Part shown: positions 1 through 64,000 of the stretch, piece after piece
Layout: the number at the start of each line of letters is the position of its first letter
How positions within the stretch are numbered: the first letter of the stretch is position 1
IMG/VR virus record: IMGVR_UViG_3300029288_000082
Location: 32,001-96,000 of that record
DNA: 64,000 nucleotides
Strand: one strand, 5' to 3'
From: a virus
Lineage: Duplodnaviria > Caudoviricetes
The notes under the pieces: model-generated
What the model was told of the DNA's origin: nothing
Database searches by the model: none
The model's input: only the letters and a program-made list of their open reading frames with translations
Translations under genes and position numbers: made by a program

Positions 1-231
1 ATCGAAGCCAACCCGCGCCCCGATCTGGATGCGGACGAACTCGTAGTTGCCCAGCGAGATCGTTCGCCCCAGGGCGAACATCGTCTCCACAAGGTCCCCA
101 CCCTGCTGCACCGCGATCGGGCCGAATGGGCGGTCCGCATCTCGGACAGGTCGATCTGGCGATCCCTTCACTTGGTAGGTCTCCGTGCACCGCTCTGTCC
201 CGACGGTGCTGCGTGAGGCGTCTTCCGACAT
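1..231 (-). CDS. Hypothetical phage protein, N-terminal part (runs off left edge)
   Basis: Read by hand: ATG at 231, MSEDASRSTVG...FALGRTISLGNYEFVRIQIGARVGFD open to base 1; GGGAGGG RBS; promoter at 306-335. Confidence 0.6.
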   Translation of the reverse strand, partial: MSEDASRSTVGTERCTETYQVKGSPDRPVRDADRPFGPIAVQQGGDLVETMFALGRTISLGNYEFVRIQIGARVGFD

Positions 232-247
232 GGCTCGTTTCCCTCCC

Positions 248-263
248 GCGAACACGTGTTCGC
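248..263. promoter_or_regulatory. 16-bp palindrome GCGAACACGTGTTCGC (copy 1 of 11)
   Basis: Perfect inverted repeat between a promoter and an RBS; recurs through the window. Confidence 0.8.
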
Positions 264-305
264 TTGTCGCATCAGCGGTCTATCACCGCCAACCTTGGAG
301 CCACG

Positions 306-335
306 ATACTACCATATTCAGATCGGTTTGTCAAC
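306..335 (-). promoter_or_regulatory. Sigma70-type promoter TTGACA-17-TAGTAT
   Basis: Minus strand GTTGACAAACCGATCTGAATATGGTAGTAT. Confidence 0.75.
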
Positions 336-873
336 AGCCTGCGATGCCCAGCCCCTCCCACCCTCGCCGCACTTCCTCGGTAAACTCGCGATCGCGCGCC
401 GAAACGCGAGGTCGGCGACCAAGCGCAAAGCGCAGGACCAAGACCATCGCCTCGGTGTAGAGGCGATCTCCACGGGGAGATCTGTACGGTGTTGGAGGGA
501 GAAGGCCAATGCGCGTCCAGTAGTTGAGCGTGTTCTTGCTGCGCCCCAGGTCTTGGGCCACACGGCCCACCGTGTACGCCACGGTCTGCTCTCCGTTCAC
601 GAGCACGCGCAGTGGCGTCCGAGGACCAGATGTCCTGGGGGGGGGCAGCAGACCCTGCTCCCGCAACCGTTCGCGCTCCTGGCGCTTGCGAGCGCGGTAG
701 TCGCGCGCGCGCCGGATGGCCTCATCACGGTAGGCAGGATCACCACGATAGCGCTCCTGGCGACGCTCCGAAAGAGCATCGCGGTGGCTCTCATAGTAGT
801 CTCGCTGATACTGGCTGCGGTCTCGCTCCTCCTTGCTCATGCGCTTCCGCTTCTTTTTCCTAGATGTGATCAT
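331..873 (-). CDS. MerR-type HTH DNA-binding protein
   Basis: YTVGRVAQDLGRSKNTLNYWTRIGLLP...GDRLYT is a MerR/Xis-like wHTH; start may be 840. Confidence 0.65.
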   Translation of the reverse strand: MITSRKKKRKRMSKEERDRSQYQRDYYESHRDALSERRQERYRGDPAYRDEAIRRARDYRARKRQERERLREQGLLPPPRTSGPRTPLRVLVNGEQTVAYTVGRVAQDLGRSKNTLNYWTRIGLLPPTPYRSPRGDRLYTEAMVLVLRFALGRRPRVSARDREFTEEVRRGWEGLGIAGC

Positions 874-935
874 GTCGCTTACAAACGCCTCCCACCACTA
901 CCAATATACGATCTGAATCGGTTTGTAAACATCGA

Positions 936-2474
936 TCAGCATCCCAGGGTCCCGTAGTAGCGATCTCGGCGCGCTGCCATGCCCCGCATGCGCGGGATGC
1001 GCTCGTCCACAACGTCCACAACCAGCGGCGTCGGCTTGCCCTGGCACCTCCCAGCGCGCCAGGGGCACCAGTGCTCGCACCGATCCGATGGCACGCACAC
1101 GCGCCGCAGTCTCCCAACCACTTGCTCCACGTCGCTGATCGGAGTAGCCATCACTAGTACATCTAATGCCGGAATATCGAGGCCCTCCATCACGAGCTGC
1201 TGCGTGGCAAAGATCACGTTTGCACGCTCTGCCTGCTCCAGGTCGGCCAGCGTCCGTGGCGCCAGCTTGGGGTCCCCTCGTCGGTGCGCGCGCGTGGTGG
1301 TCTCCCACCGCTCTCCCGTGAACCACTGCCCGGTGTAGAAGCCGGTGACCACAGGGAACGGAAGCGACACGTTTTTCATGATGCGCACGAGATCCTCCGC
1401 CATCTCCTGCAGGTGCTCCAGACGTGCGCTCACCACCAGGATCTTCCGCTCGGCCCGCACCGCCTGCACAAGGTCGTCCACGATGGACCGCGTACGATCG
1501 CGATCCTGGCACAGCTGGTTGACGATCTGGGCGCTGTTGAGCTTGTCCACCTTGACCTCGTAGCTGCCACGCTTGATGTCCGTCAGGGTAGTCCCAGTAT
1601 AGATGCGGCGCACCCGAGGTCGGACCGTCTGTGTGCGCGCCGCGTACGTCACAGGCGCGATGTGGTAGAAGAAGACATCATCCGCGCCGTCCTTGCGCCT
1701 TGGCGTCGCCGTCAACCCGATCCGGTAGGCCGCGGCAAACTTTGGGATGATGCTGCACCACGATGCAGCGCCGATGCGATGCGTTTCGTCACTGGCTACT
1801 AGACCGAACGTATCAGGTCCGTACAGATCCTGCGGGTAGCGGCCGCCCGTGTCCCGCGCCAGCGACTGGAGCAGCGCGATCACAAAGTCTGGCGCGCGCC
1901 CATCCCGGGTCACCTGATGCTCGCAGCGGTCCTGCTGGATGATGCCGACCACCGCATCGGGCAGGAACTTCCCGATCCGGTCCACCCACTGGTGCAGCAG
2001 GAACTCCTGGTGCACTAGGATGAGCGCGCGCCGACCTATGATCCGCGCAACCTCGATGGCGGTGGCCGTCTTCCCGAACGCCGGCTGGGCTTGCAGCAGC
2101 GCGCCTCCCCAGGGCTGCTGGCCATCCTCCCCGCAGAGCGCCCGCAGGAGCACCTCCACGGCCTGCGCCTGCTCCGCGTAGGGCCCCTCGAACCGCGCGG
2201 TGGTCTCCAGGGGCCGCATCGGCGCCCCGTAGCCCACCCGGAGCACCTCCTCATGAGCCCCCGTGCGCATCGTGCGGTAGAAGCCCCGGGGCACGCCCAG
2301 CAGGTTGCGCGCCTCGTCCAGCGCGTAGAGCGCGATGGGGGCCGGCGGCTCGGCCCCGGGGATATCCGTCACAAGGCGCGGTTGGATCGTCAGGCGGTCC
2401 ACGAGGTTGGCCACCTGCCGAGGTAGGAGCGCCGCCCGGTCCAGCCAGGCGTATCCGCCGATCTCGACCTGCAT
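936..2474 (-). CDS. Superfamily 2 DExH helicase (ResIII/UvsW-like)
   Basis: Motifs [30 protein letters not shown]. Confidence 0.9.
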   Translation of the reverse strand: MQVEIGGYAWLDRAALLPRQVANLVDRLTIQPRLVTDIPGAEPPAPIALYALDEARNLLGVPRGFYRTMRTGAHEEVLRVGYGAPMRPLETTARFEGPYAEQAQAVEVLLRALCGEDGQQPWGGALLQAQPAFGKTATAIEVARIIGRRALILVHQEFLLHQWVDRIGKFLPDAVVGIIQQDRCEHQVTRDGRAPDFVIALLQSLARDTGGRYPQDLYGPDTFGLVASDETHRIGAASWCSIIPKFAAAYRIGLTATPRRKDGADDVFFYHIAPVTYAARTQTVRPRVRRIYTGTTLTDIKRGSYEVKVDKLNSAQIVNQLCQDRDRTRSIVDDLVQAVRAERKILVVSARLEHLQEMAEDLVRIMKNVSLPFPVVTGFYTGQWFTGERWETTTRAHRRGDPKLAPRTLADLEQAERANVIFATQQLVMEGLDIPALDVLVMATPISDVEQVVGRLRRVCVPSDRCEHWCPWRAGRCQGKPTPLVVDVVDERIPRMRGMAARRDRYYGTLGC

Positions 2475-2477
2475 CCG

Positions 2478-3479
2478 CTACCAGGTGCCGGGGCCGCCGC
2501 GGAAGTCCTTGTCGTCCGGCGGAGCACCGTCATCGCTGTACCCAGCACCCTCCACGCGCCCACCAGCAGGACGACCGACATCGGGCGCGCCACTGCCGCT
2601 CACCTGGCGGCCACTGCGCCCGGAATCCTGCGCCATAGCACCGACGTCGACCCAGCGCGCCATCTCGTCGGCATCGAACAAGCAGGTCTTCTCCAGGTCC
2701 CGGATCGTGTAGCGCTGGAACAGGTCCTCACGCTCCACGTACTTCGGGTCAGCTCCAAGCCGCAGGAGATATTCCCGCATCTCTGGGATCGTGCCGCTGC
2801 CAGCGCGCTCCACAAACTCCCAGGTGTTTCCGATCGCTGGCTCCTTGCCACCACCACGTAGGGTGTCGTAAACGCATCCTGTGAGGTCGCCACGACGGCT
2901 GCGCTGATCCTCGAAGTATGCCAGTTTTCCGGGGTTGTCCTTGCCACCGCGCTTGGCCACCATGAGGCGCTTCTGGAACTGAGACTCGCGCTGCTCACCC
3001 TTCCGGTCCACCCATGGCTCCGGGTAGAGCATTGGAGTGCCATCCTGGTACACCACGTATCCAAGTTCGATGACCGTGAAGTATGCGGCGTAGCTGGCCC
3101 CGAACTTCGCCTGGCACGGCGGGCAGATATCCGCGATGCGGTTCTCCCGCAGGCAGATAGCCTGGAACACACCGCGCGGCACGCGCGGCATGCCGTACGT
3201 GTCGTGCTCCCACAGGTAGAACGGCACACCGATGATCAGGACGCGCTTGCGCGCCGCCTCGCCAACCTTGATGGGGTTCTTTTTCGGCGGGGGCACCTTG
3301 AAGCGGTAGATGGCGTCTCGATTAGATCCTCCTCCGCCGCCACCATCCTCGCCATCGCGGTACTTCCCGTAGTCCGCAGGTGGATCCCATCCATCGTGAC
3401 CATAGCTGCTCTTCGTGTGATCTCCAACTCCTGGCATGGCTTCCTCCTGTGCTCTCCGAGCACGGTTAAGACCTCTCAC
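2478..3479 (-). CDS. Probable single-stranded DNA-binding protein (gp32-like)
   Basis: Between two helicases; EH...C...CPPC putative Zn site; Gly/acidic C-terminal tail. Confidence 0.5.
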   Translation of the reverse strand: MRGLNRARRAQEEAMPGVGDHTKSSYGHDGWDPPADYGKYRDGEDGGGGGGSNRDAIYRFKVPPPKKNPIKVGEAARKRVLIIGVPFYLWEHDTYGMPRVPRGVFQAICLRENRIADICPPCQAKFGASYAAYFTVIELGYVVYQDGTPMLYPEPWVDRKGEQRESQFQKRLMVAKRGGKDNPGKLAYFEDQRSRRGDLTGCVYDTLRGGGKEPAIGNTWEFVERAGSGTIPEMREYLLRLGADPKYVEREDLFQRYTIRDLEKTCLFDADEMARWVDVGAMAQDSGRSGRQVSGSGAPDVGRPAGGRVEGAGYSDDGAPPDDKDFRGGPGTW

Positions 3480-3518
3480 CGAGGTCGCATACCAACGGTT
3501 GACTCACGTCAACCAATC

Positions 3519-4859
3519 TCAGAACGGAACTCCTTCGTCGTTGAATCCTCCATCAGGATCCTCCGGGATCTCATCGAACAACATCTGATCGAAATCCCAG
3601 TGCACCCTCACTCCATTGCCCACGCCCTGGCCACGCCGTAGCTTGAGCGGCTTGATGCGCAGCCAGCGGTCATCCCGCATGTCCTTGTCCTGCTCCAACG
3701 CGAACACCGCGTGCGAGTCCTGTCCGATCTCGTCGGCAAGCGCGATCGTCCCCAGCCGCACGCCCCCCCCCTTCTTCTCGGACAGCTCCGCCGCGCGGTT
3801 GAGCTGCACGAACCCGATGCCGGCCATGTCGAACCGCTTCACCGCTCCCTTGAACCACTCCAGGGCCACCAGCAGCTTGTCCCGGCGCTCGCCCTTGATG
3901 CGCAAGTCGTACAGAGAGTCGATGGCAATCAGCGTCGGCTGGCAGGCTCGGATCGCGGCCTCGATCCCCCGCGGGGTAAGATCGTCGTCGGAGTCCATGA
4001 TCCATAGCCCCTCCTGCACCCTGCACGCGTCCACCGCCTGCTGGAGGCGCGGCATCTCGTACTCGCCGATCGTCCCGCGCACGAGGTGCATATAGCTGAC
4101 AGGAGAGTGCACCGCGAAAAACCGCTCCGCGATCTCTTCCTTGCCCATCTCGGGCGACACGATCAGGACGCGATATCCCTCCATCCACGCATGCCGCGCA
4201 GCCAGCACGGCAAGTAGCGTCTTGCCAACTCCGGGGCGGGCCACGAACATGGTCATGGTCTTCGGCCACAACCCAGACGTCATGGCGCTCAGCGTAGGCC
4301 ACGGCAGCGGCACCCCCCGGTAGCCGTGCGCCACCCGGTCGTAGGTCTCCAGCACGCGATCGCCCATCGCCAGCAAGCTCGCGGGCATGCGCGTGCGCGT
4401 CAACTCCAGGACGGCGTCCTGGAGCCCCGTGAAGGTCCCAGACAGCAGCTCCGCGTGGGTGTCCGCAAACCCCTCCGCCACCAGCTTCTGGGCCGCGTAG
4501 ATGATTCTCCGCACGGCCGCCTTCTCGCGCACGATCGCGGCGTAGTGCTCCACGTTGGATGGCGCAGCGACACCATCGGTGTATCCATCCAGAGCAACCG
4601 CACCACCAATGTGATCAAGGCTCCCCAAGGTTTCCAGCTCTGTGCCAAGGGTCACGTGGTCGATGCCCATCCCGCGCGCGTGCAGTGTGCAGATGGCCTG
4701 AAACACGATCCTGTTCGTCTCGGAGTAGAAATCCCCAGCACTGAGGATGGCCATCACCGATGGCAGCAACGCTCCGTTCAGCAGGATGGATCCGATCACG
4801 GCGCGCTCCGCAGCAGCGTCAAAAGGCGGAACCCTCTCCGCAGATCCTGCCATGGGCAC
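3519..4859 (-). CDS. dnaB: Replicative DNA helicase DnaB
   Basis: PPFDAAAERAVIGSILL N-domain, ARPGVGKT, SPEM, QLNR, IGQDSH. Confidence 0.93.
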   Translation of the reverse strand: MPMAGSAERVPPFDAAAERAVIGSILLNGALLPSVMAILSAGDFYSETNRIVFQAICTLHARGMGIDHVTLGTELETLGSLDHIGGAVALDGYTDGVAAPSNVEHYAAIVREKAAVRRIIYAAQKLVAEGFADTHAELLSGTFTGLQDAVLELTRTRMPASLLAMGDRVLETYDRVAHGYRGVPLPWPTLSAMTSGLWPKTMTMFVARPGVGKTLLAVLAARHAWMEGYRVLIVSPEMGKEEIAERFFAVHSPVSYMHLVRGTIGEYEMPRLQQAVDACRVQEGLWIMDSDDDLTPRGIEAAIRACQPTLIAIDSLYDLRIKGERRDKLLVALEWFKGAVKRFDMAGIGFVQLNRAAELSEKKGGGVRLGTIALADEIGQDSHAVFALEQDKDMRDDRWLRIKPLKLRRGQGVGNGVRVHWDFDQMLFDEIPEDPDGGFNDEGVPF

Positions 4860-4873
4860 CCCTCACCTTCCTG

Positions 4874-5518
4874 CTATTCGCGCAGGGTAGCTTGCAATTC
4901 GCGCGCGACCGCATCCCGGCGATCGATCCCACACACGTGCACCGGCATCGCGTGCTCCTTGAGCGATGCCATCGACGAGACCTTCAGCTCCTCAGCCATC
5001 TGATCGGGGCTCATGTTGGTCGTGATGATCGTCACGAGCCTGTTCGCGTTCCGATGCCGGATCAGCTCGTCGATGATCCGCGCGCCAAACCCGGTCGAGT
5101 CCTGCGTCCCCTTGCCGAGATCGTCAAGCACGAGCACGTCCACGTTGAGGGCGCGATCCCAGAAGGTCTGGTCCTCGTCGAACATCTCGCGCTCGACGAT
5201 CAGCCGCTTCAGGTCCGCGGCCTCGGCGTAGAGCACCGGGTTCCCGCGGCGCCGAAACTCCATCGCGATAAACACGGCGATGCTGGTCTTGCCCGTGCCG
5301 TTCGTCCCCCAGAGCACGAGGCCCACGCCACGCCGGCGCATCTCCGGCAACTGCCCCATGTAGCTGCGCACGGCAGCGCGCGCGCTGATGCCACCAGCCC
5401 GGCCCGCCTCGTCAGAAATCTCATCGCCACGGACAGACCAATACCTACGCGGGACCCGCATGCGCCGCAGGTCCTCCTCGGTCAACTTACGCCAGTAGGT
5501 GACAGTAGCCCCTTCCAT
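4874..5518 (-). CDS. DnaC/IstB-like AAA+ helicase loader
   Basis: GTNGTGKT, LVLDDLG, TIITTN; start MEGATV at 5518; adjacent to dnaB. Confidence 0.85.
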   Translation of the reverse strand: MEGATVTYWRKLTEEDLRRMRVPRRYWSVRGDEISDEAGRAGGISARAAVRSYMGQLPEMRRRGVGLVLWGTNGTGKTSIAVFIAMEFRRRGNPVLYAEAADLKRLIVEREMFDEDQTFWDRALNVDVLVLDDLGKGTQDSTGFGARIIDELIRHRNANRLVTIITTNMSPDQMAEELKVSSMASLKEHAMPVHVCGIDRRDAVARELQATLRE

Positions 5519-5522
5519 ACAA

Positions 5523-6104
5523 CTACTCCCAGCCCACGTCCATCGGCTTAGACGGGGGCCGATACTCGTCCGTGTCCTTCCCGCGCCGGGCGCGCTTGCG
5601 CGGTGGCTTGGGAACGTCAGCCATCCCCTGCACCTCCGCGAAGACGTCCGTGCGGATCTTCCACAGCAACCCGATCCCTGGGATCCCTCCCAGGCGGCCG
5701 CCAGAGGCTGCCACGCGCTGCGGCCACGTCGCGCAGTAGTGCACGATGGCCTTCTCCACCAGCGTCGGCCCATAGGCGTTCAGCAACTTCCGCACCAGCC
5801 TCTTTTGCCAAACCGTCCACCACTCCTCCTCGGGCGGGAGGACCAGCTCATCGCCGTATAGCAGGCGCAGTTCACGGCGGAACCAGTCCCGCACCTTCCC
5901 TATTGTCACAGGAGGCGCTTGGTTTGTCAACTGTTTTACAAACGAGGGAGTCTCAGCACGGTCCGGTTGCTCTTCGGAAACAGGTTGCCGCGGAGGCCGC
6001 TTGCTCCGCTTTTTTGCGACTTCATCCCGCGATCGTTCGGTGCGCGCCTTGGCCGACTGAACTCGCGCGCGAAGGGCCAACAAGCTCTCCCTACCGGACG
6101 TCAT
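5523..6104 (-). CDS. Replication-initiator-like protein (C-terminal domain shared with 25660..26739)
   Basis: Directly upstream of the loader; ends DEYRPPSKPMDVGWE. Confidence 0.5.
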   Translation of the reverse strand: MTSGRESLLALRARVQSAKARTERSRDEVAKKRSKRPPRQPVSEEQPDRAETPSFVKQLTNQAPPVTIGKVRDWFRRELRLLYGDELVLPPEEEWWTVWQKRLVRKLLNAYGPTLVEKAIVHYCATWPQRVAASGGRLGGIPGIGLLWKIRTDVFAEVQGMADVPKPPRKRARRGKDTDEYRPPSKPMDVGWE

Positions 6105-6345
6105 CGCGGCTCTCCACAACCGTGACCTGCCCCAGCGGGTAACGTCGAACTCGCGCGCCCACGCGCACGACGACAAACCCCCAGGCGGTCTTGAAGTCGA
6201 TCCCGTGGGTCATGCGGCACTGGTCTGAGAACTCCCGCGCCTCGACATCGCCCATCTCCAGGATCCGATCGCGCCATCGCGTGACCTCCTCCACGTACCC
6301 CTCGCCATCGGGGGTGCGCACCCTATCCCCGACGCACAACAGCAA
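6091..6345 (-). CDS. Hypothetical protein
   Basis: 84-aa ORF overlapping both neighbours in the same orientation. Confidence 0.5.
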   Translation of the reverse strand: MLLCVGDRVRTPDGEGYVEEVTRWRDRILEMGDVEAREFSDQCRMTHGIDFKTAWGFVVVRVGARVRRYPLGQVTVVESRDDVR

Positions 6346-6739
6346 GGTCGATCACCTGCCCCCCTCCCTCGCCGTACACCCGGCGCCACAGCTCAGCCGC
6401 GTACCGCCACGCGAACTCGCCCCCGAGCCCCCAGTTGAGCAACATCGCCATGTGCTCCTGGTGATCGCCGATCGCGTAGCAACGCTGCCACGTCTTGCGG
6501 ACGTACGAAACATTCCAGTGGCCCGTCATGAACGGGCTGACGACCGCGCCGACGAACGTGTGATCCTCCATCGAGGAGAAGGACGCCAGCACGTCGCCGC
6601 CCAGGTGCTCAGCCACAGTGCCGAGACGCGTTGCCTGGAGCACGTAGCGCGCGCCGTTCCCCGGCTCCCAGACCAGGACGCCCACAGGGGGGCCAGCCAC
6701 GTACAACGTCGTCCTGCCCTCTGGTGGCCGATCAAGCAT
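6323..6739 (-). CDS. Hypothetical protein, paralog of 13317..13721
   Basis: WEPGNGARYVLQAT motif; promoter 6748-6775 directly upstream. Confidence 0.6.
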   Translation of the reverse strand: MLDRPPEGRTTLYVAGPPVGVLVWEPGNGARYVLQATRLGTVAEHLGGDVLASFSSMEDHTFVGAVVSPFMTGHWNVSYVRKTWQRCYAIGDHQEHMAMLLNWGLGGEFAWRYAAELWRRVYGEGGGQVIDLAVVRRG

Positions 6740-6747
6740 CGGCGCTT

Positions 6748-6776
6748 ATTTTACCAGAAAGTAGCCGTTTGTCAAG
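6748..6776 (-). promoter_or_regulatory. Sigma70-type promoter TTGACA-16-TAAAAT
   Basis: CTTGACAAACGGCTACTTTCTGGTAAAAT; ATG follows 8 nt later. Confidence 0.7.
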
Positions 6777-7128
6777 ACACAGATTCGACGGGGTGCGCAA
6801 TAGCCCTGCGCTTTTCACGCTCGCGGCGACGGTTCATCATCTCGGTGACATACGTGAAGTGGAAGTCAACGTGGTATTTGCCAGCAACCGCAGACAGCAG
6901 CGAGCGGATCGAGCCCACGACGTGTCCGTTGCGGCCGATCACCAGCGGGATATCCGCGGGGTGCGTGAACAGCTCCGCAATCACGCTCGTCTCTCCGGAT
7001 CGAATCACCACGCGCACCTCATCCGGTTTGTTTACGAATGTCCGCACGACCAGCAGGATCTCCCGCATGGCCACCTCAACCTCTGGCTCCCTTGGGTTCT
7101 CGTCCACCTCGGCCTCCTCAGAATCCAA
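6772..7128 (-). CDS. khpA: KH-domain RNA-binding protein (KhpA/UPF0109-like)
   Basis: VRTFVNKPDEVRV...HPADIPLVIGRNGHVVGSIRSLL with GxxG loop. Confidence 0.8.
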   Translation of the reverse strand: MDSEEAEVDENPREPEVEVAMREILLVVRTFVNKPDEVRVVIRSGETSVIAELFTHPADIPLVIGRNGHVVGSIRSLLSAVAGKYHVDFHFTYVTEMMNRRREREKRRAIAHPVESVS

Positions 7129-7423
7129 GATCGTTCAACGCCGCCTGCTCCGCCGCGTCCCGCGCAGCCATTCGCCGATCCGCCTCCGCCCTCGTGATGC
7201 CCATGCGCCGCAGCGCGTTGCTCCGGGTCGCCCGCTCCCGGGAGGCGCGCAGCTCGCCCAGCTGGGCGCTATAGCGGCGACACAGCGCGTGCAGCCACCG
7301 GTAATCGGAGGTCGCCAGAGTGCCTGCGCTCTGGAACTGGGATCGCACCGCATCGACGCGCGCCCGATCAGCCGGCCGCAACTTCACGCTCCGCAAGTCC
7401 CGCAGCATCTCGTCGATGGCCAC
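7118..7423 (-). CDS. Hypothetical protein
   Basis: 101-aa ORF with GAGG RBS and upstream promoter. Confidence 0.55.
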   Translation of the reverse strand: MAIDEMLRDLRSVKLRPADRARVDAVRSQFQSAGTLATSDYRWLHALCRRYSAQLGELRASRERATRSNALRRMGITRAEADRRMAARDAAEQAALNDLGF

Positions 7424-7500
7424 CGCAACACCTCACCGTTCAACCGCTGTTCTAGCATCGTTCGAGAGGTGTTGTCAAACGGAGTTGCTAGGTAAAAGGA

Positions 7501-7516
7501 GCGAACACGTGTGCGC
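7501..7516. promoter_or_regulatory. 16-bp palindrome variant GCGAACACGTGTGCGC
   Basis: After the DUF932 stop, just upstream of a TTGACA box. Confidence 0.75.
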
Positions 7517-7534
7517 GAGGAAGGGGAGGGGAGC

Positions 7535-8653
7535 CTAGGCGGCCGCGCGGTCGAGCACCGAGCCGGCGAGGATCTGCAGCTCCAGGGCGCGGTCCGCGCT
7601 GACCTCCTGGTCCTGCGCGAAGAGGCTGATCGCGTTGGAGGCGCGCCAGAGGGTGTTGCCGGGGGGCAGCATCTCGACGTCCGGGGTGTTGAAGACGCCC
7701 ACCAGCGCCTTCTCCTCCGACTTGGACACGCTGCCAACCTTGCGCAGCTGCTGGAAGAGGGCGGCGACGTCGATCTCGGTCTCCGACGCGCGCCGCAGGA
7801 GGGCCATCTCCTCGTTGATCCGCTCGGGCCGCATCAGCGCGCCGATGACGTCGCCCATGGCCGAGATGCTGGCCTGCGTGTCCAGTCGGCGGGTCTCATC
7901 CGAGAAAGCGAAGTCCTCGTCGAGACGCCGACCGAGGTGCACCTGCCGGAAGGCGTCCTGCCGCATGGCCCCGTTGAGGCACCAGACGCGCAGGACGAAG
8001 AGGCGCAGGTCGAGGGCGCCAGCACCGAAGTCACTGTTCTTGAGGGTGGCGCCCACCACGCAGAGGCCGCGGGGATCGGTCGGAACCGGGTCGAAGATCG
8101 TGGGGAGCGTCATGGTCAGCGTGACCTTCGTGTCGTACACGTGCCCGTCGGTGGGCACCGCGCCGAAGCCCTGCATCGCCCGGACGAAGTGCTCGAAGAT
8201 GGGGCCGCTGTCCAGGCAGCGGTAGCGGTCCGAGAGGATGCCGCGCACCTGGTCACCCACCGCGCGGAAGAGCAGGCGCTCGCGGTCGATGTTCGTGTAG
8301 ATGCGGTTGAGGGCATCCGCCAGCAGATCGGTCGACCAGGGCTGCTCCTGATCGAGCAGACGCCGCGCCGTGGTCTGCCCCATGATGTTGGTCTTGCTCA
8401 CCCCCTGGTCCAGGGCGTGAGGGTGCACCGCCAGCACCCGGGTGTCGCCGTTGCGGCCGAGGGCCACCTCCAGCTTGTTGTGGGCGTTCGCCCGAAACCG
8501 GAAGGCGTCGGTCGGCACCAGGAAGTCCTGCGGCCGCTCCGCCTCGATCCGCGTGAGGGTGTTCACCGCCTCCTCGCGGCCCCGGTTGATGAGCGCCTCG
8601 TACTTGGCCCGGACCTGGGCCACCTTCTCCTCGGGAGCCTGAAACTCGTACAT
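7535..8653 (-). CDS. DUF932-family protein
   Basis: VRGILSDRYRCLD, LKNSDFGAGAL, LRVWCLNGA, RQVHLG; AGGAGG RBS before ATG 8653. Confidence 0.75.
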   Translation of the reverse strand: MYEFQAPEEKVAQVRAKYEALINRGREEAVNTLTRIEAERPQDFLVPTDAFRFRANAHNKLEVALGRNGDTRVLAVHPHALDQGVSKTNIMGQTTARRLLDQEQPWSTDLLADALNRIYTNIDRERLLFRAVGDQVRGILSDRYRCLDSGPIFEHFVRAMQGFGAVPTDGHVYDTKVTLTMTLPTIFDPVPTDPRGLCVVGATLKNSDFGAGALDLRLFVLRVWCLNGAMRQDAFRQVHLGRRLDEDFAFSDETRRLDTQASISAMGDVIGALMRPERINEEMALLRRASETEIDVAALFQQLRKVGSVSKSEEKALVGVFNTPDVEMLPPGNTLWRASNAISLFAQDQEVSADRALELQILAGSVLDRAAA

Positions 8654-8717
8654 GGGATCCTCCTTTCGCCAGCAAACCGCCCAGGGTAATCCTGACCCAG
8701 CGCCAGCGTACAGGGAT

Positions 8718-8747
8718 AGATTAACACCTTCGACTGCGTTTGTCAAC
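8718..8747 (-). promoter_or_regulatory. Sigma70-type promoter TTGACA-17-TAATCT
   Basis: GTTGACAAACGCAGTCGAAGGTGTTAATCT. Confidence 0.75.
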
Positions 8748-8749
8748 TG

Positions 8750-9349
8750 CTAATCGACAGCGGTTGGCGATAAAAGTGCAGCGCACAGCAGGGCACACTG
8801 GGAAGATGAATCCTCCAGGGAAATCGGATAGATGCGGTCTATCACACGGAGGTTCAACACGGGGTGCTGCCCCGATGCGTCGAGAACACCGATCGATCCG
8901 ACTAGTCCATCCAGCGGCGGGAAGCTCCGATCGATGCGGTATCGCACCCCATCGATCGCCCAATCCAGATCTGCAGGATCAGCAAACCAATCCGCGACAT
9001 CCTCGGGGGTATCCCCGTAGCCGTAGGCCAGCAGCCCAGCCGCATGCCGCTGGATGCCGTACGCGCAGGCATCGTAGTTGCGCACGCCACACCAGGCCAC
9101 CAGAGTATCCCCCAGCGGGATGCTGCCAGCGAGCGCCCACGTGGGCGCCCACCGATGCCGGTGGAGGGGTCCCTCCGCGACCACGGCCCCGTTGACGTCC
9201 AAGGTGCGAATCATGCCGCCGGGGGCCTGCTCGGTGCGCTGCTGCCACTCCAACCGGACAGCCTCCGACGTGCGGACCGCACGCACCCAGAGACCATCCG
9301 CGCTCCGCGCGTAGTAGATCTCCGGCTGGATGTGCCGCCGATCGTACAC
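8750..9349 (-). CDS. Hypothetical protein
   Basis: 199-aa ORF fills the gap in the operon. Confidence 0.55.
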   Translation of the reverse strand: MYDRRHIQPEIYYARSADGLWVRAVRTSEAVRLEWQQRTEQAPGGMIRTLDVNGAVVAEGPLHRHRWAPTWALAGSIPLGDTLVAWCGVRNYDACAYGIQRHAAGLLAYGYGDTPEDVADWFADPADLDWAIDGVRYRIDRSFPPLDGLVGSIGVLDASGQHPVLNLRVIDRIYPISLEDSSSQCALLCAALLSPTAVD

Positions 9350-9355
9350 GGAAGT

Positions 9356-10408
9356 TCAGTTCGGCTTCGATCCGCCGTCGAGGCGCCCGGTGCGCACAAG
9401 CTGATCGCGCATCGCACGCAGGTCCGCGGTCGCCGCCTCCTCCGCCTCGGCCTCCTCGGGCGTGGGCGAGACAGCAGCCTCGGCGGCCGCAGCCGCCCGA
9501 TCGGCCTCCATGCGCTGCATCCCAGCCTCCATCGCCTCCGCCAGCATCTCCCCCTCCAGGACGCTCGGGGGCCCCTCGTCCAACGGGCCGTCCCACATGC
9601 CAGCGGCCTCCAGCTCCTCCTCCAGTCCGGACGGCCCATCCGGGAGCTGGATCGCCTCGACCATGGCCTGGCGGCGCTCCAGGTCCGCCTGGGCCGCCAC
9701 GTTGAGGCGCTCACGCACCTCGTCGCGACGGGCGATGGCGTTGACGCTCCAGGCCGCCCCCTCCTCCTCGACGGGCACCTCGCCGAACATACGCAGCCCC
9801 CCCGTGGTGGGGAACTCCGTGCCGGCCGCCTCGTAGCTCGCCTGGGCATCGCGCTCGTCCGCGAAGACCTCCACGATGGGCGCCGCGCCCTCTCCCTGCG
9901 GCGTCTCCACCACGTAGAACTGGAGGTCGGATCGGCGCACCACGCCGGGCACGATCTCGTCGTCCGGGTGCGGCTCGGCGCCCTTGGGCTCCAGCCCCAG
10001 CGGGATCCGCATGCCGGGCGGCAAGCACCAGAGGTGCGTCTGGGGGGCGTCCACGCGCCGATCCTCTGATGGGAAGATCTCGCACGCCTCCGCGGTCGGC
10101 CCAGCGATCTCGTTCTTGATCCGCTGGAGATGCTTCCACTCGGGCGGCCTCCCATCTCGACGCACGATGATCATGTGCATCACAGGCGCAGCTGACGGGC
10201 GCCCATCCGGCCCCATCATCACGAAGCCCGAGCTGGTCGTCTGCTTCACGTAGACGGCGTACTTGTGGTTTGCGAACGCGGCCACCACTCCCTGGGCCGC
10301 CCCCTCCGGATCGACTGGCATGCGCTGCAGCGGCACCCACTGCGTGCTGGCCGCGCGGTTGCGATCGAAGCGGACGACGTTCTTCCCGTTGTGCTGCTTG
10401 CTGGCCAT
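9356..10408 (-). CDS. Conserved phage hypothetical protein with acidic C-terminus
   Basis: WKHLQRIKNEIAG...EIFP...HLW motif common in phage proteins; start MASKQ at 10408. Confidence 0.65.
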   Translation of the reverse strand: MASKQHNGKNVVRFDRNRAASTQWVPLQRMPVDPEGAAQGVVAAFANHKYAVYVKQTTSSGFVMMGPDGRPSAAPVMHMIIVRRDGRPPEWKHLQRIKNEIAGPTAEACEIFPSEDRRVDAPQTHLWCLPPGMRIPLGLEPKGAEPHPDDEIVPGVVRRSDLQFYVVETPQGEGAAPIVEVFADERDAQASYEAAGTEFPTTGGLRMFGEVPVEEEGAAWSVNAIARRDEVRERLNVAAQADLERRQAMVEAIQLPDGPSGLEEELEAAGMWDGPLDEGPPSVLEGEMLAEAMEAGMQRMEADRAAAAAEAAVSPTPEEAEAEEAATADLRAMRDQLVRTGRLDGGSKPN

Positions 10409-10413
10409 ATCGC

Positions 10414-10734
10414 TCACCCGATCCGCGCCTTCACGCGCATGTCGAACTTGCGGGGGCGCCCCTCGCGCAGGACAGCCACGATCTCGGCGTGGCGATACAG
10501 CTCGGCCACCTTCTCTCCCAGCGCATCCTTGGTCTCGAACCCCGCCACCTGGAGCTGCTCCATCGCCTCGTGGCGGTACAGCACGGCCCACGGCATGGCC
10601 GCCTGCAACAGCGGGTCCGTGAACTCCATCGCGTCGCGCACCTCGGGCGTCCGCTCCGGGATGTTGGCGATCTCCCGCACCAGCCGCACCGGCAGTTGCA
10701 GCACCGTGTCCCCAGTCACCTTGTCCACGTTCAT
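10414..10734 (-). CDS. Hypothetical protein
   Basis: 106-aa ORF, tight operon spacing. Confidence 0.55.
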   Translation of the reverse strand: MNVDKVTGDTVLQLPVRLVREIANIPERTPEVRDAMEFTDPLLQAAMPWAVLYRHEAMEQLQVAGFETKDALGEKVAELYRHAEIVAVLREGRPRKFDMRVKARIG

Positions 10735-11408
10735 CTCACTGCTCCTTCTGGCGCTCCTGCTCCAGCGCCTCCAGCCGATCCATCAACTGGTCGTTCATCC
10801 ACGCCATCTCCGCCGCGTTCCGCTGCCACCGGCGGATCGTCAGCGTCCGCCACAAGCGCCCGATCAGGACGCCGATCATCAGCGCCGCCACCGCGGTCCC
10901 CGCCAGCATCCACCACGTCATTGGTCACCTTCCCGCGCACACGTGTGCGCATCTGCACGATCCGGCGCCACCCCGCCAGGCGCACCTGGATGAGCTTGGC
11001 CACGGCATCCAGTGGCGACGAGACATGGAGGGTTCGACGCTCCTGTCCGTAGGCGGGGAACGTGCACCAGCCGTCCGGCTCGAACCGCGTGCCGAGCCAT
11101 GCCTCGATCAGCGCCTCCTCGTCCCAGGCCCCGCTCTGGAGCAACGTGTTGGCCTGTCGGCAGAGCATCTCGACCATGGCCCTGGCATCGTCCGTCTTCG
11201 TTGCGGCGTTGGTAGCATCACGCGCCGTCGTCATGATCTCGTCCTGCCCCCCCTGGGCCGACACCGTCACATCCAGGTGAACCAGCCGCTCCCCGTAGAA
11301 GGCCACCTTGGCGTACACGTCCTGGACGCCAATCTCCAGCTTCACATTGAAGCCCGGGAGACCATCCAATACCAGGGCCGCATCGATCGCGCTTCGCTGA
11401 TCGCGCAT
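10731..11408 (-). CDS. Stand-alone TSCPD-like domain protein (class II RNR C-terminal domain)
   Basis: ANTLLQSG...LIEAWLGTRFEPDG...SSPLDAVAKLI resembles the NrdJ C-terminal domain; tail reads through the palindrome. Confidence 0.55.
   Translation of the reverse strand: MRDQRSAIDAALVLDGLPGFNVKLEIGVQDVYAKVAFYGERLVHLDVTVSAQGGQDEIMTTARDATNAATKTDDARAMVEMLCRQANTLLQSGAWDEEALIEAWLGTRFEPDGWCTFPAYGQERRTLHVSSPLDAVAKLIQVRLAGWRRIVQMRTRVRGKVTNDVVDAGGDRGGGADDRRPDRALVADADDPPVAAERGGDGVDERPVDGSAGGAGAGAPEGAVR
10736..10921 (-). CDS. Small membrane protein
   Basis: N-terminal hydrophobic helix then coiled coil. Confidence 0.55.
   Translation of the reverse strand: MTWWMLAGTAVAALMIGVLIGRLWRTLTIRRWQRNAAEMAWMNDQLMDRLEALEQERQKEQ
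10935..10950. promoter_or_regulatory. 16-bp palindrome GCGCACACGTGTGCGC
   Basis: Perfect inverted repeat upstream of the RBS of 10736..10921. Confidence 0.75.
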
Positions 11409-11420
11409 CCTGATCCTTCC

Positions 11421-12128
11421 TCACAGCGGCAGCAGCCGCTGCACCTTCCCGTGCTGGGCGTACCAGCACTCTCCCATCAGCGGGCACCGCTCGCACTCGG
11501 GGTACTGCCCCGCTGCGCACGGCCCCGCGCCCACGTCCAGGACCATGCTGATGGCCATGTAGGGCGCCGTGAAGATCGGCCCGTTACCATCTGGGGGGCC
11601 ATCCCCGTCCCCAGCCTGCGCCGCGGCCTCCAGCACCTCGCCGATCCAGATAGCGGGCGTCACCTCGGGCGCAACACGGCGCCCCACCCGGTCCACATTG
11701 GTATCCACCGGCACCGCAGCGAAGCCGTGCAACGCGGCCACCATGGCCGCCGTGTAGGGGCCAACGCCGTTCTGATTCGCCAGGTAGGCCGGGAGCTGCG
11801 CCCGCGACAACTCCCCCAGCGCCACGTAGTGGAGCACCTCCGCGAGGCCGTTCACCGTACGCAGCTTCATGGCCCCCAGGCCCAGTGGGGCCACGCGCGC
11901 CAACCGATCCGGCTCGGACAGCGACAGCCAGTCCAGGTAGCTCGTGACGCCCGCGAACACGTCGAAGTAGGCCCGGGCCACCGCGTCCGCTCGGGTCTGC
12001 GCGAGCAGGCCCTCCACCAGGGCGCGCCGATCCAGTGGCTCCTCGGGGCTGCGCCAGGGAAGCAGCCGGTCGTTCCAGTGCCGATCCGCCCAGGTCAACA
12101 GCGCCTGTACCTGTGCTGTCGCTCCCAT
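11421..12128 (-). CDS. HhH-GPD DNA glycosylase, MutY/EndoIII-like, with 4Fe-4S motif
   Basis: LPWR, EGLLAQT, GVGPYTA, VDTNVDRV, C-x7-CxxC-x5-C. Confidence 0.85.
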   Translation of the reverse strand: MGATAQVQALLTWADRHWNDRLLPWRSPEEPLDRRALVEGLLAQTRADAVARAYFDVFAGVTSYLDWLSLSEPDRLARVAPLGLGAMKLRTVNGLAEVLHYVALGELSRAQLPAYLANQNGVGPYTAAMVAALHGFAAVPVDTNVDRVGRRVAPEVTPAIWIGEVLEAAAQAGDGDGPPDGNGPIFTAPYMAISMVLDVGAGPCAAGQYPECERCPLMGECWYAQHGKVQRLLPL

Positions 12129-12221
12129 GCAGCCCTCCTCCGCCAGGGAAAAAGCGGGGGCCCCTCGGGAGGCGGGCGGGGGGGACGCTCACCTCGACCG
12201 AAGGGCCCCCATAAACCTATT

Positions 12222-13271
12222 TCACCGCACGCGCACCCCCTCCATGCGGTACGTCCGCTTGCGGCCCTCCGTGACCACCGGGATCCACAGCGGCATCTCC
12301 TCGCGCGTCGCCCCGAGCCAGCGCGCCACCGTCGTGATCTTGCTGTTGTACCAGAGGTTCCGCTCGGCGAATGGGTCCGCCCCGGGCCACAGCATCCATG
12401 GGCGCGGGTGCGGATCCCGCACGCGGTAGCGGGACGAGTAGAACAGCGCACGCCGGGCCATCTCCTCGGCCCCGATGTACAATCCCGGCACGATCGACGT
12501 CAGCTGGTCGAACTGCTCCCGCGTCAGGTGCTTCATGGAGTAGCGCATCTGCCAGGGACCACCGTCGAACTTGTTCCCCATGTGCATCGTCACAACCTTG
12601 CCGCTCTTCATCTTCACCTGGACCTTGCCCTTGGCGAAGTCCGGGTGGGTGACGATACCCCAAACCGTGTCGCGGTCGTAGGTGAGCCGGAACTTGTCCA
12701 CGACCTTCTTCTCGACCTTGCGGGTCGCCGTGCGGCCGCGCCACGTCTCCGTGATCAGGACCTTGCCGACGTGGGTCGCCGCCCACTTCCGCGCCGCGAA
12801 GCAGAGGGCGCACTCGTTCATGCCGGACTCGTTGGCCATCGTGGCGAAGGCTCCCCACGGGTTCAGCGCCACGCCGGTCTGCCGCTCCACCTCCTCCAGC
12901 GCAGCCAGGAAGTGCGCCGCCCAGAGCGCCGCCTCGAACACCAGATCGTCCTCGGCCACCTCCTCGCCACAGCGCTCCCAGCGCACCTGCTTGCTCTCGG
13001 GGTGCACCCGGGACCGCAGCACGCCGATCGTCAGCCGCTCCACCAGCGGGCGCTCCGCGGTGCTCGCAGCCCACAGGTGATCCATGTCCACCGCCACCTC
13101 GGGCACCGGAACCGTCAAGCGCGCGATCTGGTCCTTCAGGTGCGCGTCCGGATCCGGGACCGTCAGCTCCTGCTCCGTGTTGACCACCTCTCCGTGAACC
13201 GTCACGGCGCCCGCTAGCATGGCAGCCAGCGTCAGCGCCAAGAGTAAGATCGGTACTCGCATCTCGTACAC
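12222..13271 (-). CDS. Exported protein, possible lytic transglycosylase-like fold
   Basis: N-terminal signal/TM; MANESGMN and GPWQM resemble SLT motifs I/II. Confidence 0.4.
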   Translation of the reverse strand: MYEMRVPILLLALTLAAMLAGAVTVHGEVVNTEQELTVPDPDAHLKDQIARLTVPVPEVAVDMDHLWAASTAERPLVERLTIGVLRSRVHPESKQVRWERCGEEVAEDDLVFEAALWAAHFLAALEEVERQTGVALNPWGAFATMANESGMNECALCFAARKWAATHVGKVLITETWRGRTATRKVEKKVVDKFRLTYDRDTVWGIVTHPDFAKGKVQVKMKSGKVVTMHMGNKFDGGPWQMRYSMKHLTREQFDQLTSIVPGLYIGAEEMARRALFYSSRYRVRDPHPRPWMLWPGADPFAERNLWYNSKITTVARWLGATREEMPLWIPVVTEGRKRTYRMEGVRVR

Positions 13272-13316
13272 CTCCTTCGCGGCCGACTATACCACAACCT
13301 GCCGCGCAGCAACCGC

Positions 13317-13721
13317 TCAGACCGCGCGAAGCGCCCCCCGCCGATCTTGCAACTGCTGCCAAACCTCCCGGCCGTACTCCTCGTCGCCCAGCACGAGGTT
13401 CAGGAGCGCCACCAGCGGCCCCACGCGCCCCTCGCTCTCCACGCCAAACGCAGCGAGCTTCCCCGCCAGGTAGGAGTAGTGGTGGAGCGCGCCATCGCTC
13501 AGCGTCAGCGCGATCAGGCCCTCGTGCGCGGACACTGACACCAGCAGGTCCCCGACCGCGCACCCCAGCGCCTCCGCGGCGATCTGCGATCGGATGGGCG
13601 TCGCGACCAGCACGTAGCGCGTGCCATCCCCGGGCTGCCACTCCACCAGGGTGACGCCGTGTTCGTCCTCATAGAACTTGTCGTACTTTCCCCCGTACCC
13701 AGTCACCGACGGCTTCCGCAT
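13317..13721 (-). CDS. Hypothetical protein, paralog of 6323..6739
   Basis: EWQPGDGTRYVLVAT motif. Confidence 0.6.
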   Translation of the reverse strand: MRKPSVTGYGGKYDKFYEDEHGVTLVEWQPGDGTRYVLVATPIRSQIAAEALGCAVGDLLVSVSAHEGLIALTLSDGALHHYSYLAGKLAAFGVESEGRVGPLVALLNLVLGDEEYGREVWQQLQDRRGALRAV

Positions 13722-13752
13722 CTTTCTCTCCTTGCCCGCATCGCGCGAGCAG

Positions 13753-14142
13753 TTAGCGCCCATCTGGCGGCGGCGGTGGCACGAACACCCCCCGCGCCAG
13801 CAGCGCGGCCTCGCTGTCATCGTCCTCCTCCGGATGATCGCGCACCACCACCAGGATCGTCTGCGATCCACAGCGCGGGCACACGCCCGCTTGCCGCTGC
13901 TCCGGGGTCTGATCTTCTGCCCCCGGCACCCCCGCCTGCCACCCGCAGCGCTCCTCGGACAGCTTGGTATGTGAGCAGGTGCCGCGGAACCGGAAGCCCG
14001 GGCACGAGCAGCGTACCTGCCCTTGCACGATGAGCGCCTCCACCTCGTACTCCGTCCCTGGAGCGGACACCGACGGAACCTGAAAGGACAACCGGCGACG
14101 TACCGCAGGACACGCCTGCACCTCGATCAACTTCGGTGGCAC
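13753..14142 (-). CDS. SWIM zinc-finger protein
   Basis: CSCPGFRFRGTCSH plus CPRCG. Confidence 0.7.
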   Translation of the reverse strand: MPPKLIEVQACPAVRRRLSFQVPSVSAPGTEYEVEALIVQGQVRCSCPGFRFRGTCSHTKLSEERCGWQAGVPGAEDQTPEQRQAGVCPRCGSQTILVVVRDHPEEDDDSEAALLARGVFVPPPPPDGR

Positions 14143-14185
14143 CTTCGCACCTTACACCTCGTAACCAGTTGGAGATCGTGATGCA

Positions 14186-14215
14186 ATACTACCATTAACC
14201 TTGCGGTTTGTCAAC
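14186..14215 (-). promoter_or_regulatory. Sigma70-type promoter TTGACA-17-TAGTAT
   Basis: GTTGACAAACCGCAAGGTTAATGGTAGTAT. Confidence 0.75.
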
Positions 14216-14219
14216 AAAA

Positions 14220-15029
14220 TTAGCAGGTACCGCTCGAATCATAGCAATGGCAACACACCAACCCATCCTGGTAGTTGTCACAGTGATAATCGGTGTCTAT
14301 CTGCCCGATGGGAAAGGTTCCACCAGTGCAAACATTGGGGAACATGCACCCGTAATGCGGGTCTGCCACCGGGCAGGGCTCCGGGTCCGGCGGGTCCGTG
14401 TCGTCGGGGAGGTCGCAGCAGACGAAATCGTACTGGCAGAAACCCGCCACGACCGTGCCGTCCACTATCCCACAGAGCCACTCAGAGTAGCACAACTCCT
14501 GGCAGGGATCGGTATCCGCGTCCGTGTCCGCGTCGGTATCCGCATCGCTGTCCGCGTCGGCATCGGTGTCCGCATCGGTGCTGGCGGGATCGCAACAGAC
14601 CGAACCGTCATCGTCCGGGCAGATCCCTGCGACCATCGTGCCCGCCTCGCAGTCGTCGTAGGGCAGGCAGGTGTGCGAGCACATGGGGTGCGGCATGCCC
14701 GCGCAGCAGATGTAGCCTGAAGCGCAGCCGGTCGCACTCGGCAGCTCCCATCCCTCCCACCAGGCGCACTTGGCCGCCGTCACGCAGCCGTAGGTCGGCT
14801 CGCACGGGCCAGCATAGTCCGTGTCGCTGTCGGCATCCGCATCCGCATCGCCGTCGGCGTCTGCGTCCGAGTCCGCGTCGGTGTCCGCGTCGGTGTCGGA
14901 GTCGGTGTCCGCGTCCCCGTCTGCATCTGTGTCCGCATCTCCAGAAGATGTGTCCTCATCGAACGGATCGTATCCACCGGGATCGCCACAGGCGGCCAGC
15001 AGCACCAGAAATATCCATGAGCGTTTCAT
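14220..15029 (-). CDS. Lipoprotein with D-[TAS] linkers and four 6-Cys repeats
   Basis: MKRSWIFLVLLAAC lipobox; DADTDAD runs; C..C..C..C..CC units. Confidence 0.75.
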   Translation of the reverse strand: MKRSWIFLVLLAACGDPGGYDPFDEDTSSGDADTDADGDADTDSDTDADTDADSDADADGDADADADSDTDYAGPCEPTYGCVTAAKCAWWEGWELPSATGCASGYICCAGMPHPMCSHTCLPYDDCEAGTMVAGICPDDDGSVCCDPASTDADTDADADSDADTDADTDADTDPCQELCYSEWLCGIVDGTVVAGFCQYDFVCCDLPDDTDPPDPEPCPVADPHYGCMFPNVCTGGTFPIGQIDTDYHCDNYQDGLVCCHCYDSSGTC

Positions 15030-15213
15030 CGTTTGCCTCCTTGCACTTGGACGGACTGCACGTCCGGTTCCCCGCATTGTATCACCGCGTTCCCCTCAGC
15101 GCAGCGCATAACGACGCCGACCACCACCAGGGCGACCACAAAGGCGACGCTTAGACGGCACAGGCGCGCCCGGGCCCGATCCAGCTGGTCGTCGAAGGGC
15201 AACCGCAATGCCA

Positions 15214-15468
15214 TCACGATCCTCCCAAGCGCGCCATTCTAAGGCGCTCTTTGGCGCGATGAAGGTGATCCGCGTACATCTCATCGAGCGCCGCGGCCTC
15301 AGCATCGTCGAACGCGCGCAGGATCCGCTCCAGAACCTGCCCCTGCGCCTCCGCCGCCAGCATCCGCCCCCGGTCCACAGCATCCAGGGGCCGAGCATCC
15401 TCCAGTTGGAGCGCGCGCTGGCGCACCTGCCGCAACTCATGCTCTACGATCGTACGGTACGGGCCCAT
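15214..15468 (-). CDS. Hypothetical protein
   Basis: GGAGG RBS, promoter directly upstream. Confidence 0.55.
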   Translation of the reverse strand: MGPYRTIVEHELRQVRQRALQLEDARPLDAVDRGRMLAAEAQGQVLERILRAFDDAEAAALDEMYADHLHRAKERLRMARLGGS

Positions 15469-15481
15469 CCCATCCTCCGCG

Positions 15482-15541
15482 CGGGCATCATCGCCCTGCC
15501 ATCGTGAGGATAGCTTAACCCGTTGTTATGCGTTTGTCAAC
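15482..15541 (-). repeat. About 60-bp promoter+leader duplicated at 37043-37102
   Basis: GTGAGGATAGCTTAACCCGTTGTTATGCGTTTGTCAAC is identical in both; TTGACA-17-TAAGCT. Confidence 0.85.
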
Positions 15542-15860
15542 CGCAAATCGGACCAGCGGGGGAAACGGAGGATCCATCGCGGGGGGCAATTGCGAAGACG
15601 TCCTCGGTGCGGATCACGGTGTACCGATGATCGCCGATATCCACGTCGCTCCCAGCGAACTGGCCCAGAAGTACGCGATCCTGGACCTGCACCGCGCCGG
15701 CCTGGGGCCCGACCGCCAGCACCTGCGCCCACGACAGCGGCTGTTGCGCCTTGGCGGGCAGCACGACCCCCCCGGGGGTCCGGCGCTCCGCCGGCTTGTC
15801 GCGCTGGATCAGGATGTAGTCCCCTTGCATCATCACCGCCTTGGCAACGTTGTCATCCAT
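15537..15860 (-). CDS. groES: Co-chaperonin GroES
   Basis: GDYILI...TPGGVVLP...VLAVGP...DRVLLGQFAG...EDVFA. Confidence 0.85.
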   Translation of the reverse strand: MDDNVAKAVMMQGDYILIQRDKPAERRTPGGVVLPAKAQQPLSWAQVLAVGPQAGAVQVQDRVLLGQFAGSDVDIGDHRYTVIRTEDVFAIAPRDGSSVSPAGPICG

Positions 15861-16067
15861 TTTTTCGCTCCTTGTAGTCCAGGCACTTGCGGCCCAGTTG
15901 CATCGCTCGTTCGATCTCGGGGCGCGTCAGCTGCCGCGGTTGCAGCGCGCACCCCTTCCGCTTCTTGGCATCGGCCATCCAGAGCACCTCATCGAAGGTC
16001 AGTGCCCGCGCGCCCACCTCCTCGGCAAGCTGGAACGCCTCCAGCAGCCCCACCGCGCGCGCCACTG

Positions 16068-16274
16068 CTACGCTTCCCCGAGCAGCCAGGTCTCCAGCGT
16101 GACCTCCTGCTCCTGATCGACCACCACGGTGGACACGTGCCCACCGTACTTGGTCGCCATCTGCTGCGCCCGCGCCACATCTGTATAGGATCCCCAACAA
16201 CGAACCCGGAATCCGATGGCCGGCCCGGTGGGTTGCTCCTCCCGCGCCTGCGTTGTCACGATGTAGATCAGCAT
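16068..16274 (-). CDS. Hypothetical protein
   Basis: AAGGA RBS, downstream of promoter and palindrome. Confidence 0.5.
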   Translation of the reverse strand: MLIYIVTTQAREEQPTGPAIGFRVRCWGSYTDVARAQQMATKYGGHVSTVVVDQEQEVTLETWLLGEA

Positions 16275-16291
16275 GTGATCTCTATCCTTTC

Positions 16292-16338
16292 GCGAACACG
16301 TGTTCGCACCTTAGCCCATCGCACATCGGTTTGTCAAC
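16292..16338 (-). promoter_or_regulatory. Promoter TTGACA-18-TAAGGT with perfect palindrome (16292-16307) directly after the -10
   Basis: GTTGACAAACCGATGTGCGATGGGCTAAGGT-GCGAACACGTGTTCGC. Confidence 0.75.
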
Positions 16339-16690
16339 GAGATTGGCGCTCCTTGGCGCGCTTGCGCTTGGCCTGCGCCGCCATGACCTTCAGGACGGCC
16401 TCGGGGCGCCACGCGTGACCCGTCCACATGGCGTACCCGTACTTCCCCTTCACGTGGTCGGCCAGGTACTGCCCGTGGCTGGACGCGCGCTGCATGCGCG
16501 TCCACACCGTGCGGGGCACCTTGACGTAGCGGTAGAGCCACCCCGGGTGCGCCTTGCGCCCGGGCCCGCGCGCGCGGAACCGCACGAACAGCATCCGCGC
16601 CTCGTCCGCGTACCCGATCTCATGGATCGTGCTGCTCTCAACTCGAACCATCGCTGGCATCCCATCGGGGTCTGGGGGTGGACGGAACAC
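16334..16690 (-). CDS. KTSC-domain protein
   Basis: VESSTIHEIGY...LFVRF...YRYVKVP...ASSHGQY...VKGKY. Confidence 0.85.
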   Translation of the reverse strand: MFRPPPDPDGMPAMVRVESSTIHEIGYADEARMLFVRFRARGPGRKAHPGWLYRYVKVPRTVWTRMQRASSHGQYLADHVKGKYGYAMWTGHAWRPEAVLKVMAAQAKRKRAKERQSR

Positions 16691-16909
16691 GATCTTACCT
16701 TAGCGCATCCTCCTCGGACGTGTCACGGGGATCATTCCAGGGGACCTCGCGGTCCTCGTGGTCCACCAGCAGGATCGCGTGGACAGCCGAGGCCGCGCGG
16801 AACACGCCATCCTCGTCGCGCACGAGCCGATCGTCGGGCAGCGACCGCGTCCCTGTGGGGGGCACGCCGCGCAGCGGCAGCGCGCGGAGCAGGCCCAGCA
16901 TCGCGTCCA

Positions 16910-17149
16910 TCAAGGGTCCCTCCCCGCGGCCTCGTCCCTGGCGGCCTCCTCCACGCACGCCACACACGCGCGGGAGAGCGCGCCACGGATCTCCAGGCCG
17001 TGGAAGAACTGCAGCTCCGCCAGCGGCCTGGGCTCGCCGCAGACGTGGCACGTCATGACCGGATCGAAATGGTACCAGCGGCGCAGGCAGCACACCTTGT
17101 ACTTCCTGCCGGATCCGCATGGACATTGGTCGTTGCGACCGATCTTCAT
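16910..17149 (-). CDS. SEC-C motif protein
   Basis: [20 protein letters not shown]. Confidence 0.8.
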
Positions 17150-17589
17150 TCGCGCCCATCCAGGATCCGCATCCCTTGATGGTAACGCTTCGAGATACCA
17201 CGCTGTTCAGGAGGCAGCTCATGCGTCCGCATGAGGTTATCCTCTAAGTCGGCTCGCTTCACGCACACTGCGATCCACGATCCGCTCTGCGCAATTGCTC
17301 GCACGTAGTCCGCATGCGTCGGCCGATCCGGAGTTCCAGCGGCAGGCCGAGACAGCAACATCACCGCCTCGACCACCTCTTCCGAAAAGCGCGCCTCCAG
17401 CTGCGCGCGCGTCACGCCGCAGTCCTCCACCACGTCGTGGAGCACCGCCGCGCACATCGCCGCCTCCCCGGCCGGGTAGACGCGGGCCATGACCCGCAGC
17501 GGGTGCAGGATGTACGGCTTCCCGACCTTGTCCACCTGCCCCGCGTGCTTCCACGTGGCAAACCGGATTGCCCGCTCGATCTGCGTCAC
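17146..17589 (-). CDS. HD-domain hydrolase, SpoT/MESH1-like (small alarmone hydrolase family)
   Basis: [30 protein letters not shown]. Confidence 0.85.
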
Positions 17590-17598
17590 AACACCCTC

Positions 17599-17916
17599 CT
17601 ACCGGTCGATCCCCTCGCGCCAACAGGCGAGGTCTTCCTCGTACGCCTCGCGGTCCACCTGCCGCTGCGTGGGCACGTCGTCGTCGTAGCAGTCCGCGCA
17701 GACGCGCGCCCCGTCGATCAGCTCGTAGTCCCGGCACGCCTCCCCGCGCTCCTTGCAGACGTCACACTGCGGACAAGAGCAGCACTCTCGGCAGGTGTCG
17801 CACTCGTCGCAGTACGACTGGCCTTCGTCCAGCTCCATCCCGCAACTCGGGCACTCCTTCGCAACCTCCCCCTTCCCACCGCACACCTCGCACTGGACCA
17901 TCCACTTCTTCGCCAT
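17599..17916 (-). CDS. Cys-rich zinc-binding protein
   Basis: Multiple CxxC; start MAKKW. Confidence 0.55.
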   Translation of the reverse strand: MAKKWMVQCEVCGGKGEVAKECPSCGMELDEGQSYCDECDTCRECCSCPQCDVCKERGEACRDYELIDGARVCADCYDDDVPTQRQVDREAYEEDLACWREGIDR

Positions 17917-17917
17917 C

Positions 17918-18355
17918 TCACACCTCCAGTACGCGGATCTTCTCCATCTCCGCGTCGATCTCCCCGGAGATCCGGTTGACCTTCTCGGACAGCTTCGCGT
18001 GGTACTTGCGCAGCGCCTCGACGTACTCGCGTCGCACGGCGAGTTCGTCCGGGTTGGCCTTCTCCCAAGAGTTCCCATTTGACCAATCGTGAGCATCCAA
18101 ATGCGGGGATCCTTCGCGCCAAATTCCAACGCTGTACCGCGTCTTCGCATCGGAAGGCTTCCCAATGCGAAGCTCCCCTCCGCTGTACTGCTTCGCAACT
18201 GTCAGGCGGCGGTCCATCTTGAGCTTCCGCAGGTGGGTCCCACACAGCGGCGCTCCATCGTGCTCGCCCTTCGCTGGTTTCCCACACGGAGCGCTATGGC
18301 GGCTCCATACCTCACCAGCCCCGACCATCGCCACGCACTTCTTCTCGTCAGCCAT
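17918..18355 (-). CDS. Hypothetical protein
   Basis: GGAGG RBS before MADEKK; LCGTH motif. Confidence 0.55.
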   Translation of the reverse strand: MADEKKCVAMVGAGEVWSRHSAPCGKPAKGEHDGAPLCGTHLRKLKMDRRLTVAKQYSGGELRIGKPSDAKTRYSVGIWREGSPHLDAHDWSNGNSWEKANPDELAVRREYVEALRKYHAKLSEKVNRISGEIDAEMEKIRVLEV

Positions 18356-18366
18356 CGTCGCCTCCG

Positions 18367-18693
18367 TCACGCCTTCCGGCGGTTGCCGCGGGCCGTCACC
18401 TCGACGCGCCTCCACCGCTTCCCGCAGTCCACGCACGTCCCGACCTCGGCCCCCCGCTGGTAGACCACCGTGCCGCAGCGGTGCGGCTGCGGGGGGGCAT
18501 CACGCGCCATCTCGTCCCGGCAGTCGTTGCAGATCCGCTTGCGCCCGTAGTGCAGGTACGGCTGGACCTGCGAGCAGTTCAGGCACACAGGCATGCCGCA
18601 CCGGAAGCACCGCGAGCGCACCAGGGCGCTGCTGTTCGCCGGAGCGAGGCAGTCGATGTCCACGACATTGCAGTGTTCCATTCGCATCGTCAT
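18367..18693 (-). CDS. Zinc-finger protein
   Basis: CFRC, CLNC, CNDC, CVDC. Confidence 0.5.
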   Translation of the reverse strand: MTMRMEHCNVVDIDCLAPANSSALVRSRCFRCGMPVCLNCSQVQPYLHYGRKRICNDCRDEMARDAPPQPHRCGTVVYQRGAEVGTCVDCGKRWRRVEVTARGNRRKA

Positions 18694-19124
18694 GCGGTCC
18701 TCCTCGCTGCTGCTGCGGACACCGCCGCGCGCCGCCCCGCCTCTGCCACCAGGACTTCCGGGCGGTACACGATCATCTCCCGATCCCGGCTCACACCACG
18801 CTCGATCATCCCCGCGTAGTGCGCCATGGCCGCGATGACGTGCTTGCAGGCGTATGGCTGCGCGCCAGGGTGCGCACGGTTCCACGCGTGCCCCCGATGG
18901 AAGTAGTCGGCGCAGGAGCAGTACAGGACGCCATCGCTGCCCAGCCGCAGGACGTAGTAGCCGCCCCCGTGAACGCCCGCCCCCCCCAGAGGGCGCCCGC
19001 AGACCTCCTGGCGCTGGCCCCGGCGCGTGCGCCGGTACAGGGCCACCACGTTCGGGTGGCCATCGGAGTCGCACAGGCGCCGCAGGTGTCTACCTGGCGT
19101 GCACGCGTGCAAGTACATGGCCAC
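18690..19124 (-). CDS. SWIM zinc-finger protein
   Basis: CSCADY...CKH; AGGAGG RBS; promoter 19168-19196. Confidence 0.7.
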   Translation of the reverse strand: MAMYLHACTPGRHLRRLCDSDGHPNVVALYRRTRRGQRQEVCGRPLGGAGVHGGGYYVLRLGSDGVLYCSCADYFHRGHAWNRAHPGAQPYACKHVIAAMAHYAGMIERGVSRDREMIVYRPEVLVAEAGRRAAVSAAAARRTA

Positions 19125-19204
19125 CTCCTTCGCCCAGCATCCGCGCCGGGCCTCCGCTCACACCCCTATATTAACCACTGAAACAGGTTTGTCAACAGGA
19201 AAAG

Positions 19205-19687
19205 TTATGCAGCATCCCAGCGCTGCCAGCAGGCGAGGCAGAGGAGGTTGGTCGCGCCCGAAGCCCAGGCACGAACGCGCGCCTCCAAGATATCCGGAGG
19301 TGCCGTGCGCCGCAGATAGGCGCACGTGGATCCTGACAACCGGCGCTCCACCTGCGCCCCGCACCCAGGGCACTTCCACCCGACAACGATCGATCCGTCC
19401 CGTTGGACTTCCGCCTCATACTCGACCGGCCCACGGGTCCCCGTCCAACCGAATGGCCACTGCTCCGGGAGCGGCCGCTTCGCGTGAACACGCATCTTGC
19501 CCAAGCGAGCGCGGCCAGCCTTCTTGGGAATGGCAACGAACGAAGATTTGCGAGCTGCAGCAGCTTCCTCGCGAGCAACCGCTTCGATCTCTCGAATGCG
19601 GGCCAGCGCAGACGCCCGCTCGTGCTCTGGCGTGCCGCTATGCGCCGCCAGGGACTGGAGCCGCTGCAGCAGCTGAGATCGATTCAC
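19205..19687 (-). CDS. Hypothetical protein (DUF2786-like N-terminus, zinc ribbon)
   Basis: LQSLAAHSGTPEHERASA; CPGC...CLAC; GTGA overlap. Confidence 0.45.
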   Translation of the reverse strand: MNRSQLLQRLQSLAAHSGTPEHERASALARIREIEAVAREEAAAARKSSFVAIPKKAGRARLGKMRVHAKRPLPEQWPFGWTGTRGPVEYEAEVQRDGSIVVGWKCPGCGAQVERRLSGSTCAYLRRTAPPDILEARVRAWASGATNLLCLACWQRWDAA

Positions 19688-20424
19688 CTCGATCCTCCTC
19701 GCCGATCTGGCGGGACGACCTGGATCACAAGCGGCTCCGTCTTCTCGCGGAACAAGGCCCCAGCCGCGTACAGCCGCGTCTGCGCCTGCGCCTCCGGCAA
19801 CCCACTGGGGTACCACGTGTAGCGCTCCTTGTGCTCGTGGCCCATCAGCACGATGTCGGCCCGCCCCAGGACCACCTCGAAGAACTCCTTCGCGTCCTTC
19901 AACCGGCAGAACCAGTCGGTGTAGTACGGGTTGTGGTGCAGGGCCACCACGCTCACCGCCCGGTGCTTCTTCATCTCATCCAGCTTCCACCTCAGCCTGG
20001 TGCGCTGCCAGAACCCCACGCGGCCCTGCGCGAAGTCCACGATGCTGCCGGTCCGCAGACAGGTGTCGAGGCCAATGATCTGCCCCACAGGGAAGCCATC
20101 CACGCGGAACATCCAGTTCGTCTCGGCAGCCAGCGCCACCCGCAGCGTGGCGAACCGCCGCACGCAGTCCGCGCTGTAGAAGTTGCCCAGCCGCCCGAAG
20201 TCGTGGTTCCCGGGAACCAGCATCAGGCGCCCCGTGAACGGCGCGAGGAGCACTTCCGCCTTGGCGTACTGATCCTCCTTGCCGTCGTCCGTGATGTCGC
20301 CGGTCGCCACCACCACGTCGCCCGCCGTGAACATATCCAGGATGCCAGCGAGCTTCTCGCGCACCACGGCGTTGTCCTTGTTATTGCCGCGGATGTGCAG
20401 GTCGCTGATGTGGATGATGCGCAT
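19684..20424 (-). CDS. Calcineurin-like metallophosphoesterase
   Basis: HISDLH, TGDITD, PGNHD, LHH, GHEH. Confidence 0.9.
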   Translation of the reverse strand: MRIIHISDLHIRGNNKDNAVVREKLAGILDMFTAGDVVVATGDITDDGKEDQYAKAEVLLAPFTGRLMLVPGNHDFGRLGNFYSADCVRRFATLRVALAAETNWMFRVDGFPVGQIIGLDTCLRTGSIVDFAQGRVGFWQRTRLRWKLDEMKKHRAVSVVALHHNPYYTDWFCRLKDAKEFFEVVLGRADIVLMGHEHKERYTWYPSGLPEAQAQTRLYAAGALFREKTEPLVIQVVPPDRRGGSR

Positions 20425-20425
20425 T

Positions 20426-21004
20426 TCAGTCTTCCTTCCAACGCCAGGTCCAGATGTGGGCCGGCCGCAGGCTCCCGATCGGGGGCGATCGGAAGATGAA
20501 CAGCGCGCTCTCGCGCGGGTTGCTCGTCTGCTTGATACCGGGGGGCGCCACGAACTGCACGCGCGGCGACAGCAGCCGAATCTCGGCGCCGGCCGCCACC
20601 GCCGCCCGCCACCACGCCGTCGAGGGAGCCACGAGGCCCACCAGCACCGCCGTGGACCGTGGTTCCCGACCCACCTCCGCAATGGCCTTCTGCACCCACC
20701 GCTCCATCCCGCTAAAGCCCGGGTTGCACCACACCGTCTGGGAACACAGGGGCGTGCAGCAGTCCTGGTCCGCCCCGTAGCCCTCCCGATGGACCGGGAC
20801 CACCCGCGCCTGGCCCACGCCGAACCACGGCCGCGCCAGGCCATCCAAATCCGCGTCGAGGTAGTACGGAACCACAGCGTTGTCCGCGCTCGCAGCCACA
20901 TCCAGGTCGAACAAGAACTCGGGCTGTAGAGCCCGCAGCAGATCGATCGGCGTGCGCCACTCCTACCGGATACTATGTTCAGACTCTACTTGCGCGTTTT
21001 CCAT
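20426..21004 (-). pseudogene. Phage Dam-type N6-adenine methyltransferase with in-frame TAG at codon 14
   Basis: MENAQVESEHSIR*EWRTP...FDLDVAA...DGL..PW...WCNPGFS; ATG coupled to upstream TGA. Confidence 0.75.
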
Positions 21005-21285
21005 CATCGGTCAGCTCCTCGCACGACCAAGGTGATCTCTAGTCGGTAATCTACCTCCGGATGCAGCGCATAGAAGCTCTCGTTGGAGATCTTTTTTGTG
21101 CTTGCAACTGGATGCCCCATCTCTTCGAGAACCACATCTTGCGCCACAATGAGATCAGAATGCTGAACTAGGCGCTGGTCATAGAGCGCACGCGCAGCAG
21201 CGAGGATCTCGCCTATCAGGCGATCTCGCTCGCGACGCGTTGCATCAGACATCTTCGCGATCTGGTATCCGCCGCGTCTCGGCAT
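21004..21285 (-). CDS. Hypothetical protein
   Basis: Fills the gap; TGATG coupling to the next gene. Confidence 0.5.
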   Translation of the reverse strand: MPRRGGYQIAKMSDATRRERDRLIGEILAAARALYDQRLVQHSDLIVAQDVVLEEMGHPVASTKKISNESFYALHPEVDYRLEITLVVRGADR

Positions 21286-21295
21286 GACATGCCAC

Positions 21296-22039
21296 CTACT
21301 TTCCTCGGGGCGCGGGGCGTCCCGCCTCCAGCAGGTCGTGCTTGAACAGGTGCGCGCGCCCCTCCAGGAGCCGCGTGGCCGCAGCGAGGAACTCCGGCCA
21401 GCTGATGGCCCGGGCCCGCGCGTCGTGGTTCCACTTCCCGACCTTGACAAGGTCGGTCCGGTCCCGCACCGCGTCGATCGCCCGCAGCCCCTCCGCGGCG
21501 TCCAGCACCGGCTCGACGCTGACCCAGGTCCGCACGCCCGCGTCCCGAGCCAGATCGAGGGCACGGAGGCGCTCCGCGATGGGCGGCGCATGCGGCTCCC
21601 AGTGCTGCCGCATCGCCTCGTCCAGGAAGCAGATCGTGGTGCCCAAGCTCCAGCCGCACCGATGGAGCTGCGGAAACAGCGGTACCACAGCCAGCGGGTT
21701 CTTGGTCAGCACCGTGACCTGGAGCAGCTCACGCTCGGCGATCTCTAGCGCGACCCCGAGGGCCTCCGCCTGCTCCGCCGTGCCGAGCGGGTCGGTCGCG
21801 AAGCTAAACAGGATCTCCCGGGGATCGCCGCGGTGCGCCGCAGCCGATGCCTCGAACCGCGCCCGCCAGTTTAGCTTCGGTCGCACCGTGGGCCAGTCCT
21901 CGGGGCGCACGCGAAGAGCGGCAGACGCATAGCAATAGCGACAAGCGTGGGCACAGCAGATGGCGAGGTTGCACGCCAGCGGGGCGTACTCCAGGGCGCG
22001 CCCCCGGGGCGTGTAGATGAGATCGTCGCGCGCGGCCAT
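21296..22039 (-). CDS. Radical SAM protein (SPL-like)
   Basis: CAHACRYCYA CxxxCxxC, TDP, LTK, WVSVEP. Confidence 0.85.
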   Translation of the reverse strand: MAARDDLIYTPRGRALEYAPLACNLAICCAHACRYCYASAALRVRPEDWPTVRPKLNWRARFEASAAAHRGDPREILFSFATDPLGTAEQAEALGVALEIAERELLQVTVLTKNPLAVVPLFPQLHRCGWSLGTTICFLDEAMRQHWEPHAPPIAERLRALDLARDAGVRTWVSVEPVLDAAEGLRAIDAVRDRTDLVKVGKWNHDARARAISWPEFLAAATRLLEGRAHLFKHDLLEAGRPAPRGK

Positions 22040-22071
22040 GCGGTCATGCATACGACAGCGGTGGGCGTTTG

Positions 22072-22359
22072 TCAACGAGGAAGTGGGCCGGCAGCCGCGA
22101 ATGATACCTGCTGCAATATGTTGAACAGTTTTCTGCCACGCTTCCGCCGCACTCGCTCTGCTTCCTGTTCCTCTGGCGTTAGGCTATCCCACCATTCCTG
22201 CGCCTTGCGCTTCACCTCTGCCTGCTCCCGCTCCCGCCGTTCCTCTGTGCGCGACCCGATGCCGTGCGCCCTTCGCCACTTCGCTTCGCCCATGGGTAAC
22301 CTCATCGCTTTTCCAGCATACCTCTCCGTTGGCATGCCGATCAACCGCGCAGGCGCCAC
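22072..22359 (-). CDS. Hypothetical protein
   Basis: ORF in operon position. Confidence 0.4.
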   Translation of the reverse strand: MAPARLIGMPTERYAGKAMRLPMGEAKWRRAHGIGSRTEERREREQAEVKRKAQEWWDSLTPEEQEAERVRRKRGRKLFNILQQVSFAAAGPLPR

Positions 22360-22772
22360 ATCGGGCGCCCCTTTCCTCCACGAGGCCCAGACTCAAACCC
22401 AGCCGACGCCAGTCGCCCCTGACGCGACAGGCGCCCCAGGGCGGCCGCCACCCGCAAGGCCGCATCGGGAGCAACGGCAACCCCTTCGGCCAGGGCCCGA
22501 TCTACCAGCGCTGCGCAGGTCTGCGCCTCACCCTGGAGGGCCCCCGCCACCCATGGCGCCAGCGAGCGCGCAAGTGCCGGGGGCTTCTGACAGCGCAGGC
22601 CGCCAACCTTAACCAGTACCTCCCGGGGCGCGTCCTCCCCTGGCAACTGGGCCTCCACCACCACGCCACGTGGATCCACGCGCAGCACACGCACAGACAG
22701 GTTGGGACGCACGAGGCGAGCTTGGAATGGACCCCCTTGCATCAGCGCACGCACAGTACTCCAACGCACCAT
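22341..22772 (-). CDS. Hypothetical protein
   Basis: ORF in operon position; wHTH-like C-terminus. Confidence 0.45.
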   Translation of the reverse strand: MVRWSTVRALMQGGPFQARLVRPNLSVRVLRVDPRGVVVEAQLPGEDAPREVLVKVGGLRCQKPPALARSLAPWVAGALQGEAQTCAALVDRALAEGVAVAPDAALRVAAALGRLSRQGRLASAGFESGPRGGKGRPMWRLRG

Positions 22773-22775
22773 AGC

Positions 22776-23186
22776 TCACATCCTTTTCCCGCCGTGCCTG
22801 TATGGTCGGCCACGGTTGAACTCGATCTTGTCCCGCAGCGCCCTGGACAGGTCGATCCCGCGCTCCCCGCAGAAGTCGAAGACTCGGATCAGCACATCCG
22901 CCATCTCCTCGGCTACCCCGGGAACCCCAGGTAGGTGATCCGATGGAGCAGCAAGCCCCTCCGGACTCCGCAGGTACTCTAACGCCTCGGACAGCTCCGA
23001 GTGCATCAGTGCGATCAGATCCCCGTCGCTCCTCGGGGCGTCCCACCAGCCGTGCTCACGCGCGATCTGGTGACATTCGGCCACCATGGCCGCGATCCCA
23101 TCACACCACATCCGAGGATCGTCTCCATCTTCCTTTTTGTACACAAACGCATACGGCCCAACCTTTTTGAATGTATCTGTCATCAC
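22776..23186 (-). CDS. MazG-like nucleotide pyrophosphohydrolase
   Basis: IALMHSELSEALE...EEMADVLIRVFD...KIEFNRGRPYRHG. Confidence 0.85.
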   Translation of the reverse strand: MMTDTFKKVGPYAFVYKKEDGDDPRMWCDGIAAMVAECHQIAREHGWWDAPRSDGDLIALMHSELSEALEYLRSPEGLAAPSDHLPGVPGVAEEMADVLIRVFDFCGERGIDLSRALRDKIEFNRGRPYRHGGKRM

Positions 23187-23365
23187 TGGCCTCTATTGCG
23201 GATCTTCACCGTTCGATCCTCGCGCCTCCGAACCTCACACTCGGCCAACTCCAGCAGATCGCGTAGCTGGTCAGCGTCCACCTCCACCTCGCTCCAATCG
23301 TCGTCGGACTCTGCCAGTCGCTTACGGAACGCATCGACCAATGTTCTCTCCTCACTCATCTCATC

Positions 23366-23644
23366 TCATCCATTCTTCGATGTGGAATCTCGCAGCAGAT
23401 CGCCCAGGTTCGTCCCGATCTTCGGTCCGCGATGCCCACGATGCTTCCCATTGTCATGAACTGAAGTACACGACGTCATCATTTCGCCCAACGGAAGAAG
23501 CTGTTTTGCCACCTTCATCCGAACCACCTGCTCCCACGCTTCCTCGACATCGGCATCCGTCGCCAGCCCAGCTTCTCGTTGCGCCAAAACCGCTTCCAGT
23601 CTCGCATTCGCATCGAGAAACTCCTTCTGCTTGGACTTCAACAT
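23366..23644 (-). CDS. Hypothetical protein
   Basis: AGGAG RBS, 92 aa. Confidence 0.45.
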   Translation of the reverse strand: MLKSKQKEFLDANARLEAVLAQREAGLATDADVEEAWEQVVRMKVAKQLLPLGEMMTSCTSVHDNGKHRGHRGPKIGTNLGDLLRDSTSKNG

Positions 23645-23652
23645 GAACGCTC

Positions 23653-24201
23653 CTACGACCTCGCGTGCGTCAGGATCTTGCGGAACTCACGCTGGTCGAA
23701 GATCGCCTGCCGCACCGTCGTCGCGATCTCCGTCTGACGCTCGACCGGGACAAGGACCTGCACCGCGCCACCGGTCCGGTCGCTGGACCGGAAGATGAGC
23801 AACGACCACCCCATCAGCTTCATCCCGATGGGCGAATTGATGCCGAAGTCGTCGATCCGGAACAGCTCGATGTTCTCACCGCCCTTGCTGAGCCAGCCCG
23901 TCTCGATGCCCAGCCGCTGCGTCGTGATCGTGAACCGGTTCGACGCCGACTCGTACCAGCGGCAGATCAGGTAGACCAGCCCGGGGATGACGAACAGCAG
24001 CAGCAGGAAGATCAGCAGGATGATCTGCCCGACGCTGTAGAACACCGGGATTTCCCCCTTGTAGACCAGCTTCTCCTCGGAAACCTCCTGGCGCTTCGCG
24101 TTCGCCACGAGGTCCTCGCCGCAGAACCGGCACTTCTTCGCCACCGCCCGGATGGGCTCCCCACAAATCGGGCACGGGATCAGGTCGTTCGCTTCGGACA
24201 T
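23653..24201 (-). CDS. Zinc-ribbon + TM + bacterial PH-domain membrane protein
   Basis: CPICGE...CRFCG, hydrophobic segment, FTITTQRL..ETGWLS....IELFRI. Confidence 0.75.
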   Translation of the reverse strand: MSEANDLIPCPICGEPIRAVAKKCRFCGEDLVANAKRQEVSEEKLVYKGEIPVFYSVGQIILLIFLLLLFVIPGLVYLICRWYESASNRFTITTQRLGIETGWLSKGGENIELFRIDDFGINSPIGMKLMGWSLLIFRSSDRTGGAVQVLVPVERQTEIATTVRQAIFDQREFRKILTHARS

Positions 24202-24237
24202 GATTGCTCTCCCTTCGGTTGCGCGCCTACTCCTCGA

Positions 24238-24311
24238 TCGGGGCGAGAGGATTCGAACCTCCGACATCCAGCTCCCAAAGCTGGCGCGCTACCAGGCTGC
24301 GCTACGCCCCG
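24238..24311 (-). tRNA. tRNA-Pro (UGG)
   Basis: CGGGGCGTAGCGCAGCCTGGTAGCGCGCCAGCTTTGGGAGCTGGATGTCGGAGGTTCGAATCCTCTCGCCCCGA; full cloverleaf, CCA not encoded. Confidence 0.95.
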
Positions 24312-24314
24312 TCG

Positions 24315-24794
24315 TCACCTCAATCCTTGGCCTCCACCCTCCCTTTCGGCGGCGCAATCGCAGAAGGAGCGCGCGGCCCCGACGACGCGCCAGATCTCCT
24401 CGGGCGGCTCCGCGTCCATGTAGCCGCAGAGCTGGCGGGCACCCCCCCCACACCGGGTGCCGGGGCACCCCTGCGCGACGAGGGCCTTGCAGCGCGCCAG
24501 CTCCCGCGCGTACCGGCTGGCGATCGCCCGGGCATCGTCCAGCTTGGCGCGCAGCGCCGGCCCTGGGTCGGCCCCCGGGGAGGGATCCGCCCCCGCGGCG
24601 GGCCCCGCGTCCGCACACGCCGCGCACCCGCAGGGATCGCGCGCCGGATCCTCGGCGAAGTCCTCCACGAAGATGACCCCCAGGAAGAAGAACCCGACCG
24701 CCGTCGCCAACTCCCCCAGGATCGGCGCCACGCACCGATCGAAGAAGCTTCGCGCCGGGATCTGGTACCATCCGCCGCCTGCCCTCCGCGCCAT
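24315..24794 (-). CDS. Hypothetical protein with TM segment
   Basis: AAGGGAG RBS before MARRAGG. Confidence 0.45.
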   Translation of the reverse strand: MARRAGGGWYQIPARSFFDRCVAPILGELATAVGFFFLGVIFVEDFAEDPARDPCGCAACADAGPAAGADPSPGADPGPALRAKLDDARAIASRYARELARCKALVAQGCPGTRCGGGARQLCGYMDAEPPEEIWRVVGAARSFCDCAAEREGGGQGLR

Positions 24795-25192
24795 GCCGCT
24801 CCCTTTCGCGCTCAAGGGCCCCGGGGCGCCCCCACCTGCGGGGGCCACCCCGGGATCCCACACAACCTGTAAGCAACCACGGGGCGCCGCTCGCTCGGCG
24901 CCCCGTCTCTCCACGTGGGCCGCGGTGCTAATCGTACCCGTCGGTGGCCTGCCCGGCCCTATCCCGCACGCGGAGCCGCCGCGCCATCCCGTGCGCCAGC
25001 GCGGCCCTCCGGTGGCCCCAGCCCAGCGAGCCCGGCCCCCCCGCACGCGGGGGGTGCGCGCCGCCACGTGGCGAGAGCGACGCCCGGATCTCGCCCTGCG
25101 TCCGAACCGCCCACTGCCGCACGGGCCGGCCCCATCCCAGGGCCGCACGCACCGTCCGGAGCAGCGGGGAACGTAGCATCGTCCTGCCCCTC

Positions 25193-25624
25193 CTACGCCT
25201 TGACCGCCCGCGCGCGCACCGCCGCAGCACGCTGTTCCCGCAGCTCCACCGCGAACGCCGGGAACCACCGCGGCGCCCCCGGCTCGTCCCGCCAGCGGCG
25301 GCCCGCGCGTTCCTCCTGGTCGTACTGCTCGCGGAGCGCGTCCAGGCCATCGATGACGATGTCCATCACCTCGTAGAACGCGGGCCCCCCCCCGGCCCTC
25401 TCCAGGATGATCCCCCGCTCGATCGGCGCCGACCGCAGTCGGCTCCGCGCGATCTGCCGGCCCCGCGTCCGCGAGAACCGACCCAGGTCCGGCGGCGAGC
25501 AGAACGCGCAGCCCACCCGGTACAGGGTGATGGGCCGGGGGGCCGGCCGCTGCTCCCGCTCGATGGCGAACGTCATCGCCCCGTACGCCGTCCGGTAGTG
25601 CTTGTAAAAGATCCCGTCCTGCAT
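25193..25624 (-). CDS. Hypothetical protein
   Basis: GGGAGG RBS; promoter TTGACA-17-TATACT at 25669-25697. Confidence 0.55.
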   Translation of the reverse strand: MQDGIFYKHYRTAYGAMTFAIEREQRPAPRPITLYRVGCAFCSPPDLGRFSRTRGRQIARSRLRSAPIERGIILERAGGGPAFYEVMDIVIDGLDALREQYDQEERAGRRWRDEPGAPRWFPAFAVELREQRAAAVRARAVKA

Positions 25625-25659
25625 GGTAGCCCTCCCGCCGCGCATCCTACGCGGCATGC

Positions 25660-26739
25660 TCACCCAGGAGTATAACCGCCGCTGGCGCGTTTGTCAACAG
25701 GTAAAACGCCTGGTTCCAGCGCACACGTGTGCGCCCCCTCCCCAGCGGGCCCCCACCCCACGTCCAGCGGCTCCGCAGGTGGCCGGTACTCGCCCGCGTC
25801 CCGCCCGGCCGCGCGCCCCCGCTTAGCCCCCCCGGGGCCCGGGGCCAGGAACAGCCGCCAGAACCCCCCCACGAGGGCCTCGATGCTGGGCGCCGGGGCC
25901 AGCCGGCCCTGCGTGGTGGCCGCCACCGCCTCCCACCGCCCCACCGCGGCCCCCACCGTCCGCGCCACCAGCGCCTCCCCGTGCGCCCCCACCAGCGCCG
26001 CCACGCGCGCCCGGGTCCGGGGTGCCCACGCCGGCTCCGCCGCCACAGCGGGGCCGTAGCGGGCCTCCAGCGCAGCCACGTACACCGCCCGGATCCGATC
26101 CACCGCCCCCGGATCCCCCTCCCCTCCCTCGCTGCTGCCTTCTTCGATCTCCGTTTCGAGATCGATCGCGCGCGCTACGCGCGGGGGGGGGATCTGTTCC
26201 TGTTCCTGTTCCTGTTCCTGTTCCTGGATCGGGGATGGCGTCCCGATGCCATCCGGTATGCCATCCGGTATGCCATCGAGAAGGCATCGCGCATGGCATC
26301 CGGAAGGCATCCGGAACGCCTTCCTGAAGGCTTTCAGGAAGGCAGGGGAGAGCCCCTCGCACAAGGCTTCCAACAGGTGGAAAAAACTGCCCTTTAGCGG
26401 GCTACTGGGCAGCTCATCGAACGCCCGCGCCCACGATTTCAGCGCGTTCAGACTATTGGGCGTGTTGTACCGCAGGAAGTGCGGCAGCAGCACGACCTGG
26501 GCGTGCTCGTCGTACAGGGCGAACCCCTGCGCTTCGGCCTCCCGGAACGCGGCGATGTAGCGATCGAAGGGCCAGCGCTTCTCCGCCGCCAGCGCCTCCA
26601 GGCTGGCCTTGTACAGGCCGAACGGCGACGAGAGCGGCGTGGTTAGCAGGTGCAGGAAGACCAGCTGGCAATCATCCGAGGCAAAGGGGAACTTGTCGTC
26701 GTTCCAGAGCAGGCAGTGCACCGTGCGGTACCGGCTCAT
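25660..26739 (-). CDS. Phage replication-initiator/replisome-organiser-like protein
   Basis: N-terminus YRTVHCLLWNDDKF...QLVFLHLLT typical of phage initiators; QEQEQE linker; C-domain shared with 5523..6104. Confidence 0.7.
   Translation of the reverse strand: MSRYRTVHCLLWNDDKFPFASDDCQLVFLHLLTTPLSSPFGLYKASLEALAAEKRWPFDRYIAAFREAEAQGFALYDEHAQVVLLPHFLRYNTPNSLNALKSWARAFDELPSSPLKGSFFHLLEALCEGLSPAFLKAFRKAFRMPSGCHARCLLDGIPDGIPDGIGTPSPIQEQEQEQEQEQIPPPRVARAIDLETEIEEGSSEGGEGDPGAVDRIRAVYVAALEARYGPAVAAEPAWAPRTRARVAALVGAHGEALVARTVGAAVGRWEAVAATTQGRLAPAPSIEALVGGFWRLFLAPGPGGAKRGRAAGRDAGEYRPPAEPLDVGWGPAGEGAHTCALEPGVLPVDKRASGGYTPG
25719..25734. promoter_or_regulatory. 16-bp palindrome GCGCACACGTGTGCGC
   Basis: About 20 bp upstream of a -35 box. 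Confidence 0.75.
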
Positions 26740-26948
26740 GCTCCACCCCCCGGCGTGCACACGTGTTCGCTCGGTTGCCCGGGATCCAGGTCCCGCAGGG
26801 TGCCCGCCTGCGCCTCGCGCTCGAACGCCTCATTGACCAGGGCCGACATCAGGTCCTGCATGTTGACGCCGCGCACGGCGGCGAGCAGCTTCAGGCGCAT
26901 CCGGGCTTCCGCGCCCAGGTGCACCGCCTTCCGATCATCGCTCGGCAT
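26736..26948 (-). CDS. Ribbon-helix-helix-like small protein
   Basis: KAVHLGAEARMRLKLLAAVRGVNMQDLMSALV; palindrome variant GTGCACACGTGTTCGC at 26755-26770. Confidence 0.6.
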   Translation of the reverse strand: MPSDDRKAVHLGAEARMRLKLLAAVRGVNMQDLMSALVNEAFEREAQAGTLRDLDPGQPSEHVCTPGGGA

Positions 26949-27073
26949 TCTGTCCCTCCGGATTGTGGAGGCAGACGGTACCATACCCAGATCACGGCAG
27001 GCAAGTACTTTCCGTGGGAAAGTGACGCGGCCTACTCTTCCTGCTCGCTGTTGTGGGATCGGTTGCCGGACAT

Positions 27074-28372
27074 CAATGCCTCCGCGAGGGGACCGTCGTC
27101 TTTAGGCGACGGGAGAATCGCGGCCCCTCTCCGCTTGCTTTTCTGTTGACTTTCATCTGTTCATATGGGACTCTTGCATTGTGAGACGGACAATCATCAT
27201 CGCGCTTGAGCCAGCCAACGAGCAGCTTGCTGCACTCACGGAGACCTGCGACCTGTTCACCGAGGTCTTCAACGCCGTCTGCACAGGCGGGTGGCAACAC
27301 GCCGAAAAGAACGGGGTCCGCCTCCACCACGCCTTCTACCGGCCCCTCAAGGCCCAGCACCCGACCCTCGTGAGCGACCTGCATGTCCAGGCCCGCGTCA
27401 AAGCTACGGAGGCTATCCGAAGCGCGTTGGCCCTCAAACGCAAAGGCAAGAAAGTCTCCTGCCCGCACTCCACCTCTTGCCCCCCGCGCTACAACCTGCA
27501 CACCTTCAAGATCGACTGGGCTTCCCGCACCGTGCGCCTGTCCACTACGGCGGGGCGCCAGACCATCCGGTTCGCCGTCCCCGTTCACGCGGAGCGGTAC
27601 GCCGAGCATCCAGTGGACACTGCCGATCTCGTCTGCTGCGAAGGTCGTTGGGCCATGCACGTCTCCGTCACCGTGCCTGCGCCCGCCGTCGATCCCGTCA
27701 ATGACGTGGTGGGCGTGGACCTCGGGCTGGCCCAGCCAGCCGTCACGTCCAACAACCAGTTCCTGGGCAAAAAGGCATGGCGCTCTATCGAGAACCGGCT
27801 CTTCAAGCTGAAGCGCAGGCTGCAAGAACGAGGAACCAAGAGCGCCAAGCGCCATCTCAAAAAGATCCACAAGTCGCAAGCCAGGTTCCGCAGAGATTGC
27901 GACCACGTGCTCTCCAAGAAAGTTGTCCAGGCTTGCCCCGCTGGCGGCACGATCGTCTTGGAAAACCTGACCGACATCCGCAAGCGGGCACGGGCCAAGA
28001 GCAACACCGAAGCCAAGCGCCGCCTTCACGGGTGGTCCTTCGCGCAGATCAAGATCTTCATCGCGTACAAAGCCGAGGAACGGGGTTGTACGGTGGCCGG
28101 GGTCGATCCCCGGCATACCTCGCAACGATGCTCTCGCTGTGGACACACGGCGAAGAACAACCGCCGCTCCCGCGCCGTGTTCAAGTGTCGGAAGTGTGGA
28201 TTTTCCCTCCACGCCGACTTGAACGCAGCTCGCAACATCGCGGCCAAGTACCAGACCCACGTCGGCATGCCCGATATGGGTGGGCACCCTGTCAACGTGC
28301 CTATCGCGGGAGTGGGTGAACTCGTTCATTCAGCTACCTGCAAGCCGCCCGCTTTAGCTGGCGGTCGTTGAC
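27074..28372 (+). mobile_element. IS200/IS605-family TnpB-only (IS1341-like) element
   Basis: Left hairpin CCGTCGTC-TTTA-GGCGACGG and right hairpin CCGCCCGC-TTTA-GCTGGCGG followed by TCGTTGAC; no tnpA; left boundary uncertain by a few bp. Confidence 0.85.
27181..28371 (+). CDS. tnpB: RNA-guided endonuclease TnpB
   Basis: RuvC residues GVDLG, VLENL, HADLNAARNI; CSRC/CRKC Zn finger. Confidence 0.95.
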   Translation: MRRTIIIALEPANEQLAALTETCDLFTEVFNAVCTGGWQHAEKNGVRLHHAFYRPLKAQHPTLVSDLHVQARVKATEAIRSALALKRKGKKVSCPHSTSCPPRYNLHTFKIDWASRTVRLSTTAGRQTIRFAVPVHAERYAEHPVDTADLVCCEGRWAMHVSVTVPAPAVDPVNDVVGVDLGLAQPAVTSNNQFLGKKAWRSIENRLFKLKRRLQERGTKSAKRHLKKIHKSQARFRRDCDHVLSKKVVQACPAGGTIVLENLTDIRKRARAKSNTEAKRRLHGWSFAQIKIFIAYKAEERGCTVAGVDPRHTSQRCSRCGHTAKNNRRSRAVFKCRKCGFSLHADLNAARNIAAKYQTHVGMPDMGGHPVNVPIAGVGELVHSATCKPPALAGGR

Positions 28373-29071
28373 GTAGCAGCGGCGCTGGAGCAGGTGGATG
28401 GGCTCCCCAAGTGCCGCCGGCTCCCCCGCCCGGGCCTGCACGGCCTCCTCGCTGAGCCCAGCGTAGAGGTCCAGAGACAGCAGCCGCTGGTCGATGCCAG
28501 CGCGGACCTCCCGCTGGTCGGCGATGACGGCCTCCACCGGGATCGTCTCGGCATGCATCAGCCGCCCGAGCCGCTCCGAGGTGTCCCGGATTTGCTTGTA
28601 CAGGGCGGGGATCTCCTCCGCCTTGGCGCGCTCCAGGGCCTGCCGGTAGGCGGGGATCGGCTCGTCGCCGCGCAGGGCCAGCGCCGCGGCCTCCCCGCCG
28701 CCACCCTCCTCGGGGAGCGCCCGCCCGGGGGCCACGCCAAGCCGCAGCATGAGCGCCTCCAGGTCGCCAGTCAGCGCCCGCAACTGCTCCTTCTGCCGGG
28801 CGCCCGCGGCCCGGAGGACCGCTGGACCGTCGGGGCACAGCGTGCACGATGCCGCCAAGGCATCGTAACTAATGCGCGTCACATACTCACCGGCGCCATC
28901 CTCGATGACACCACGCAGCAGGACGTAGTTGCTGCCTAAGCGGACGACGCAACCGAGCCAGCGCTGCCCATCGTCCGGATCCATTACCCAGTACCACTCG
29001 CCCACCAGTGGCAGGTCTTCCGGCCGCTCGCGTGTTTTTGTAGGCGCGCACACCTTGTCCAAGTTGCTCAT
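28334..29071 (-). pseudogene. Phage protein interrupted at its 3' end by the IS element
   Basis: Frame runs into the IS right end after ...LLQRRCY; consensus promoter upstream. Confidence 0.6.
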
Positions 29072-29124
29072 CGCGCCTCCGCAGCAGGTTCGCCGCCAGC
29101 ATCCTCACTGGCCATTTCCTTTCA

Positions 29125-29154
29125 ATTATAACCAGTCGGTATGCGTTTGTCAAC
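29125..29154 (-). promoter_or_regulatory. Consensus sigma70 promoter TTGACA-17-TATAAT
   Basis: GTTGACAAACGCATACCGACTGGTTATAAT. Confidence 0.85.
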
Positions 29155-29157
29155 ATA

Positions 29158-30855
29158 TTAGGATCGCGTCGTGACGCGCAGAATTTCACCGCTGCGGAGG
29201 CCGACCACGGTGTCCCCGGCCGCGACCAGCCGCAACCCGGCGACCGCGGGATCGGCAATGCGACGGCCGACCTGCGCCCCGCGCTCGGGGAAGAGGGACA
29301 GCTCGCCGCCCTCGTCGATCAGGGCCACCACGCCCCGGGCAAGTCGGGCGACGTTCAGCGCGCCATGACCCACGTTACGATCGGCCCAGCGCAGCTGGGC
29401 GCCCGCACTGCCCACCGCGTACACGTAGCGGTCGACGCTGCCCCCGCGCTCGGCCAGGACCAGCAGGGCGCGCCCCCCGGCCCAGGCGTCCACCACGCGG
29501 GCGCCGTCCAGATCCGCCAGCCGCACCTGGTCGCTGCGGCCCGGGGCCGGGAACACGTTCGCGTACCACGCGCCCAGCACGCTCTGGAGGGCCACGCCGG
29601 GGTACAGCTGCGTCGCCAGGGGCGCCACGTTGGCCACCACGCGCGGGGCGGCAACGAGCTGCCCCCCCAGGCGCGCCAGCTGCACCTCGACCACGTGCTC
29701 GCCATCGTGGGCGTACAGGCGACCCTCGGCGGTGGTCAGCGCCGCAGCCTGCACGACGAGGGGCACCTCCGCCCCGCCATCCAGGGCGCGCATCCGGAGG
29801 CGCTGGCGGTCGATCCAGGCGTAGAGCGGCGTGCCGTCGGGGGCCCATGCCAGGGATCCCGCGCCATCCACGGGGACCTGCCGAGGAGGCCGGGTGCCGT
29901 CCCATAGCGTCACCGCGCACCCCGCTGGTCCCCGGACCAAAGCTGCCTCCGCGCCGCCGGGGATCGCCACGTACTCCAGCACATCCCCATCCACGACATG
30001 GAGCACGCGCAGGTCCACGTGCCCGGCGCTCGAAGCAGGCCGCAGCCCACGCATGGGCGCGCTGGCTTGGGCGCTGGCGGGCGGGGGATCGCGGCGGCCG
30101 GCCTCGAACACAGCGCGGTACCAGTCGCGATAGGCGCTCGGGATCACGTCTAGGGGCGGCACCAGCGGGGGCACCGACACGGCGGCGTTGAACACCGAGA
30201 GGTTGGCGCGCATGCGATCGGGCAGACCACGCACCGTGGGGTGGCGCCCCTTGTAGGGGTGGATGCCAACGAACAGCTGGAAGGTCACGATGCCCCAGGA
30301 AAACCAGTCGGATCCTGTGGTCCAGCAGCCCTGGGCGTGCCAATCCCGCACGCTCTCCATCAGGGCGGTGGCCGGGAAGCGAGGCGTCTGGTAGGAGTCC
30401 ACATCGATGAAGCACACCTCCTCGAAGGTGGCGGTGGCCAGGAAGTTCATCTCGTTGGCGTCCACCACCAGCACGCGGGCGGCGTGCACTGCCTCCATGC
30501 TGGCGCGCATGCGCTGCACGAGGCGCAGCACCGTGGAGCCATCCAGGCCGTGCCGCGCCTGGAATGCCCGGGTGAAGAGCTGGCAGAGCGGGAAGGCATC
30601 CGGAACACGGCGCATGCTGTAGCCGACCGGGCGCCCCCGGCCGTCCAGCAGCACGCGCTGCGGCCGGATCACGCTGTCGTCAGCGATCGCGCTCAACTCG
30701 TCGATCTTAGCCTCGGGGACCATGCGCTCGGGCTTCAGGTAGACCTTGAACGCCTCGTCCCCGTGAGCGTAGACCTGCCCCTCGCCGCCCGCGCCCAGGA
30801 AGTTGGCCTGGGTCAGCACGACCTCGCCGCCCCCCCGCATTCGGTACTTCGTCAT
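29158..30855 (-). CDS. Ser/Thr protein kinase (TerY-P type)
   Basis: GAGGEGQVY, FKVY, VVDANEMNFL, IDVDSYQ, SDWFS. Confidence 0.85.
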   Translation of the reverse strand: MTKYRMRGGGEVVLTQANFLGAGGEGQVYAHGDEAFKVYLKPERMVPEAKIDELSAIADDSVIRPQRVLLDGRGRPVGYSMRRVPDAFPLCQLFTRAFQARHGLDGSTVLRLVQRMRASMEAVHAARVLVVDANEMNFLATATFEEVCFIDVDSYQTPRFPATALMESVRDWHAQGCWTTGSDWFSWGIVTFQLFVGIHPYKGRHPTVRGLPDRMRANLSVFNAAVSVPPLVPPLDVIPSAYRDWYRAVFEAGRRDPPPASAQASAPMRGLRPASSAGHVDLRVLHVVDGDVLEYVAIPGGAEAALVRGPAGCAVTLWDGTRPPRQVPVDGAGSLAWAPDGTPLYAWIDRQRLRMRALDGGAEVPLVVQAAALTTAEGRLYAHDGEHVVEVQLARLGGQLVAAPRVVANVAPLATQLYPGVALQSVLGAWYANVFPAPGRSDQVRLADLDGARVVDAWAGGRALLVLAERGGSVDRYVYAVGSAGAQLRWADRNVGHGALNVARLARGVVALIDEGGELSLFPERGAQVGRRIADPAVAGLRLVAAGDTVVGLRSGEILRVTTRS

Positions 30856-31664
30856 GCGCTGCCCTCCGCGCGCTCCAGGACCACCGCGCCCATGCTGAGG
30901 TCGTCATCGTGGCGCCATCCCCGCTGAGCGGCCTTCCGCAGGAACGCCTGGAGGCGCCGCTGCACAAACACGCCCTGGAGCCCCTTGAACGCCATCAACT
31001 CGCCCACGATCACCTCAGAGGGGATGGGCTGGTGGTCCGCATCCAGGAAGGAGCGCACACCATCGCTGAACACAGCCACGACGGCGGCGTCCTCGATGGT
31101 CCGCTGGAAGGGCTGCACGCCCCGGCATCGCAGCTCCTCGCCATCCGGGCCACGCGCCACCCACTCCTCACGCTGCAGCACGGCCGCCATGCGCTGGTCG
31201 TCCACGAGGTAGTTGGCGTAGCGAGGGTATCCGTCGGGAGCCTCAACTTCCCAGATCCGCAGGGCGCCCCCCGGGTCCCGGGCGGCGATCACGCCGTCCC
31301 CGGTGCACGAGACGAAGGCCGAGGATCTTTGGCCCAGGGCGAAGACCAACGTGGCGTCCATCGCCAATGGGTCCAGATTCCAGCACGTTTTCTGGAACAG
31401 ACGGCGCCGGAGGTCGATCACCTCCATGGCGCCCCAACACCACCACGCGGGATCTGCCATGGAAGAAATGCGGCCTATTCCAACCTCGCAGCTCAGGGTG
31501 AGCAGCCGCGCGCCAACGTCCGTGTCGGGGCTGCCCGAGCAGCCGTCCGAGACGATGGCGTAGGGGCGGCCCTCTTGCGTCCGTCCGCACCGGGCGTAGT
31601 CCTGGCAGACCCGGTGGGCCGCCCCGATGACGTAGGCGCTGTCCGCGTTCGCCCGCATCTCCAT
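30852..31664 (-). CDS. PP2C-like protein phosphatase
   Basis: GAAHRVCQDY, VSDGCSG, GDG, FSDG, DDLS; TGATG and ATGA coupling. Confidence 0.85.
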   Translation of the reverse strand: MEMRANADSAYVIGAAHRVCQDYARCGRTQEGRPYAIVSDGCSGSPDTDVGARLLTLSCEVGIGRISSMADPAWWCWGAMEVIDLRRRLFQKTCWNLDPLAMDATLVFALGQRSSAFVSCTGDGVIAARDPGGALRIWEVEAPDGYPRYANYLVDDQRMAAVLQREEWVARGPDGEELRCRGVQPFQRTIEDAAVVAVFSDGVRSFLDADHQPIPSEVIVGELMAFKGLQGVFVQRRLQAFLRKAAQRGWRHDDDLSMGAVVLERAEGSA

Positions 31665-32416
31665 CAGAGGCTGAAGGACATCGGCTGCGAGGGGCCGCCG
31701 GTTCCGAGCGCCTGGGACTGGGCGCTGATGCTCTTGCTCACGAAGGCCGCCAACTTGGCCAGCGTCCGCGCGCTCGCGTCCTTGGTCTCGACGTACTGTC
31801 CGATCCCAGCCTCCTGCTGGAAGGCGACCAGGGCGCCGCTCACCTGCGGGTCGTTGCCCACCCCGACGCCCACCAGGATGGACACCTGGCTCTCCAGCGC
31901 CTCGGACTGGATGGCGCGCTCCAGCTGCGCCCGCACCTGCCCCGGGCCCCCCGCGGAGGCGTTGTCGCAGCCGTCGGAGATGATCACGGCCACCCCGTTC
32001 ACGGCGTAGTCGCTGCCGACCAGGGTACGCGCGTAGTCGGCCTGCGCGTGCACGGCGTGCTCCGCCGCGTCGAACAGCGCCGTCATGCCGCCGCACGACA
32101 GGCAGCCGCGGTAGTCGTCGAGGTTGCAGTTGGCGAGCAGCTTGAAGCCGTGCACCTCCCGCATGTGGTCGTTGAAGGTGATCATCCGCAGCATCAGGTT
32201 GTCGGCCCGGGGAGACAGCTTGCAGGCGTTGACCACCTCGCGGATGGCCTGCTCCATATCCGCAGCGTAGGGCCCCACGGACCCGCTCACGTCCACGGCC
32301 AGCGTGACCAGGGTGTACTCGGCCGCCCCCAGGGCGTCCAGGCGCGTGGCGCTGTACCCGAACGCGGTGGTCGGGAGCGCGCGCTCCTCCATGGACAGGT
32401 CGTTGATCTTCGGCAT
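31664..32416 (-). CDS. vWA-domain protein (TerY-like)
   Basis: MIDAS DVSGS, GGMTALFDA, IISDGCDN. Confidence 0.85.
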   Translation of the reverse strand: MPKINDLSMEERALPTTAFGYSATRLDALGAAEYTLVTLAVDVSGSVGPYAADMEQAIREVVNACKLSPRADNLMLRMITFNDHMREVHGFKLLANCNLDDYRGCLSCGGMTALFDAAEHAVHAQADYARTLVGSDYAVNGVAVIISDGCDNASAGGPGQVRAQLERAIQSEALESQVSILVGVGVGNDPQVSGALVAFQQEAGIGQYVETKDASARTLAKLAAFVSKSISAQSQALGTGGPSQPMSFSL

Positions 32417-32448
32417 CGGTTCCCTCGCCTTCCTGCTAGCGCACCGCG

Positions 32449-33252
32449 CTAGCGCAGCACGTCCACCGTGGTCGACGTCTGCATCCCCTTCGCCGTCATT
32501 TCGGCGACGAAGTCCTCTTGGAGCTTCTCGAACCCGGGCACCGGGCTGAGAGCGTCGGTGAGCAGCACGAACTTCTGGACGTAGTCCGCGCTGCTGAACC
32601 CGGCCGCCACGTCCCGGATCGTGTTGGCGACGCAGTGGCTGCCCGCCTCGCCCGCGATCAGGATCAGGTCCGCCTCCTCCAGCGCCTGGATGAGGCGCAG
32701 GTTGATCTGGGTCGACGGATCTGCCGGGTCCGGCACCTCGGCCTTCACCCCGGAGTAGTGCTCCGTGAACAGGTTGCTGCCCTTGCTCACGAAGTCGATC
32801 ACGCCCGGGCCCGCGGCCGCCCAAGCGTTGAGCGCCTCCAGCACGGCCGGCACCAGGGTGGCGCCCGGGCTACCGATCAGGCAGTGCGGGGGCCAGATGC
32901 ACAGCGGGTACCGGTGTCCGGCCTCCAGCGCGCGCACGTAGTCGAGCATGCGGCGCGTGAGGCTGGGGATGCACGGCGTCCAGGCGCCGCTCTCCACGTC
33001 CTGTGGCGTGATGATCGTGAACGGCGTCGGCGGCTGGCCGTCGGGCCCGCGCCACATGGCCGGGTGCGCCACGTCCAGCAGGTGATGCTGGTCGAGCGTC
33101 GCGTGGATGTCGTGCAGCCGCGCCCCCAACCGCTGGACCATGGCGGCCACGCGCTGCATGTCCTCCGCGGCGCCAGGCACGAACAGCGCCCCAGTAGGGT
33201 CGCAGAAGTCGTGCTGCGCGTCGATCAGGAACAGGTCCACCTTCTTCGTCAT
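32449..33252 (-). CDS. pncA: Nicotinamidase (isochorismatase family)
   Basis: IDAQHDFC, D.H, WPPHC, KGSN, GEAGSHCV. Confidence 0.8.
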   Translation of the reverse strand: MTKKVDLFLIDAQHDFCDPTGALFVPGAAEDMQRVAAMVQRLGARLHDIHATLDQHHLLDVAHPAMWRGPDGQPPTPFTIITPQDVESGAWTPCIPSLTRRMLDYVRALEAGHRYPLCIWPPHCLIGSPGATLVPAVLEALNAWAAAGPGVIDFVSKGSNLFTEHYSGVKAEVPDPADPSTQINLRLIQALEEADLILIAGEAGSHCVANTIRDVAAGFSSADYVQKFVLLTDALSPVPGFEKLQEDFVAEMTAKGMQTSTTVDVLR

Positions 33253-33264
33253 CGGATCCTCCTC

Positions 33265-34014
33265 TCAGGCCGGCTCCCGCCGGAAATGCGGCGGCACGCA
33301 ACGCTTGTGCGCGCTCACCGTGTGCAACTCGTCGATCTTCCGCGCCACCTCCACCTCGATGGCCTCCCCGCGCAGGTAGGCGTCGATGGCGCCGTACACG
33401 TTGGACGTTCCCAGGATGCCCCCCAACTCTTCTTGGTCGGTCTGGCCGATCCAGAGGCCAGCCGTCGGGGGACGATCTACCAGCGCCTCCGGCAGCCCAA
33501 GCAGCCGCCCCAGCTGGCGCACCTCGCCCTTGTCGAACGCGAGGAGCGGCTCCAGGTCCACCCCGTGATCGCCGTACTTCGTGGCGTACCCAATGTACGC
33601 CTCGGCCGCGTTGGTCGTGCCCACCACGAGGCCACCACGGTGGTTCGCCACCGCGTAGAGGGCCACCATGCGCAGGCGCGCCTGCATGTTGCCGCAGGTC
33701 AACGCGTTCAGCAGGGGATCACCTGTTGCGAAGCGCAGCTCCTTCTCCATCGCCTCGTATGCGCTGCGGATGTTCACCGGGAGCGCGTCCGCGGTGCACC
33801 CCAGGTGCTTCACCAGCGTGTTCGTCCACCGCACATCCGGGTCGGCCCCACACGGCATCCGGACCAGGACCGTGTGATCGCGGCCTACCGCGCGCACACA
33901 CAACGCAGCCACCACGGAGGAGTCCACCCCCCCGCTGATGCCCACCACGGCGCGGTGTAGGCCGCTTAGCAGATGCTCCCGCAGCCAGCCGCACAGGGCA
34001 TCCACGTCGCCCAT
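33265..34014 (-). CDS. nadE: NH3-dependent NAD+ synthetase
   Basis: GISGGVDSS, GNMQARLRM, GTTN..E...GYATKYGD, PTAGLW.GQTD.EELG, HKR. Confidence 0.93.
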   Translation of the reverse strand: MGDVDALCGWLREHLLSGLHRAVVGISGGVDSSVVAALCVRAVGRDHTVLVRMPCGADPDVRWTNTLVKHLGCTADALPVNIRSAYEAMEKELRFATGDPLLNALTCGNMQARLRMVALYAVANHRGGLVVGTTNAAEAYIGYATKYGDHGVDLEPLLAFDKGEVRQLGRLLGLPEALVDRPPTAGLWIGQTDQEELGGILGTSNVYGAIDAYLRGEAIEVEVARKIDELHTVSAHKRCVPPHFRREPA

Positions 34015-34016
34015 CG

Positions 34017-35189
34017 TCACGCACCCACGAGTCCCAGCGCCTGCTTGCATCGCTCCACCTCCTCTGGATCTCCCGAGTGCTTCGTGGGCACATCGGACAG
34101 CTTGACCGCGGGGCGCCACGGATTGGTCGGCCACGCCCGCGCCCGCGTCATCTTGATAACCATGTTGAGGGGCCGCACCCCCGGGACGTCGCAGGTCAGC
34201 GACGTGCCAAGGAGGAACCGCGCCCCGATGCGTCCCTCCATCGCTGACCGAATCGCCTGGACGTCGTCCAGGCCCAGGCCGTCGGAGAAGACCATGACCT
34301 TCGACCGTGGGTCGATGCCGAGCCGCTCGTAGTGGGCGATCACCTGCTGCGCGCACAGGAGCGGATCCCCAGAGTCCTGCCGCACGCCGTCGTAGATCCG
34401 CGCCCGGAGCCCGTTGAAGGCCCGCAAGAACACCGGCGTCGTGTAGGTGTCCAGGAGCCCGATCCCGAGCGCTCCCCGGTAGGTCTCCACCCAGCGGTCG
34501 AGCGCGATCGCCGTCGCCTCCTCGTAGCCGAGGATTGCGCCATGGTACATGGTCCACTCGTGCGCCACGGTGCCCACGCAGGGGAGCCCCATCTCCAGTG
34601 CCATGCCCACGTTGCTGGTGGGGATGTTCAGGGCCGCGAGGACCCGCTGGTGTATCTCCCGCGAGAAGCGGCGCCGCGTGCCGCCCTCGACCACCGGCAG
34701 TTGATCCCGGCGGATGAGCAAGCCCTTGGCCGCCGCCCGGTTCACTACGTCCGCGTCGCGGGCGGGCAGGCTGCCCCCGTGCGACAGCAGGTGGTAGCGC
34801 TCGGAGATCAGCGCCATCAGCGGAACCTCCCAGAGCACGGTGCGCAGCCATGGACCGCGCACGATCAGACGCAGACGGCGCTCCTCGTCCAAGCTGCACT
34901 CCACGATCTCGGACGGGTCGAAGCGGTAGCGCGCCAAGAAGGAGCGGTACCACGGCTGCACCGGCAGGACGCGCCCCAGGCCGTCAACCTCGGACTCGGT
35001 GAGCGCTGGAGCCGCGACCAGCTCCTCATCGATCCAGCTGCGCAGCTGGGCAAAGGCGGCAGGCCACGCCACAGGCGTCCGCACGATCAGCTCGTACTCC
35101 GCCTCCGCCTGGGGGTAGTGCTGCCCGATGGCTTGCTGCATCGAAAACTTGTAGAGGTCGGTATCGAGCAAGTGCATCACACGCTCCAT
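34017..35189 (-). CDS. pncB: Nicotinate phosphoribosyltransferase
   Basis: LLDTDLYKFSMQQ, GTRRRFS, GTVAHEW, GVRQDSGDP, FSDGL, KLSD. Confidence 0.93.
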   Translation of the reverse strand: MERVMHLLDTDLYKFSMQQAIGQHYPQAEAEYELIVRTPVAWPAAFAQLRSWIDEELVAAPALTESEVDGLGRVLPVQPWYRSFLARYRFDPSEIVECSLDEERRLRLIVRGPWLRTVLWEVPLMALISERYHLLSHGGSLPARDADVVNRAAAKGLLIRRDQLPVVEGGTRRRFSREIHQRVLAALNIPTSNVGMALEMGLPCVGTVAHEWTMYHGAILGYEEATAIALDRWVETYRGALGIGLLDTYTTPVFLRAFNGLRARIYDGVRQDSGDPLLCAQQVIAHYERLGIDPRSKVMVFSDGLGLDDVQAIRSAMEGRIGARFLLGTSLTCDVPGVRPLNMVIKMTRARAWPTNPWRPAVKLSDVPTKHSGDPEEVERCKQALGLVGA

Positions 35190-35218
35190 TCCCGTTCGTT
35201 CATGCCTCTACGCCTGAT

Positions 35219-35764
35219 TCACCTGATGGACGCCGTGGCCCCGGCCTCGGCCAGGAGCCTCACCGCCCGATCCGCCTCCTCCTTCGACACGCCCATCATC
35301 ACCGTCGAAGGGGCGCAGTCGGTGAGGTCTTTGGAGTCCTTCAGCCCCAGGCCGGTCAACTCCCGGATCTCCTTGATGACGTTGATCTTCCTTTCGCCCA
35401 CCATCTGCAAGATCACGTCGTACTTCTGCTCGGCAGATCCCGGGTGCAACCCCGCGTCCACCTCTTTCAGGAACGCAGGCACATCGACAACGCTGCCACG
35501 CAGGTCGGCGATGGCCGCGAGGAGGCGCAGGTGATCGATCGGATCCGGCATTCGCAACCTGTCGAGGATGTCGGCGACACGCTCCCTCTGCTCGTCATCC
35601 TCCATCGCCTCCTTGGCGAGGATGCTTCTCTGTTCCTCCAAATCGTAGATTTTCTCGCGGAACGCATCGTTCTCCGCCCGGAGTTGCGGGAGATGCTCCC
35701 GGAGGGTCGCGATCTCCGCTTCCATCTCGTCCGCCGTCTGCTGCTTCTTCTTCTTCTCGGCCAT
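35219..35764 (-). CDS. Coiled coil fused to ribosomal protein L7/L12 C-terminal domain
   Basis: YDVIL...KINVIKEIRELTGLGLKDSKDL...GVSKEEA...LAEAGA. Confidence 0.85.
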   Translation of the reverse strand: MAEKKKKQQTADEMEAEIATLREHLPQLRAENDAFREKIYDLEEQRSILAKEAMEDDEQRERVADILDRLRMPDPIDHLRLLAAIADLRGSVVDVPAFLKEVDAGLHPGSAEQKYDVILQMVGERKINVIKEIRELTGLGLKDSKDLTDCAPSTVMMGVSKEEADRAVRLLAEAGATASIR

Positions 35765-35789
35765 GGCATCCTCCTGTTTCGTTGTTTTG

Positions 35790-36260
35790 CTACCCACGCG
35801 CCCCGTCGTCCGCCAGCTCCCCGTCGCGGTCCTCGGACGCGCGCAGGCAGTCCTCGCAGATATCGCCTACTGCGCCGAACGGGATCGGCTCCCCGCAGTC
35901 GTAGCACTCCCGGTCGAGCTGCCCGGCCTCCCGCGCCGCATCGAAGGCGCCCTCGGTGGGCGGGAAGACCAGGTCCGGGTCGTCGATCCGCATCATCATC
36001 ACCTTCACCGGCACGTAGCGCTGGAGCGCGCGCCAGACCGCGCGCTGCAGGTCCGTCGCTCGCGTCTCCGGCGCGCACCCCCCGGTGAGGTAGCCGTCCC
36101 CGTGGCCGTGGACGCTGAAGCGGACCGGCTGGCCCGGTGGCGCCCACATGTCGCACTCCAGGGACAGGTTCCACTCCTCCTCCAGCGCCTCCTGCGCCAT
36201 CCGCTGCTCCCGCTGGGATGCCACCTCCACGTCCACCCACACACGGTATTCTCGGCTCAT
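35790..36260 (-). CDS. Hypothetical protein with C-terminal zinc finger
   Basis: CYDC...CEDC; ATGA coupling. Confidence 0.55.
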   Translation of the reverse strand: MSREYRVWVDVEVASQREQRMAQEALEEEWNLSLECDMWAPPGQPVRFSVHGHGDGYLTGGCAPETRATDLQRAVWRALQRYVPVKVMMMRIDDPDLVFPPTEGAFDAAREAGQLDRECYDCGEPIPFGAVGDICEDCLRASEDRDGELADDGARG

Positions 36261-36532
36261 GCGTCCTCCTTGCCGAACAACTTGGCGAGCAGCATGGACG
36301 CCGCCGCGTGCCAGCCCGCACGCTCCAGCGCGGCGCACACCTCGCCCTGCACGGCCGTCACGCCGCTGTCCCAGCCGCTCTCCCAGGCCGCCCGAACCAG
36401 CGCCCCCCGGGCATCCTCCGGCCAGCGCCCGCGAGTCTCTGGCACCAGGCGCGCCAGGCAGAGATCCCGCTCGGATCCGTGCTGCCGCTCAGCGATCTCG
36501 CTATCCTCGGTCCACCTGACGGTCTTGCTCAT
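36257..36532 (-). CDS. Hypothetical protein
   Basis: AGGAG RBS. Confidence 0.5.
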   Translation of the reverse strand: MSKTVRWTEDSEIAERQHGSERDLCLARLVPETRGRWPEDARGALVRAAWESGWDSGVTAVQGEVCAALERAGWHAAASMLLAKLFGKEDA

Positions 36533-36541
36533 GGTCGACTC

Positions 36542-36805
36542 CTAGAACGCCACGCACGCGCCCTGGTCGCATGGAGACCTGGGCAGCGACACCGCGCGCG
36601 CCAGATCCGCCACCGCGATCTCCAGGGCGTGGCGCACGTCCGCGTAGCACGCCTGCATCTCCACAGCCAGCTTGTCCCACGCCCACAGGCGCGCGTACAC
36701 TGCATCGACGTGCTCCTCCGCCACCGCGAAGGCGTTCTCCAGTCCGCGCTCCTCCGCCACGGCCCGGGCCGTGGCCACCACCCGCTCCCTCACCTGCCGG
36801 TTCAC
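36542..36805 (-). CDS. Hypothetical protein
   Basis: GTGA overlap with upstream gene. Confidence 0.45.
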   Translation of the reverse strand: MNRQVRERVVATARAVAEERGLENAFAVAEEHVDAVYARLWAWDKLAVEMQACYADVRHALEIAVADLARAVSLPRSPCDQGACVAF

Positions 36806-37026
36806 CGGACCACCGCCCGCAGGAGGTACTGGGCGGCCGCGATCACCGCGATCATTCTCTCCCGCACCTCCGGGGGCGCCCCCAGTACCTCCTCGGCCGT
36901 CACGTGGGCCGCGTACTCCTCCATGTCGGAAGACACGCGGCGGAGGCGCACACGCAGATCCTGCGCGCGCTCCAGAGCTGCCGCCTGCGAATGCTGCTGC
37001 ACATTGGCGCCATCGGTGTTCTTCAT
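36802..37026 (-). CDS. Hypothetical protein
   Basis: GGAGG RBS, first gene after the promoter. Confidence 0.55.
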   Translation of the reverse strand: MKNTDGANVQQHSQAAALERAQDLRVRLRRVSSDMEEYAAHVTAEEVLGAPPEVRERMIAVIAAAQYLLRAVVR

Positions 37027-37072
37027 CGCTTCCTCCCGGGCAGGGCATCTTCGACCCTGCCACCGTGAGGAT

Positions 37073-37135
37073 AGCTTAACCCGTTGTTATGCGTTTGTCA
37101 ACAGAGAAAAAAGAAAAAAGCGCACACGTGTTCGC
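37073..37135 (-). promoter_or_regulatory. Promoter TTGACA-17-TAAGCT with T-rich UP-like tract and palindrome (37120-37135)
   Basis: Heads the unit leading to the L7/L12, NAD and kinase genes. Confidence 0.75.
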
Positions 37136-37142
37136 GCGCGGA

Positions 37143-37451
37143 TCAGGCGAACTTCTTGGCCACGGCCTCGGCCATGCGGTTGACCTCGTCGGCGTACTTG
37201 CGGAGGGCGGGCACGAGGATGCTGTTGAACAGGTCCGGGGCCGCGCGGGTGGGCAAGCCAATGCGCGAGTAGCCGTCCAGCTTCCGCTTTGCATTCGCGA
37301 ACGCCGGCTGCAGGATCCGCTCCGCCTTGCTCTCCAGGGTATCGTACAGCTGCTTCGGATGCTCGATCATGCGACGCGCCTCGTCCTGCGGGTCCGGCGC
37401 ATCCGGATCGACGGACGTCGCTTCCATCAACTGCTCGATCAGATGTCGCAT
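37143..37451 (-). CDS. Leader-family protein (MRHLIEQLMEA)
   Basis: AGGAGG RBS; shared N-terminal motif. Confidence 0.65.
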   Translation of the reverse strand: MRHLIEQLMEATSVDPDAPDPQDEARRMIEHPKQLYDTLESKAERILQPAFANAKRKLDGYSRIGLPTRAAPDLFNSILVPALRKYADEVNRMAEAVAKKFA

Positions 37452-37460
37452 GTGGTCCTC

Positions 37461-37793
37461 CTACGAGCGTCCAAGCGCCATCTTCGCTGCGTCGGTCCCG
37501 GGGGCGCGCAGCCTCTTCCCCACCTGTCTCCAGAGCACCTTCCAGGCCAGGTCCAGGACGGCGTCGGACCGCGGGCTGTCTATGCCTCCAGGAACAAGAG
37601 AAAAGATCTCTCCCTCCATGTCGCCCTCGAACTCCTCCATCGCGTTCTCGATGGCCGCCACCAGCTTGTCCGCGAAGGGGCCCACCAGCCCCACCAGGTC
37701 CTTGGCCAACACGGTGCTGCTCGCCATCCCCTCGACCACGGAGGCGCTACCGTCGCGCATCACGAAGTCGATCTGCTCGATCAGCCGTCTCAC
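37461..37793 (-). CDS. Leader-family protein (MRRLIEQIDF)
   Basis: GTG start overlapping upstream TGA. Confidence 0.55.
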   Translation of the reverse strand: MRRLIEQIDFVMRDGSASVVEGMASSTVLAKDLVGLVGPFADKLVAAIENAMEEFEGDMEGEIFSLVPGGIDSPRSDAVLDLAWKVLWRQVGKRLRAPGTDAAKMALGRS

Positions 37794-38155
37794 GACGCCA
37801 CCATGCGCACGATCACGGGGTTGGCCGGGGCCACGACGCCCGCGGTGCCCGGGCTGGTCACGCAGGCGAACGACAGGTGCGCGAAGCCCCACCCCTCGGG
37901 GACCACCACGCTGCGGCGCTGGTTGGCCGGCACGCGCACGACCAGCTCGGGCGCCGTCGTGCCCACGGTGGGCGCCGCGCTGTCGTACACCTTCAGGCAC
38001 GCCTGATCAGCCGGGTTGCCCGTGTTGTCCACGTCGATCATGTAGAGGGTGCCCGCGCCGCCGGTCACGTCCGTGTCCGGCGTGACGCCCGCGCCCGTCT
38101 CCACGATCAGCTTGCTCCCCACCGGGGAGACCTGAGTCGAAACCGAAAGTGCCAT
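37790..38155 (-). CDS. Probable virion structural protein (beta-rich)
   Basis: V/T/G/A-rich; own promoter at 38177-38206. Confidence 0.55.
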   Translation of the reverse strand: MALSVSTQVSPVGSKLIVETGAGVTPDTDVTGGAGTLYMIDVDNTGNPADQACLKVYDSAAPTVGTTAPELVVRVPANQRRSVVVPEGWGFAHLSFACVTSPGTAGVVAPANPVIVRMVAS

Positions 38156-38201
38156 TTTTCAATCCTTCTCGCACCCACATTATCATATGGGTTTGCGTTT
38201 G

Positions 38202-38837
38202 TCAACCATCCTGGCGCCACATGACGGCCTCGACGTCCAGGGTGGCGGGGACCCAGACCTCCCAGCGGGCGCTCGCCCAGGTGGTGCCGCGGGCCTCCTC
38301 GACCCAGGGCGCCCCCAGGGCCATCCGCGCCACCTCCGCGCCCCCCAGCCGCCACGCGCCGCGGTGGCCCCAGCCCACCAGCCGCCACAGGAAGTCCTCG
38401 GGGGTCAGCAGCCGCGTGAACGCGCTCCGCACCCGCTCCGCCCGCTCCTCGCCAACGGCCCGCAGCGCGGCCCCCAGGGCGAACCGCGCGCCGTCGTCGC
38501 AGGGGCTCGGGGCCGCCTGCGCCATGAACATCTCCGTCACCGCGCCGTCCACGCTCACGCCCGCGCCCCCGGCCCGGCTGGGGTGCACGTCGAACCGCGC
38601 CTCGCAGCGCACGCTGCCGTCCGCCTGGGGCGCCTGGCTGATGCGCTGGAGCACGCACGCCTCGGCGTCCCCCAGGGTCACCCGCAGCGGCGGCGGCCCG
38701 TCCGCCCAGCGCTCCCCATTGGGCAGCACGCCCTCGCGCAGCAGCCGGAGCGCCGCGCGGTAGGCCGGCGTCTCCACGAGGTCGGGCGTGCCGACCACCC
38801 GGAGCGCTGCCTCGCCCAACCGCCGAAGTCGTCCCAC
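38202..38837 (-). CDS. Hypothetical protein (MGRLRRLGEAA)
   Basis: GGAGG RBS, GTG start. Confidence 0.5.
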   Translation of the reverse strand: MGRLRRLGEAALRVVGTPDLVETPAYRAALRLLREGVLPNGERWADGPPPLRVTLGDAEACVLQRISQAPQADGSVRCEARFDVHPSRAGGAGVSVDGAVTEMFMAQAAPSPCDDGARFALGAALRAVGEERAERVRSAFTRLLTPEDFLWRLVGWGHRGAWRLGGAEVARMALGAPWVEEARGTTWASARWEVWVPATLDVEAVMWRQDG

Positions 38838-38839
38838 GG

Positions 38840-39481
38840 CTACGCCTCCCCTTCCAGCATGGCCAGCAGGCGTCCCATAGATCCCGCGTTGCTCTCCGCC
38901 ACGTTCTTGCCCGCCGTGCTGATGCTCAGCGCGCCGCTCTTGGATCGCTTCAGCAACCCACGCCGCACCAGCGCGTCCACCTCCGCAGGCTGCACGCGCT
39001 CGTGATCGAACACCTCCTTGCGCGCCGACGAGATGAGGCTCCGGATCGTGCGCAGGATCATCTGCTCCCGGGGCGTCACCTCAGCGCCGGCCGGCAGCAG
39101 CGGCGCCAGGGCGTCCGGGTGCACGTAGACCGTGGCCATGGTCCGCGGGTGGCCCTGCGTGCCGACGACGATGGCGCCCCCAGGCGGGATGCGCACCGGC
39201 TTGTTGGCGAAGTCGATCTCCTGCGGGTCGTCCGGCCGCGCGCCCCCCCATCCGCCCCCGAGGTCGCGCGCGCGCCCGCTGGCGAGGTCCACCACCAGCA
39301 CGAACCCCTTCTGGCCCTCCCCCGCGTAGGGGTTGGGCACCACGCTCTCCTGCGGCACCACCGCGATGTCCGCCGCGCGGTACTCCACGCGCTTCAGCGC
39401 CGCCCGCAGGCTCGCTGGCAGATCACGCAGGGGCAGGTGTACCTGCCGCGCTTCCGTCATCCGCTGTAGCAAGTCCCGCAT
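38840..39481 (-). CDS. Leader-family protein (MRDLLQRMTEA)
   Basis: GGAGG RBS; palindrome 39504-39519 upstream. Confidence 0.65.
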   Translation of the reverse strand: MRDLLQRMTEARQVHLPLRDLPASLRAALKRVEYRAADIAVVPQESVVPNPYAGEGQKGFVLVVDLASGRARDLGGGWGGARPDDPQEIDFANKPVRIPPGGAIVVGTQGHPRTMATVYVHPDALAPLLPAGAEVTPREQMILRTIRSLISSARKEVFDHERVQPAEVDALVRRGLLKRSKSGALSISTAGKNVAESNAGSMGRLLAMLEGEA

Positions 39482-39503
39482 GTCCGATCTCGCCTCCGTG
39501 CTG

Positions 39504-39519
39504 GCGAACACGTGTTCGC
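39504..39519. promoter_or_regulatory. Perfect 16-bp palindrome
   Basis: GCGAACACGTGTTCGC between stop and next RBS. Confidence 0.8.
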
Positions 39520-40007
39520 TACGCCCTCACCTCGCCCGCGATATCCTTCAGCTCGCCCGCCGCCTGCTCCAGGTCCCGCGCGAACGACGCTGCCATGTCC
39601 CGCGTGAACCGCGATCTGCCCACGTTGTCGGCGTAGGCCCGCGCCTTCTCGATGGCCCGCTCCAGCGTGGCCCGGATGCCCGCCGCCGTGATCGCCTCGT
39701 CCAGTCCCTCGGCCGCCAGCCGCCCCCGCACCGGGGGCGTGATGTCCACCACGGCCAGCTCGGTGTCGAAGATGGCCTTGGCCAGCCGGTCCAGGGCGTC
39801 CAGGGCGACCCGGAGCGCCCGCTTCACCTGCGGGCTGGCGGAGGCCACCTCCTCCTCCGGCTCCCCCTTGGCGATGGCCCGCATGGCCAGATCCCCCGCG
39901 AAGTTGCGCACCCGGCTCCCGAAGTCGTACACCTGCGCCTTGCGCACGTCGCGCGGGCCCAGCCGCTTGAATGCCGCCTCTTCCAACTGGCGTAGCAGTG
40001 ATCGCAT
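39519..40007 (-). CDS. Leader-family protein (MRSLLRQLEEA)
   Basis: GAGG RBS; shared motif. Confidence 0.65.
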   Translation of the reverse strand: MRSLLRQLEEAAFKRLGPRDVRKAQVYDFGSRVRNFAGDLAMRAIAKGEPEEEVASASPQVKRALRVALDALDRLAKAIFDTELAVVDITPPVRGRLAAEGLDEAITAAGIRATLERAIEKARAYADNVGRSRFTRDMAASFARDLEQAAGELKDIAGEVRA

Positions 40008-40020
40008 GGTACAACCTACC

Positions 40021-40305
40021 TCATTCGAAGGGCGCCCCATGGTCGAATTCCTTGGACCACACCTTCTCCGCGAAGACTGGGAGCGCCTTGCAGGCAAACA
40101 TCAGGTGCTCCTGGAGCGCGTCCAGCTCCTTCTCCGGCAGATCGGCCTCCACGATCCGGTCGATCAGGTCCCGCACCTGCCCCTCGATCTCGGCCCGCAG
40201 GTCGCGGACCGCCTTGGCCAGCGTGCGGAAGTTGTCGCGCCCCTCCGCCAGCGCCCCGGGGCGCCCGGTCACGGCCTCGTTGAGTTGATCGACCAGGTGT
40301 CGCAT
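40021..40305 (-). CDS. Leader-family protein (MRHLVDQLNEA)
   Basis: GGAGGAG RBS; shared motif. Confidence 0.65.
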   Translation of the reverse strand: MRHLVDQLNEAVTGRPGALAEGRDNFRTLAKAVRDLRAEIEGQVRDLIDRIVEADLPEKELDALQEHLMFACKALPVFAEKVWSKEFDHGAPFE

Positions 40306-40307
40306 CG

Positions 40308-40904
40308 CTACTCCTCCCATCCGTGAGCTTTGTTCCATTTGGTGGCTGCGTCCATGGCAACGTCCCAGATCCAGTGCGTATCGTCATCCAGCCACTCGTC
40401 ATGCCCCAGATCGTGCGCGACGTTCTCCGCGATCTGCGTCGCGTTGGCTTCCTCGTCATCTTCCAGGTCGCGCAGCTCGCGGGTCGCAGCCGCCTGCGCC
40501 TTGCGGATCAACGCGAACTGCTTCTGCTTCCACGCCTCCTGGTCCTTCTTAAAGCGCAAGCCGTCCGCGGCGCCCCACCCGCGCGGCAGAGTCAGGAAAC
40601 GCTCCAGCGTTCCCTCCTCCAGCCGCCGCAGTAACTGATCCATGCTCTCTTCTTTCCCCTTCCGGCCGCGCTGCACGGCCCGCTCGAAGGCGCCCGCCTT
40701 CGCCCCCATGTCATCCTGGCCCTTGAAGTGCTTCTCGCGAGCGGCCCCCCGGGGCGTCTGCGTGCGCGCCCCCGGCTGGCTGTACCCGCTCTTCTGGCTC
40801 TGCGCCGTGCAGATGGCGAAGGCCGCGCCCAGGTCCTTCCCCTGACCGCTGACGTCCGCCACGCACCGCTGCATGAACCGTGATTGCTTGCGGGGACCGG
40901 GCAT
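40308..40904 (-). CDS. Hypothetical protein with internal leader-like motif (MDQLLRRLEEG)
   Basis: N-terminal CV...AFAICTA motif; GGAGG RBS. Confidence 0.6.
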   Translation of the reverse strand: MPGPRKQSRFMQRCVADVSGQGKDLGAAFAICTAQSQKSGYSQPGARTQTPRGAAREKHFKGQDDMGAKAGAFERAVQRGRKGKEESMDQLLRRLEEGTLERFLTLPRGWGAADGLRFKKDQEAWKQKQFALIRKAQAAATRELRDLEDDEEANATQIAENVAHDLGHDEWLDDDTHWIWDVAMDAATKWNKAHGWEE

Positions 40905-40925
40905 GGGCGACCTCCTCCGAGGAGG

Positions 40926-41432
40926 TTACAGCAACCCGAAGATTTTCACAAGGAACAGCCCGACCACCACCGCGACAGCGATCACTGACCCTACCACCCA
41001 CGCCACCCACGGCACCCCACGCGGCGCCAACTCACCCGAAGCCCGCTCGCGCTCCGCTCGCAGGTCCACCACCTTGCTGATCTCTCGACCCACGTCGATG
41101 TCACCGCTGTCCGACTCCGCTTTCTTCTTGGCCCGCCAGTGCGCAGGACACGACTCGACGTGGGCCTCGATAGCCTTGCCGATCTCCTCATGCACCGTCT
41201 TGATGTCCGGCTGCACATCGGCGCGGATCGTGTGCCACAAGCTCTTGATGCTAGACCCGTGCTCGCCCTGCTCGCGGATGAACGTCTTCACGTCCTTTCG
41301 CAGCTCGCGCACCTCCCCCAGCAACGTCGCGTTCTGCTGGGTCAGCATGGCGAACATCCGCGAGCACCCGGGGCGAATATCATCTGGAATTGAAAGATCT
41401 GGGGCCGGAGCGTAGCTGGATCCGTTTCCCAC
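40926..41432 (-). CDS. Coiled-coil protein with C-terminal TM helix
   Basis: WVAWVVGSVIAVAVVVGLFLV. Confidence 0.6.
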   Translation of the reverse strand: MGNGSSYAPAPDLSIPDDIRPGCSRMFAMLTQQNATLLGEVRELRKDVKTFIREQGEHGSSIKSLWHTIRADVQPDIKTVHEEIGKAIEAHVESCPAHWRAKKKAESDSGDIDVGREISKVVDLRAERERASGELAPRGVPWVAWVVGSVIAVAVVVGLFLVKIFGLL

Positions 41433-41495
41433 TTGTGACTCCTATGCAGATGCCGTCAGTAGGCTCATGCAAGGCACGGAACAAATGGCTACAGC

Positions 41496-41948
41496 CTACG
41501 TCAGGCGCCAGCCGATGGAGTGGAACAGGTCGGCCGAGGTCGGACCACCAGCGTCGGCCTGCGTCCAGATCACCGTGATCAGGTCGCCCGCCACGAAGTC
41601 GTCCGCCGCCGGGTCCACGGCGCCCTGCTCCACGCCAGTGCCAGAAGCCGCGTTGATCACGTACGGCGCCGTCAGGCAGCTCACGCCGCCGATCTGCACG
41701 TCGATCGTGACCGTCTCGCCAGCCGCACACCCGGTTCCGAGCGCCGCAGCCGCAGACAGGATGGTCCCGGCCGCGGGGGCGATGAAGCTGTTGACGGTAG
41801 TCGGGCCACCGACGAGAGCGCCCGCCACGATGTCCGACTTGGCGCCAGGTCCACGGCCAGCGGCGATGTCCGCAACCGCTGCAGCAGCATCGACGATCGC
41901 ATCACGCACATCGTGGGAAACAAGTTGTCCAATCATTTCTTCCTCCAT
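41496..41948 (-). CDS. Virion structural protein, paralog of the C-domain of 42026..43183
   Basis: GE.VT.DVQI.GVS.LT and AG.LITV motifs shared. Confidence 0.65.
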   Translation of the reverse strand: MEEEMIGQLVSHDVRDAIVDAAAAVADIAAGRGPGAKSDIVAGALVGGPTTVNSFIAPAAGTILSAAAALGTGCAAGETVTIDVQIGGVSCLTAPYVINAASGTGVEQGAVDPAADDFVAGDLITVIWTQADAGGPTSADLFHSIGWRLT

Positions 41949-42025
41949 CCGTGGTCGCTACGTGCGCCACGATCGATCCAGTTGTTGCACTAGGGGCGAC
42001 CGCAGCCGCCCCAGATCACGATCCG

Positions 42026-43183
42026 CTAGTCGAACTGAACTTCGATGTCGCACACCGTGTCGCGCATCGGAGTCGGGCCACCGCCAGCGACGTAGGTCCG
42101 CACAACCGTGATCAGCTCGCCAGCCGCGAAGGCGTTCGCGGCCGCGTCCACGACGCCCGCCACCGGAGTGTCGATGACCGTGGTGTCATCGACCGTGATG
42201 ACGCCCGTCAGGGCCGACACGCCCGCGATCTGCACGTCGAAGGTCATCGACTCGCCAGCCGCAGCTGCTGTGCCGGTCTCCGCCGAGCAGGCCACGATGG
42301 TCCCAGCCGCCAGGGCCCGGAACACCCGCATGGTCTCCGTGGCCGCCGCCAGCTGCCGCGAGTCGGCCTGGCTGCGCCCGGCGTCGATAGCCGCGAGCCG
42401 CGCCGTCGCGGTCTGCATCTCGGTCCGGTTGGCCACGATCACCCACACCCATGTCCCGGCACCGGTCTGCGCAGCCTCCAGCAGCGCCCCGCCGTAGTTC
42501 GTGTTGAGCACGAGCGTCGCGGCGCCGTTGATCGTGTTCGCGCCGTTCGGCGTGATCGTGATCGGGTTCGTCCCACCAGCACCCTGCGAATCGACGACCA
42601 GCACCTGCTTGCCGAGGATGGCCGCGGACAGCGCGGGCAGGTTCACGACGGACGGAGCACCGATGGTCGTGGTGGCCACCTCGACGATGGCCAGATCACC
42701 ACCGCCCACGGCCACGGGGGTCGCGACCGCGTACTGCCGGTACACGCCCTTGTCGGTCTGCGTGTAGTTGACGCCGTTCCAGGAGATGACCGCGCCCGCC
42801 AGGAACGCCTGCCCGGTGTTCGTGCGTGTCGGATCGTTGTCGGTCACGTCCGCCGTGACGAAGTACGTCCAGCCGTTCACGACAGCCGCTGGGGTCGGGA
42901 AGTCGGCCGCGGCCGCGATGTCCCCCTGGTAGGGGAACGCGCCCACCGGGTTCAGCAGCCGATCCGTCAGGTTCAGCTCGACGCCCGCCTGGCTCTTCAT
43001 CCGGATCGAGTCGTCGGCCGCCATCGCGTACAGCAGGCTGGACGGCTTGTCCGTGGTGGACGTCGGGGCCGCAGCCTGGTGGACCAGCTCCACGAACGGC
43101 GTCTCCACGTCGCCCGCGAACTGCGCCTCGGTGTCGCTGATCACGGACTGGTTCAAGCGGATGGTCTTGTCTTCGTCGGTCAT
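42026..43183 (-). CDS. Virion structural/fibre protein
   Basis: A/T/G/V-rich; NPITITPNGANTINGAATLVLNTNYG fibre-type module. Confidence 0.7.
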   Translation of the reverse strand: MTDEDKTIRLNQSVISDTEAQFAGDVETPFVELVHQAAAPTSTTDKPSSLLYAMAADDSIRMKSQAGVELNLTDRLLNPVGAFPYQGDIAAAADFPTPAAVVNGWTYFVTADVTDNDPTRTNTGQAFLAGAVISWNGVNYTQTDKGVYRQYAVATPVAVGGGDLAIVEVATTTIGAPSVVNLPALSAAILGKQVLVVDSQGAGGTNPITITPNGANTINGAATLVLNTNYGGALLEAAQTGAGTWVWVIVANRTEMQTATARLAAIDAGRSQADSRQLAAATETMRVFRALAAGTIVACSAETGTAAAAGESMTFDVQIAGVSALTGVITVDDTTVIDTPVAGVVDAAANAFAAGELITVVRTYVAGGGPTPMRDTVCDIEVQFD

Positions 43184-43251
43184 CGTTCTACTCCTTGTTG
43201 CTCACGGCCATCAGGATCCCACGTGGATCCCACACTGACACCCCCACGCTA

Positions 43252-44193
43252 TCACCCACTTATGCCTGCGTCAAGAACCTGGGGTGCGCGCACGAACAGC
43301 ACGCCCTCGTTGGACGCCGTCTCAGCGATCTCGTTCCACCGCTTCCGGTTCTTCTCCCACGACATCTCGCCCATGAACCGCAGCGCCTCACCGAAGTTTG
43401 GGTTGATCCCAATGGCCTGGAGGCAACTCTGCCGCGCCTCCTGCCCGCGTCGGAGCATCCACAGGCACCGGGCTTTCATCAGACACGCGTCCGCGATCTC
43501 CGGCGCCCACTTGGCCCTAGACAGGTAGTCGTCGTACCAGCGCACGGCCGTCTCGTACTTCCGCCTGTACCAGTACTCCCTGGCCAGGTAGTACGCCTCG
43601 CGCACGAGAGTCGGATCGCGCGCCATCTCCTTCTCCAAGATCCGCAACGCCCTATCCGGGTCGTTCTTGTGCGCCTCGCTGTAGCCGTAGGTGACCACGA
43701 CATCGCTCTCGTATTCAGCCAGCGCGCTCAGGTGGTTGTGAATCGCCCCCTGCCAGTACACCTCGGGGCAACGCCGGAAGGCTCGGACGGATCGATGTTC
43801 CTGCCCCGACGATTTCGCCACGGTTCGGAAACTGATGGTTCTACGCACGTCGCTAGCGAAGAAGACCGGACGAGCACTGACGTCTGCAATTACACCTCTT
43901 AACTTATCTATACCACCCGGTTCTAGCACCTCGTCTGCGTCGATCACGAGCACCCAGTCCCCTGTGCACTGGGCCAGCGCGTAGTTCCGCGCCGCCGCGA
44001 AATCGTCACGCCATGGGAAGGAGAACACCCGTGCGCCTGCGTCCAGCGCAATCTCCCGCGTTCGGTCTGGCGGATCCCCCGGTAGGCTCGTGTCCACGAC
44101 CACCAGCTCGTCCGCCCCAGCCACCGAGGCCAGGCACGCAGAGAGACAGGACTCCTCGCCCCGGACGATCATGCTCACGCTCAGCCGCATCAT
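43252..44193 (-). CDS. Glycosyltransferase family 2 with TPR domain
   Basis: SVSMIVRGEE, VVVDT, DFAAARN, IDADE, then YYLARE TPR helices. Confidence 0.9.
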   Translation of the reverse strand: MMRLSVSMIVRGEESCLSACLASVAGADELVVVDTSLPGDPPDRTREIALDAGARVFSFPWRDDFAAARNYALAQCTGDWVLVIDADEVLEPGGIDKLRGVIADVSARPVFFASDVRRTISFRTVAKSSGQEHRSVRAFRRCPEVYWQGAIHNHLSALAEYESDVVVTYGYSEAHKNDPDRALRILEKEMARDPTLVREAYYLAREYWYRRKYETAVRWYDDYLSRAKWAPEIADACLMKARCLWMLRRGQEARQSCLQAIGINPNFGEALRFMGEMSWEKNRKRWNEIAETASNEGVLFVRAPQVLDAGISG

Positions 44194-44199
44194 CCCCTC

Positions 44200-47064
44200 C
44201 TACTTCGACAACACCAGCGCACAGGCGTCATCCGCCTTGCTCTCCGCCGCCTTCAACTTCTCACCCATCGTGTTGGCCCCGTAGTCCACCGCCGCCGACG
44301 CCGTCCACACGTCCAGCGCCGACGCCAGCGTGGCAATCGGGGGCGTCACCGGGAGAGCCGCGTCCCAGATATCCAAGCCTCCCAGGTTGAGCGCCACGCC
44401 CGCCGGGTAGAACACCGAAGCGTCGTCCCAGTAGAAGTACCGGTCCGTTCCCGTCGCGTCCGTCTGCCCGCTCAACGTGACCGTGATCTTGCCCGTGGCC
44501 GTCGCAGGCGTGAACGTCACCGAAAGCAACTGCCAAGCCGTCGTCTGCGCCGCCGCCGCGTACACCTCCGTCCCCCCGTCGTACTCCACCGTCAGCCGGG
44601 GCATCTCATGCGTCCCCGCCCAGTACGCAGCGTTGTTCAGCTTGCACCAGATGGCGATCACCATCGTCTTGGTCTGGATATTTCCGGTGGGCACATCGAA
44701 CGCCCACTCGAACGTCTCCCCAGCAGTTGTCGGCTCGAACCGCATCGCGCTGCCCCCCGCCGTGTGCACCGTGGTGTCGGCCAGCGCGGCGTTCGTCCGC
44801 TGCGTCTTGCCCAGCGTGTAGATCCGCCGGTCGTCCGTGGCCGTGTCGTCGTAGTCCGCGAACCCGACGCTGAACCCCTCGACCATGTCGGGCACGTTCC
44901 CCTCCGAGAGCGTGAGCGCCCCGGTGGGCGAGTCGAACGTGTAGGAGGGCATGCACCCGCTGTCGAACCCGATGTCCACCGTGTTGGCCGCCTCCGCGCC
45001 GAACTCGCTGTCCACGTCTACCGCGTTCCGCTGCGTGTTGGGGTAGAACACGACGGCGCAGAGGCAGTTGTCGTAGTGGTTCCGGGCGACCTCGATGGGG
45101 TTGATCAGCTGCCCCACGCCGACCGCCCCGCCCGTGCTCGGACTGTCCACGTTCTCGTCCTGGGCGCTCCCCCAGACGTAGTTATCGGTGAACTGCGACT
45201 CCGTGCCGCAGATGCAGAACGCCCCGTAGGCCGCGGTCGCATGGGCCCGCATGTTGTGGGAGTAGTTGCCGGTAAAGGTCTTCCGCAGCGCACCGTCCGT
45301 CCCGGGGTGGTAGCCGTAGATCGCCGCTTCTACGCTGTCGCGCAGCGTGAAGCGCCCCGAGACGTGCCCCAGCTTGTTGAAGGCGGTGGTGCTATGTGTC
45401 GCGTGCCGGTTCCAGCCGTAGTAGCGCTCCACCAGCAGGCCGTCCGGCGGTACGCGCGGGGTGACCAAAAAGTAGCCGTTCGCCGCGCCCGTGACCCACG
45501 ACACCACGTCCCGGATGAGGTACTGGCTTCGACAGGCGGCGTCCAGCGCGGCCAGATGTGGCTGATACGAGAGGCTCCCAGCTGCCCGGAATACAGCGGT
45601 ATCCACGTCCACCCCCTGCAACTGGTAGTTCGCGGCAGTCCACAGGTTGTTATCGACCGTCGCCACTGCGTTCTTGATCTTCACCCCGCAGCGGTCCAGG
45701 CGGATGACCCAGCCGCCCGCGATCCGGTCGTAGTTCGCCACGTTGCCCGTGAGCGTGATGTCCGCCCCGGCAACGCCCTGGACCGTGTACGACGCGTAGG
45801 AGCCCTGTCCCTGCACGTCCTGCTTGGTCATCACCACGGTGTCGCCGTTGACCCAGTCCACCGCGTCGGCAACGAGCAAATGCGCCTGTCCGACCACCGC
45901 ATCGTTGGTCAGCTGCGTCGCCATGTAGCGCGGGATCTGGCCGTAGGCGAACAGGCTGTTCCGCCCCGCCCAGTCGTAGGCGTTACTCGTGCGCTGCGTA
46001 ATGCTGGGGGCCGCCGTCCCGGCCGCCGCCGCGACGAAGTCCAGGATAGCGCGCTCGGCGTAGGGGATGTTCCCCCAGACCAGCGTGTGCGTGCCGTCGC
46101 CGTCCGAGGTCGTGTCGATGGCTGCGCCGCCCGAGGTCGCCGACACCGTGAACGTGTCCGCCGTGGGCGTGCTCTCCACGTAGTAGTAGACCCCCCGCGT
46201 GTCATCAAGCGGCGCCGGTAGCGTGCCCGTCGTCCGGAACGCGATCAGTTGCCCGACCGCCAGCCCGTGGCCAACCTTCGTCACCACGCCGGGGCTCGCG
46301 TGCGAGATGGTACACGTAGACGTCTCCTCGGACCCGATCCGTATCCCGGTGAGCCCACCCAGCACCAGCTTGCCCTTGACCGTCAGCGTGTACGCCGCCG
46401 CCGGGGGATTCTCCCACTCCAGCAGCGCTACCGTGGCGATCTCCGGGGCCGCCACGTTCGAGCACACGACGCATGCTATACCGTTCACCGCGTCGCCCGT
46501 CCCCAGGACGGCCCCGAACGACGTGGTGGCGTCCACCGTTACCTTGTCCTTGCAAACCAGTACATCGTCGGCGTTCCAGGACAGCGCGTTGTCGCACCAC
46601 GTCGCGTAGAACGGCGCCGTGCCGTTGCTCGTAGCGAGGTTCCACGTGCCCACGCCCGCACCGTGGCTGATCTCGAACCGCCACTTGCCCGCCGCGACGT
46701 CCACCGCGTAGGGTGCGCCGAACACGCACGGCGTGACGTACTCGCCCCTATACTGGTAGGTGCCGCTCGTGCACGTGCCTGCGATGTCGGTTGTGGACAT
46801 CGTGACCGAGGCGCGGTCCGTCCACACCGCCCCCACCAGCTCCTGGAGCTTCACCACGACCTCGCGGTCGGTCATCGAATTGGTCAGCAGGCCGAGCACC
46901 ACGCCCTGGCAGTTGCCCGCGTTGGCGAACGTCACGGCGATGGTCCGCGTGGTCGTCAGCGCGAGGTTAGTTGTGCCGAACCACGACAGGTTGTGGGCTT
47001 CCACCCGGTAGAAACCGTTGACTGTAGATAGGCTGGTCGGTCCGTTGCTGATGATCACGCTCAT
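44200..47064 (-). CDS. Large virion structural/fibre protein
   Basis: 954 aa, beta-rich; HGLAVGQLI...YYYV...TFTVS module. Confidence 0.7.
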   Translation of the reverse strand: MSVIISNGPTSLSTVNGFYRVEAHNLSWFGTTNLALTTTRTIAVTFANAGNCQGVVLGLLTNSMTDREVVVKLQELVGAVWTDRASVTMSTTDIAGTCTSGTYQYRGEYVTPCVFGAPYAVDVAAGKWRFEISHGAGVGTWNLATSNGTAPFYATWCDNALSWNADDVLVCKDKVTVDATTSFGAVLGTGDAVNGIACVVCSNVAAPEIATVALLEWENPPAAAYTLTVKGKLVLGGLTGIRIGSEETSTCTISHASPGVVTKVGHGLAVGQLIAFRTTGTLPAPLDDTRGVYYYVESTPTADTFTVSATSGGAAIDTTSDGDGTHTLVWGNIPYAERAILDFVAAAAGTAAPSITQRTSNAYDWAGRNSLFAYGQIPRYMATQLTNDAVVGQAHLLVADAVDWVNGDTVVMTKQDVQGQGSYASYTVQGVAGADITLTGNVANYDRIAGGWVIRLDRCGVKIKNAVATVDNNLWTAANYQLQGVDVDTAVFRAAGSLSYQPHLAALDAACRSQYLIRDVVSWVTGAANGYFLVTPRVPPDGLLVERYYGWNRHATHSTTAFNKLGHVSGRFTLRDSVEAAIYGYHPGTDGALRKTFTGNYSHNMRAHATAAYGAFCICGTESQFTDNYVWGSAQDENVDSPSTGGAVGVGQLINPIEVARNHYDNCLCAVVFYPNTQRNAVDVDSEFGAEAANTVDIGFDSGCMPSYTFDSPTGALTLSEGNVPDMVEGFSVGFADYDDTATDDRRIYTLGKTQRTNAALADTTVHTAGGSAMRFEPTTAGETFEWAFDVPTGNIQTKTMVIAIWCKLNNAAYWAGTHEMPRLTVEYDGGTEVYAAAAQTTAWQLLSVTFTPATATGKITVTLSGQTDATGTDRYFYWDDASVFYPAGVALNLGGLDIWDAALPVTPPIATLASALDVWTASAAVDYGANTMGEKLKAAESKADDACALVLSK

Positions 47065-47210
47065 GGCTCTTCCTCAACGGGCGCTTCCTGCTCCCGCTCC
47101 AGCGCCGCCAGTTCCAGCAGCTTCACCCGCGCCGCGAACTCGTCCTCAGTCCGGCACCAGATCGTGTACCGCCGCCCGCCGATCTCCACCGTGCGCTCGA
47201 TGTGCGTCAT
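47061..47210 (-). CDS. Small hypothetical protein
   Basis: ATGA overlaps on both sides. Confidence 0.5.
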
Positions 47211-47800
47211 GCCACGCTCCAGCTCGTGATGCGGTTGTTCGCGTCCCGCGTGAAGGTCCACACCCGCGTCCCATCGTCGGCCTCGATCAGGTAGTGGGCC
47301 GCGTTGCGCGTCAGCGTCACCGTCCGCCCCGCCGTCACCGCCACCTCCTCGATGTACCCGTCCCCGTCCCGCGTCACCGCCCCTGCGTTCACCGCCACCA
47401 GCTCGCGGGCGAAGACTGCGCCACCCACGGCCAAATCCTGGGCCACCTTGTCGTAGGTCAGGCCCGCGTCTCCCGCCGCGGCTCCACCATCGTTGAAGAC
47501 GATCTGGGTGTCGATGCCCGCCACTGGGCCAGTCGGACCAGTCGCGCCGGTCGGGCCTGTTGGACCGGTAGGACCAATCGGACCTGCTGGTCCTGGAGGG
47601 CCCGTTGGACCTGTTGGACCGGTGGGACCAACAGCAGCTGGGTCGTTGTTGTGGGCCTCGGCGATGGCCCGTGCCAGCTCATCCACCCCAGCCGCGTCAC
47701 GCGCCAGGTTGTAAGCCGGCCCGTACGCCTCGCGGCGGTAGCGCGCGATCAGGCCGGCTAGTCCGGTCCCTCGGACCGCATCACCCTCATCAATCGCCAC
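47207..47800 (-). CDS. Collagen-like repeat fibre protein
   Basis: [24 protein letters not shown] run. Confidence 0.75.
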
Positions 47801-48035
47801 GGGCCTGCTCCTCGTCCACGCGCGCGCGCAGCAGCTTCAGGGCCGCCCCCAGGGCCTCCGGCGGCGCCACCCCCAGGTCACGCGCCAGCGCCAGCACGGC
47901 GTCCCAGGCGTCCCGGGGGAACAGGACCATGACCAGGCCATCGTCTTGCGCCGGATCTGATGTGCGGGCCGCCCGGCCTGATCCCAGCGAACACGTGTGC
48001 GCTTTCCCGTGGACGATCTGTGCGCGCATCGCCAC
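47790..48035 (-). CDS. Small RHH-like protein (true start may be about 47930)
   Basis: [27 protein letters not shown]; palindrome at 47987-48002. Confidence 0.4.
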
Positions 48036-48868
48036 TAGGACACTTCTCCAGGATTCACGCCTCTTGGTTTACGACCAGCGCCCGGGGCGGGAACCTTGGA
48101 GCCAGCAGCGCGCCCAGCACTCTCATAGTTGGATGGCTGAACGTACGAGGTGTCCGGCGTGCGCAGCGCATACATGGATGGCGACCCGATGCTCAGCCCG
48201 CGATACAACACCCCCCTATCCTTGGTCTGCACGATCTGCCGGAAGGTCAGCGCCACCGTGGCGTTCCGCGGCACGCCGTTGGGGAACAGCAGGTTGTAGG
48301 TCACGTCGCAGCCCGTCATCACGGCGTAGATCACGTCGCCACCGGTTTCGTTCAACCCCACCCCAGGCACGCACAGGCATGCCACCGGCGGCGGGTACGA
48401 CACCGTGCTGCCATCCGCCACGTCGTAGCCGTAGCTGGGGTAGCAGTAGGCCCGCAGGTAGCGGATCTCCGCATCCACGTCCACGTTGTGGGGCCGCATG
48501 TCCTTCAGGTACTCGTTGCCGGGCGCCGTGAGCCCGAACGGGTCCAGGATCTTCTCGAAGACCGTGCGGTCCTCCACCGGCTTCATGAACCGGTGCAGGC
48601 GCACTTCGAAGCTGATCGTGCGCCCCCCGTTGCTGTTCCACTGCGCCAGCGCGTGCGACGCCCCCGGGATCTCCTTGAAGTTCCACCCCACCTCGATGCT
48701 GTCCTGGATGCTCTCCGGCCAGAACTGGAACGCGCGCTCCGGTAGCAGCACCGCGCTGCCCGCCGGGTCCGTCGGGTCGATGCCCACGATGGACATGGAG
48801 GCGCTCTCCATGCCCTCCGGGCCGTTCATGATGGCCTCGACCAGCTGCCCAATGAACCCGCCAGCCAT
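48035..48868 (-). CDS. Contractile-tail tube-initiator-like protein
   Basis: FQFWPESI..S....W...PG.SH...QW...GGRTISF; PP.....VP; F.NGVPR.ATV.LTF. Confidence 0.65.
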   Translation of the reverse strand: MAGGFIGQLVEAIMNGPEGMESASMSIVGIDPTDPAGSAVLLPERAFQFWPESIQDSIEVGWNFKEIPGASHALAQWNSNGGRTISFEVRLHRFMKPVEDRTVFEKILDPFGLTAPGNEYLKDMRPHNVDVDAEIRYLRAYCYPSYGYDVADGSTVSYPPPVACLCVPGVGLNETGGDVIYAVMTGCDVTYNLLFPNGVPRNATVALTFRQIVQTKDRGVLYRGLSIGSPSMYALRTPDTSYVQPSNYESAGRAAGSKVPAPGAGRKPRGVNPGEVS

Positions 48869-48871
48869 CTC

Positions 48872-49216
48872 CTACTCCCGTCTCTTCCTAGAATGATCCT
48901 CCACTACATCTTCATCGCACGCCAACACGTGCATTGATGCATCCATATCGGTTGCGGTGCTCCCATCTGCGTGCAACCCAAGATCGTGCAAACGCTTGTG
49001 TAGTGTCTGGATAGCCCGATAGCGCGCCAGCAGTCGAGGTGGAACATCAACACATGTCACGCATTGCACAAATAAGTAGACACTGCGGCATGTCGGGCAT
49101 ATTGGAAACTCCACAACGCGACCGCGCACACGCAAGTCGGATAATGGAAACGAGTGATCGTGCCCACACCCAAACACGACACTTGCCGTATCTCTTGTAA
49201 CTCTATATAGGCCCAT
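48872..49216 (-). CDS. Hypothetical protein (lower GC), possible fibre-associated chaperone
   Basis: CGH...CPTC; directly downstream of the fibre gene. Confidence 0.45.
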   Translation of the reverse strand: MGLYRVTRDTASVVFGCGHDHSFPLSDLRVRGRVVEFPICPTCRSVYLFVQCVTCVDVPPRLLARYRAIQTLHKRLHDLGLHADGSTATDMDASMHVLACDEDVVEDHSRKRRE

Positions 49217-49221
49217 AGTTC

Positions 49222-51459
49222 CTAATCCTCCACTGTCAAGTGCCCGTGGCACCACAGAACATCTCCTTGTGTCCATGTCCGAATTTTCGAGACTGCCTGC
49301 ACATGGCATCCCCATTCATCTGGCAATGTAGCCAAAACACTTCCGGTTGACCAATCCGGATTACCCGGAGGATTTTCTGACTCCGAGTCAATGAACACGT
49401 TGATTGTGCTCGGAGTGGTAGCATAGTGAGAATGCCACGTCACACCCTGGCAAGCAGTCTGGACTCCAGGTGCTCCCATGGTAAAAGGAGCTAAAAGAGC
49501 CCACCCGAATTTCACCTCCTCGTATGTGTCCCCATCCACCTCCATGCAAGAGAACGACTCCGGGCCAGCACCACTGGTTTGCCCAATCTTCCACTCAGTC
49601 GTCCAATCATCATCTGCCCACGGCACTGCCGTTTCGTCCAAGTGCTTCTTGCACACGATCATCCCAAACGGATAAATTTTAACCTTGATGGCATCGAACC
49701 CAGCAAGATCCCTGGTCCACAGTCCGCTGACCCCTACACTCGGGTCCCAGGAGCAATTGGAAGCAAAGTACGTTCCGTATTGTGACATATACCGACGAAA
49801 GCGAGGAATGCCAGCGCCGAGTGGCGTTGCCTGTTCGTATAGCCCCATCTCGCTCGCATCCGCCGCCATCGGCTGGATCTGGTGATGAACATCATCGCCT
49901 GTGTCAAGGTTCCATCGCAACGGGGTACCACCAAGAACAGAATAGTTGTTCCCCACGCCAAAGGTCGAATCCCACCCCGTCACGATATCCCACGTGGTCG
50001 GTGACGCCGCGATCTTGCTAGCGCAGATGATCGCCCCGCTGGACGTTCCTCCCCGCAGGAAGAAGGCCAGCGTCGTGAACGCAGCTGCTCCAGTCCCAGC
50101 CCGCACCGTCAAGCCCCCCGCCTCGATGTAGCCGCCGACCAGGATGGCGAGCCCCTGCGTGTTGTGCCAATAGATGGAGCATGTGCCCTTGGTCACGTTG
50201 GCGTCCAGCGTGACATTGTGCGACCGCCACAGCAGCACCCAGTCCGCTGGGGCCGCCGTCGGGTGGATCGTGCGAATGCGATCATTGATGAACCCGAGGA
50301 GCGCCGCCAGCTGGGTCTCCAACACCCCCCCAGCCAGCGCCGACGGCGTCCCCGCCGCTGCGCGCGCCGCTACCTGCACCGCATGCCCCACCACCTCGAT
50401 ATCGCCCACCGGGAACGCCCCCGCTGGCGCGTTGTCCAGCGTGAGCAGCGTCTGCTTCTTGTAGCAGAGCAAGCGCAGCGTCCCCGTGAACGCCACGTCC
50501 ACAGTCGCCGCGAAGCTGATCTCGACCCACGGATCCTCGTAGAACCCCTCCGCGTCCGCGTCGGCCGACGGCGTCAGCAGCGTGATGCCGTCCGTCTGGT
50601 ACACGTCCCCCACGCGTAGCAGCCCCGCATCAGATCCCAGCAGCGGAGCGTTCTGCGTCGCCGTGCTGTGCAGCAGGCGGAAGTGCTTCGCCGCCGTGCC
50701 CACCGCCCCGGTCCCCACGAAGTACAGCCCGCTGAGCTGGAACTGAGTCACGCCTACCAGCCCCGCATAGGTCTCCACCGTGGGCTCTGCGAACGACCGC
50801 ACATCTTCACCGCTGGCTGCCCCAGTTCCCAGGCACCACTTGGACACGCTGTCGAGCAGACCCCAGAACTCGTCGCCTTCCACCAGATCACCTGGCGTCT
50901 GCCGCGCCGTCGGCGATGGCAGCGACCGCCGCTCATACATGCCCGCCAGCGGCCACAACGCGAAGTCCGGGAAGATCGTCGATCCCATGGGCATCGGGAT
51001 CGCGCACAGGATAACCGCGTAGGGATCGTAGTTCAGCTGAGCAATATCGTGAGGGTCCGTGTTCTCCACGCGGTAGTGGGCCGTGGTCGTGTTGTAGGCA
51101 GAGTAGTCCGCCACGATGTAGACGTACCACGTCTCATCGGCGGGCAGCCCCATCGGAGGGAACAGCGCCGCGCAGTCGATCTCCACGTCCATGGTCTCGC
51201 GCACCGACACAGCGAAGCCCCGATCCCGATTGGCGTAGACCGCGAACTGGTCCTCGTCCACGTGGTGGGGGGGCGTGTATGGGTCGATCTGCAACCGCAG
51301 CACGGTGTCCGCCACCAGCCGAGGAAAGACCCAGTATCCGCGGTAAGCCCCGCGCGGGTGCGCCAGCGCGCGCTCGTTGGCGCCATCCGTGACGTACTTC
51401 TCGCGCCACGCCAACTTGATCTTGCCCTCGTCGATCAGCACGGGGATAATTCCAGCCAT
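49222..51459 (-). CDS. Tail fibre / baseplate-attached protein
   Basis: 745 aa following a baseplate gene; C-terminal part lower in GC. Confidence 0.6.
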   Translation of the reverse strand: MAGIIPVLIDEGKIKLAWREKYVTDGANERALAHPRGAYRGYWVFPRLVADTVLRLQIDPYTPPHHVDEDQFAVYANRDRGFAVSVRETMDVEIDCAALFPPMGLPADETWYVYIVADYSAYNTTTAHYRVENTDPHDIAQLNYDPYAVILCAIPMPMGSTIFPDFALWPLAGMYERRSLPSPTARQTPGDLVEGDEFWGLLDSVSKWCLGTGAASGEDVRSFAEPTVETYAGLVGVTQFQLSGLYFVGTGAVGTAAKHFRLLHSTATQNAPLLGSDAGLLRVGDVYQTDGITLLTPSADADAEGFYEDPWVEISFAATVDVAFTGTLRLLCYKKQTLLTLDNAPAGAFPVGDIEVVGHAVQVAARAAAGTPSALAGGVLETQLAALLGFINDRIRTIHPTAAPADWVLLWRSHNVTLDANVTKGTCSIYWHNTQGLAILVGGYIEAGGLTVRAGTGAAAFTTLAFFLRGGTSSGAIICASKIAASPTTWDIVTGWDSTFGVGNNYSVLGGTPLRWNLDTGDDVHHQIQPMAADASEMGLYEQATPLGAGIPRFRRYMSQYGTYFASNCSWDPSVGVSGLWTRDLAGFDAIKVKIYPFGMIVCKKHLDETAVPWADDDWTTEWKIGQTSGAGPESFSCMEVDGDTYEEVKFGWALLAPFTMGAPGVQTACQGVTWHSHYATTPSTINVFIDSESENPPGNPDWSTGSVLATLPDEWGCHVQAVSKIRTWTQGDVLWCHGHLTVED

Positions 51460-51469
51460 GGTTCTGCTC

Positions 51470-53917
51470 CTAGCCTAGCGTACTGCGCGTCACGCGGAAC
51501 GTCCAGCGCACGTCGCCGTAGGTGATAGCCCCAAACCCCTCGGCGCGCACGCGCACCCCGTCCACCTCGTCGTCCACGGAATCCGTGATGTCGCGATCAA
51601 CCCACCCCGCGACTGGATACCACGTCACGGGATCGTTCACCCCGCTCTGCACCGGCAGCGCGCCCGTGTCCACCGTCGGGAAGACGGCCCCGCCCCCGAT
51701 CTGGAGGATGCGCAGCCGATGGCCGTTCCCGGGCGCAGCCAGCTCGCCGCGCTGCTCCATGGTCAGCAGCACGCGCCCAGAGATCCCAAGATCCAGGAAC
51801 TCCCCGCCCGTGAGCACCTTCTCGGAGAGCCGCCCCGCCAGCATGTCCAGCATGGTCAGGTCCCACTCTGTGGTGACCACCCACTCGGCCACGCGCGCAT
51901 GGATGGGCAGCAGCTTGTCCTCGATCTTGGCCTGCAGCCGGGCAATGGCCACCTGCATCTCCGCATCGGTCCCGTAGTGGTCATACGCCTGGGCCTTGGG
52001 CTCGATGAGCACGCGCACGCGGTACGACCGGCAGTAGCAGCAATCCCCCTTGTCCACCTCGGGCCAGTACCGCACCGCCACGTGCGCCCCAGGCCCCGGC
52101 ACCGTCGCGCCCACGCCCGTGCCCACGATGACCGTCCAGCGCCCCACGTCCTGGTCCGGGAATCCCGGCACAGGCGCCGTCACGGTCCACGCCGCATCCT
52201 CGTAGTCGATCCAGTACACCTGATCGTCCAAGGCGGGCGGCGTCACCCCGTGCTCGTAGACCGTCAGGCCGAAGTTGCCCCGGCGGAAGCTGAACGCATC
52301 CGCCTGGCAGCGCATCATCTCCACGGTCACGCGGTAGCCCGCTGCCAGGTTCATCGACGCTGCCTCGGTCGCGGAGAGCGCATCCGCCGCGATGATGATC
52401 GCGGGCGTGCGCGGCAGCGGGTCCACCTCCGACACCTGGCCGTAGTATCCCTGCGTCACGTCCAGCGCGAAGGCCAGCCCCACCGACATGCCGTCGGTCA
52501 TCGCCGCGTCCTCGTACAGGTAGGCCCGGTCCGCCAGCGTCAGCCACGCCGGAGAGGGGAAGAGGATGGGGTCGTGGTCGAACGTGTCGTAGTACTGCTC
52601 GTCGCCACGGATGTCGTCAAACCGCAGCGACCGTGGCTCCAGGTCGGTGTACCACGTGCCCCCGTACTCGAACACGTGCGCCGCGGGCAGCATGGCGGCC
52701 AGGTCCGCGTCGCAGATGTGCCAGAGCCCCTGCACGACCACGTCGAACAGGCTGATCTCTCCACGGATGCGATAGGCGTCCTGCGCCCCCTTGCATCCGA
52801 AGTACTGCCACAAGTGCGCGATGGCCGCCCGCTGCCTATCCTCCGGGTCGTTGCGGTCGTTGTCGAAGCCGTAGTCCTTGGCTAGGTGATCCAGCACCCG
52901 CGGAGGCATGAACTGGAGGTAATACCCCCGCGCCAGCCAGTGCGCGGTCATCGGCACGTCGTAGATCGAGTAGACGCCAAGCAGGCCCAGATCGGGCACC
53001 AGGGTCCCCCCCAGGTAGTCCACGGTCCCCAGCGGATTGACCAGATCAAGAGCAACTGGGTTCATTGGATCCACCGCGCGGTAAAGCGTCCCAGTATCAG
53101 GCGTCGGATCGGGAACGTCGTAGAGCCGCAGCGGGCCTGCATCCGTGAGGATATCGAGCACGATGGCAGCACCCAGAGCGGTGCCCGTGGTGTTCGACCG
53201 CAGCCGCACCAGCGGCCCTGGCAGCGTCACCGGGGGCACTGCCGTCCCGTCCCCACGCCCCACCGGGACGCCAGATCCGAAGACACCAGCGTCCGTGGCC
53301 GCGTTGCCAGTCACAACCCACCCCGCCGGCCGCTGGAATGGCAGCGCCAGCTCGCCCCCCTGCACCCACACCTCGTTCGCCAGCGAGCGCCCCGCCGCGT
53401 AGATGGCCGCCTGATCGAAGCTCCGCGTCCGCACCAGAGCGACCTTGTACTCGGTCGGATCCTCCGCCCCCGTCACATCGTCAACCGCTGGGATCGTAGT
53501 GCGCCACCAGCGCGCCGTGCTGCTGATCGGAGCGTAGGGGTACCATGGGTAGCGGTCAGCAGGCCCGACCGGCGCAGCCAGCGGGTCGCCCGTGTTGGGC
53601 ATCTGGGAAAAGTCCGCCTCCCCGATCAGCCTCGTCACGCTGCCCCACACGTCCGACGCCCAGGCCCGCGCCTCCCCCACGTAGAACCACTCGGACTCCG
53701 TGCTGTCCGCCCGGGCCTCGTAGGGGTCCCGCTGGATCGGCAGCTGCCCGATGGCCCCCAGGAACGCCTCCAGCTCGTCGCCGTAGATGCCCAGGAGCTG
53801 CTCCAGGTAGCCATGCGCGTCCAGCTCCCGCTGCTGGATGGGCACGTTGTCCCAGAGCACCCGGCGGCCCCAGAACCCCTTCCCGAAGAACCCGAACCCT
53901 GGCTCGCTCCAGCTCAA
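51470..53917 (-). CDS. Baseplate wedge protein (P2 gpI / T4 gp7-like)
   Basis: LDHLAKDYGF...QRAAIAHLWQYFGCKG and LLPIHARV motifs. Confidence 0.6.
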   Translation of the reverse strand: MSWSEPGFGFFGKGFWGRRVLWDNVPIQQRELDAHGYLEQLLGIYGDELEAFLGAIGQLPIQRDPYEARADSTESEWFYVGEARAWASDVWGSVTRLIGEADFSQMPNTGDPLAAPVGPADRYPWYPYAPISSTARWWRTTIPAVDDVTGAEDPTEYKVALVRTRSFDQAAIYAAGRSLANEVWVQGGELALPFQRPAGWVVTGNAATDAGVFGSGVPVGRGDGTAVPPVTLPGPLVRLRSNTTGTALGAAIVLDILTDAGPLRLYDVPDPTPDTGTLYRAVDPMNPVALDLVNPLGTVDYLGGTLVPDLGLLGVYSIYDVPMTAHWLARGYYLQFMPPRVLDHLAKDYGFDNDRNDPEDRQRAAIAHLWQYFGCKGAQDAYRIRGEISLFDVVVQGLWHICDADLAAMLPAAHVFEYGGTWYTDLEPRSLRFDDIRGDEQYYDTFDHDPILFPSPAWLTLADRAYLYEDAAMTDGMSVGLAFALDVTQGYYGQVSEVDPLPRTPAIIIAADALSATEAASMNLAAGYRVTVEMMRCQADAFSFRRGNFGLTVYEHGVTPPALDDQVYWIDYEDAAWTVTAPVPGFPDQDVGRWTVIVGTGVGATVPGPGAHVAVRYWPEVDKGDCCYCRSYRVRVLIEPKAQAYDHYGTDAEMQVAIARLQAKIEDKLLPIHARVAEWVVTTEWDLTMLDMLAGRLSEKVLTGGEFLDLGISGRVLLTMEQRGELAAPGNGHRLRILQIGGGAVFPTVDTGALPVQSGVNDPVTWYPVAGWVDRDITDSVDDEVDGVRVRAEGFGAITYGDVRWTFRVTRSTLG

Positions 53918-53932
53918 TAGTCACCTCACACA

Positions 53933-53948
53933 GCGAACACGTGTTCGC
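53933..53948. promoter_or_regulatory. Perfect 16-bp palindrome
   Basis: Between stop 53951 and the next RBS. Confidence 0.8.
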
Positions 53949-53950
53949 TG

Positions 53951-54478
53951 CTACACTCCGCCACGGGTGTTCCCTGACCCAGGCGTCACACTGGCATCCG
54001 ATGATCTCTTCTTCCACAGACAGAAAAACTCGATCTCGCAATCCGTATCCGCGTCCACTGTCACGTGGAACCCAATGGTCGCACTCGCCTCCTTCTTCGG
54101 AGAAGCCAAAACAGGACAAAGGACAGACGCAGGAACCGTCACGTCTATCACGTCATACCCAGCCTTGTCCGCCAACGATGCTGCTACGCCGGTCAGGTCC
54201 GTCTTGGCAAGAATAGACCCCGCCAGCACGCCGCTACAATCCGTGCCAACTGCCGTATCTGTCAGATCCGCCGTACCGCCAAGACCACCGATATCCCATC
54301 CACACCCAGAAACGGTAACAACCTGCGAAGTATTCGTAAACACTCCCCACAACCCAACGATTTCCACAGACCCGACTATATCAAAGCACTCATAAATGAG
54401 CGCCCCGCCGATAGCATCCCCTACCGCAACCGTTTTCGTTGACTTGTAGACAGGATCCGCTTCTGGATAGTACGTCAT
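53951..54478 (-). CDS. Virion structural protein
   Basis: Beta-rich, in the tail operon. Confidence 0.55.
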   Translation of the reverse strand: MTYYPEADPVYKSTKTVAVGDAIGGALIYECFDIVGSVEIVGLWGVFTNTSQVVTVSGCGWDIGGLGGTADLTDTAVGTDCSGVLAGSILAKTDLTGVAASLADKAGYDVIDVTVPASVLCPVLASPKKEASATIGFHVTVDADTDCEIEFFCLWKKRSSDASVTPGSGNTRGGV

Positions 54479-54490
54479 GGCTCTACCTCG

Positions 54491-54823
54491 CTAGATGATG
54501 AATACATCTGACCCGTCGGTCTGCAATGTCACCGACGCTCCGTCCACGTTGATGACCAAATCCAAGGCGGACCCCTCTATCAATTCCCCAGCCTCGGTCG
54601 CTACTGTAATGTTGTTCAACGACGCATTCATCCCGCTGTCCTTAACGGTGATCGTGTTCCCGCCCTTAGCAATCCACGCGGACTTCAGGTTGATCGTCAC
54701 CGGAGCCGTTGCCGTATGGCTAACCAACAGCGTGGCCATGCGGTCATCCGCCAACACGTCATAGGAAACCGCTGCAACATCGTAGTGCTCGTTGCGGATA
54801 TATCGCTGTCCACCTCGCTCCAT
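54491..54823 (-). CDS. Small fibre-module protein
   Basis: TITVKDSGMNASLNNITV...IEG...LVINVDGASVTL resembles the module in 42026..43183. Confidence 0.6.
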   Translation of the reverse strand: MERGGQRYIRNEHYDVAAVSYDVLADDRMATLLVSHTATAPVTINLKSAWIAKGGNTITVKDSGMNASLNNITVATEAGELIEGSALDLVINVDGASVTLQTDGSDVFII

Positions 54824-57800
54824 TAGAACGCCTCCACTTCTGGGTCAATCACGTTATATCCGTCCACAATCAGATTCGTCACCGTAGCACCAATGTCGAT
54901 GCCCAACCGGCAATGCGCCATCTTGATGTCCATCCCACCACCACCGGAATCGGTTATAGATGGGTTAGCACCAGGGGTAGTTTTCCGAATCGTGCAATCG
55001 TATAGCACGGCGGGTGCGGTGTCGTCGTACAAATCAATCACTGGAAAATCACCCAGCATGATAAGTGTACACCCAGATAGCTTATTGGAACTACCAAGGT
55101 GCCAGACATCTGTACCAGTACGAGTTGAACGGTAACATCTGATAAAGGTACACTTTTCAGCGCCACCAACCCCTCCAACCCGCGAACCCCAGCAATCCTC
55201 CCCGCCAACACAATCAGTGTACACCCCGTTGCATGAACCTGGGACAGCCGCACCGCCAGAACCGAAGGAACGTTCACCCGCAGTACACCGAGTAACGCTG
55301 CCTTTGACCGTACAACACGCAACAGAATCAGCGGTAACGATGCACGATCCAAACGACCTAACCCCGGCGTGACAATCAGTGGCGACCCCCTGGAACGCAG
55401 CCGTAACACCAGCAGGGGGGTTATTAGTCACACCAAAGCACCCGTCACCCCCTGTAACCCTATTCAGAATAGCGTCACATAGCGCGTTGTTATCAACCGA
55501 CGTACCGAAACATCCGTCCCCTCCAATGGTGTCCTCTATCGTCCCGCTGCAAGTTCCAGGGCTACTTGCACCATATCCAAAGGAATAATCCCCAGACTCG
55601 CAATGCTTGGCAGTTCCAGTAAACGACGCTGATGCGGGTTGCACAGTAGCAGCACCAAAGGAATAAATCCCAGCAACACAATGATCCAAATCGCCGCTAC
55701 AAAGCATATCATACATCGTAGAATCATCAGCACCGCACCCAAAGCAACGCTCCGTTCCGATGCAGTCAGACGCCTCTCCGCTGAAAGTGCTATGCCCATG
55801 TTCCGCATATCCGTAACTGTAGCCACGGGCCTCACAATCTACCATTGTCGCGGAGCACTCCGCGTTTCCACCAGTTCCAGGAGGAGCGCCGGTCAACACA
55901 GAAACACCAAACGCATAGTTGCCTGGAACAACACATCGAGTCAGCGTCCCAGCACACAACACATTTCCACCATTGCTCGCAACACCAAAACTACATGTGC
56001 CAGCAACACAGTCCATTGCTGTACCATCAAACGTTGCCCCCACATCTGGACCTGAAGACGCGCCAAAGCTCAATGAACCCGCTGTACAATTCTTGTAAAG
56101 CCCAGTAGCAGAACCACCATAAATGAACCCGTTCAAGTCCGTGTGGCAATCGTACCATGCAGATGAACACGACACCCCCATAAGCATCACCGCATAAGGC
56201 GGCGATACACCGGTCCCACGGAAGAACAACTCCTTGAACACACTACTAGGACTATCCTTCCGCATCAACAAACAAGCCTGTCCAGGAGTAGTAGCTATTT
56301 TCAAAATGCCGATCCGCTCCATGCGACCGCTATCAGCATCCCACCCCAGATCTATCCCATCAGGCACCAAGATCCTGGTCGAAGGTGTGCGAGCATCCCC
56401 GGACGCCTCCAGCACAGGAGAACTCCCCGCGCCGACAACCGACACATACTCCTGATCCAGATCCTTGCTGGCACCCATAACATAGGTTCCGCTCTGCAAC
56501 TCAATGGTGAGCATGTTCGACGCGCTAAGTGCGACGCCTAACGAAACCCAGTTTGGAGCACAATCATACGTGTGCTCGAACAGCCTCCACCCTGCTGTCG
56601 GATCGGAGGACAAATCCAACGACGCAGGAATCCTGACGCAATCGTGCGCTGAACGGTATTCGCTTTCCCCATTCCACCAGCCGCGACCGTAGGCTCCAAG
56701 ATTATCCAACGTGAAACCGACGAAAGACAGCCCACCGAGATCGGGACACGCCATCGCCATGGTTACGAGTGACGACTCATCGAAGACGATCGCGTTGCAA
56801 GTCGTGTGGTACTGTGCATTGACACTAGGATCCGGACCCATCCCAAAGTAACTGTCGATCAGAGCCTTCGACCGATGGATCACCGCGCCCCTGACGTTTC
56901 CGTACCCGCCATCAACCCTACCGTAAGCGTACGGATTCCCAAAGATGTCCCTGTCAAAGTTTGCGAAGTACTCGCAGTCCTCCATCCAGTTGATCCTGCA
57001 CACCCCACACATGAACACTGACGACCTCGCGGCATAGATATCGATACGGTTATCCTGAAACCACCCACCAGGAACGTCACTGGTGTCAACGTGCGCACAG
57101 ATCCACGAATGGTTCCCACCGTCATCTTGCGCTGGGCTGTCCTTCAAATAGAGTTTCATGACCCTGGTGGCGTCCAACTCATCGGCAGTTCCGCTGGCGT
57201 CGTTGAAAACATAGAAGCTCTCACGGACAGCGCCATTGATCTCCACGACATGAAAATCCGGCATCGGGAAACCGCAGCCTGCGTTCGCGTTCTGAACCTG
57301 TATACTGCCATCAACCAGCCTGAACCCTTGCGGGTAATTGTCATCATGAATCTTCAACCCCGGTTCCCATCCCACAGATGGCTTGCGCACAAATCTGACC
57401 GTTGGCGCATCCTTGTCCGTAGCCAGCCCGTAGGTATTCCACAGCTGAGGATCAATCGTCCACATGATGGCATTTGGCGTGGACAGCCGACAGTTGTCCC
57501 CCGTTATCGTGATGTGCATCCTCTGCGGAAGATACGTTGCCATCCCCTCGGCGTACACTCCGGGAGCAAGGTGGAACGTGAGGGGCTGCAAGAACACTGC
57601 AACATCCAACGGCCCAGGAATCGGTTGCGCATCACACGCCGCTTTGAACGTCTGGTACGGCTTCCCGATGGACCCGTCCCCCGTCACATCATTCCCGTCC
57701 ACAGCGTCCACGTAGATCTCGCCGTTGCCGGTGATGGCCACGCTGCCTGTGATCGGCACCCACGCACCGTTCATCCGCCCCACGAACTCGTTCGTCGTGG

Positions 57801-57948
57801 TGCTGTAGTACCATGTCCCATCGACGGGCACGCCGAGGCCGTCCTGCGTCGAGTCCCAGCGGTTGGCCAACACGAACGCCGTCGCCGCAGCGTCATCCAC
57901 GAGGTTGCCGAGGAAGTTCTTGTTGCCGTAGGGATCTTGAAACGCCAT
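54823..57948 (-). CDS. Large fibre/tailspike-like protein with Cys/Gly beta-helix repeats
   Basis: IYVDAVDGNDVTGDGS..KPY.T module; repeated C.AG..SFG units. Confidence 0.7.
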   Translation of the reverse strand: MAFQDPYGNKNFLGNLVDDAAATAFVLANRWDSTQDGLGVPVDGTWYYSTTTNEFVGRMNGAWVPITGSVAITGNGEIYVDAVDGNDVTGDGSIGKPYQTFKAACDAQPIPGPLDVAVFLQPLTFHLAPGVYAEGMATYLPQRMHITITGDNCRLSTPNAIMWTIDPQLWNTYGLATDKDAPTVRFVRKPSVGWEPGLKIHDDNYPQGFRLVDGSIQVQNANAGCGFPMPDFHVVEINGAVRESFYVFNDASGTADELDATRVMKLYLKDSPAQDDGGNHSWICAHVDTSDVPGGWFQDNRIDIYAARSSVFMCGVCRINWMEDCEYFANFDRDIFGNPYAYGRVDGGYGNVRGAVIHRSKALIDSYFGMGPDPSVNAQYHTTCNAIVFDESSLVTMAMACPDLGGLSFVGFTLDNLGAYGRGWWNGESEYRSAHDCVRIPASLDLSSDPTAGWRLFEHTYDCAPNWVSLGVALSASNMLTIELQSGTYVMGASKDLDQEYVSVVGAGSSPVLEASGDARTPSTRILVPDGIDLGWDADSGRMERIGILKIATTPGQACLLMRKDSPSSVFKELFFRGTGVSPPYAVMLMGVSCSSAWYDCHTDLNGFIYGGSATGLYKNCTAGSLSFGASSGPDVGATFDGTAMDCVAGTCSFGVASNGGNVLCAGTLTRCVVPGNYAFGVSVLTGAPPGTGGNAECSATMVDCEARGYSYGYAEHGHSTFSGEASDCIGTERCFGCGADDSTMYDMLCSGDLDHCVAGIYSFGAATVQPASASFTGTAKHCESGDYSFGYGASSPGTCSGTIEDTIGGDGCFGTSVDNNALCDAILNRVTGGDGCFGVTNNPPAGVTAAFQGVATDCHAGVRSFGSCIVTADSVACCTVKGSVTRCTAGERSFGSGGAAVPGSCNGVYTDCVGGEDCWGSRVGGVGGAEKCTFIRCYRSTRTGTDVWHLGSSNKLSGCTLIMLGDFPVIDLYDDTAPAVLYDCTIRKTTPGANPSITDSGGGGMDIKMAHCRLGIDIGATVTNLIVDGYNVIDPEVEAF

Positions 57949-57965
57949 AGCGTCGTCCTCCTAAA

Positions 57966-58586
57966 TCAGATCACGCTCCAGGTCATCGCGCCGTCGATGT
58001 TCATGTAGATGACCCCGGTCAATGTATCACGGTAGGGCGTGCCCGCCAGGGCCGTCACCACCCCGTTCGGGTTCCCCGCGCCCGTCATCCAGCCTGATCC
58101 ACCCGTCGCCGGGAAGGCGAACAGGGTTGTAGGCGTCAGCAAGTCCAGCCGCGCACCGTTGAACCACTGGATGGTGTAGTCGTCGTTGACCACGCCGAAG
58201 ACCATGCGCGAGGAAGAGATTTCCGTCTGGCTCACGTCCAGCTCCCACTGGACGGCCTGGGGACCCACGGCACCGGGCTGCAGGTCGGCGCAGATGAGAC
58301 CACCCCGCACCAGCGTGAGGTCGTTGGGCCCAACTGAGATCTCGACCTGCAGCGTGCGCGAGATGAAGATGGCAGAGTCCACCTGGGTGAACGTCCAAGC
58401 TCCCGGCGCGTTCGTGACCTCGACGGTCGGAAGCTGCCGATGGATCAGTGTGAGGTGCTCCAGCAGCGCAAACGCCGTCGCATCCGCCCCCTGGGCGAAG
58501 GTGCCGAACAGCTGCTGCCACTTCTGCCAGTCCGCGTTCCACGGCGGGATCGGCCACTGGAAGCGTCCTGTGTACTCGTTGGCCAT
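57966..58586 (-). CDS. Tail/baseplate protein
   Basis: GAGNPNGVVTALAGTPYRDT motif. Confidence 0.6.
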   Translation of the reverse strand: MANEYTGRFQWPIPPWNADWQKWQQLFGTFAQGADATAFALLEHLTLIHRQLPTVEVTNAPGAWTFTQVDSAIFISRTLQVEISVGPNDLTLVRGGLICADLQPGAVGPQAVQWELDVSQTEISSSRMVFGVVNDDYTIQWFNGARLDLLTPTTLFAFPATGGSGWMTGAGNPNGVVTALAGTPYRDTLTGVIYMNIDGAMTWSVI

Positions 58587-58596
58587 CCTCGTCCTC

Positions 58597-60816
58597 CTAC
58601 GCCGCCAGGTTGCTGATCGCCAGCGACCCCAGCGTGATGATCCGGTTGGCGGCCGGCACGAGGTTGCCCTCCGGATCGATATCCGAGGGCCCCGTGATGG
58701 CGATGTTCGTGTAGACCATGCCGACCGCGGCCTCCTCCACCACTCGGTGCAGGTCCGACAGGTACAGCGGCTCGTTGAAGTCGCGGCCCTTCAGCAGCTC
58801 CACGATGGCCGCCCGCGCCTTGGCCGCCTCCTCCTCGTACACGTAGGCTGGCCCAACGAGCAGCTCGACCTCGATCTGGGCCGGCACCAGCGCAGCGGCA
58901 CCGTTTACCACCTGCACCTGCTGCGTGACCTCCTTGATGCCGTCCAGGTACGCCTGGAGTCCCATGATGAGCCCAACCGATGGCGCCACGTAGTTGCCAT
59001 CGGCGTCCAGCGACAGGATGGGCACCTGCACGTAGTTGCTCAGGCAGTCGTCGCTGAACATCTGGGCGATGCGGACGCGCATCGCATCGGTCTTGACCAC
59101 GATGTTGGCCTGCAGATCCTCCGCTTTGCCGTCGATATCCGCTGCCTCAGCGCCCAGCGTGATCACCAGCGTCTGCAAGCTCGTGGCTGCCGCATCCACG
59201 GCCACCTTGATCGCCGGGATCGAGGTGTCCGGCGCCACTGGCGCGTCGTTCGTGAGGGCGTCCAGCGTGGGGTTGAGCAGGGTGCTGACCGTCAAGTCCA
59301 GCATGCCCCCCGCCGCCTGGACCGCGGCCAGGGCCGTCGCCCCCTGCCCCGTAATGCCAGTCGCCTGGCCGATGGCCGACGTCAGCTCATCAAGTACGTG
59401 CGTGCGCGCCGCGCTCGGCGCGAAATTCGCATCATCACTGACGTACGCGTACAAAACCTCCAACGCCGTCTTCTGGTTCGCTGACGTATCGTTGACGACG
59501 GCGATGGCTGTCTCGGCCGTCGTTCCCTGCGCCCGGGCAGCCTGCACGTTGACCTTGGCGCTCGTAACCCATCCCACGAGGCTGTCCGCCCCCAAAGCCC
59601 GCAGATTCTCCAGGGCAGCCATCTGCGCCTGGATCGTGGCCACGTACGTGCTCATGGTGGTGGCCCCGGTGGCCAGATCCGCCTCCAGGGCAGCCACAGC
59701 CGCGACGTACGCTACCAAGTACGCCTCCACATCCTCGACCAGGTTGTTGAAGGTCAGGTCCGCGTAGGTGCCGCGGGGGTTGAACGCGTACGCCTTGGCC
59801 ACCGACCCGTACAATGGGTCCACGAAGCTATTGGACAGGGCGTCGTAGTCCAGGGCCGTGATGGCCGCGCCGCGCGCAGCGAACGACAGCGGGGCCAGGC
59901 GCCGGGCGTGGTCGGTCTCCTCGGGGTCCGTGCCGCCCGTAGGGGCCACCTCGTGGTCCACCTCGAACGTGACCTCGGCCCCGCCAATGGAGAGCACGTC
60001 GATGCTGCTGCTGATGCTGTGCGCCTTGGGCTCGTTGCCCTTGATCCCGTCGATCACGACGAAGCGGAGCTTGACCTCCGCACCCGTAGGCGGGATGGCG
60101 CCCGCGATGCCATCGCCGAACCGCACGAGGGGCGGCTGCGCCGTGTAGTCCACCTCGAACTGCTCGTCGTTGGCGTAGGTGAGGAAGGTGCGCTCCTCCC
60201 ACTCCAAGCCGTCCACCCAGGCTTCCACGCTCAGATCAGCCAGGTAGCGATCCTCGGGCACGCTCGACAGCGGGTAGGTCTGGTTGGCCGCCCCGTTCGC
60301 CGTGAACGTCAGCAGGAACGTGTCGCCCTGGCGCACGCTCACTGTCCGCTGGGTTCCTGGAGCCAACGCCAGGGGCTCAACGAGCGCCGCGTAGGACTCG
60401 TAGACGAGCCCCGCCGGCCCCTGGTACCGCCACCGCGCGGGCATCGTGAAGGGCCCCGTGGTGCCATCGGGGAAGGTCAGCGAGAGTTCCACGCTGGCCG
60501 CCGCGGCCGGACGCATCTTGTAGCCCAGCTGCCGCACGATCCTGTTCGCGGCGCTCGGCGTGCGGGCTGTCTCCAGGAAGCAGTCCGACGCCGTCCGGTC
60601 CAGGTACCACTGGAGCTGCGCCGTGGCGTAGGCCATCATCTCGATGAGCATGATGCCCTGCGTCGTAGTGGCGTAGTCGTTGTACACCGTGGTATAGACC
60701 GCCTTCAGCCGCCGCAGCAAGTCGTCGAAGATCGACGCGTAGTCGCGGGCCGCGTACTTCACCGTGTTGAGCGGCGCCCGGTCAGCTACCAGCGGCTCGT
60801 ATGGATCGGTTGCCAT
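58597..60816 (-). CDS. Baseplate J / gp6-like wedge protein
   Basis: YAARDYASI, LGYKMRPAAAA, VRFGDG.AG.IP, GGTDPE, AITALDY. Confidence 0.88.
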   Translation of the reverse strand: MATDPYEPLVADRAPLNTVKYAARDYASIFDDLLRRLKAVYTTVYNDYATTTQGIMLIEMMAYATAQLQWYLDRTASDCFLETARTPSAANRIVRQLGYKMRPAAAASVELSLTFPDGTTGPFTMPARWRYQGPAGLVYESYAALVEPLALAPGTQRTVSVRQGDTFLLTFTANGAANQTYPLSSVPEDRYLADLSVEAWVDGLEWEERTFLTYANDEQFEVDYTAQPPLVRFGDGIAGAIPPTGAEVKLRFVVIDGIKGNEPKAHSISSSIDVLSIGGAEVTFEVDHEVAPTGGTDPEETDHARRLAPLSFAARGAAITALDYDALSNSFVDPLYGSVAKAYAFNPRGTYADLTFNNLVEDVEAYLVAYVAAVAALEADLATGATTMSTYVATIQAQMAALENLRALGADSLVGWVTSAKVNVQAARAQGTTAETAIAVVNDTSANQKTALEVLYAYVSDDANFAPSAARTHVLDELTSAIGQATGITGQGATALAAVQAAGGMLDLTVSTLLNPTLDALTNDAPVAPDTSIPAIKVAVDAAATSLQTLVITLGAEAADIDGKAEDLQANIVVKTDAMRVRIAQMFSDDCLSNYVQVPILSLDADGNYVAPSVGLIMGLQAYLDGIKEVTQQVQVVNGAAALVPAQIEVELLVGPAYVYEEEAAKARAAIVELLKGRDFNEPLYLSDLHRVVEEAAVGMVYTNIAITGPSDIDPEGNLVPAANRIITLGSLAISNLAA

Positions 60817-60854
60817 GGCGATCTTACCATTTCACAAACAGGACGAGATGCCGC

Positions 60855-60883
60855 TTGACATTCGCCCCAACGTGACCCATATT
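60855..60883 (+). promoter_or_regulatory. Promoter TTGACA-17-CATATT, probably leaderless
   Basis: ATG 60891 lies 7 nt after the -10, with no RBS. Confidence 0.65.
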
Positions 60884-60890
60884 GTCTCCT

Positions 60891-61025
60891 ATGAGACGCG
60901 AAAACTTCAAGGTCAACCTGGATCCCGACTTGGCCGCCTGGCTCCGCGCCGAGGCCGCCCGCCGCCGCTGCTCCTTCTCGCAGGTCGTGCGGGAACTCAT
61001 CGCCGCCGCCATGGCCCAAAAATGA
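60891..61025 (+). CDS. 44-aa ribbon-helix-helix (CopG-like) protein, not in ORF track
   Basis: MRRENFKVNLDPDLAAWLRAEAARRRCSFSQVVRELIAAAMAQK; ATGA overlap with tnpB. Confidence 0.75.
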   Translation: MRRENFKVNLDPDLAAWLRAEAARRRCSFSQVVRELIAAAMAQK

Positions 61026-62218
61026 TCCTGGCCCAGCGCATCCGGCTCGCCCCCAACAACGTCCAGGCGAGCTTCCTGGAGCGCTGCGCCGGTGCGGCCC
61101 GCTTCACCTACAACTGGGGCCTGGCCCGCTGGCAGGAAATCCACGCCGTCGGCGGCACGCCCTCCTGGCGCACCCTCAACGCCGAGATCAACGCCCGGAA
61201 GGACCGCGACCTGGGGTGGCTCCGCGATCTTCCATGGGCCGTCCCCAACACCGCCCTCGCCGACCTCGGGCGCGCCTTCGGCCACTTCTTCCGGCGGGTG
61301 AAGGCCGGCCAGCGCCCCGGCTACCCGCGCTTCAAGGCCAAGAAACGCTGCACCCCCGCCTTCGCCATCGAGGGCCGCGCGATCCACTTCGACGGCCGCC
61401 GCGTGCACCTCCCCAAGCTCGGCTGGGTGCGTACCCGCCAGCCCCCCCGCTTCCCCGGCCGCGTGCTGAGCGCACGCTTCTCGAAACACGCCGGCCACTG
61501 GGACCTCGCTATCCAAGTCGAGATCGACGAAACCCGCTGGACCTACCCCCACCGCTGCGAAACCCAAGCAGCGGTCGGCGTGGACCTCGGCGTGGTCGAC
61601 CTCGCCGTGCTCTCCACCGGCGAACACGTCCCGGCCCCCCGCAGCCTGCGGCACCACGCCGCCCAACTCCGGAGGTTGAACAAGGAACTGTCCCGCCGCA
61701 CCCGCGGCGGCCAGAACTGGCAGAAAACGAAGGCGAAGCTCGGGCTCCTGCACGAGCACATTGCCCACGTGCGGCACGCCGCCACCCACGCGCTGACCGC
61801 CTCCCTCGTCCACCACTTCCGCTGGATCGGCATCGAGGACCTGCACGTCGCCGCGATGATGCGAGGAAGGCTCGCCACCTCCCTCCAGGATGCCGCGATG
61901 GCCGAGGTTCGCCGTCAACTCGCTTACAAGGCGCCCCTCGCCGGGAGCACCGTGGTCGTCGCCGACCGCTTCTACCCGAGCAGCAAGACGTGCGCCACCT
62001 GCGGCGTCATCTACGCCGACCTCGCCCTGAACGAGCGCCGGTGGACCTGCGAAAGCTGCGGGGCCGAGCACGACCGCGACGAGAACGCCGCCGAGAACCT
62101 GTACCAATTGGCCGCCGCCCAGGCGGTGACAGCCTGCCGCCACGAGAGCGCTGGCGCCCTTCGGGACGCGCAACTCTCGCTTGGGCAGGAATCGGGCCAC
62201 GCTGTTAGCTTCGGTTAG
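61022..62218 (+). CDS. tnpB: RNA-guided endonuclease TnpB
   Basis: AGAARFTYNWGL, GYPRFK, GVDLG, IEDL, DRFYPSSKTC, DRDENAA. Confidence 0.95.
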   Translation: MILAQRIRLAPNNVQASFLERCAGAARFTYNWGLARWQEIHAVGGTPSWRTLNAEINARKDRDLGWLRDLPWAVPNTALADLGRAFGHFFRRVKAGQRPGYPRFKAKKRCTPAFAIEGRAIHFDGRRVHLPKLGWVRTRQPPRFPGRVLSARFSKHAGHWDLAIQVEIDETRWTYPHRCETQAAVGVDLGVVDLAVLSTGEHVPAPRSLRHHAAQLRRLNKELSRRTRGGQNWQKTKAKLGLLHEHIAHVRHAATHALTASLVHHFRWIGIEDLHVAAMMRGRLATSLQDAAMAEVRRQLAYKAPLAGSTVVVADRFYPSSKTCATCGVIYADLALNERRWTCESCGAEHDRDENAAENLYQLAAAQAVTACRHESAGALRDAQLSLGQESGHAVSFG

Positions 62219-62243
62219 CATCGTTTTAGTCCCGAATGGGATG

Positions 62244-62672
62244 TCATCCACCTGCCAGCGGCAGCGTCACCTGCGTCTGCTGGGTCTGCGGCTGTCCCAC
62301 CCTGCGGTACAGCACGTCCACGATGATCGCTGTCTCTACCCCGTCCGCCTTCTCGCTCAGGCGCGAGTCCACGGCCAGCACCTCCGCCTGCGGCACGAAG
62401 GTCTCGATCGCCTGCGTCACCTCGCTGGCGACGCGCGCTTGCAACAGCGGAGTCATGTTGTTGAAGATCAGCCGGTGGATGTTCACCCCCATGTCCGCAT
62501 GCATCAGCCGCTCGTTCGTCCCCGTCAGCATCAGCGCCACGATCGAGCAGAACAGCGCCGCATCCGGGTCCGCCAGCGCCGGGAACCCCTCCTTCCCCAA
62601 CTGGAAGGGGAACGCGAAGGTCTTGACGACCTGCGCATCGGAGACGGGCGGTGGCGCGTTGACCGTCGGCAT
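62244..62672 (-). CDS. gp25/GpW-like baseplate wedge protein
   Basis: FAFPF...LTGTNERLM..DMG....LIF...AIETFVP. Confidence 0.85.
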   Translation of the reverse strand: MPTVNAPPPVSDAQVVKTFAFPFQLGKEGFPALADPDAALFCSIVALMLTGTNERLMHADMGVNIHRLIFNNMTPLLQARVASEVTQAIETFVPQAEVLAVDSRLSEKADGVETAIIVDVLYRRVGQPQTQQTQVTLPLAGG

Positions 62673-62719
62673 CTTCCTACCCTATCACGCCAGCGCGCGA
62701 AAGGCACGCTGCTGGACCA

Positions 62720-62735
62720 GCGAACACGTGTGCGC
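62720..62735. promoter_or_regulatory. 16-bp palindrome variant GCGAACACGTGTGCGC
   Basis: Directly after stop 62739. Confidence 0.75.
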
Positions 62736-62738
62736 CGA

Positions 62739-63080
62739 TCAGTCGAGGGGGCATCCTGGCATCTCCGGTAGGCCCGGCAGCCCCGGGATCGCCGGGATCG
62801 GCAACCCGGGGATGGGAATCGCCAGCTTCAGCGTCGGCAACCCCAGCGACAGCCCCACACTTGGGAGCCCTGGCAGCCCTGGCAGCCCCGGGGGGGACGG
62901 GAGCGCGAACGGCAGCCCCGGCACCGGGATCGCCAGCGTCAGGGAGGGCAGCCCCAGCGACACGCCAAAGGACGGGAGGCTGGGCAGCCCTGGCAGCCCC
63001 GGGATCGCCGGGATCGGTAGCCCGGGCACGGGGATCGCCAGCGCCAGCGTGGGCGGCGTCGGGATCCGGCAGTTCGACAT
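62739..63080 (-). CDS. Pro/Leu/Gly-rich tandem-repeat protein
   Basis: Three units of LAIP.PGLP..A.P..PGLPGLP. Confidence 0.6.
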   Translation of the reverse strand: MSNCRIPTPPTLALAIPVPGLPIPAIPGLPGLPSLPSFGVSLGLPSLTLAIPVPGLPFALPSPPGLPGLPGLPSVGLSLGLPTLKLAIPIPGLPIPAIPGLPGLPEMPGCPLD

Positions 63081-63095
63081 GGATGCGCTCCTTCG

Positions 63096-64000
63096 TCATG
63101 CGACGTACACCTTGGTCGACAGCTCCTTGCCCATCGTAGGCGGTGGCTGCGCCCCGGGGGCCACCGGGCTCCCCGGCGTTGGCGTCCCGATGAGGTGGCC
63201 CGCTGCGCCATGGGTGATGGCCCAGATCATGAGCTTAGTCCCCAGCACAGCGGGCTCGCTCGCCCCCTTGCCCAACATGACCGTGCCCGCGTTAGCCGCG
63301 AACTGCTGCGAGCAGTCGGCGACCACGTTGTCCCCCGTGATCGTGATGTTCTTGCCGTCGATGCCGATGGCCCCGCCGCTCTTCGTGGCCAGCGTGATCT
63401 TGTCGTCGCCCAGCATCAGCAGCGACGTGACCTCCTGCTGGTCGTTGGCGGTCATGATGCTGGTCTCCGCCTTCGTAGCGCTCATGAAGATCGTGCTACC
63501 GTTCTGGTTTTCGATCTGCACCGCGCCGTCCTTGTCCATCGCCAGGAAGACCGGGCTGGGCGCCCCCGCCCCGTCGCCCTTGCACAGCATGATGTGGAGA
63601 TCCTCGGGGTCGTCCGACATGCGCAGGAAGTGACCCGCGCGCGTGCGGATGCCCTTCCGCAACGCACCCTCCGCATCAAAGGTGTCGCTGGCTTTCTCCG
63701 CGATGAGGTAGCCCCCCATGTAGACGGGAAATTCCGGGTCGCCGTGCTGGAACTGCATCCATACCGCCGCGCCGACATCCGGCGGGTGGAACAGTCCGCT
63801 CACCTGCTTGGTTTCCGGGTCCACCGCCAGCCCCGGCATGCATGGCCAGGCCCACCACCCCTTCCCCACCTGATCGGGGCGCCGCACGCCAACGGCGGGG
63901 CACAGCGCTTGAATGCGGCCCCGGTTGTCCGGGTCGGCGTTGTTCACCACCGTGCCGGGGTAGATGCCGTAGTAGCGCTTGGCGAACCCCTCGATTCCAA
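63096..64000 (-). CDS. Baseplate spike, gp5/VgrG/GpV OB-fold (5' end outside window)
   Basis: DPDNRGRIQALCP...WAWPC...PPDVGAAVWMQFQHGDPEFPVYMG. Confidence 0.85.
   Translation of the reverse strand, partial: GIEGFAKRYYGIYPGTVVNNADPDNRGRIQALCPAVGVRRPDQVGKGWWAWPCMPGLAVDPETKQVSGLFHPPDVGAAVWMQFQHGDPEFPVYMGGYLIAEKASDTFDAEGALRKGIRTRAGHFLRMSDDPEDLHIMLCKGDGAGAPSPVFLAMDKDGAVQIENQNGSTIFMSATKAETSIMTANDQQEVTSLLMLGDDKITLATKSGGAIGIDGKNITITGDNVVADCSQQFAANAGTVMLGKGASEPAVLGTKLMIWAITHGAAGHLIGTPTPGSPVAPGAQPPPTMGKELSTKVYVA

Follow-up and report, generated by a model that had tools for sequence, protein, structure and literature searches.

Six adjoining genes on one strand of the genome of a large, uncultured tailed phage raise the question of whether three enzymes of NAD+ salvage and a vWA-PP2C-kinase triad belong to a single working unit. 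The genes lie in the window, by which we mean the whole 64,000-nucleotide stretch of DNA that was analyzed. With moderate confidence, we read the six genes as a deamidating (Preiss-Handler type) NAD+ salvage set carried by the phage, with its nicotinamidase embedded in a four-gene module for which we propose phospho-control. The four-gene set of PncA-like nicotinamidase, vWA protein, PP2C phosphatase, and kinase occurs in many huge phages and in some bacteria, and we found no description of it in the literature that we searched.

Layout of the locus

The contig that holds the window, C2, is a MAG-binned myovirus contig of 161 kb, which is possibly incomplete and whose host assignment comes from binning alone. 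It encodes a tail sheath, a baseplate wedge, a major head protein, a prohead protease, and a portal, bearing out the phage origin of the stretch. All six genes lie on the minus strand, in the order pncB (34017..35189), nadE (33265..34014), the pncA-like gene (32449..33252), and the vWA (31664..32416), PP2C (30852..31664), and kinase (29158..30855) genes, and they encode proteins of 390, 249, 267, 250, 270, and 565 aa, respectively. Intergenic spacing from pncB onward is 2, 12, and 32 bp, followed by a TGATG overlap of the vWA stop with the PP2C start and an ATGA overlap of the PP2C stop with the kinase start. A preliminary description had reported six contiguous, co-oriented genes with 2-32 bp gaps or stop/start overlaps and with intact catalytic motifs; the arrangement was confirmed, and the motif residues are present in all six proteins.

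Upstream, the minus-strand region 37073..37140 is the probable start of the transcription unit. It consists of a terminator hairpin with a T-run (37140-37121), closely followed by a promoter-like site (37101-37073). The -35 of this site (TTGACA) is perfect and its spacer is 17 nt, but the -10 (TAAGCT) is weak, matching at three of six positions, which is why our promoter scan missed it. This is the promoter that the preliminary description had cited. Between this site and pncB are four small ORFs, one of which (35219..35764, minus strand) ends 29 bp upstream of pncB and encodes a 181 aa L7/L12-domain protein. This protein has an N-terminal coiled-coil-like region and a C-terminal domain that matches Pfam Ribosomal_L12 (3.7e-22), and it scores 70.7 bits on TIGR00855, below the cutoff; its gene has no tblastn match in any related locus and is not kept with the cassette elsewhere.

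The kinase stop is directly followed by a minus-strand sigma-70 promoter (29125..29153; TTGACA, 17 nt spacer, TATAAT) that fits the consensus at 12 of 12 positions; our scan called no other promoter in 27000-38500. The next unit (gene 29071-28334) begins from this promoter, which delimits the cassette on its 3' side.

Enzymes of the proposed salvage route

PncB, a nicotinate phosphoribosyltransferase, contains both the NAPRTase_N and NAPRTase Pfam domains, scores 309 bits on the TIGR01514 equivalog model (cutoff 269.55), and is the product of the sole NAPRTase-family gene in the whole assembly. NadE matches Pfam NAD_synthase (4.2e-55), TIGR00552 (199.6 against a cutoff of 63.65), and the NAD synthetase family phrog_11189 (1e-45). 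It is a single-domain protein with no glutaminase (CN-hydrolase) domain, as in ammonia-type synthetases; an alternative start at 34050, which would give 261 aa, has a better RBS than the one at 34014.

The third enzyme is a divergent nicotinamidase. It had no Pfam match at E 0.01 (PF00857 was not reached) and scored 27.3 bits on NF008623 against a cutoff of 174; its phmmer matches were M. tuberculosis PncA (3pl1) and yeast Pnc1 (2h0r). Among 41 homologues of 44-68% identity, the catalytic residues D11, K157, and C207 and the metal site D54, H56, and H123 (the last in a WPPHC motif) are invariant. The D11 and C207 motifs align with the corresponding motifs of M. tuberculosis PncA, and the metal-site motifs with those of both the M. 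tuberculosis and yeast enzymes. When the AF2 model (pLDDT 93.5) was compared with the PDB by Foldseek, the 11 best matches were all nicotinamidases, ranking ahead of other isochorismatase-family enzymes, with target-normalized TM-scores that lie at 0.76-0.82 over ranks 1-10 and fall to 0.51 at rank 11, a longer Drosophila enzyme. The predicted reaction is nicotinamide to nicotinate and NH3, and on sequence grounds the identities of PncB, NadE, and the nicotinamidase are all credible.

The PncA-like family also has features of its own. An insertion of ~60 residues, at about 57-118, is specific to the family, and an acidic loop at about 158-184 is conserved. The loop is also kept in homologues without the vWA-PP2C-kinase triad, and it therefore provides no evidence of an interface. 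Some homologues add a 250 aa N-terminal domain of no known family, and no fusion of the PncA-like protein to any component of the vWA-PP2C-kinase triad was found.

One step of the route is not encoded with the others. The preliminary description had noted the lack of an adenylyltransferase in the window, and a PF01467 search of the assembly extended this to the whole 161 kb contig: no NaMN adenylyltransferase of the NadD, NadM, or NadR type is present on C2, and the CTP_transf_like matches are confined to C52 and C13, two host-like contigs. C2 therefore does not encode a complete Preiss-Handler pathway, and we presume that host NadD carries out the NaAD step. One complete relative, which is 176 kb long and bears terminal repeats, likewise has no adenylyltransferase, and another complete relative carries the gene.

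The vWA, PP2C, and kinase-propeller proteins

The vWA protein matches Pfam VWA weakly (E 0.0017) and phrog_7371 at 9e-11, and its MIDAS is intact, with D42, S46, T112, and D148 at least 95% conserved in 140 sequences. The next protein is a PP2C-type Ser/Thr phosphatase (Pfam PP2C_2, 5.1e-9), whose metal-binding residues D22, D40-G41, D123-G124, D201-G202, and D254/D255 are at least 95% conserved in 134 sequences.

No Pfam family and no PDB sequence matched the kinase. Its AF2 model (pLDDT 92) shows a kinase fold (residues 1-255) followed by a seven-bladed beta-propeller (280-565), and Foldseek matched it to the LRRK2 kinase-WD40 region and to WD40 propellers. Residues G23, K37, D132, N137, and D151 are invariant in the family alignment. 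In a separate count, 879 cluster representatives scored E<1e-30. By sequence, the kinase domain is a homologue of E. coli YegI (BLASTP 8e-13, 26% identity over residues 20-253).

A recurrent four-gene cassette

Gene neighborhoods were collected from both ends of the cassette. Seeding with the PncA-like protein recovered 67 viral loci, with vWA in 64, PP2C in 61, and the kinase in 61; seeding with the kinase recovered 80, with the PncA-like protein in 69, vWA in 71, and PP2C in 78. In total, there were 81 non-redundant viral cassettes. The vWA gene directly follows the nicotinamidase gene in >90% of cassettes, and within the module PncA-vWA and PP2C-kinase each travel as a tight pair.

The salvage genes are less constant companions. 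About a third of the cassettes (30 of 81) have pncB or nadE within 3 kb, with one or the other interleaved between cassette genes in 13 of those 30, and 50 of the 81 have neither within that distance. Other recurrent neighbors are NadD-like, NrtR-like Nudix-wHTH, NMNAT-Nudix, and NAD-dependent ligase genes. Among five near-complete relatives with no pncB nearby, four carry a NAPRTase-family gene elsewhere, and all five carry a CTP_transf_like gene. The conserved unit is thus the PncA-like protein with vWA, PP2C, and kinase, and PncB, NadE, NadD, and NrtR are optional neighbors.

The B-E-A-V-P-K order also appears in at least six other viral contigs; the window's exact uninterrupted six-gene order had no second instance among related loci. 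Within the window's own five-member clade, pncB-nadE lies between PP2C and the kinase, whereas in the window it lies upstream of the cassette. The pair has moved within the clade yet remained with the cassette. Since linkage recurs in many other phages, the test of non-recurrence put forward in the preliminary description does not refute its proposal. The synteny of NAD salvage genes and triad that it proposed is real and recurrent, but the triad's conserved partner is the nicotinamidase alone.

The association is also looser in the other direction, as phages with PncB and NadE and no triad are common. One 91% complete phage of 292 kb carries the same PncA-like subfamily, pncB, and nadE, with the kinase nowhere in the sequence. 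The PncA-like enzyme can therefore do without the triad, which may have some other role. Nor is the cassette phage-specific: it is found among ordinary chromosomal genes of three bacterial phyla (Armatimonadota, Acidobacteriota, and Myxococcota), where NAPRTase is the family seen most often in the flanks (5 of 113 flanking proteins scanned).

Proposed working and alternative readings

In the working that we propose, the PncA-like enzyme would convert nicotinamide to nicotinate, PncB would join nicotinate to PRPP (with ATP) to give NaMN, host NadD would convert NaMN to NaAD, and NadE would amidate NaAD to NAD+. The MIDAS-containing vWA protein might bind the nicotinamidase or the nicotinamidase's partner, the propeller could be a sensing or docking domain of the kinase, and the kinase and PP2C together would set a reversible phosphorylation state that tunes nicotinamide recycling up or down. 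For the phage, the benefit would be NAD+ kept available in infection, either for its own needs or from nicotinamide freed by host NADase defenses. The enzyme activities, the reliance on host NadD, the direction of phosphorylation, and any anti-defense role are inferences. A search of the assembly turned up no SIR2_2 gene, and a counter-defense role has no local support.

A bolder version, which we consider unlikely, is that the module is a signaling device dedicated to NAD+ recycling, its nicotinamidase step switched by Ser/Thr phosphorylation in answer to a cue sensed by the propeller, and that huge phages use it to time or boost the rebuilding of NAD+ from NADase-released nicotinamide. If true, it would be a fourth NAD+ reconstitution strategy, both deamidating and regulated.

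A somewhat unlikely alternative is that the four genes form a conflict system, acting in bacteria as defense, and in phages as counter-defense or superinfection exclusion. On this view, the nicotinamidase-like protein would sense or destroy a nicotinamide-type signal, such as a nicotinamide burst from Sir2, TIR, or PARP-type enzymes, with the kinase as the output acting on host or phage proteins; the NAD salvage neighbors would share the theme without being regulated targets. The 50 cassettes with no close pncB or nadE suit this reading, as do the PARP and WGR domains encoded beside some bacterial copies and a kinase propeller suited to protein binding, and vWA-PP2C-kinase triads are known to act against phages on their own or appended to restriction systems (PMC11090510). 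However, at E 0.01 no PADLOC family matched the PncA-like, vWA, PP2C, or kinase protein. The bacterial copies group by taxon on short branches, the pattern that resident genes should give; one of them, L159, sits amid housekeeping-type genes, and in a Pfam scan of the pooled flanks of 14 large bacterial contigs, no phage structural family is among the 25 most frequent families. The interleaving of NAD salvage genes in 13 loci and the full nicotinamidase active site also weigh against a conflict system.

It is very unlikely, in our estimation, that the PncA-like protein acts on another amide (NMN, nicotinamide riboside, or another pyridine or pyrazine carboxamide), so that the module feeds or drains a different pyridine branch. 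Its divergence from the curated nicotinamidase models, the insertion and acidic loop that canonical PncA does not have, and the extra N-terminal domain of some homologues would fit such a change of substrate. Against it are the invariance of the catalytic and Asp-His-His metal-site residues, the ranking of nicotinamidases above other family members as structural matches, and the presence of the PncA-like protein in plain PncA-PncB-NadE arrangements of phages with no triad. Finally, it is scarcely credible that salvage genes and triad are unrelated cargo adjoining by chance in a variable phage region, as the unrepeated six-gene order and the L7/L12-domain gene unique to this phage within the same transcription unit might suggest, because the recurrence data contradict it: adjacency is kept over 38-68% protein identity, from either search direction, among 81 non-redundant viral cassettes as well as in three bacterial phyla.

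Comparison with known systems

The preferred reading, a deamidating salvage set with a nicotinamidase under proposed phospho-control, can be set against several described systems. Canonical nicotinamidases (3pl1, 2h0r/3v8e, and the A. baumannii enzyme 2wta) resemble the PncA-like protein in fold, in the Asp-Lys-Cys triad, and in the Asp-His-His metal site. They differ from it at ~20% identity, and only the PncA-like protein has the ~60-residue insertion and the acidic loop and falls below curated HMM cutoffs.

Gao et al. reportedly described an anti-phage TerY-P in 2020. In TerY-P (TerY-like vWA, PP2C, and a Ser/Thr kinase; Anantharaman et al. 2012, as summarized in PMC11090510), as in the window's triad, the three genes adjoin and the MIDAS, PP2C, and kinase motifs are intact. 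The TerY-P kinase ends in a zinc ribbon in the Ter/CoCoNuT type or, in the defense type, an OB fold (PMC11090510), whereas the 285 C-terminal residues of the window kinase form a beta-propeller, and the window's triad, unlike TerY-P, is tied to a nicotinamidase gene in NAD salvage contexts. Given this C-terminus and the negative PADLOC result, we rejected canonical TerY-P membership, which the preliminary description had assumed.

The E. coli yegL-pphC-(yegJ)-yegI locus also brings vWA, PP2C, and kinase genes together, and YegI is a biochemically demonstrated Ser/Thr kinase (bioRxiv 10.1101/819920). YegI is a reported two-pass membrane protein without the propeller of the window kinase, PphC and YegL have no significant similarity to the window proteins by BLASTP, and no nicotinamidase gene is present at the E. 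coli locus.

Phage NAD+ reconstitution has been shown experimentally for NARP1 (Adps+Namat), NARP2 (Nampt+Nmnat), and NARP3 (PnuC+NadR), which counter Sir2-, TIR-, or other NADase-based defenses (PMC13464706). All three keep the amide, whereas the window's route is deamidating and needs NadE. NARP2 membership was ruled out, as C2 has neither a NAMPT gene nor a CTP_transf_like gene; no NMNAT-type (NadR/NadM) gene is present either, and the sole NAPRTase-family gene is the PncB equivalog.

The closest precedent in chemistry is the Preiss-Handler pathway, or pyridine nucleotide cycle, for which pncB-nadD-nadE clusters have been reported from jumbo-phage metagenomes ("NAD-jumbo phage"), with mention of phage pncA (PMC11662467). 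The enzymes and reactions are those predicted for the window, and the idea of this chemistry is therefore not new. The earlier claim of a chemically different rescue route thus applies relative to NARP1-3, but not relative to these clusters. The reported clusters include nadD, which C2 does not have, and the window's nicotinamidase belongs to a divergent subfamily tied to a vWA-PP2C-kinase set, an association absent from that description.

A six-gene block encoding NAD salvage enzymes

Six minus-strand genes form a tight, co-oriented block in the window. By inspection of start codons and ribosome-binding sites, they were placed at 35189-34017 (pncB), 34014-33265 (nadE), 33252-32449 (pncA-like), 32416-31664 (vWA), 31664-30852 (PP2C), and 30855-29158 (kinase). 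The first three gaps measure 2, 12, and 32 bp, and the remaining junctions are TGATG and ATGA overlaps. This block had been reported in the preliminary description, and we confirmed its coordinates, its spacing, and the identities of its enzymes and motifs.

PncB and NadE scored above the TIGR01514 equivalog cutoff and the TIGR00552 cutoff, respectively, with NadE being a single-domain, ammonia-type enzyme. The PncA-like protein had no match in Pfam and can be aligned to M. tuberculosis PncA and yeast Pnc1. Its catalytic residues (D11, K157, and C207) and metal ligands (D54, H56, and H123) are invariant across 41 phage and bacterial homologues (44-68% identity), and the eleven top PDB matches of its AF2 model (pLDDT 93.5) are all nicotinamidases. 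The MIDAS residues of the vWA protein are kept in 140 homologues, as are the metal-binding aspartates of the PP2C protein in 134. The 565 aa kinase protein matched neither a Pfam family nor a PDB sequence; a glycine loop, K37, D132, N137, and D151 are invariant in its family, and its model (pLDDT 92) shows a kinase domain with a seven-bladed beta-propeller C-terminal to it, resembling the kinase-WD40 half of LRRK2. In PHROGs, none of the PncA-like, PP2C, and kinase proteins has a family.

A promoter for the block had been proposed at 37073-37101. On the minus strand, the promoter-like site at 37101-37073 (TTGACA-17 nt-TAAGCT) does have a perfect -35 element and a 17 nt spacer, but its -10 element is weak and the promoter scan did not call it. 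A terminator hairpin lies 5' of it (37140-37121, minus strand), and four small ORFs separate it from pncB. Just 5' of pncB, in the same apparent unit, a minus-strand gene (35219-35764) encodes a 181 aa protein with a coiled-coil-like N-terminal half and a ribosomal L7/L12 C-terminal domain (Pfam 3.7e-22). The host bin's own L12, on contig C79, is 48% identical to it over the domain, and the gene is absent from all related cassette loci. Right after the kinase stop, a sigma-70 consensus promoter on the minus strand (29153-29125, TTGACA-17 nt-TATAAT, 12/12 matches) opens the next unit, a 245 aa gene with no assigned function (29071-28334). The phage carrying this perfect consensus has 66% GC. 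No riboswitch or other known RNA was found by Rfam in 28000-38500.

Phage identity and host

The window spans positions 32001-96000 of contig C2, which is 161,119 bp long with 66.4% GC, in an assembly of 3.57 Mb and 205 contigs with an overall GC of 60.6%. Nearly all of its genes lie on the minus strand. Its genes include those for tail sheath, baseplate wedge, major head protein, prohead protease, and a portal that carries an HNH insertion, which makes it a large myovirus contig; it was binned with a bacterial MAG. Host assignment is by binning only, because the RpoB of the bin shares no more than 67% identity with Myxococcota sequences. An attempt to link phage and host by short exact matches or spacers gave a single match, a 77 bp tRNA-like stretch shared with contig C5 of the assembly, and the link was rejected. 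This stretch, in the region of the phage tRNA-Pro (TGG) at 24238-24311 on the minus strand, is 86% identical to that of C5, which may be C5's own tRNA-Pro. Megablast found no close DNA relatives among deposited phages, and a tblastn search of them with the kinase returned only three matches, all to unannotated uncultured huge phages.

Two further ORFs were observed on the contig. One, of 1041 aa on the minus strand (54823-57948), lies in a stretch of 54-56% GC, against 66% for the contig, and adjoins the gene for the baseplate wedge (58597-60816); its product may be a tail fibre or receptor-binding protein gained by horizontal transfer. The other is the 922 aa portal ORF, outside the window at contig positions 154005-156773, in which an HNH endonuclease segment (approximately residues 423-507) splits the two portal-matching parts.

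A conserved cassette in viruses

The linkage claimed for the six genes recurs in other phages, but the conserved unit is smaller: it comprises the PncA-like gene and the vWA-PP2C-kinase triad, with pncB and nadE nearby in a minority of cases. When viral contigs were scanned with the PncA-like protein as seed, 67 loci were recovered (38-68% identity), with vWA in 64, PP2C in 61, and kinase in 61; pncB lay no more than 8 kb away in just 21, and nadE in 12. The reverse scan, seeded with the kinase alignment, gave 80 loci, with a PncA-like gene in 69, vWA in 71, and PP2C in 78, and several of the exceptions are loci cut by contig ends. Combined, the scans yielded 81 non-redundant viral cassettes. 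Their architecture is that of two tight pairs, PncA-vWA and PP2C-kinase, which are separable and swappable. In 30 of the 81, pncB or nadE is no farther than 3 kb away, and in 13 it lies between the cassette genes. The relative gene order of the window (pncB, nadE, pncA, vWA, PP2C, kinase) is found in at least six other contigs. Recurrent neighbours include a NadD-like adenylyltransferase, an NrtR-like Nudix-wHTH protein, an NMNAT-Nudix fusion, and an NAD-dependent DNA ligase. Five near-complete relatives have no pncB close by; four of them carry an NAPRTase-family gene elsewhere, and all five a CTP_transf_like gene.

The salvage genes also occur apart from the triad. Seeding with pncB gave 39 viral loci, with nadE in 24, a PncA-like gene in 14, and the full triad in only 7, and a 292 kb phage (91% complete) has PncA-like, pncB, and nadE genes with the kinase nowhere. 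Triad-less PncA-like proteins retain the family insertion and its acidic loop, so we rejected the loop (residues 158-184) as evidence of a triad interface. A PncA-like-vWA fusion was likewise considered as a sign of complex formation and rejected, the extra length of the 511-533 aa homologues being due to an N-terminal domain of another kind or an inserted GIY-YIG segment rather than vWA. Some of these long homologues (P0152-P0161) have an unannotated N-terminal domain of ~250 aa, and others GIY-YIG and NUMOD3 homing-endonuclease domains. At one such locus (L358), the long form (8001-9602) is followed by a vWA-size gene, PP2C_2, and a kinase-size gene.

The adenylyltransferase step

The adenylyltransferase had been noted as absent from the window, and this absence extends to the whole contig, with CTP_transf_like matches confined to the host-like contigs C52 and C13. 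Searches of the phage contig for NadD, Nudix/NrtR, PRPP synthetase, and NAD-dependent ligase found none; Prs and LigA are on other contigs (C89 and C47). No Nudix match at E<=0.001 was found anywhere in the assembly, whose genome is rated 95% complete, which may reflect the search prefilter. A Nudix-free genome would be unusual for a bacterium. Within the window's clade, one complete 176 kb genome with terminal repeats lacks any adenylyltransferase, and in a complete 198 kb genome the cassette has a NadD-like gene as its neighbour. Reliance on the host's NadD is plausible, not proven, because the contig is probably 80-90% of a phage genome. E. coli supplies NadD.

Bacterial copies

The kinase family is large, with 2311 cluster representatives at E<=0.001, of which 879 reach E<=1e-30. 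Searches of species-representative genomes located the compact four-gene cassette in MAGs from three phyla, Armatimonadota, Acidobacteriota, and Myxococcota, with chromosome-level assemblies among them. On a 4.4 Mb Capsulimonadaceae chromosome, pncB follows the cassette, which is flanked by LeuA-like, serpin, histidine kinase, sugar kinase, MFS, and CysN-like genes. Across 113 flanking proteins from 14 large bacterial contigs, NAPRTase was the commonest family, followed by TPR, BTAD, WGR, and PARP domains, and no phage structural family was among the 25 most frequent. In nine bacterial loci (L157, L161, L165, L194, L214, L215, L219, L220, and L233), mainly from Blastocatellia and Myxococcota MAGs, tblastn placed the PncA-like, vWA, and kinase genes too tightly for a PP2C gene between them.

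In the PncA-like tree, bacterial sequences form short-branched, taxon-coherent clades amid far more diverse viral ones, and the window falls in a supported five-member viral clade. No donor was inferred, because the tree is rooted only at the midpoint.

Interpretation and comparison with known systems

The interpretation first offered, of a salvage operon fused to a TerY-P-like triad with possible phospho-gating and counter-defence, is partly supported. In our best reading, the block is a phage Preiss-Handler-type salvage set whose nicotinamidase is part of a conserved and apparently undescribed PncA-vWA-PP2C-kinase module. The module would probably regulate the nicotinamidase step; this regulation, and any counter-defence role, we infer. 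A serious rival is that the four genes are a conflict system. NAD+ depletion is a central weapon in bacterial immunity, and a search of the assembly for NADase defence genes, with SIR2_2 as the sole family, gave no match, a weak negative given that scope. PADLOC models matched none of the vWA, PP2C, and kinase proteins, so we rejected canonical TerY-P membership and did not class the triad as a TerY-P defence system. As summarised in PMC11090510 from PMC4104200, TerY-P kinases end in a C-terminal zinc ribbon or OB fold, whereas the window kinase ends in a propeller. The kinase domain shows homology to YegI of E. coli (E 8e-13), a demonstrated Ser/Thr kinase (bioRxiv 10.1101/819920). E. coli PphC and YegL have no detectable BLASTP similarity to the window proteins.

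For the salvage set, the experimentally shown phage pathways NARP1, NARP2, and NARP3 all keep the amide (PMC13464706), and a survey of viral NAD+ systems does not mention PncA, PncB, or NadE. A deamidating route in phages is nevertheless no new idea, because pncB-nadD-nadE clusters have already been described in jumbo phages from metagenomes, in a study that also mentions phage pncA (PMC11662467); reports of the route in phages have so far come only from metagenomic annotation. We found no paper linking a nicotinamidase to a vWA-PP2C-kinase triad. What is new relative to the searchable literature is that the nicotinamidase opening this route sits in a fixed four-gene unit alongside a vWA adaptor, a PP2C phosphatase, and a kinase-propeller protein, and that the unit is widespread (879 kinase representatives at E<1e-30, 81 viral cassettes, and chromosomes of three bacterial phyla). 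If it controls nicotinamide recycling, it would be the first known Ser/Thr phospho-switch on NAD+ salvage and would give a TerY-P-like triad a metabolic job.
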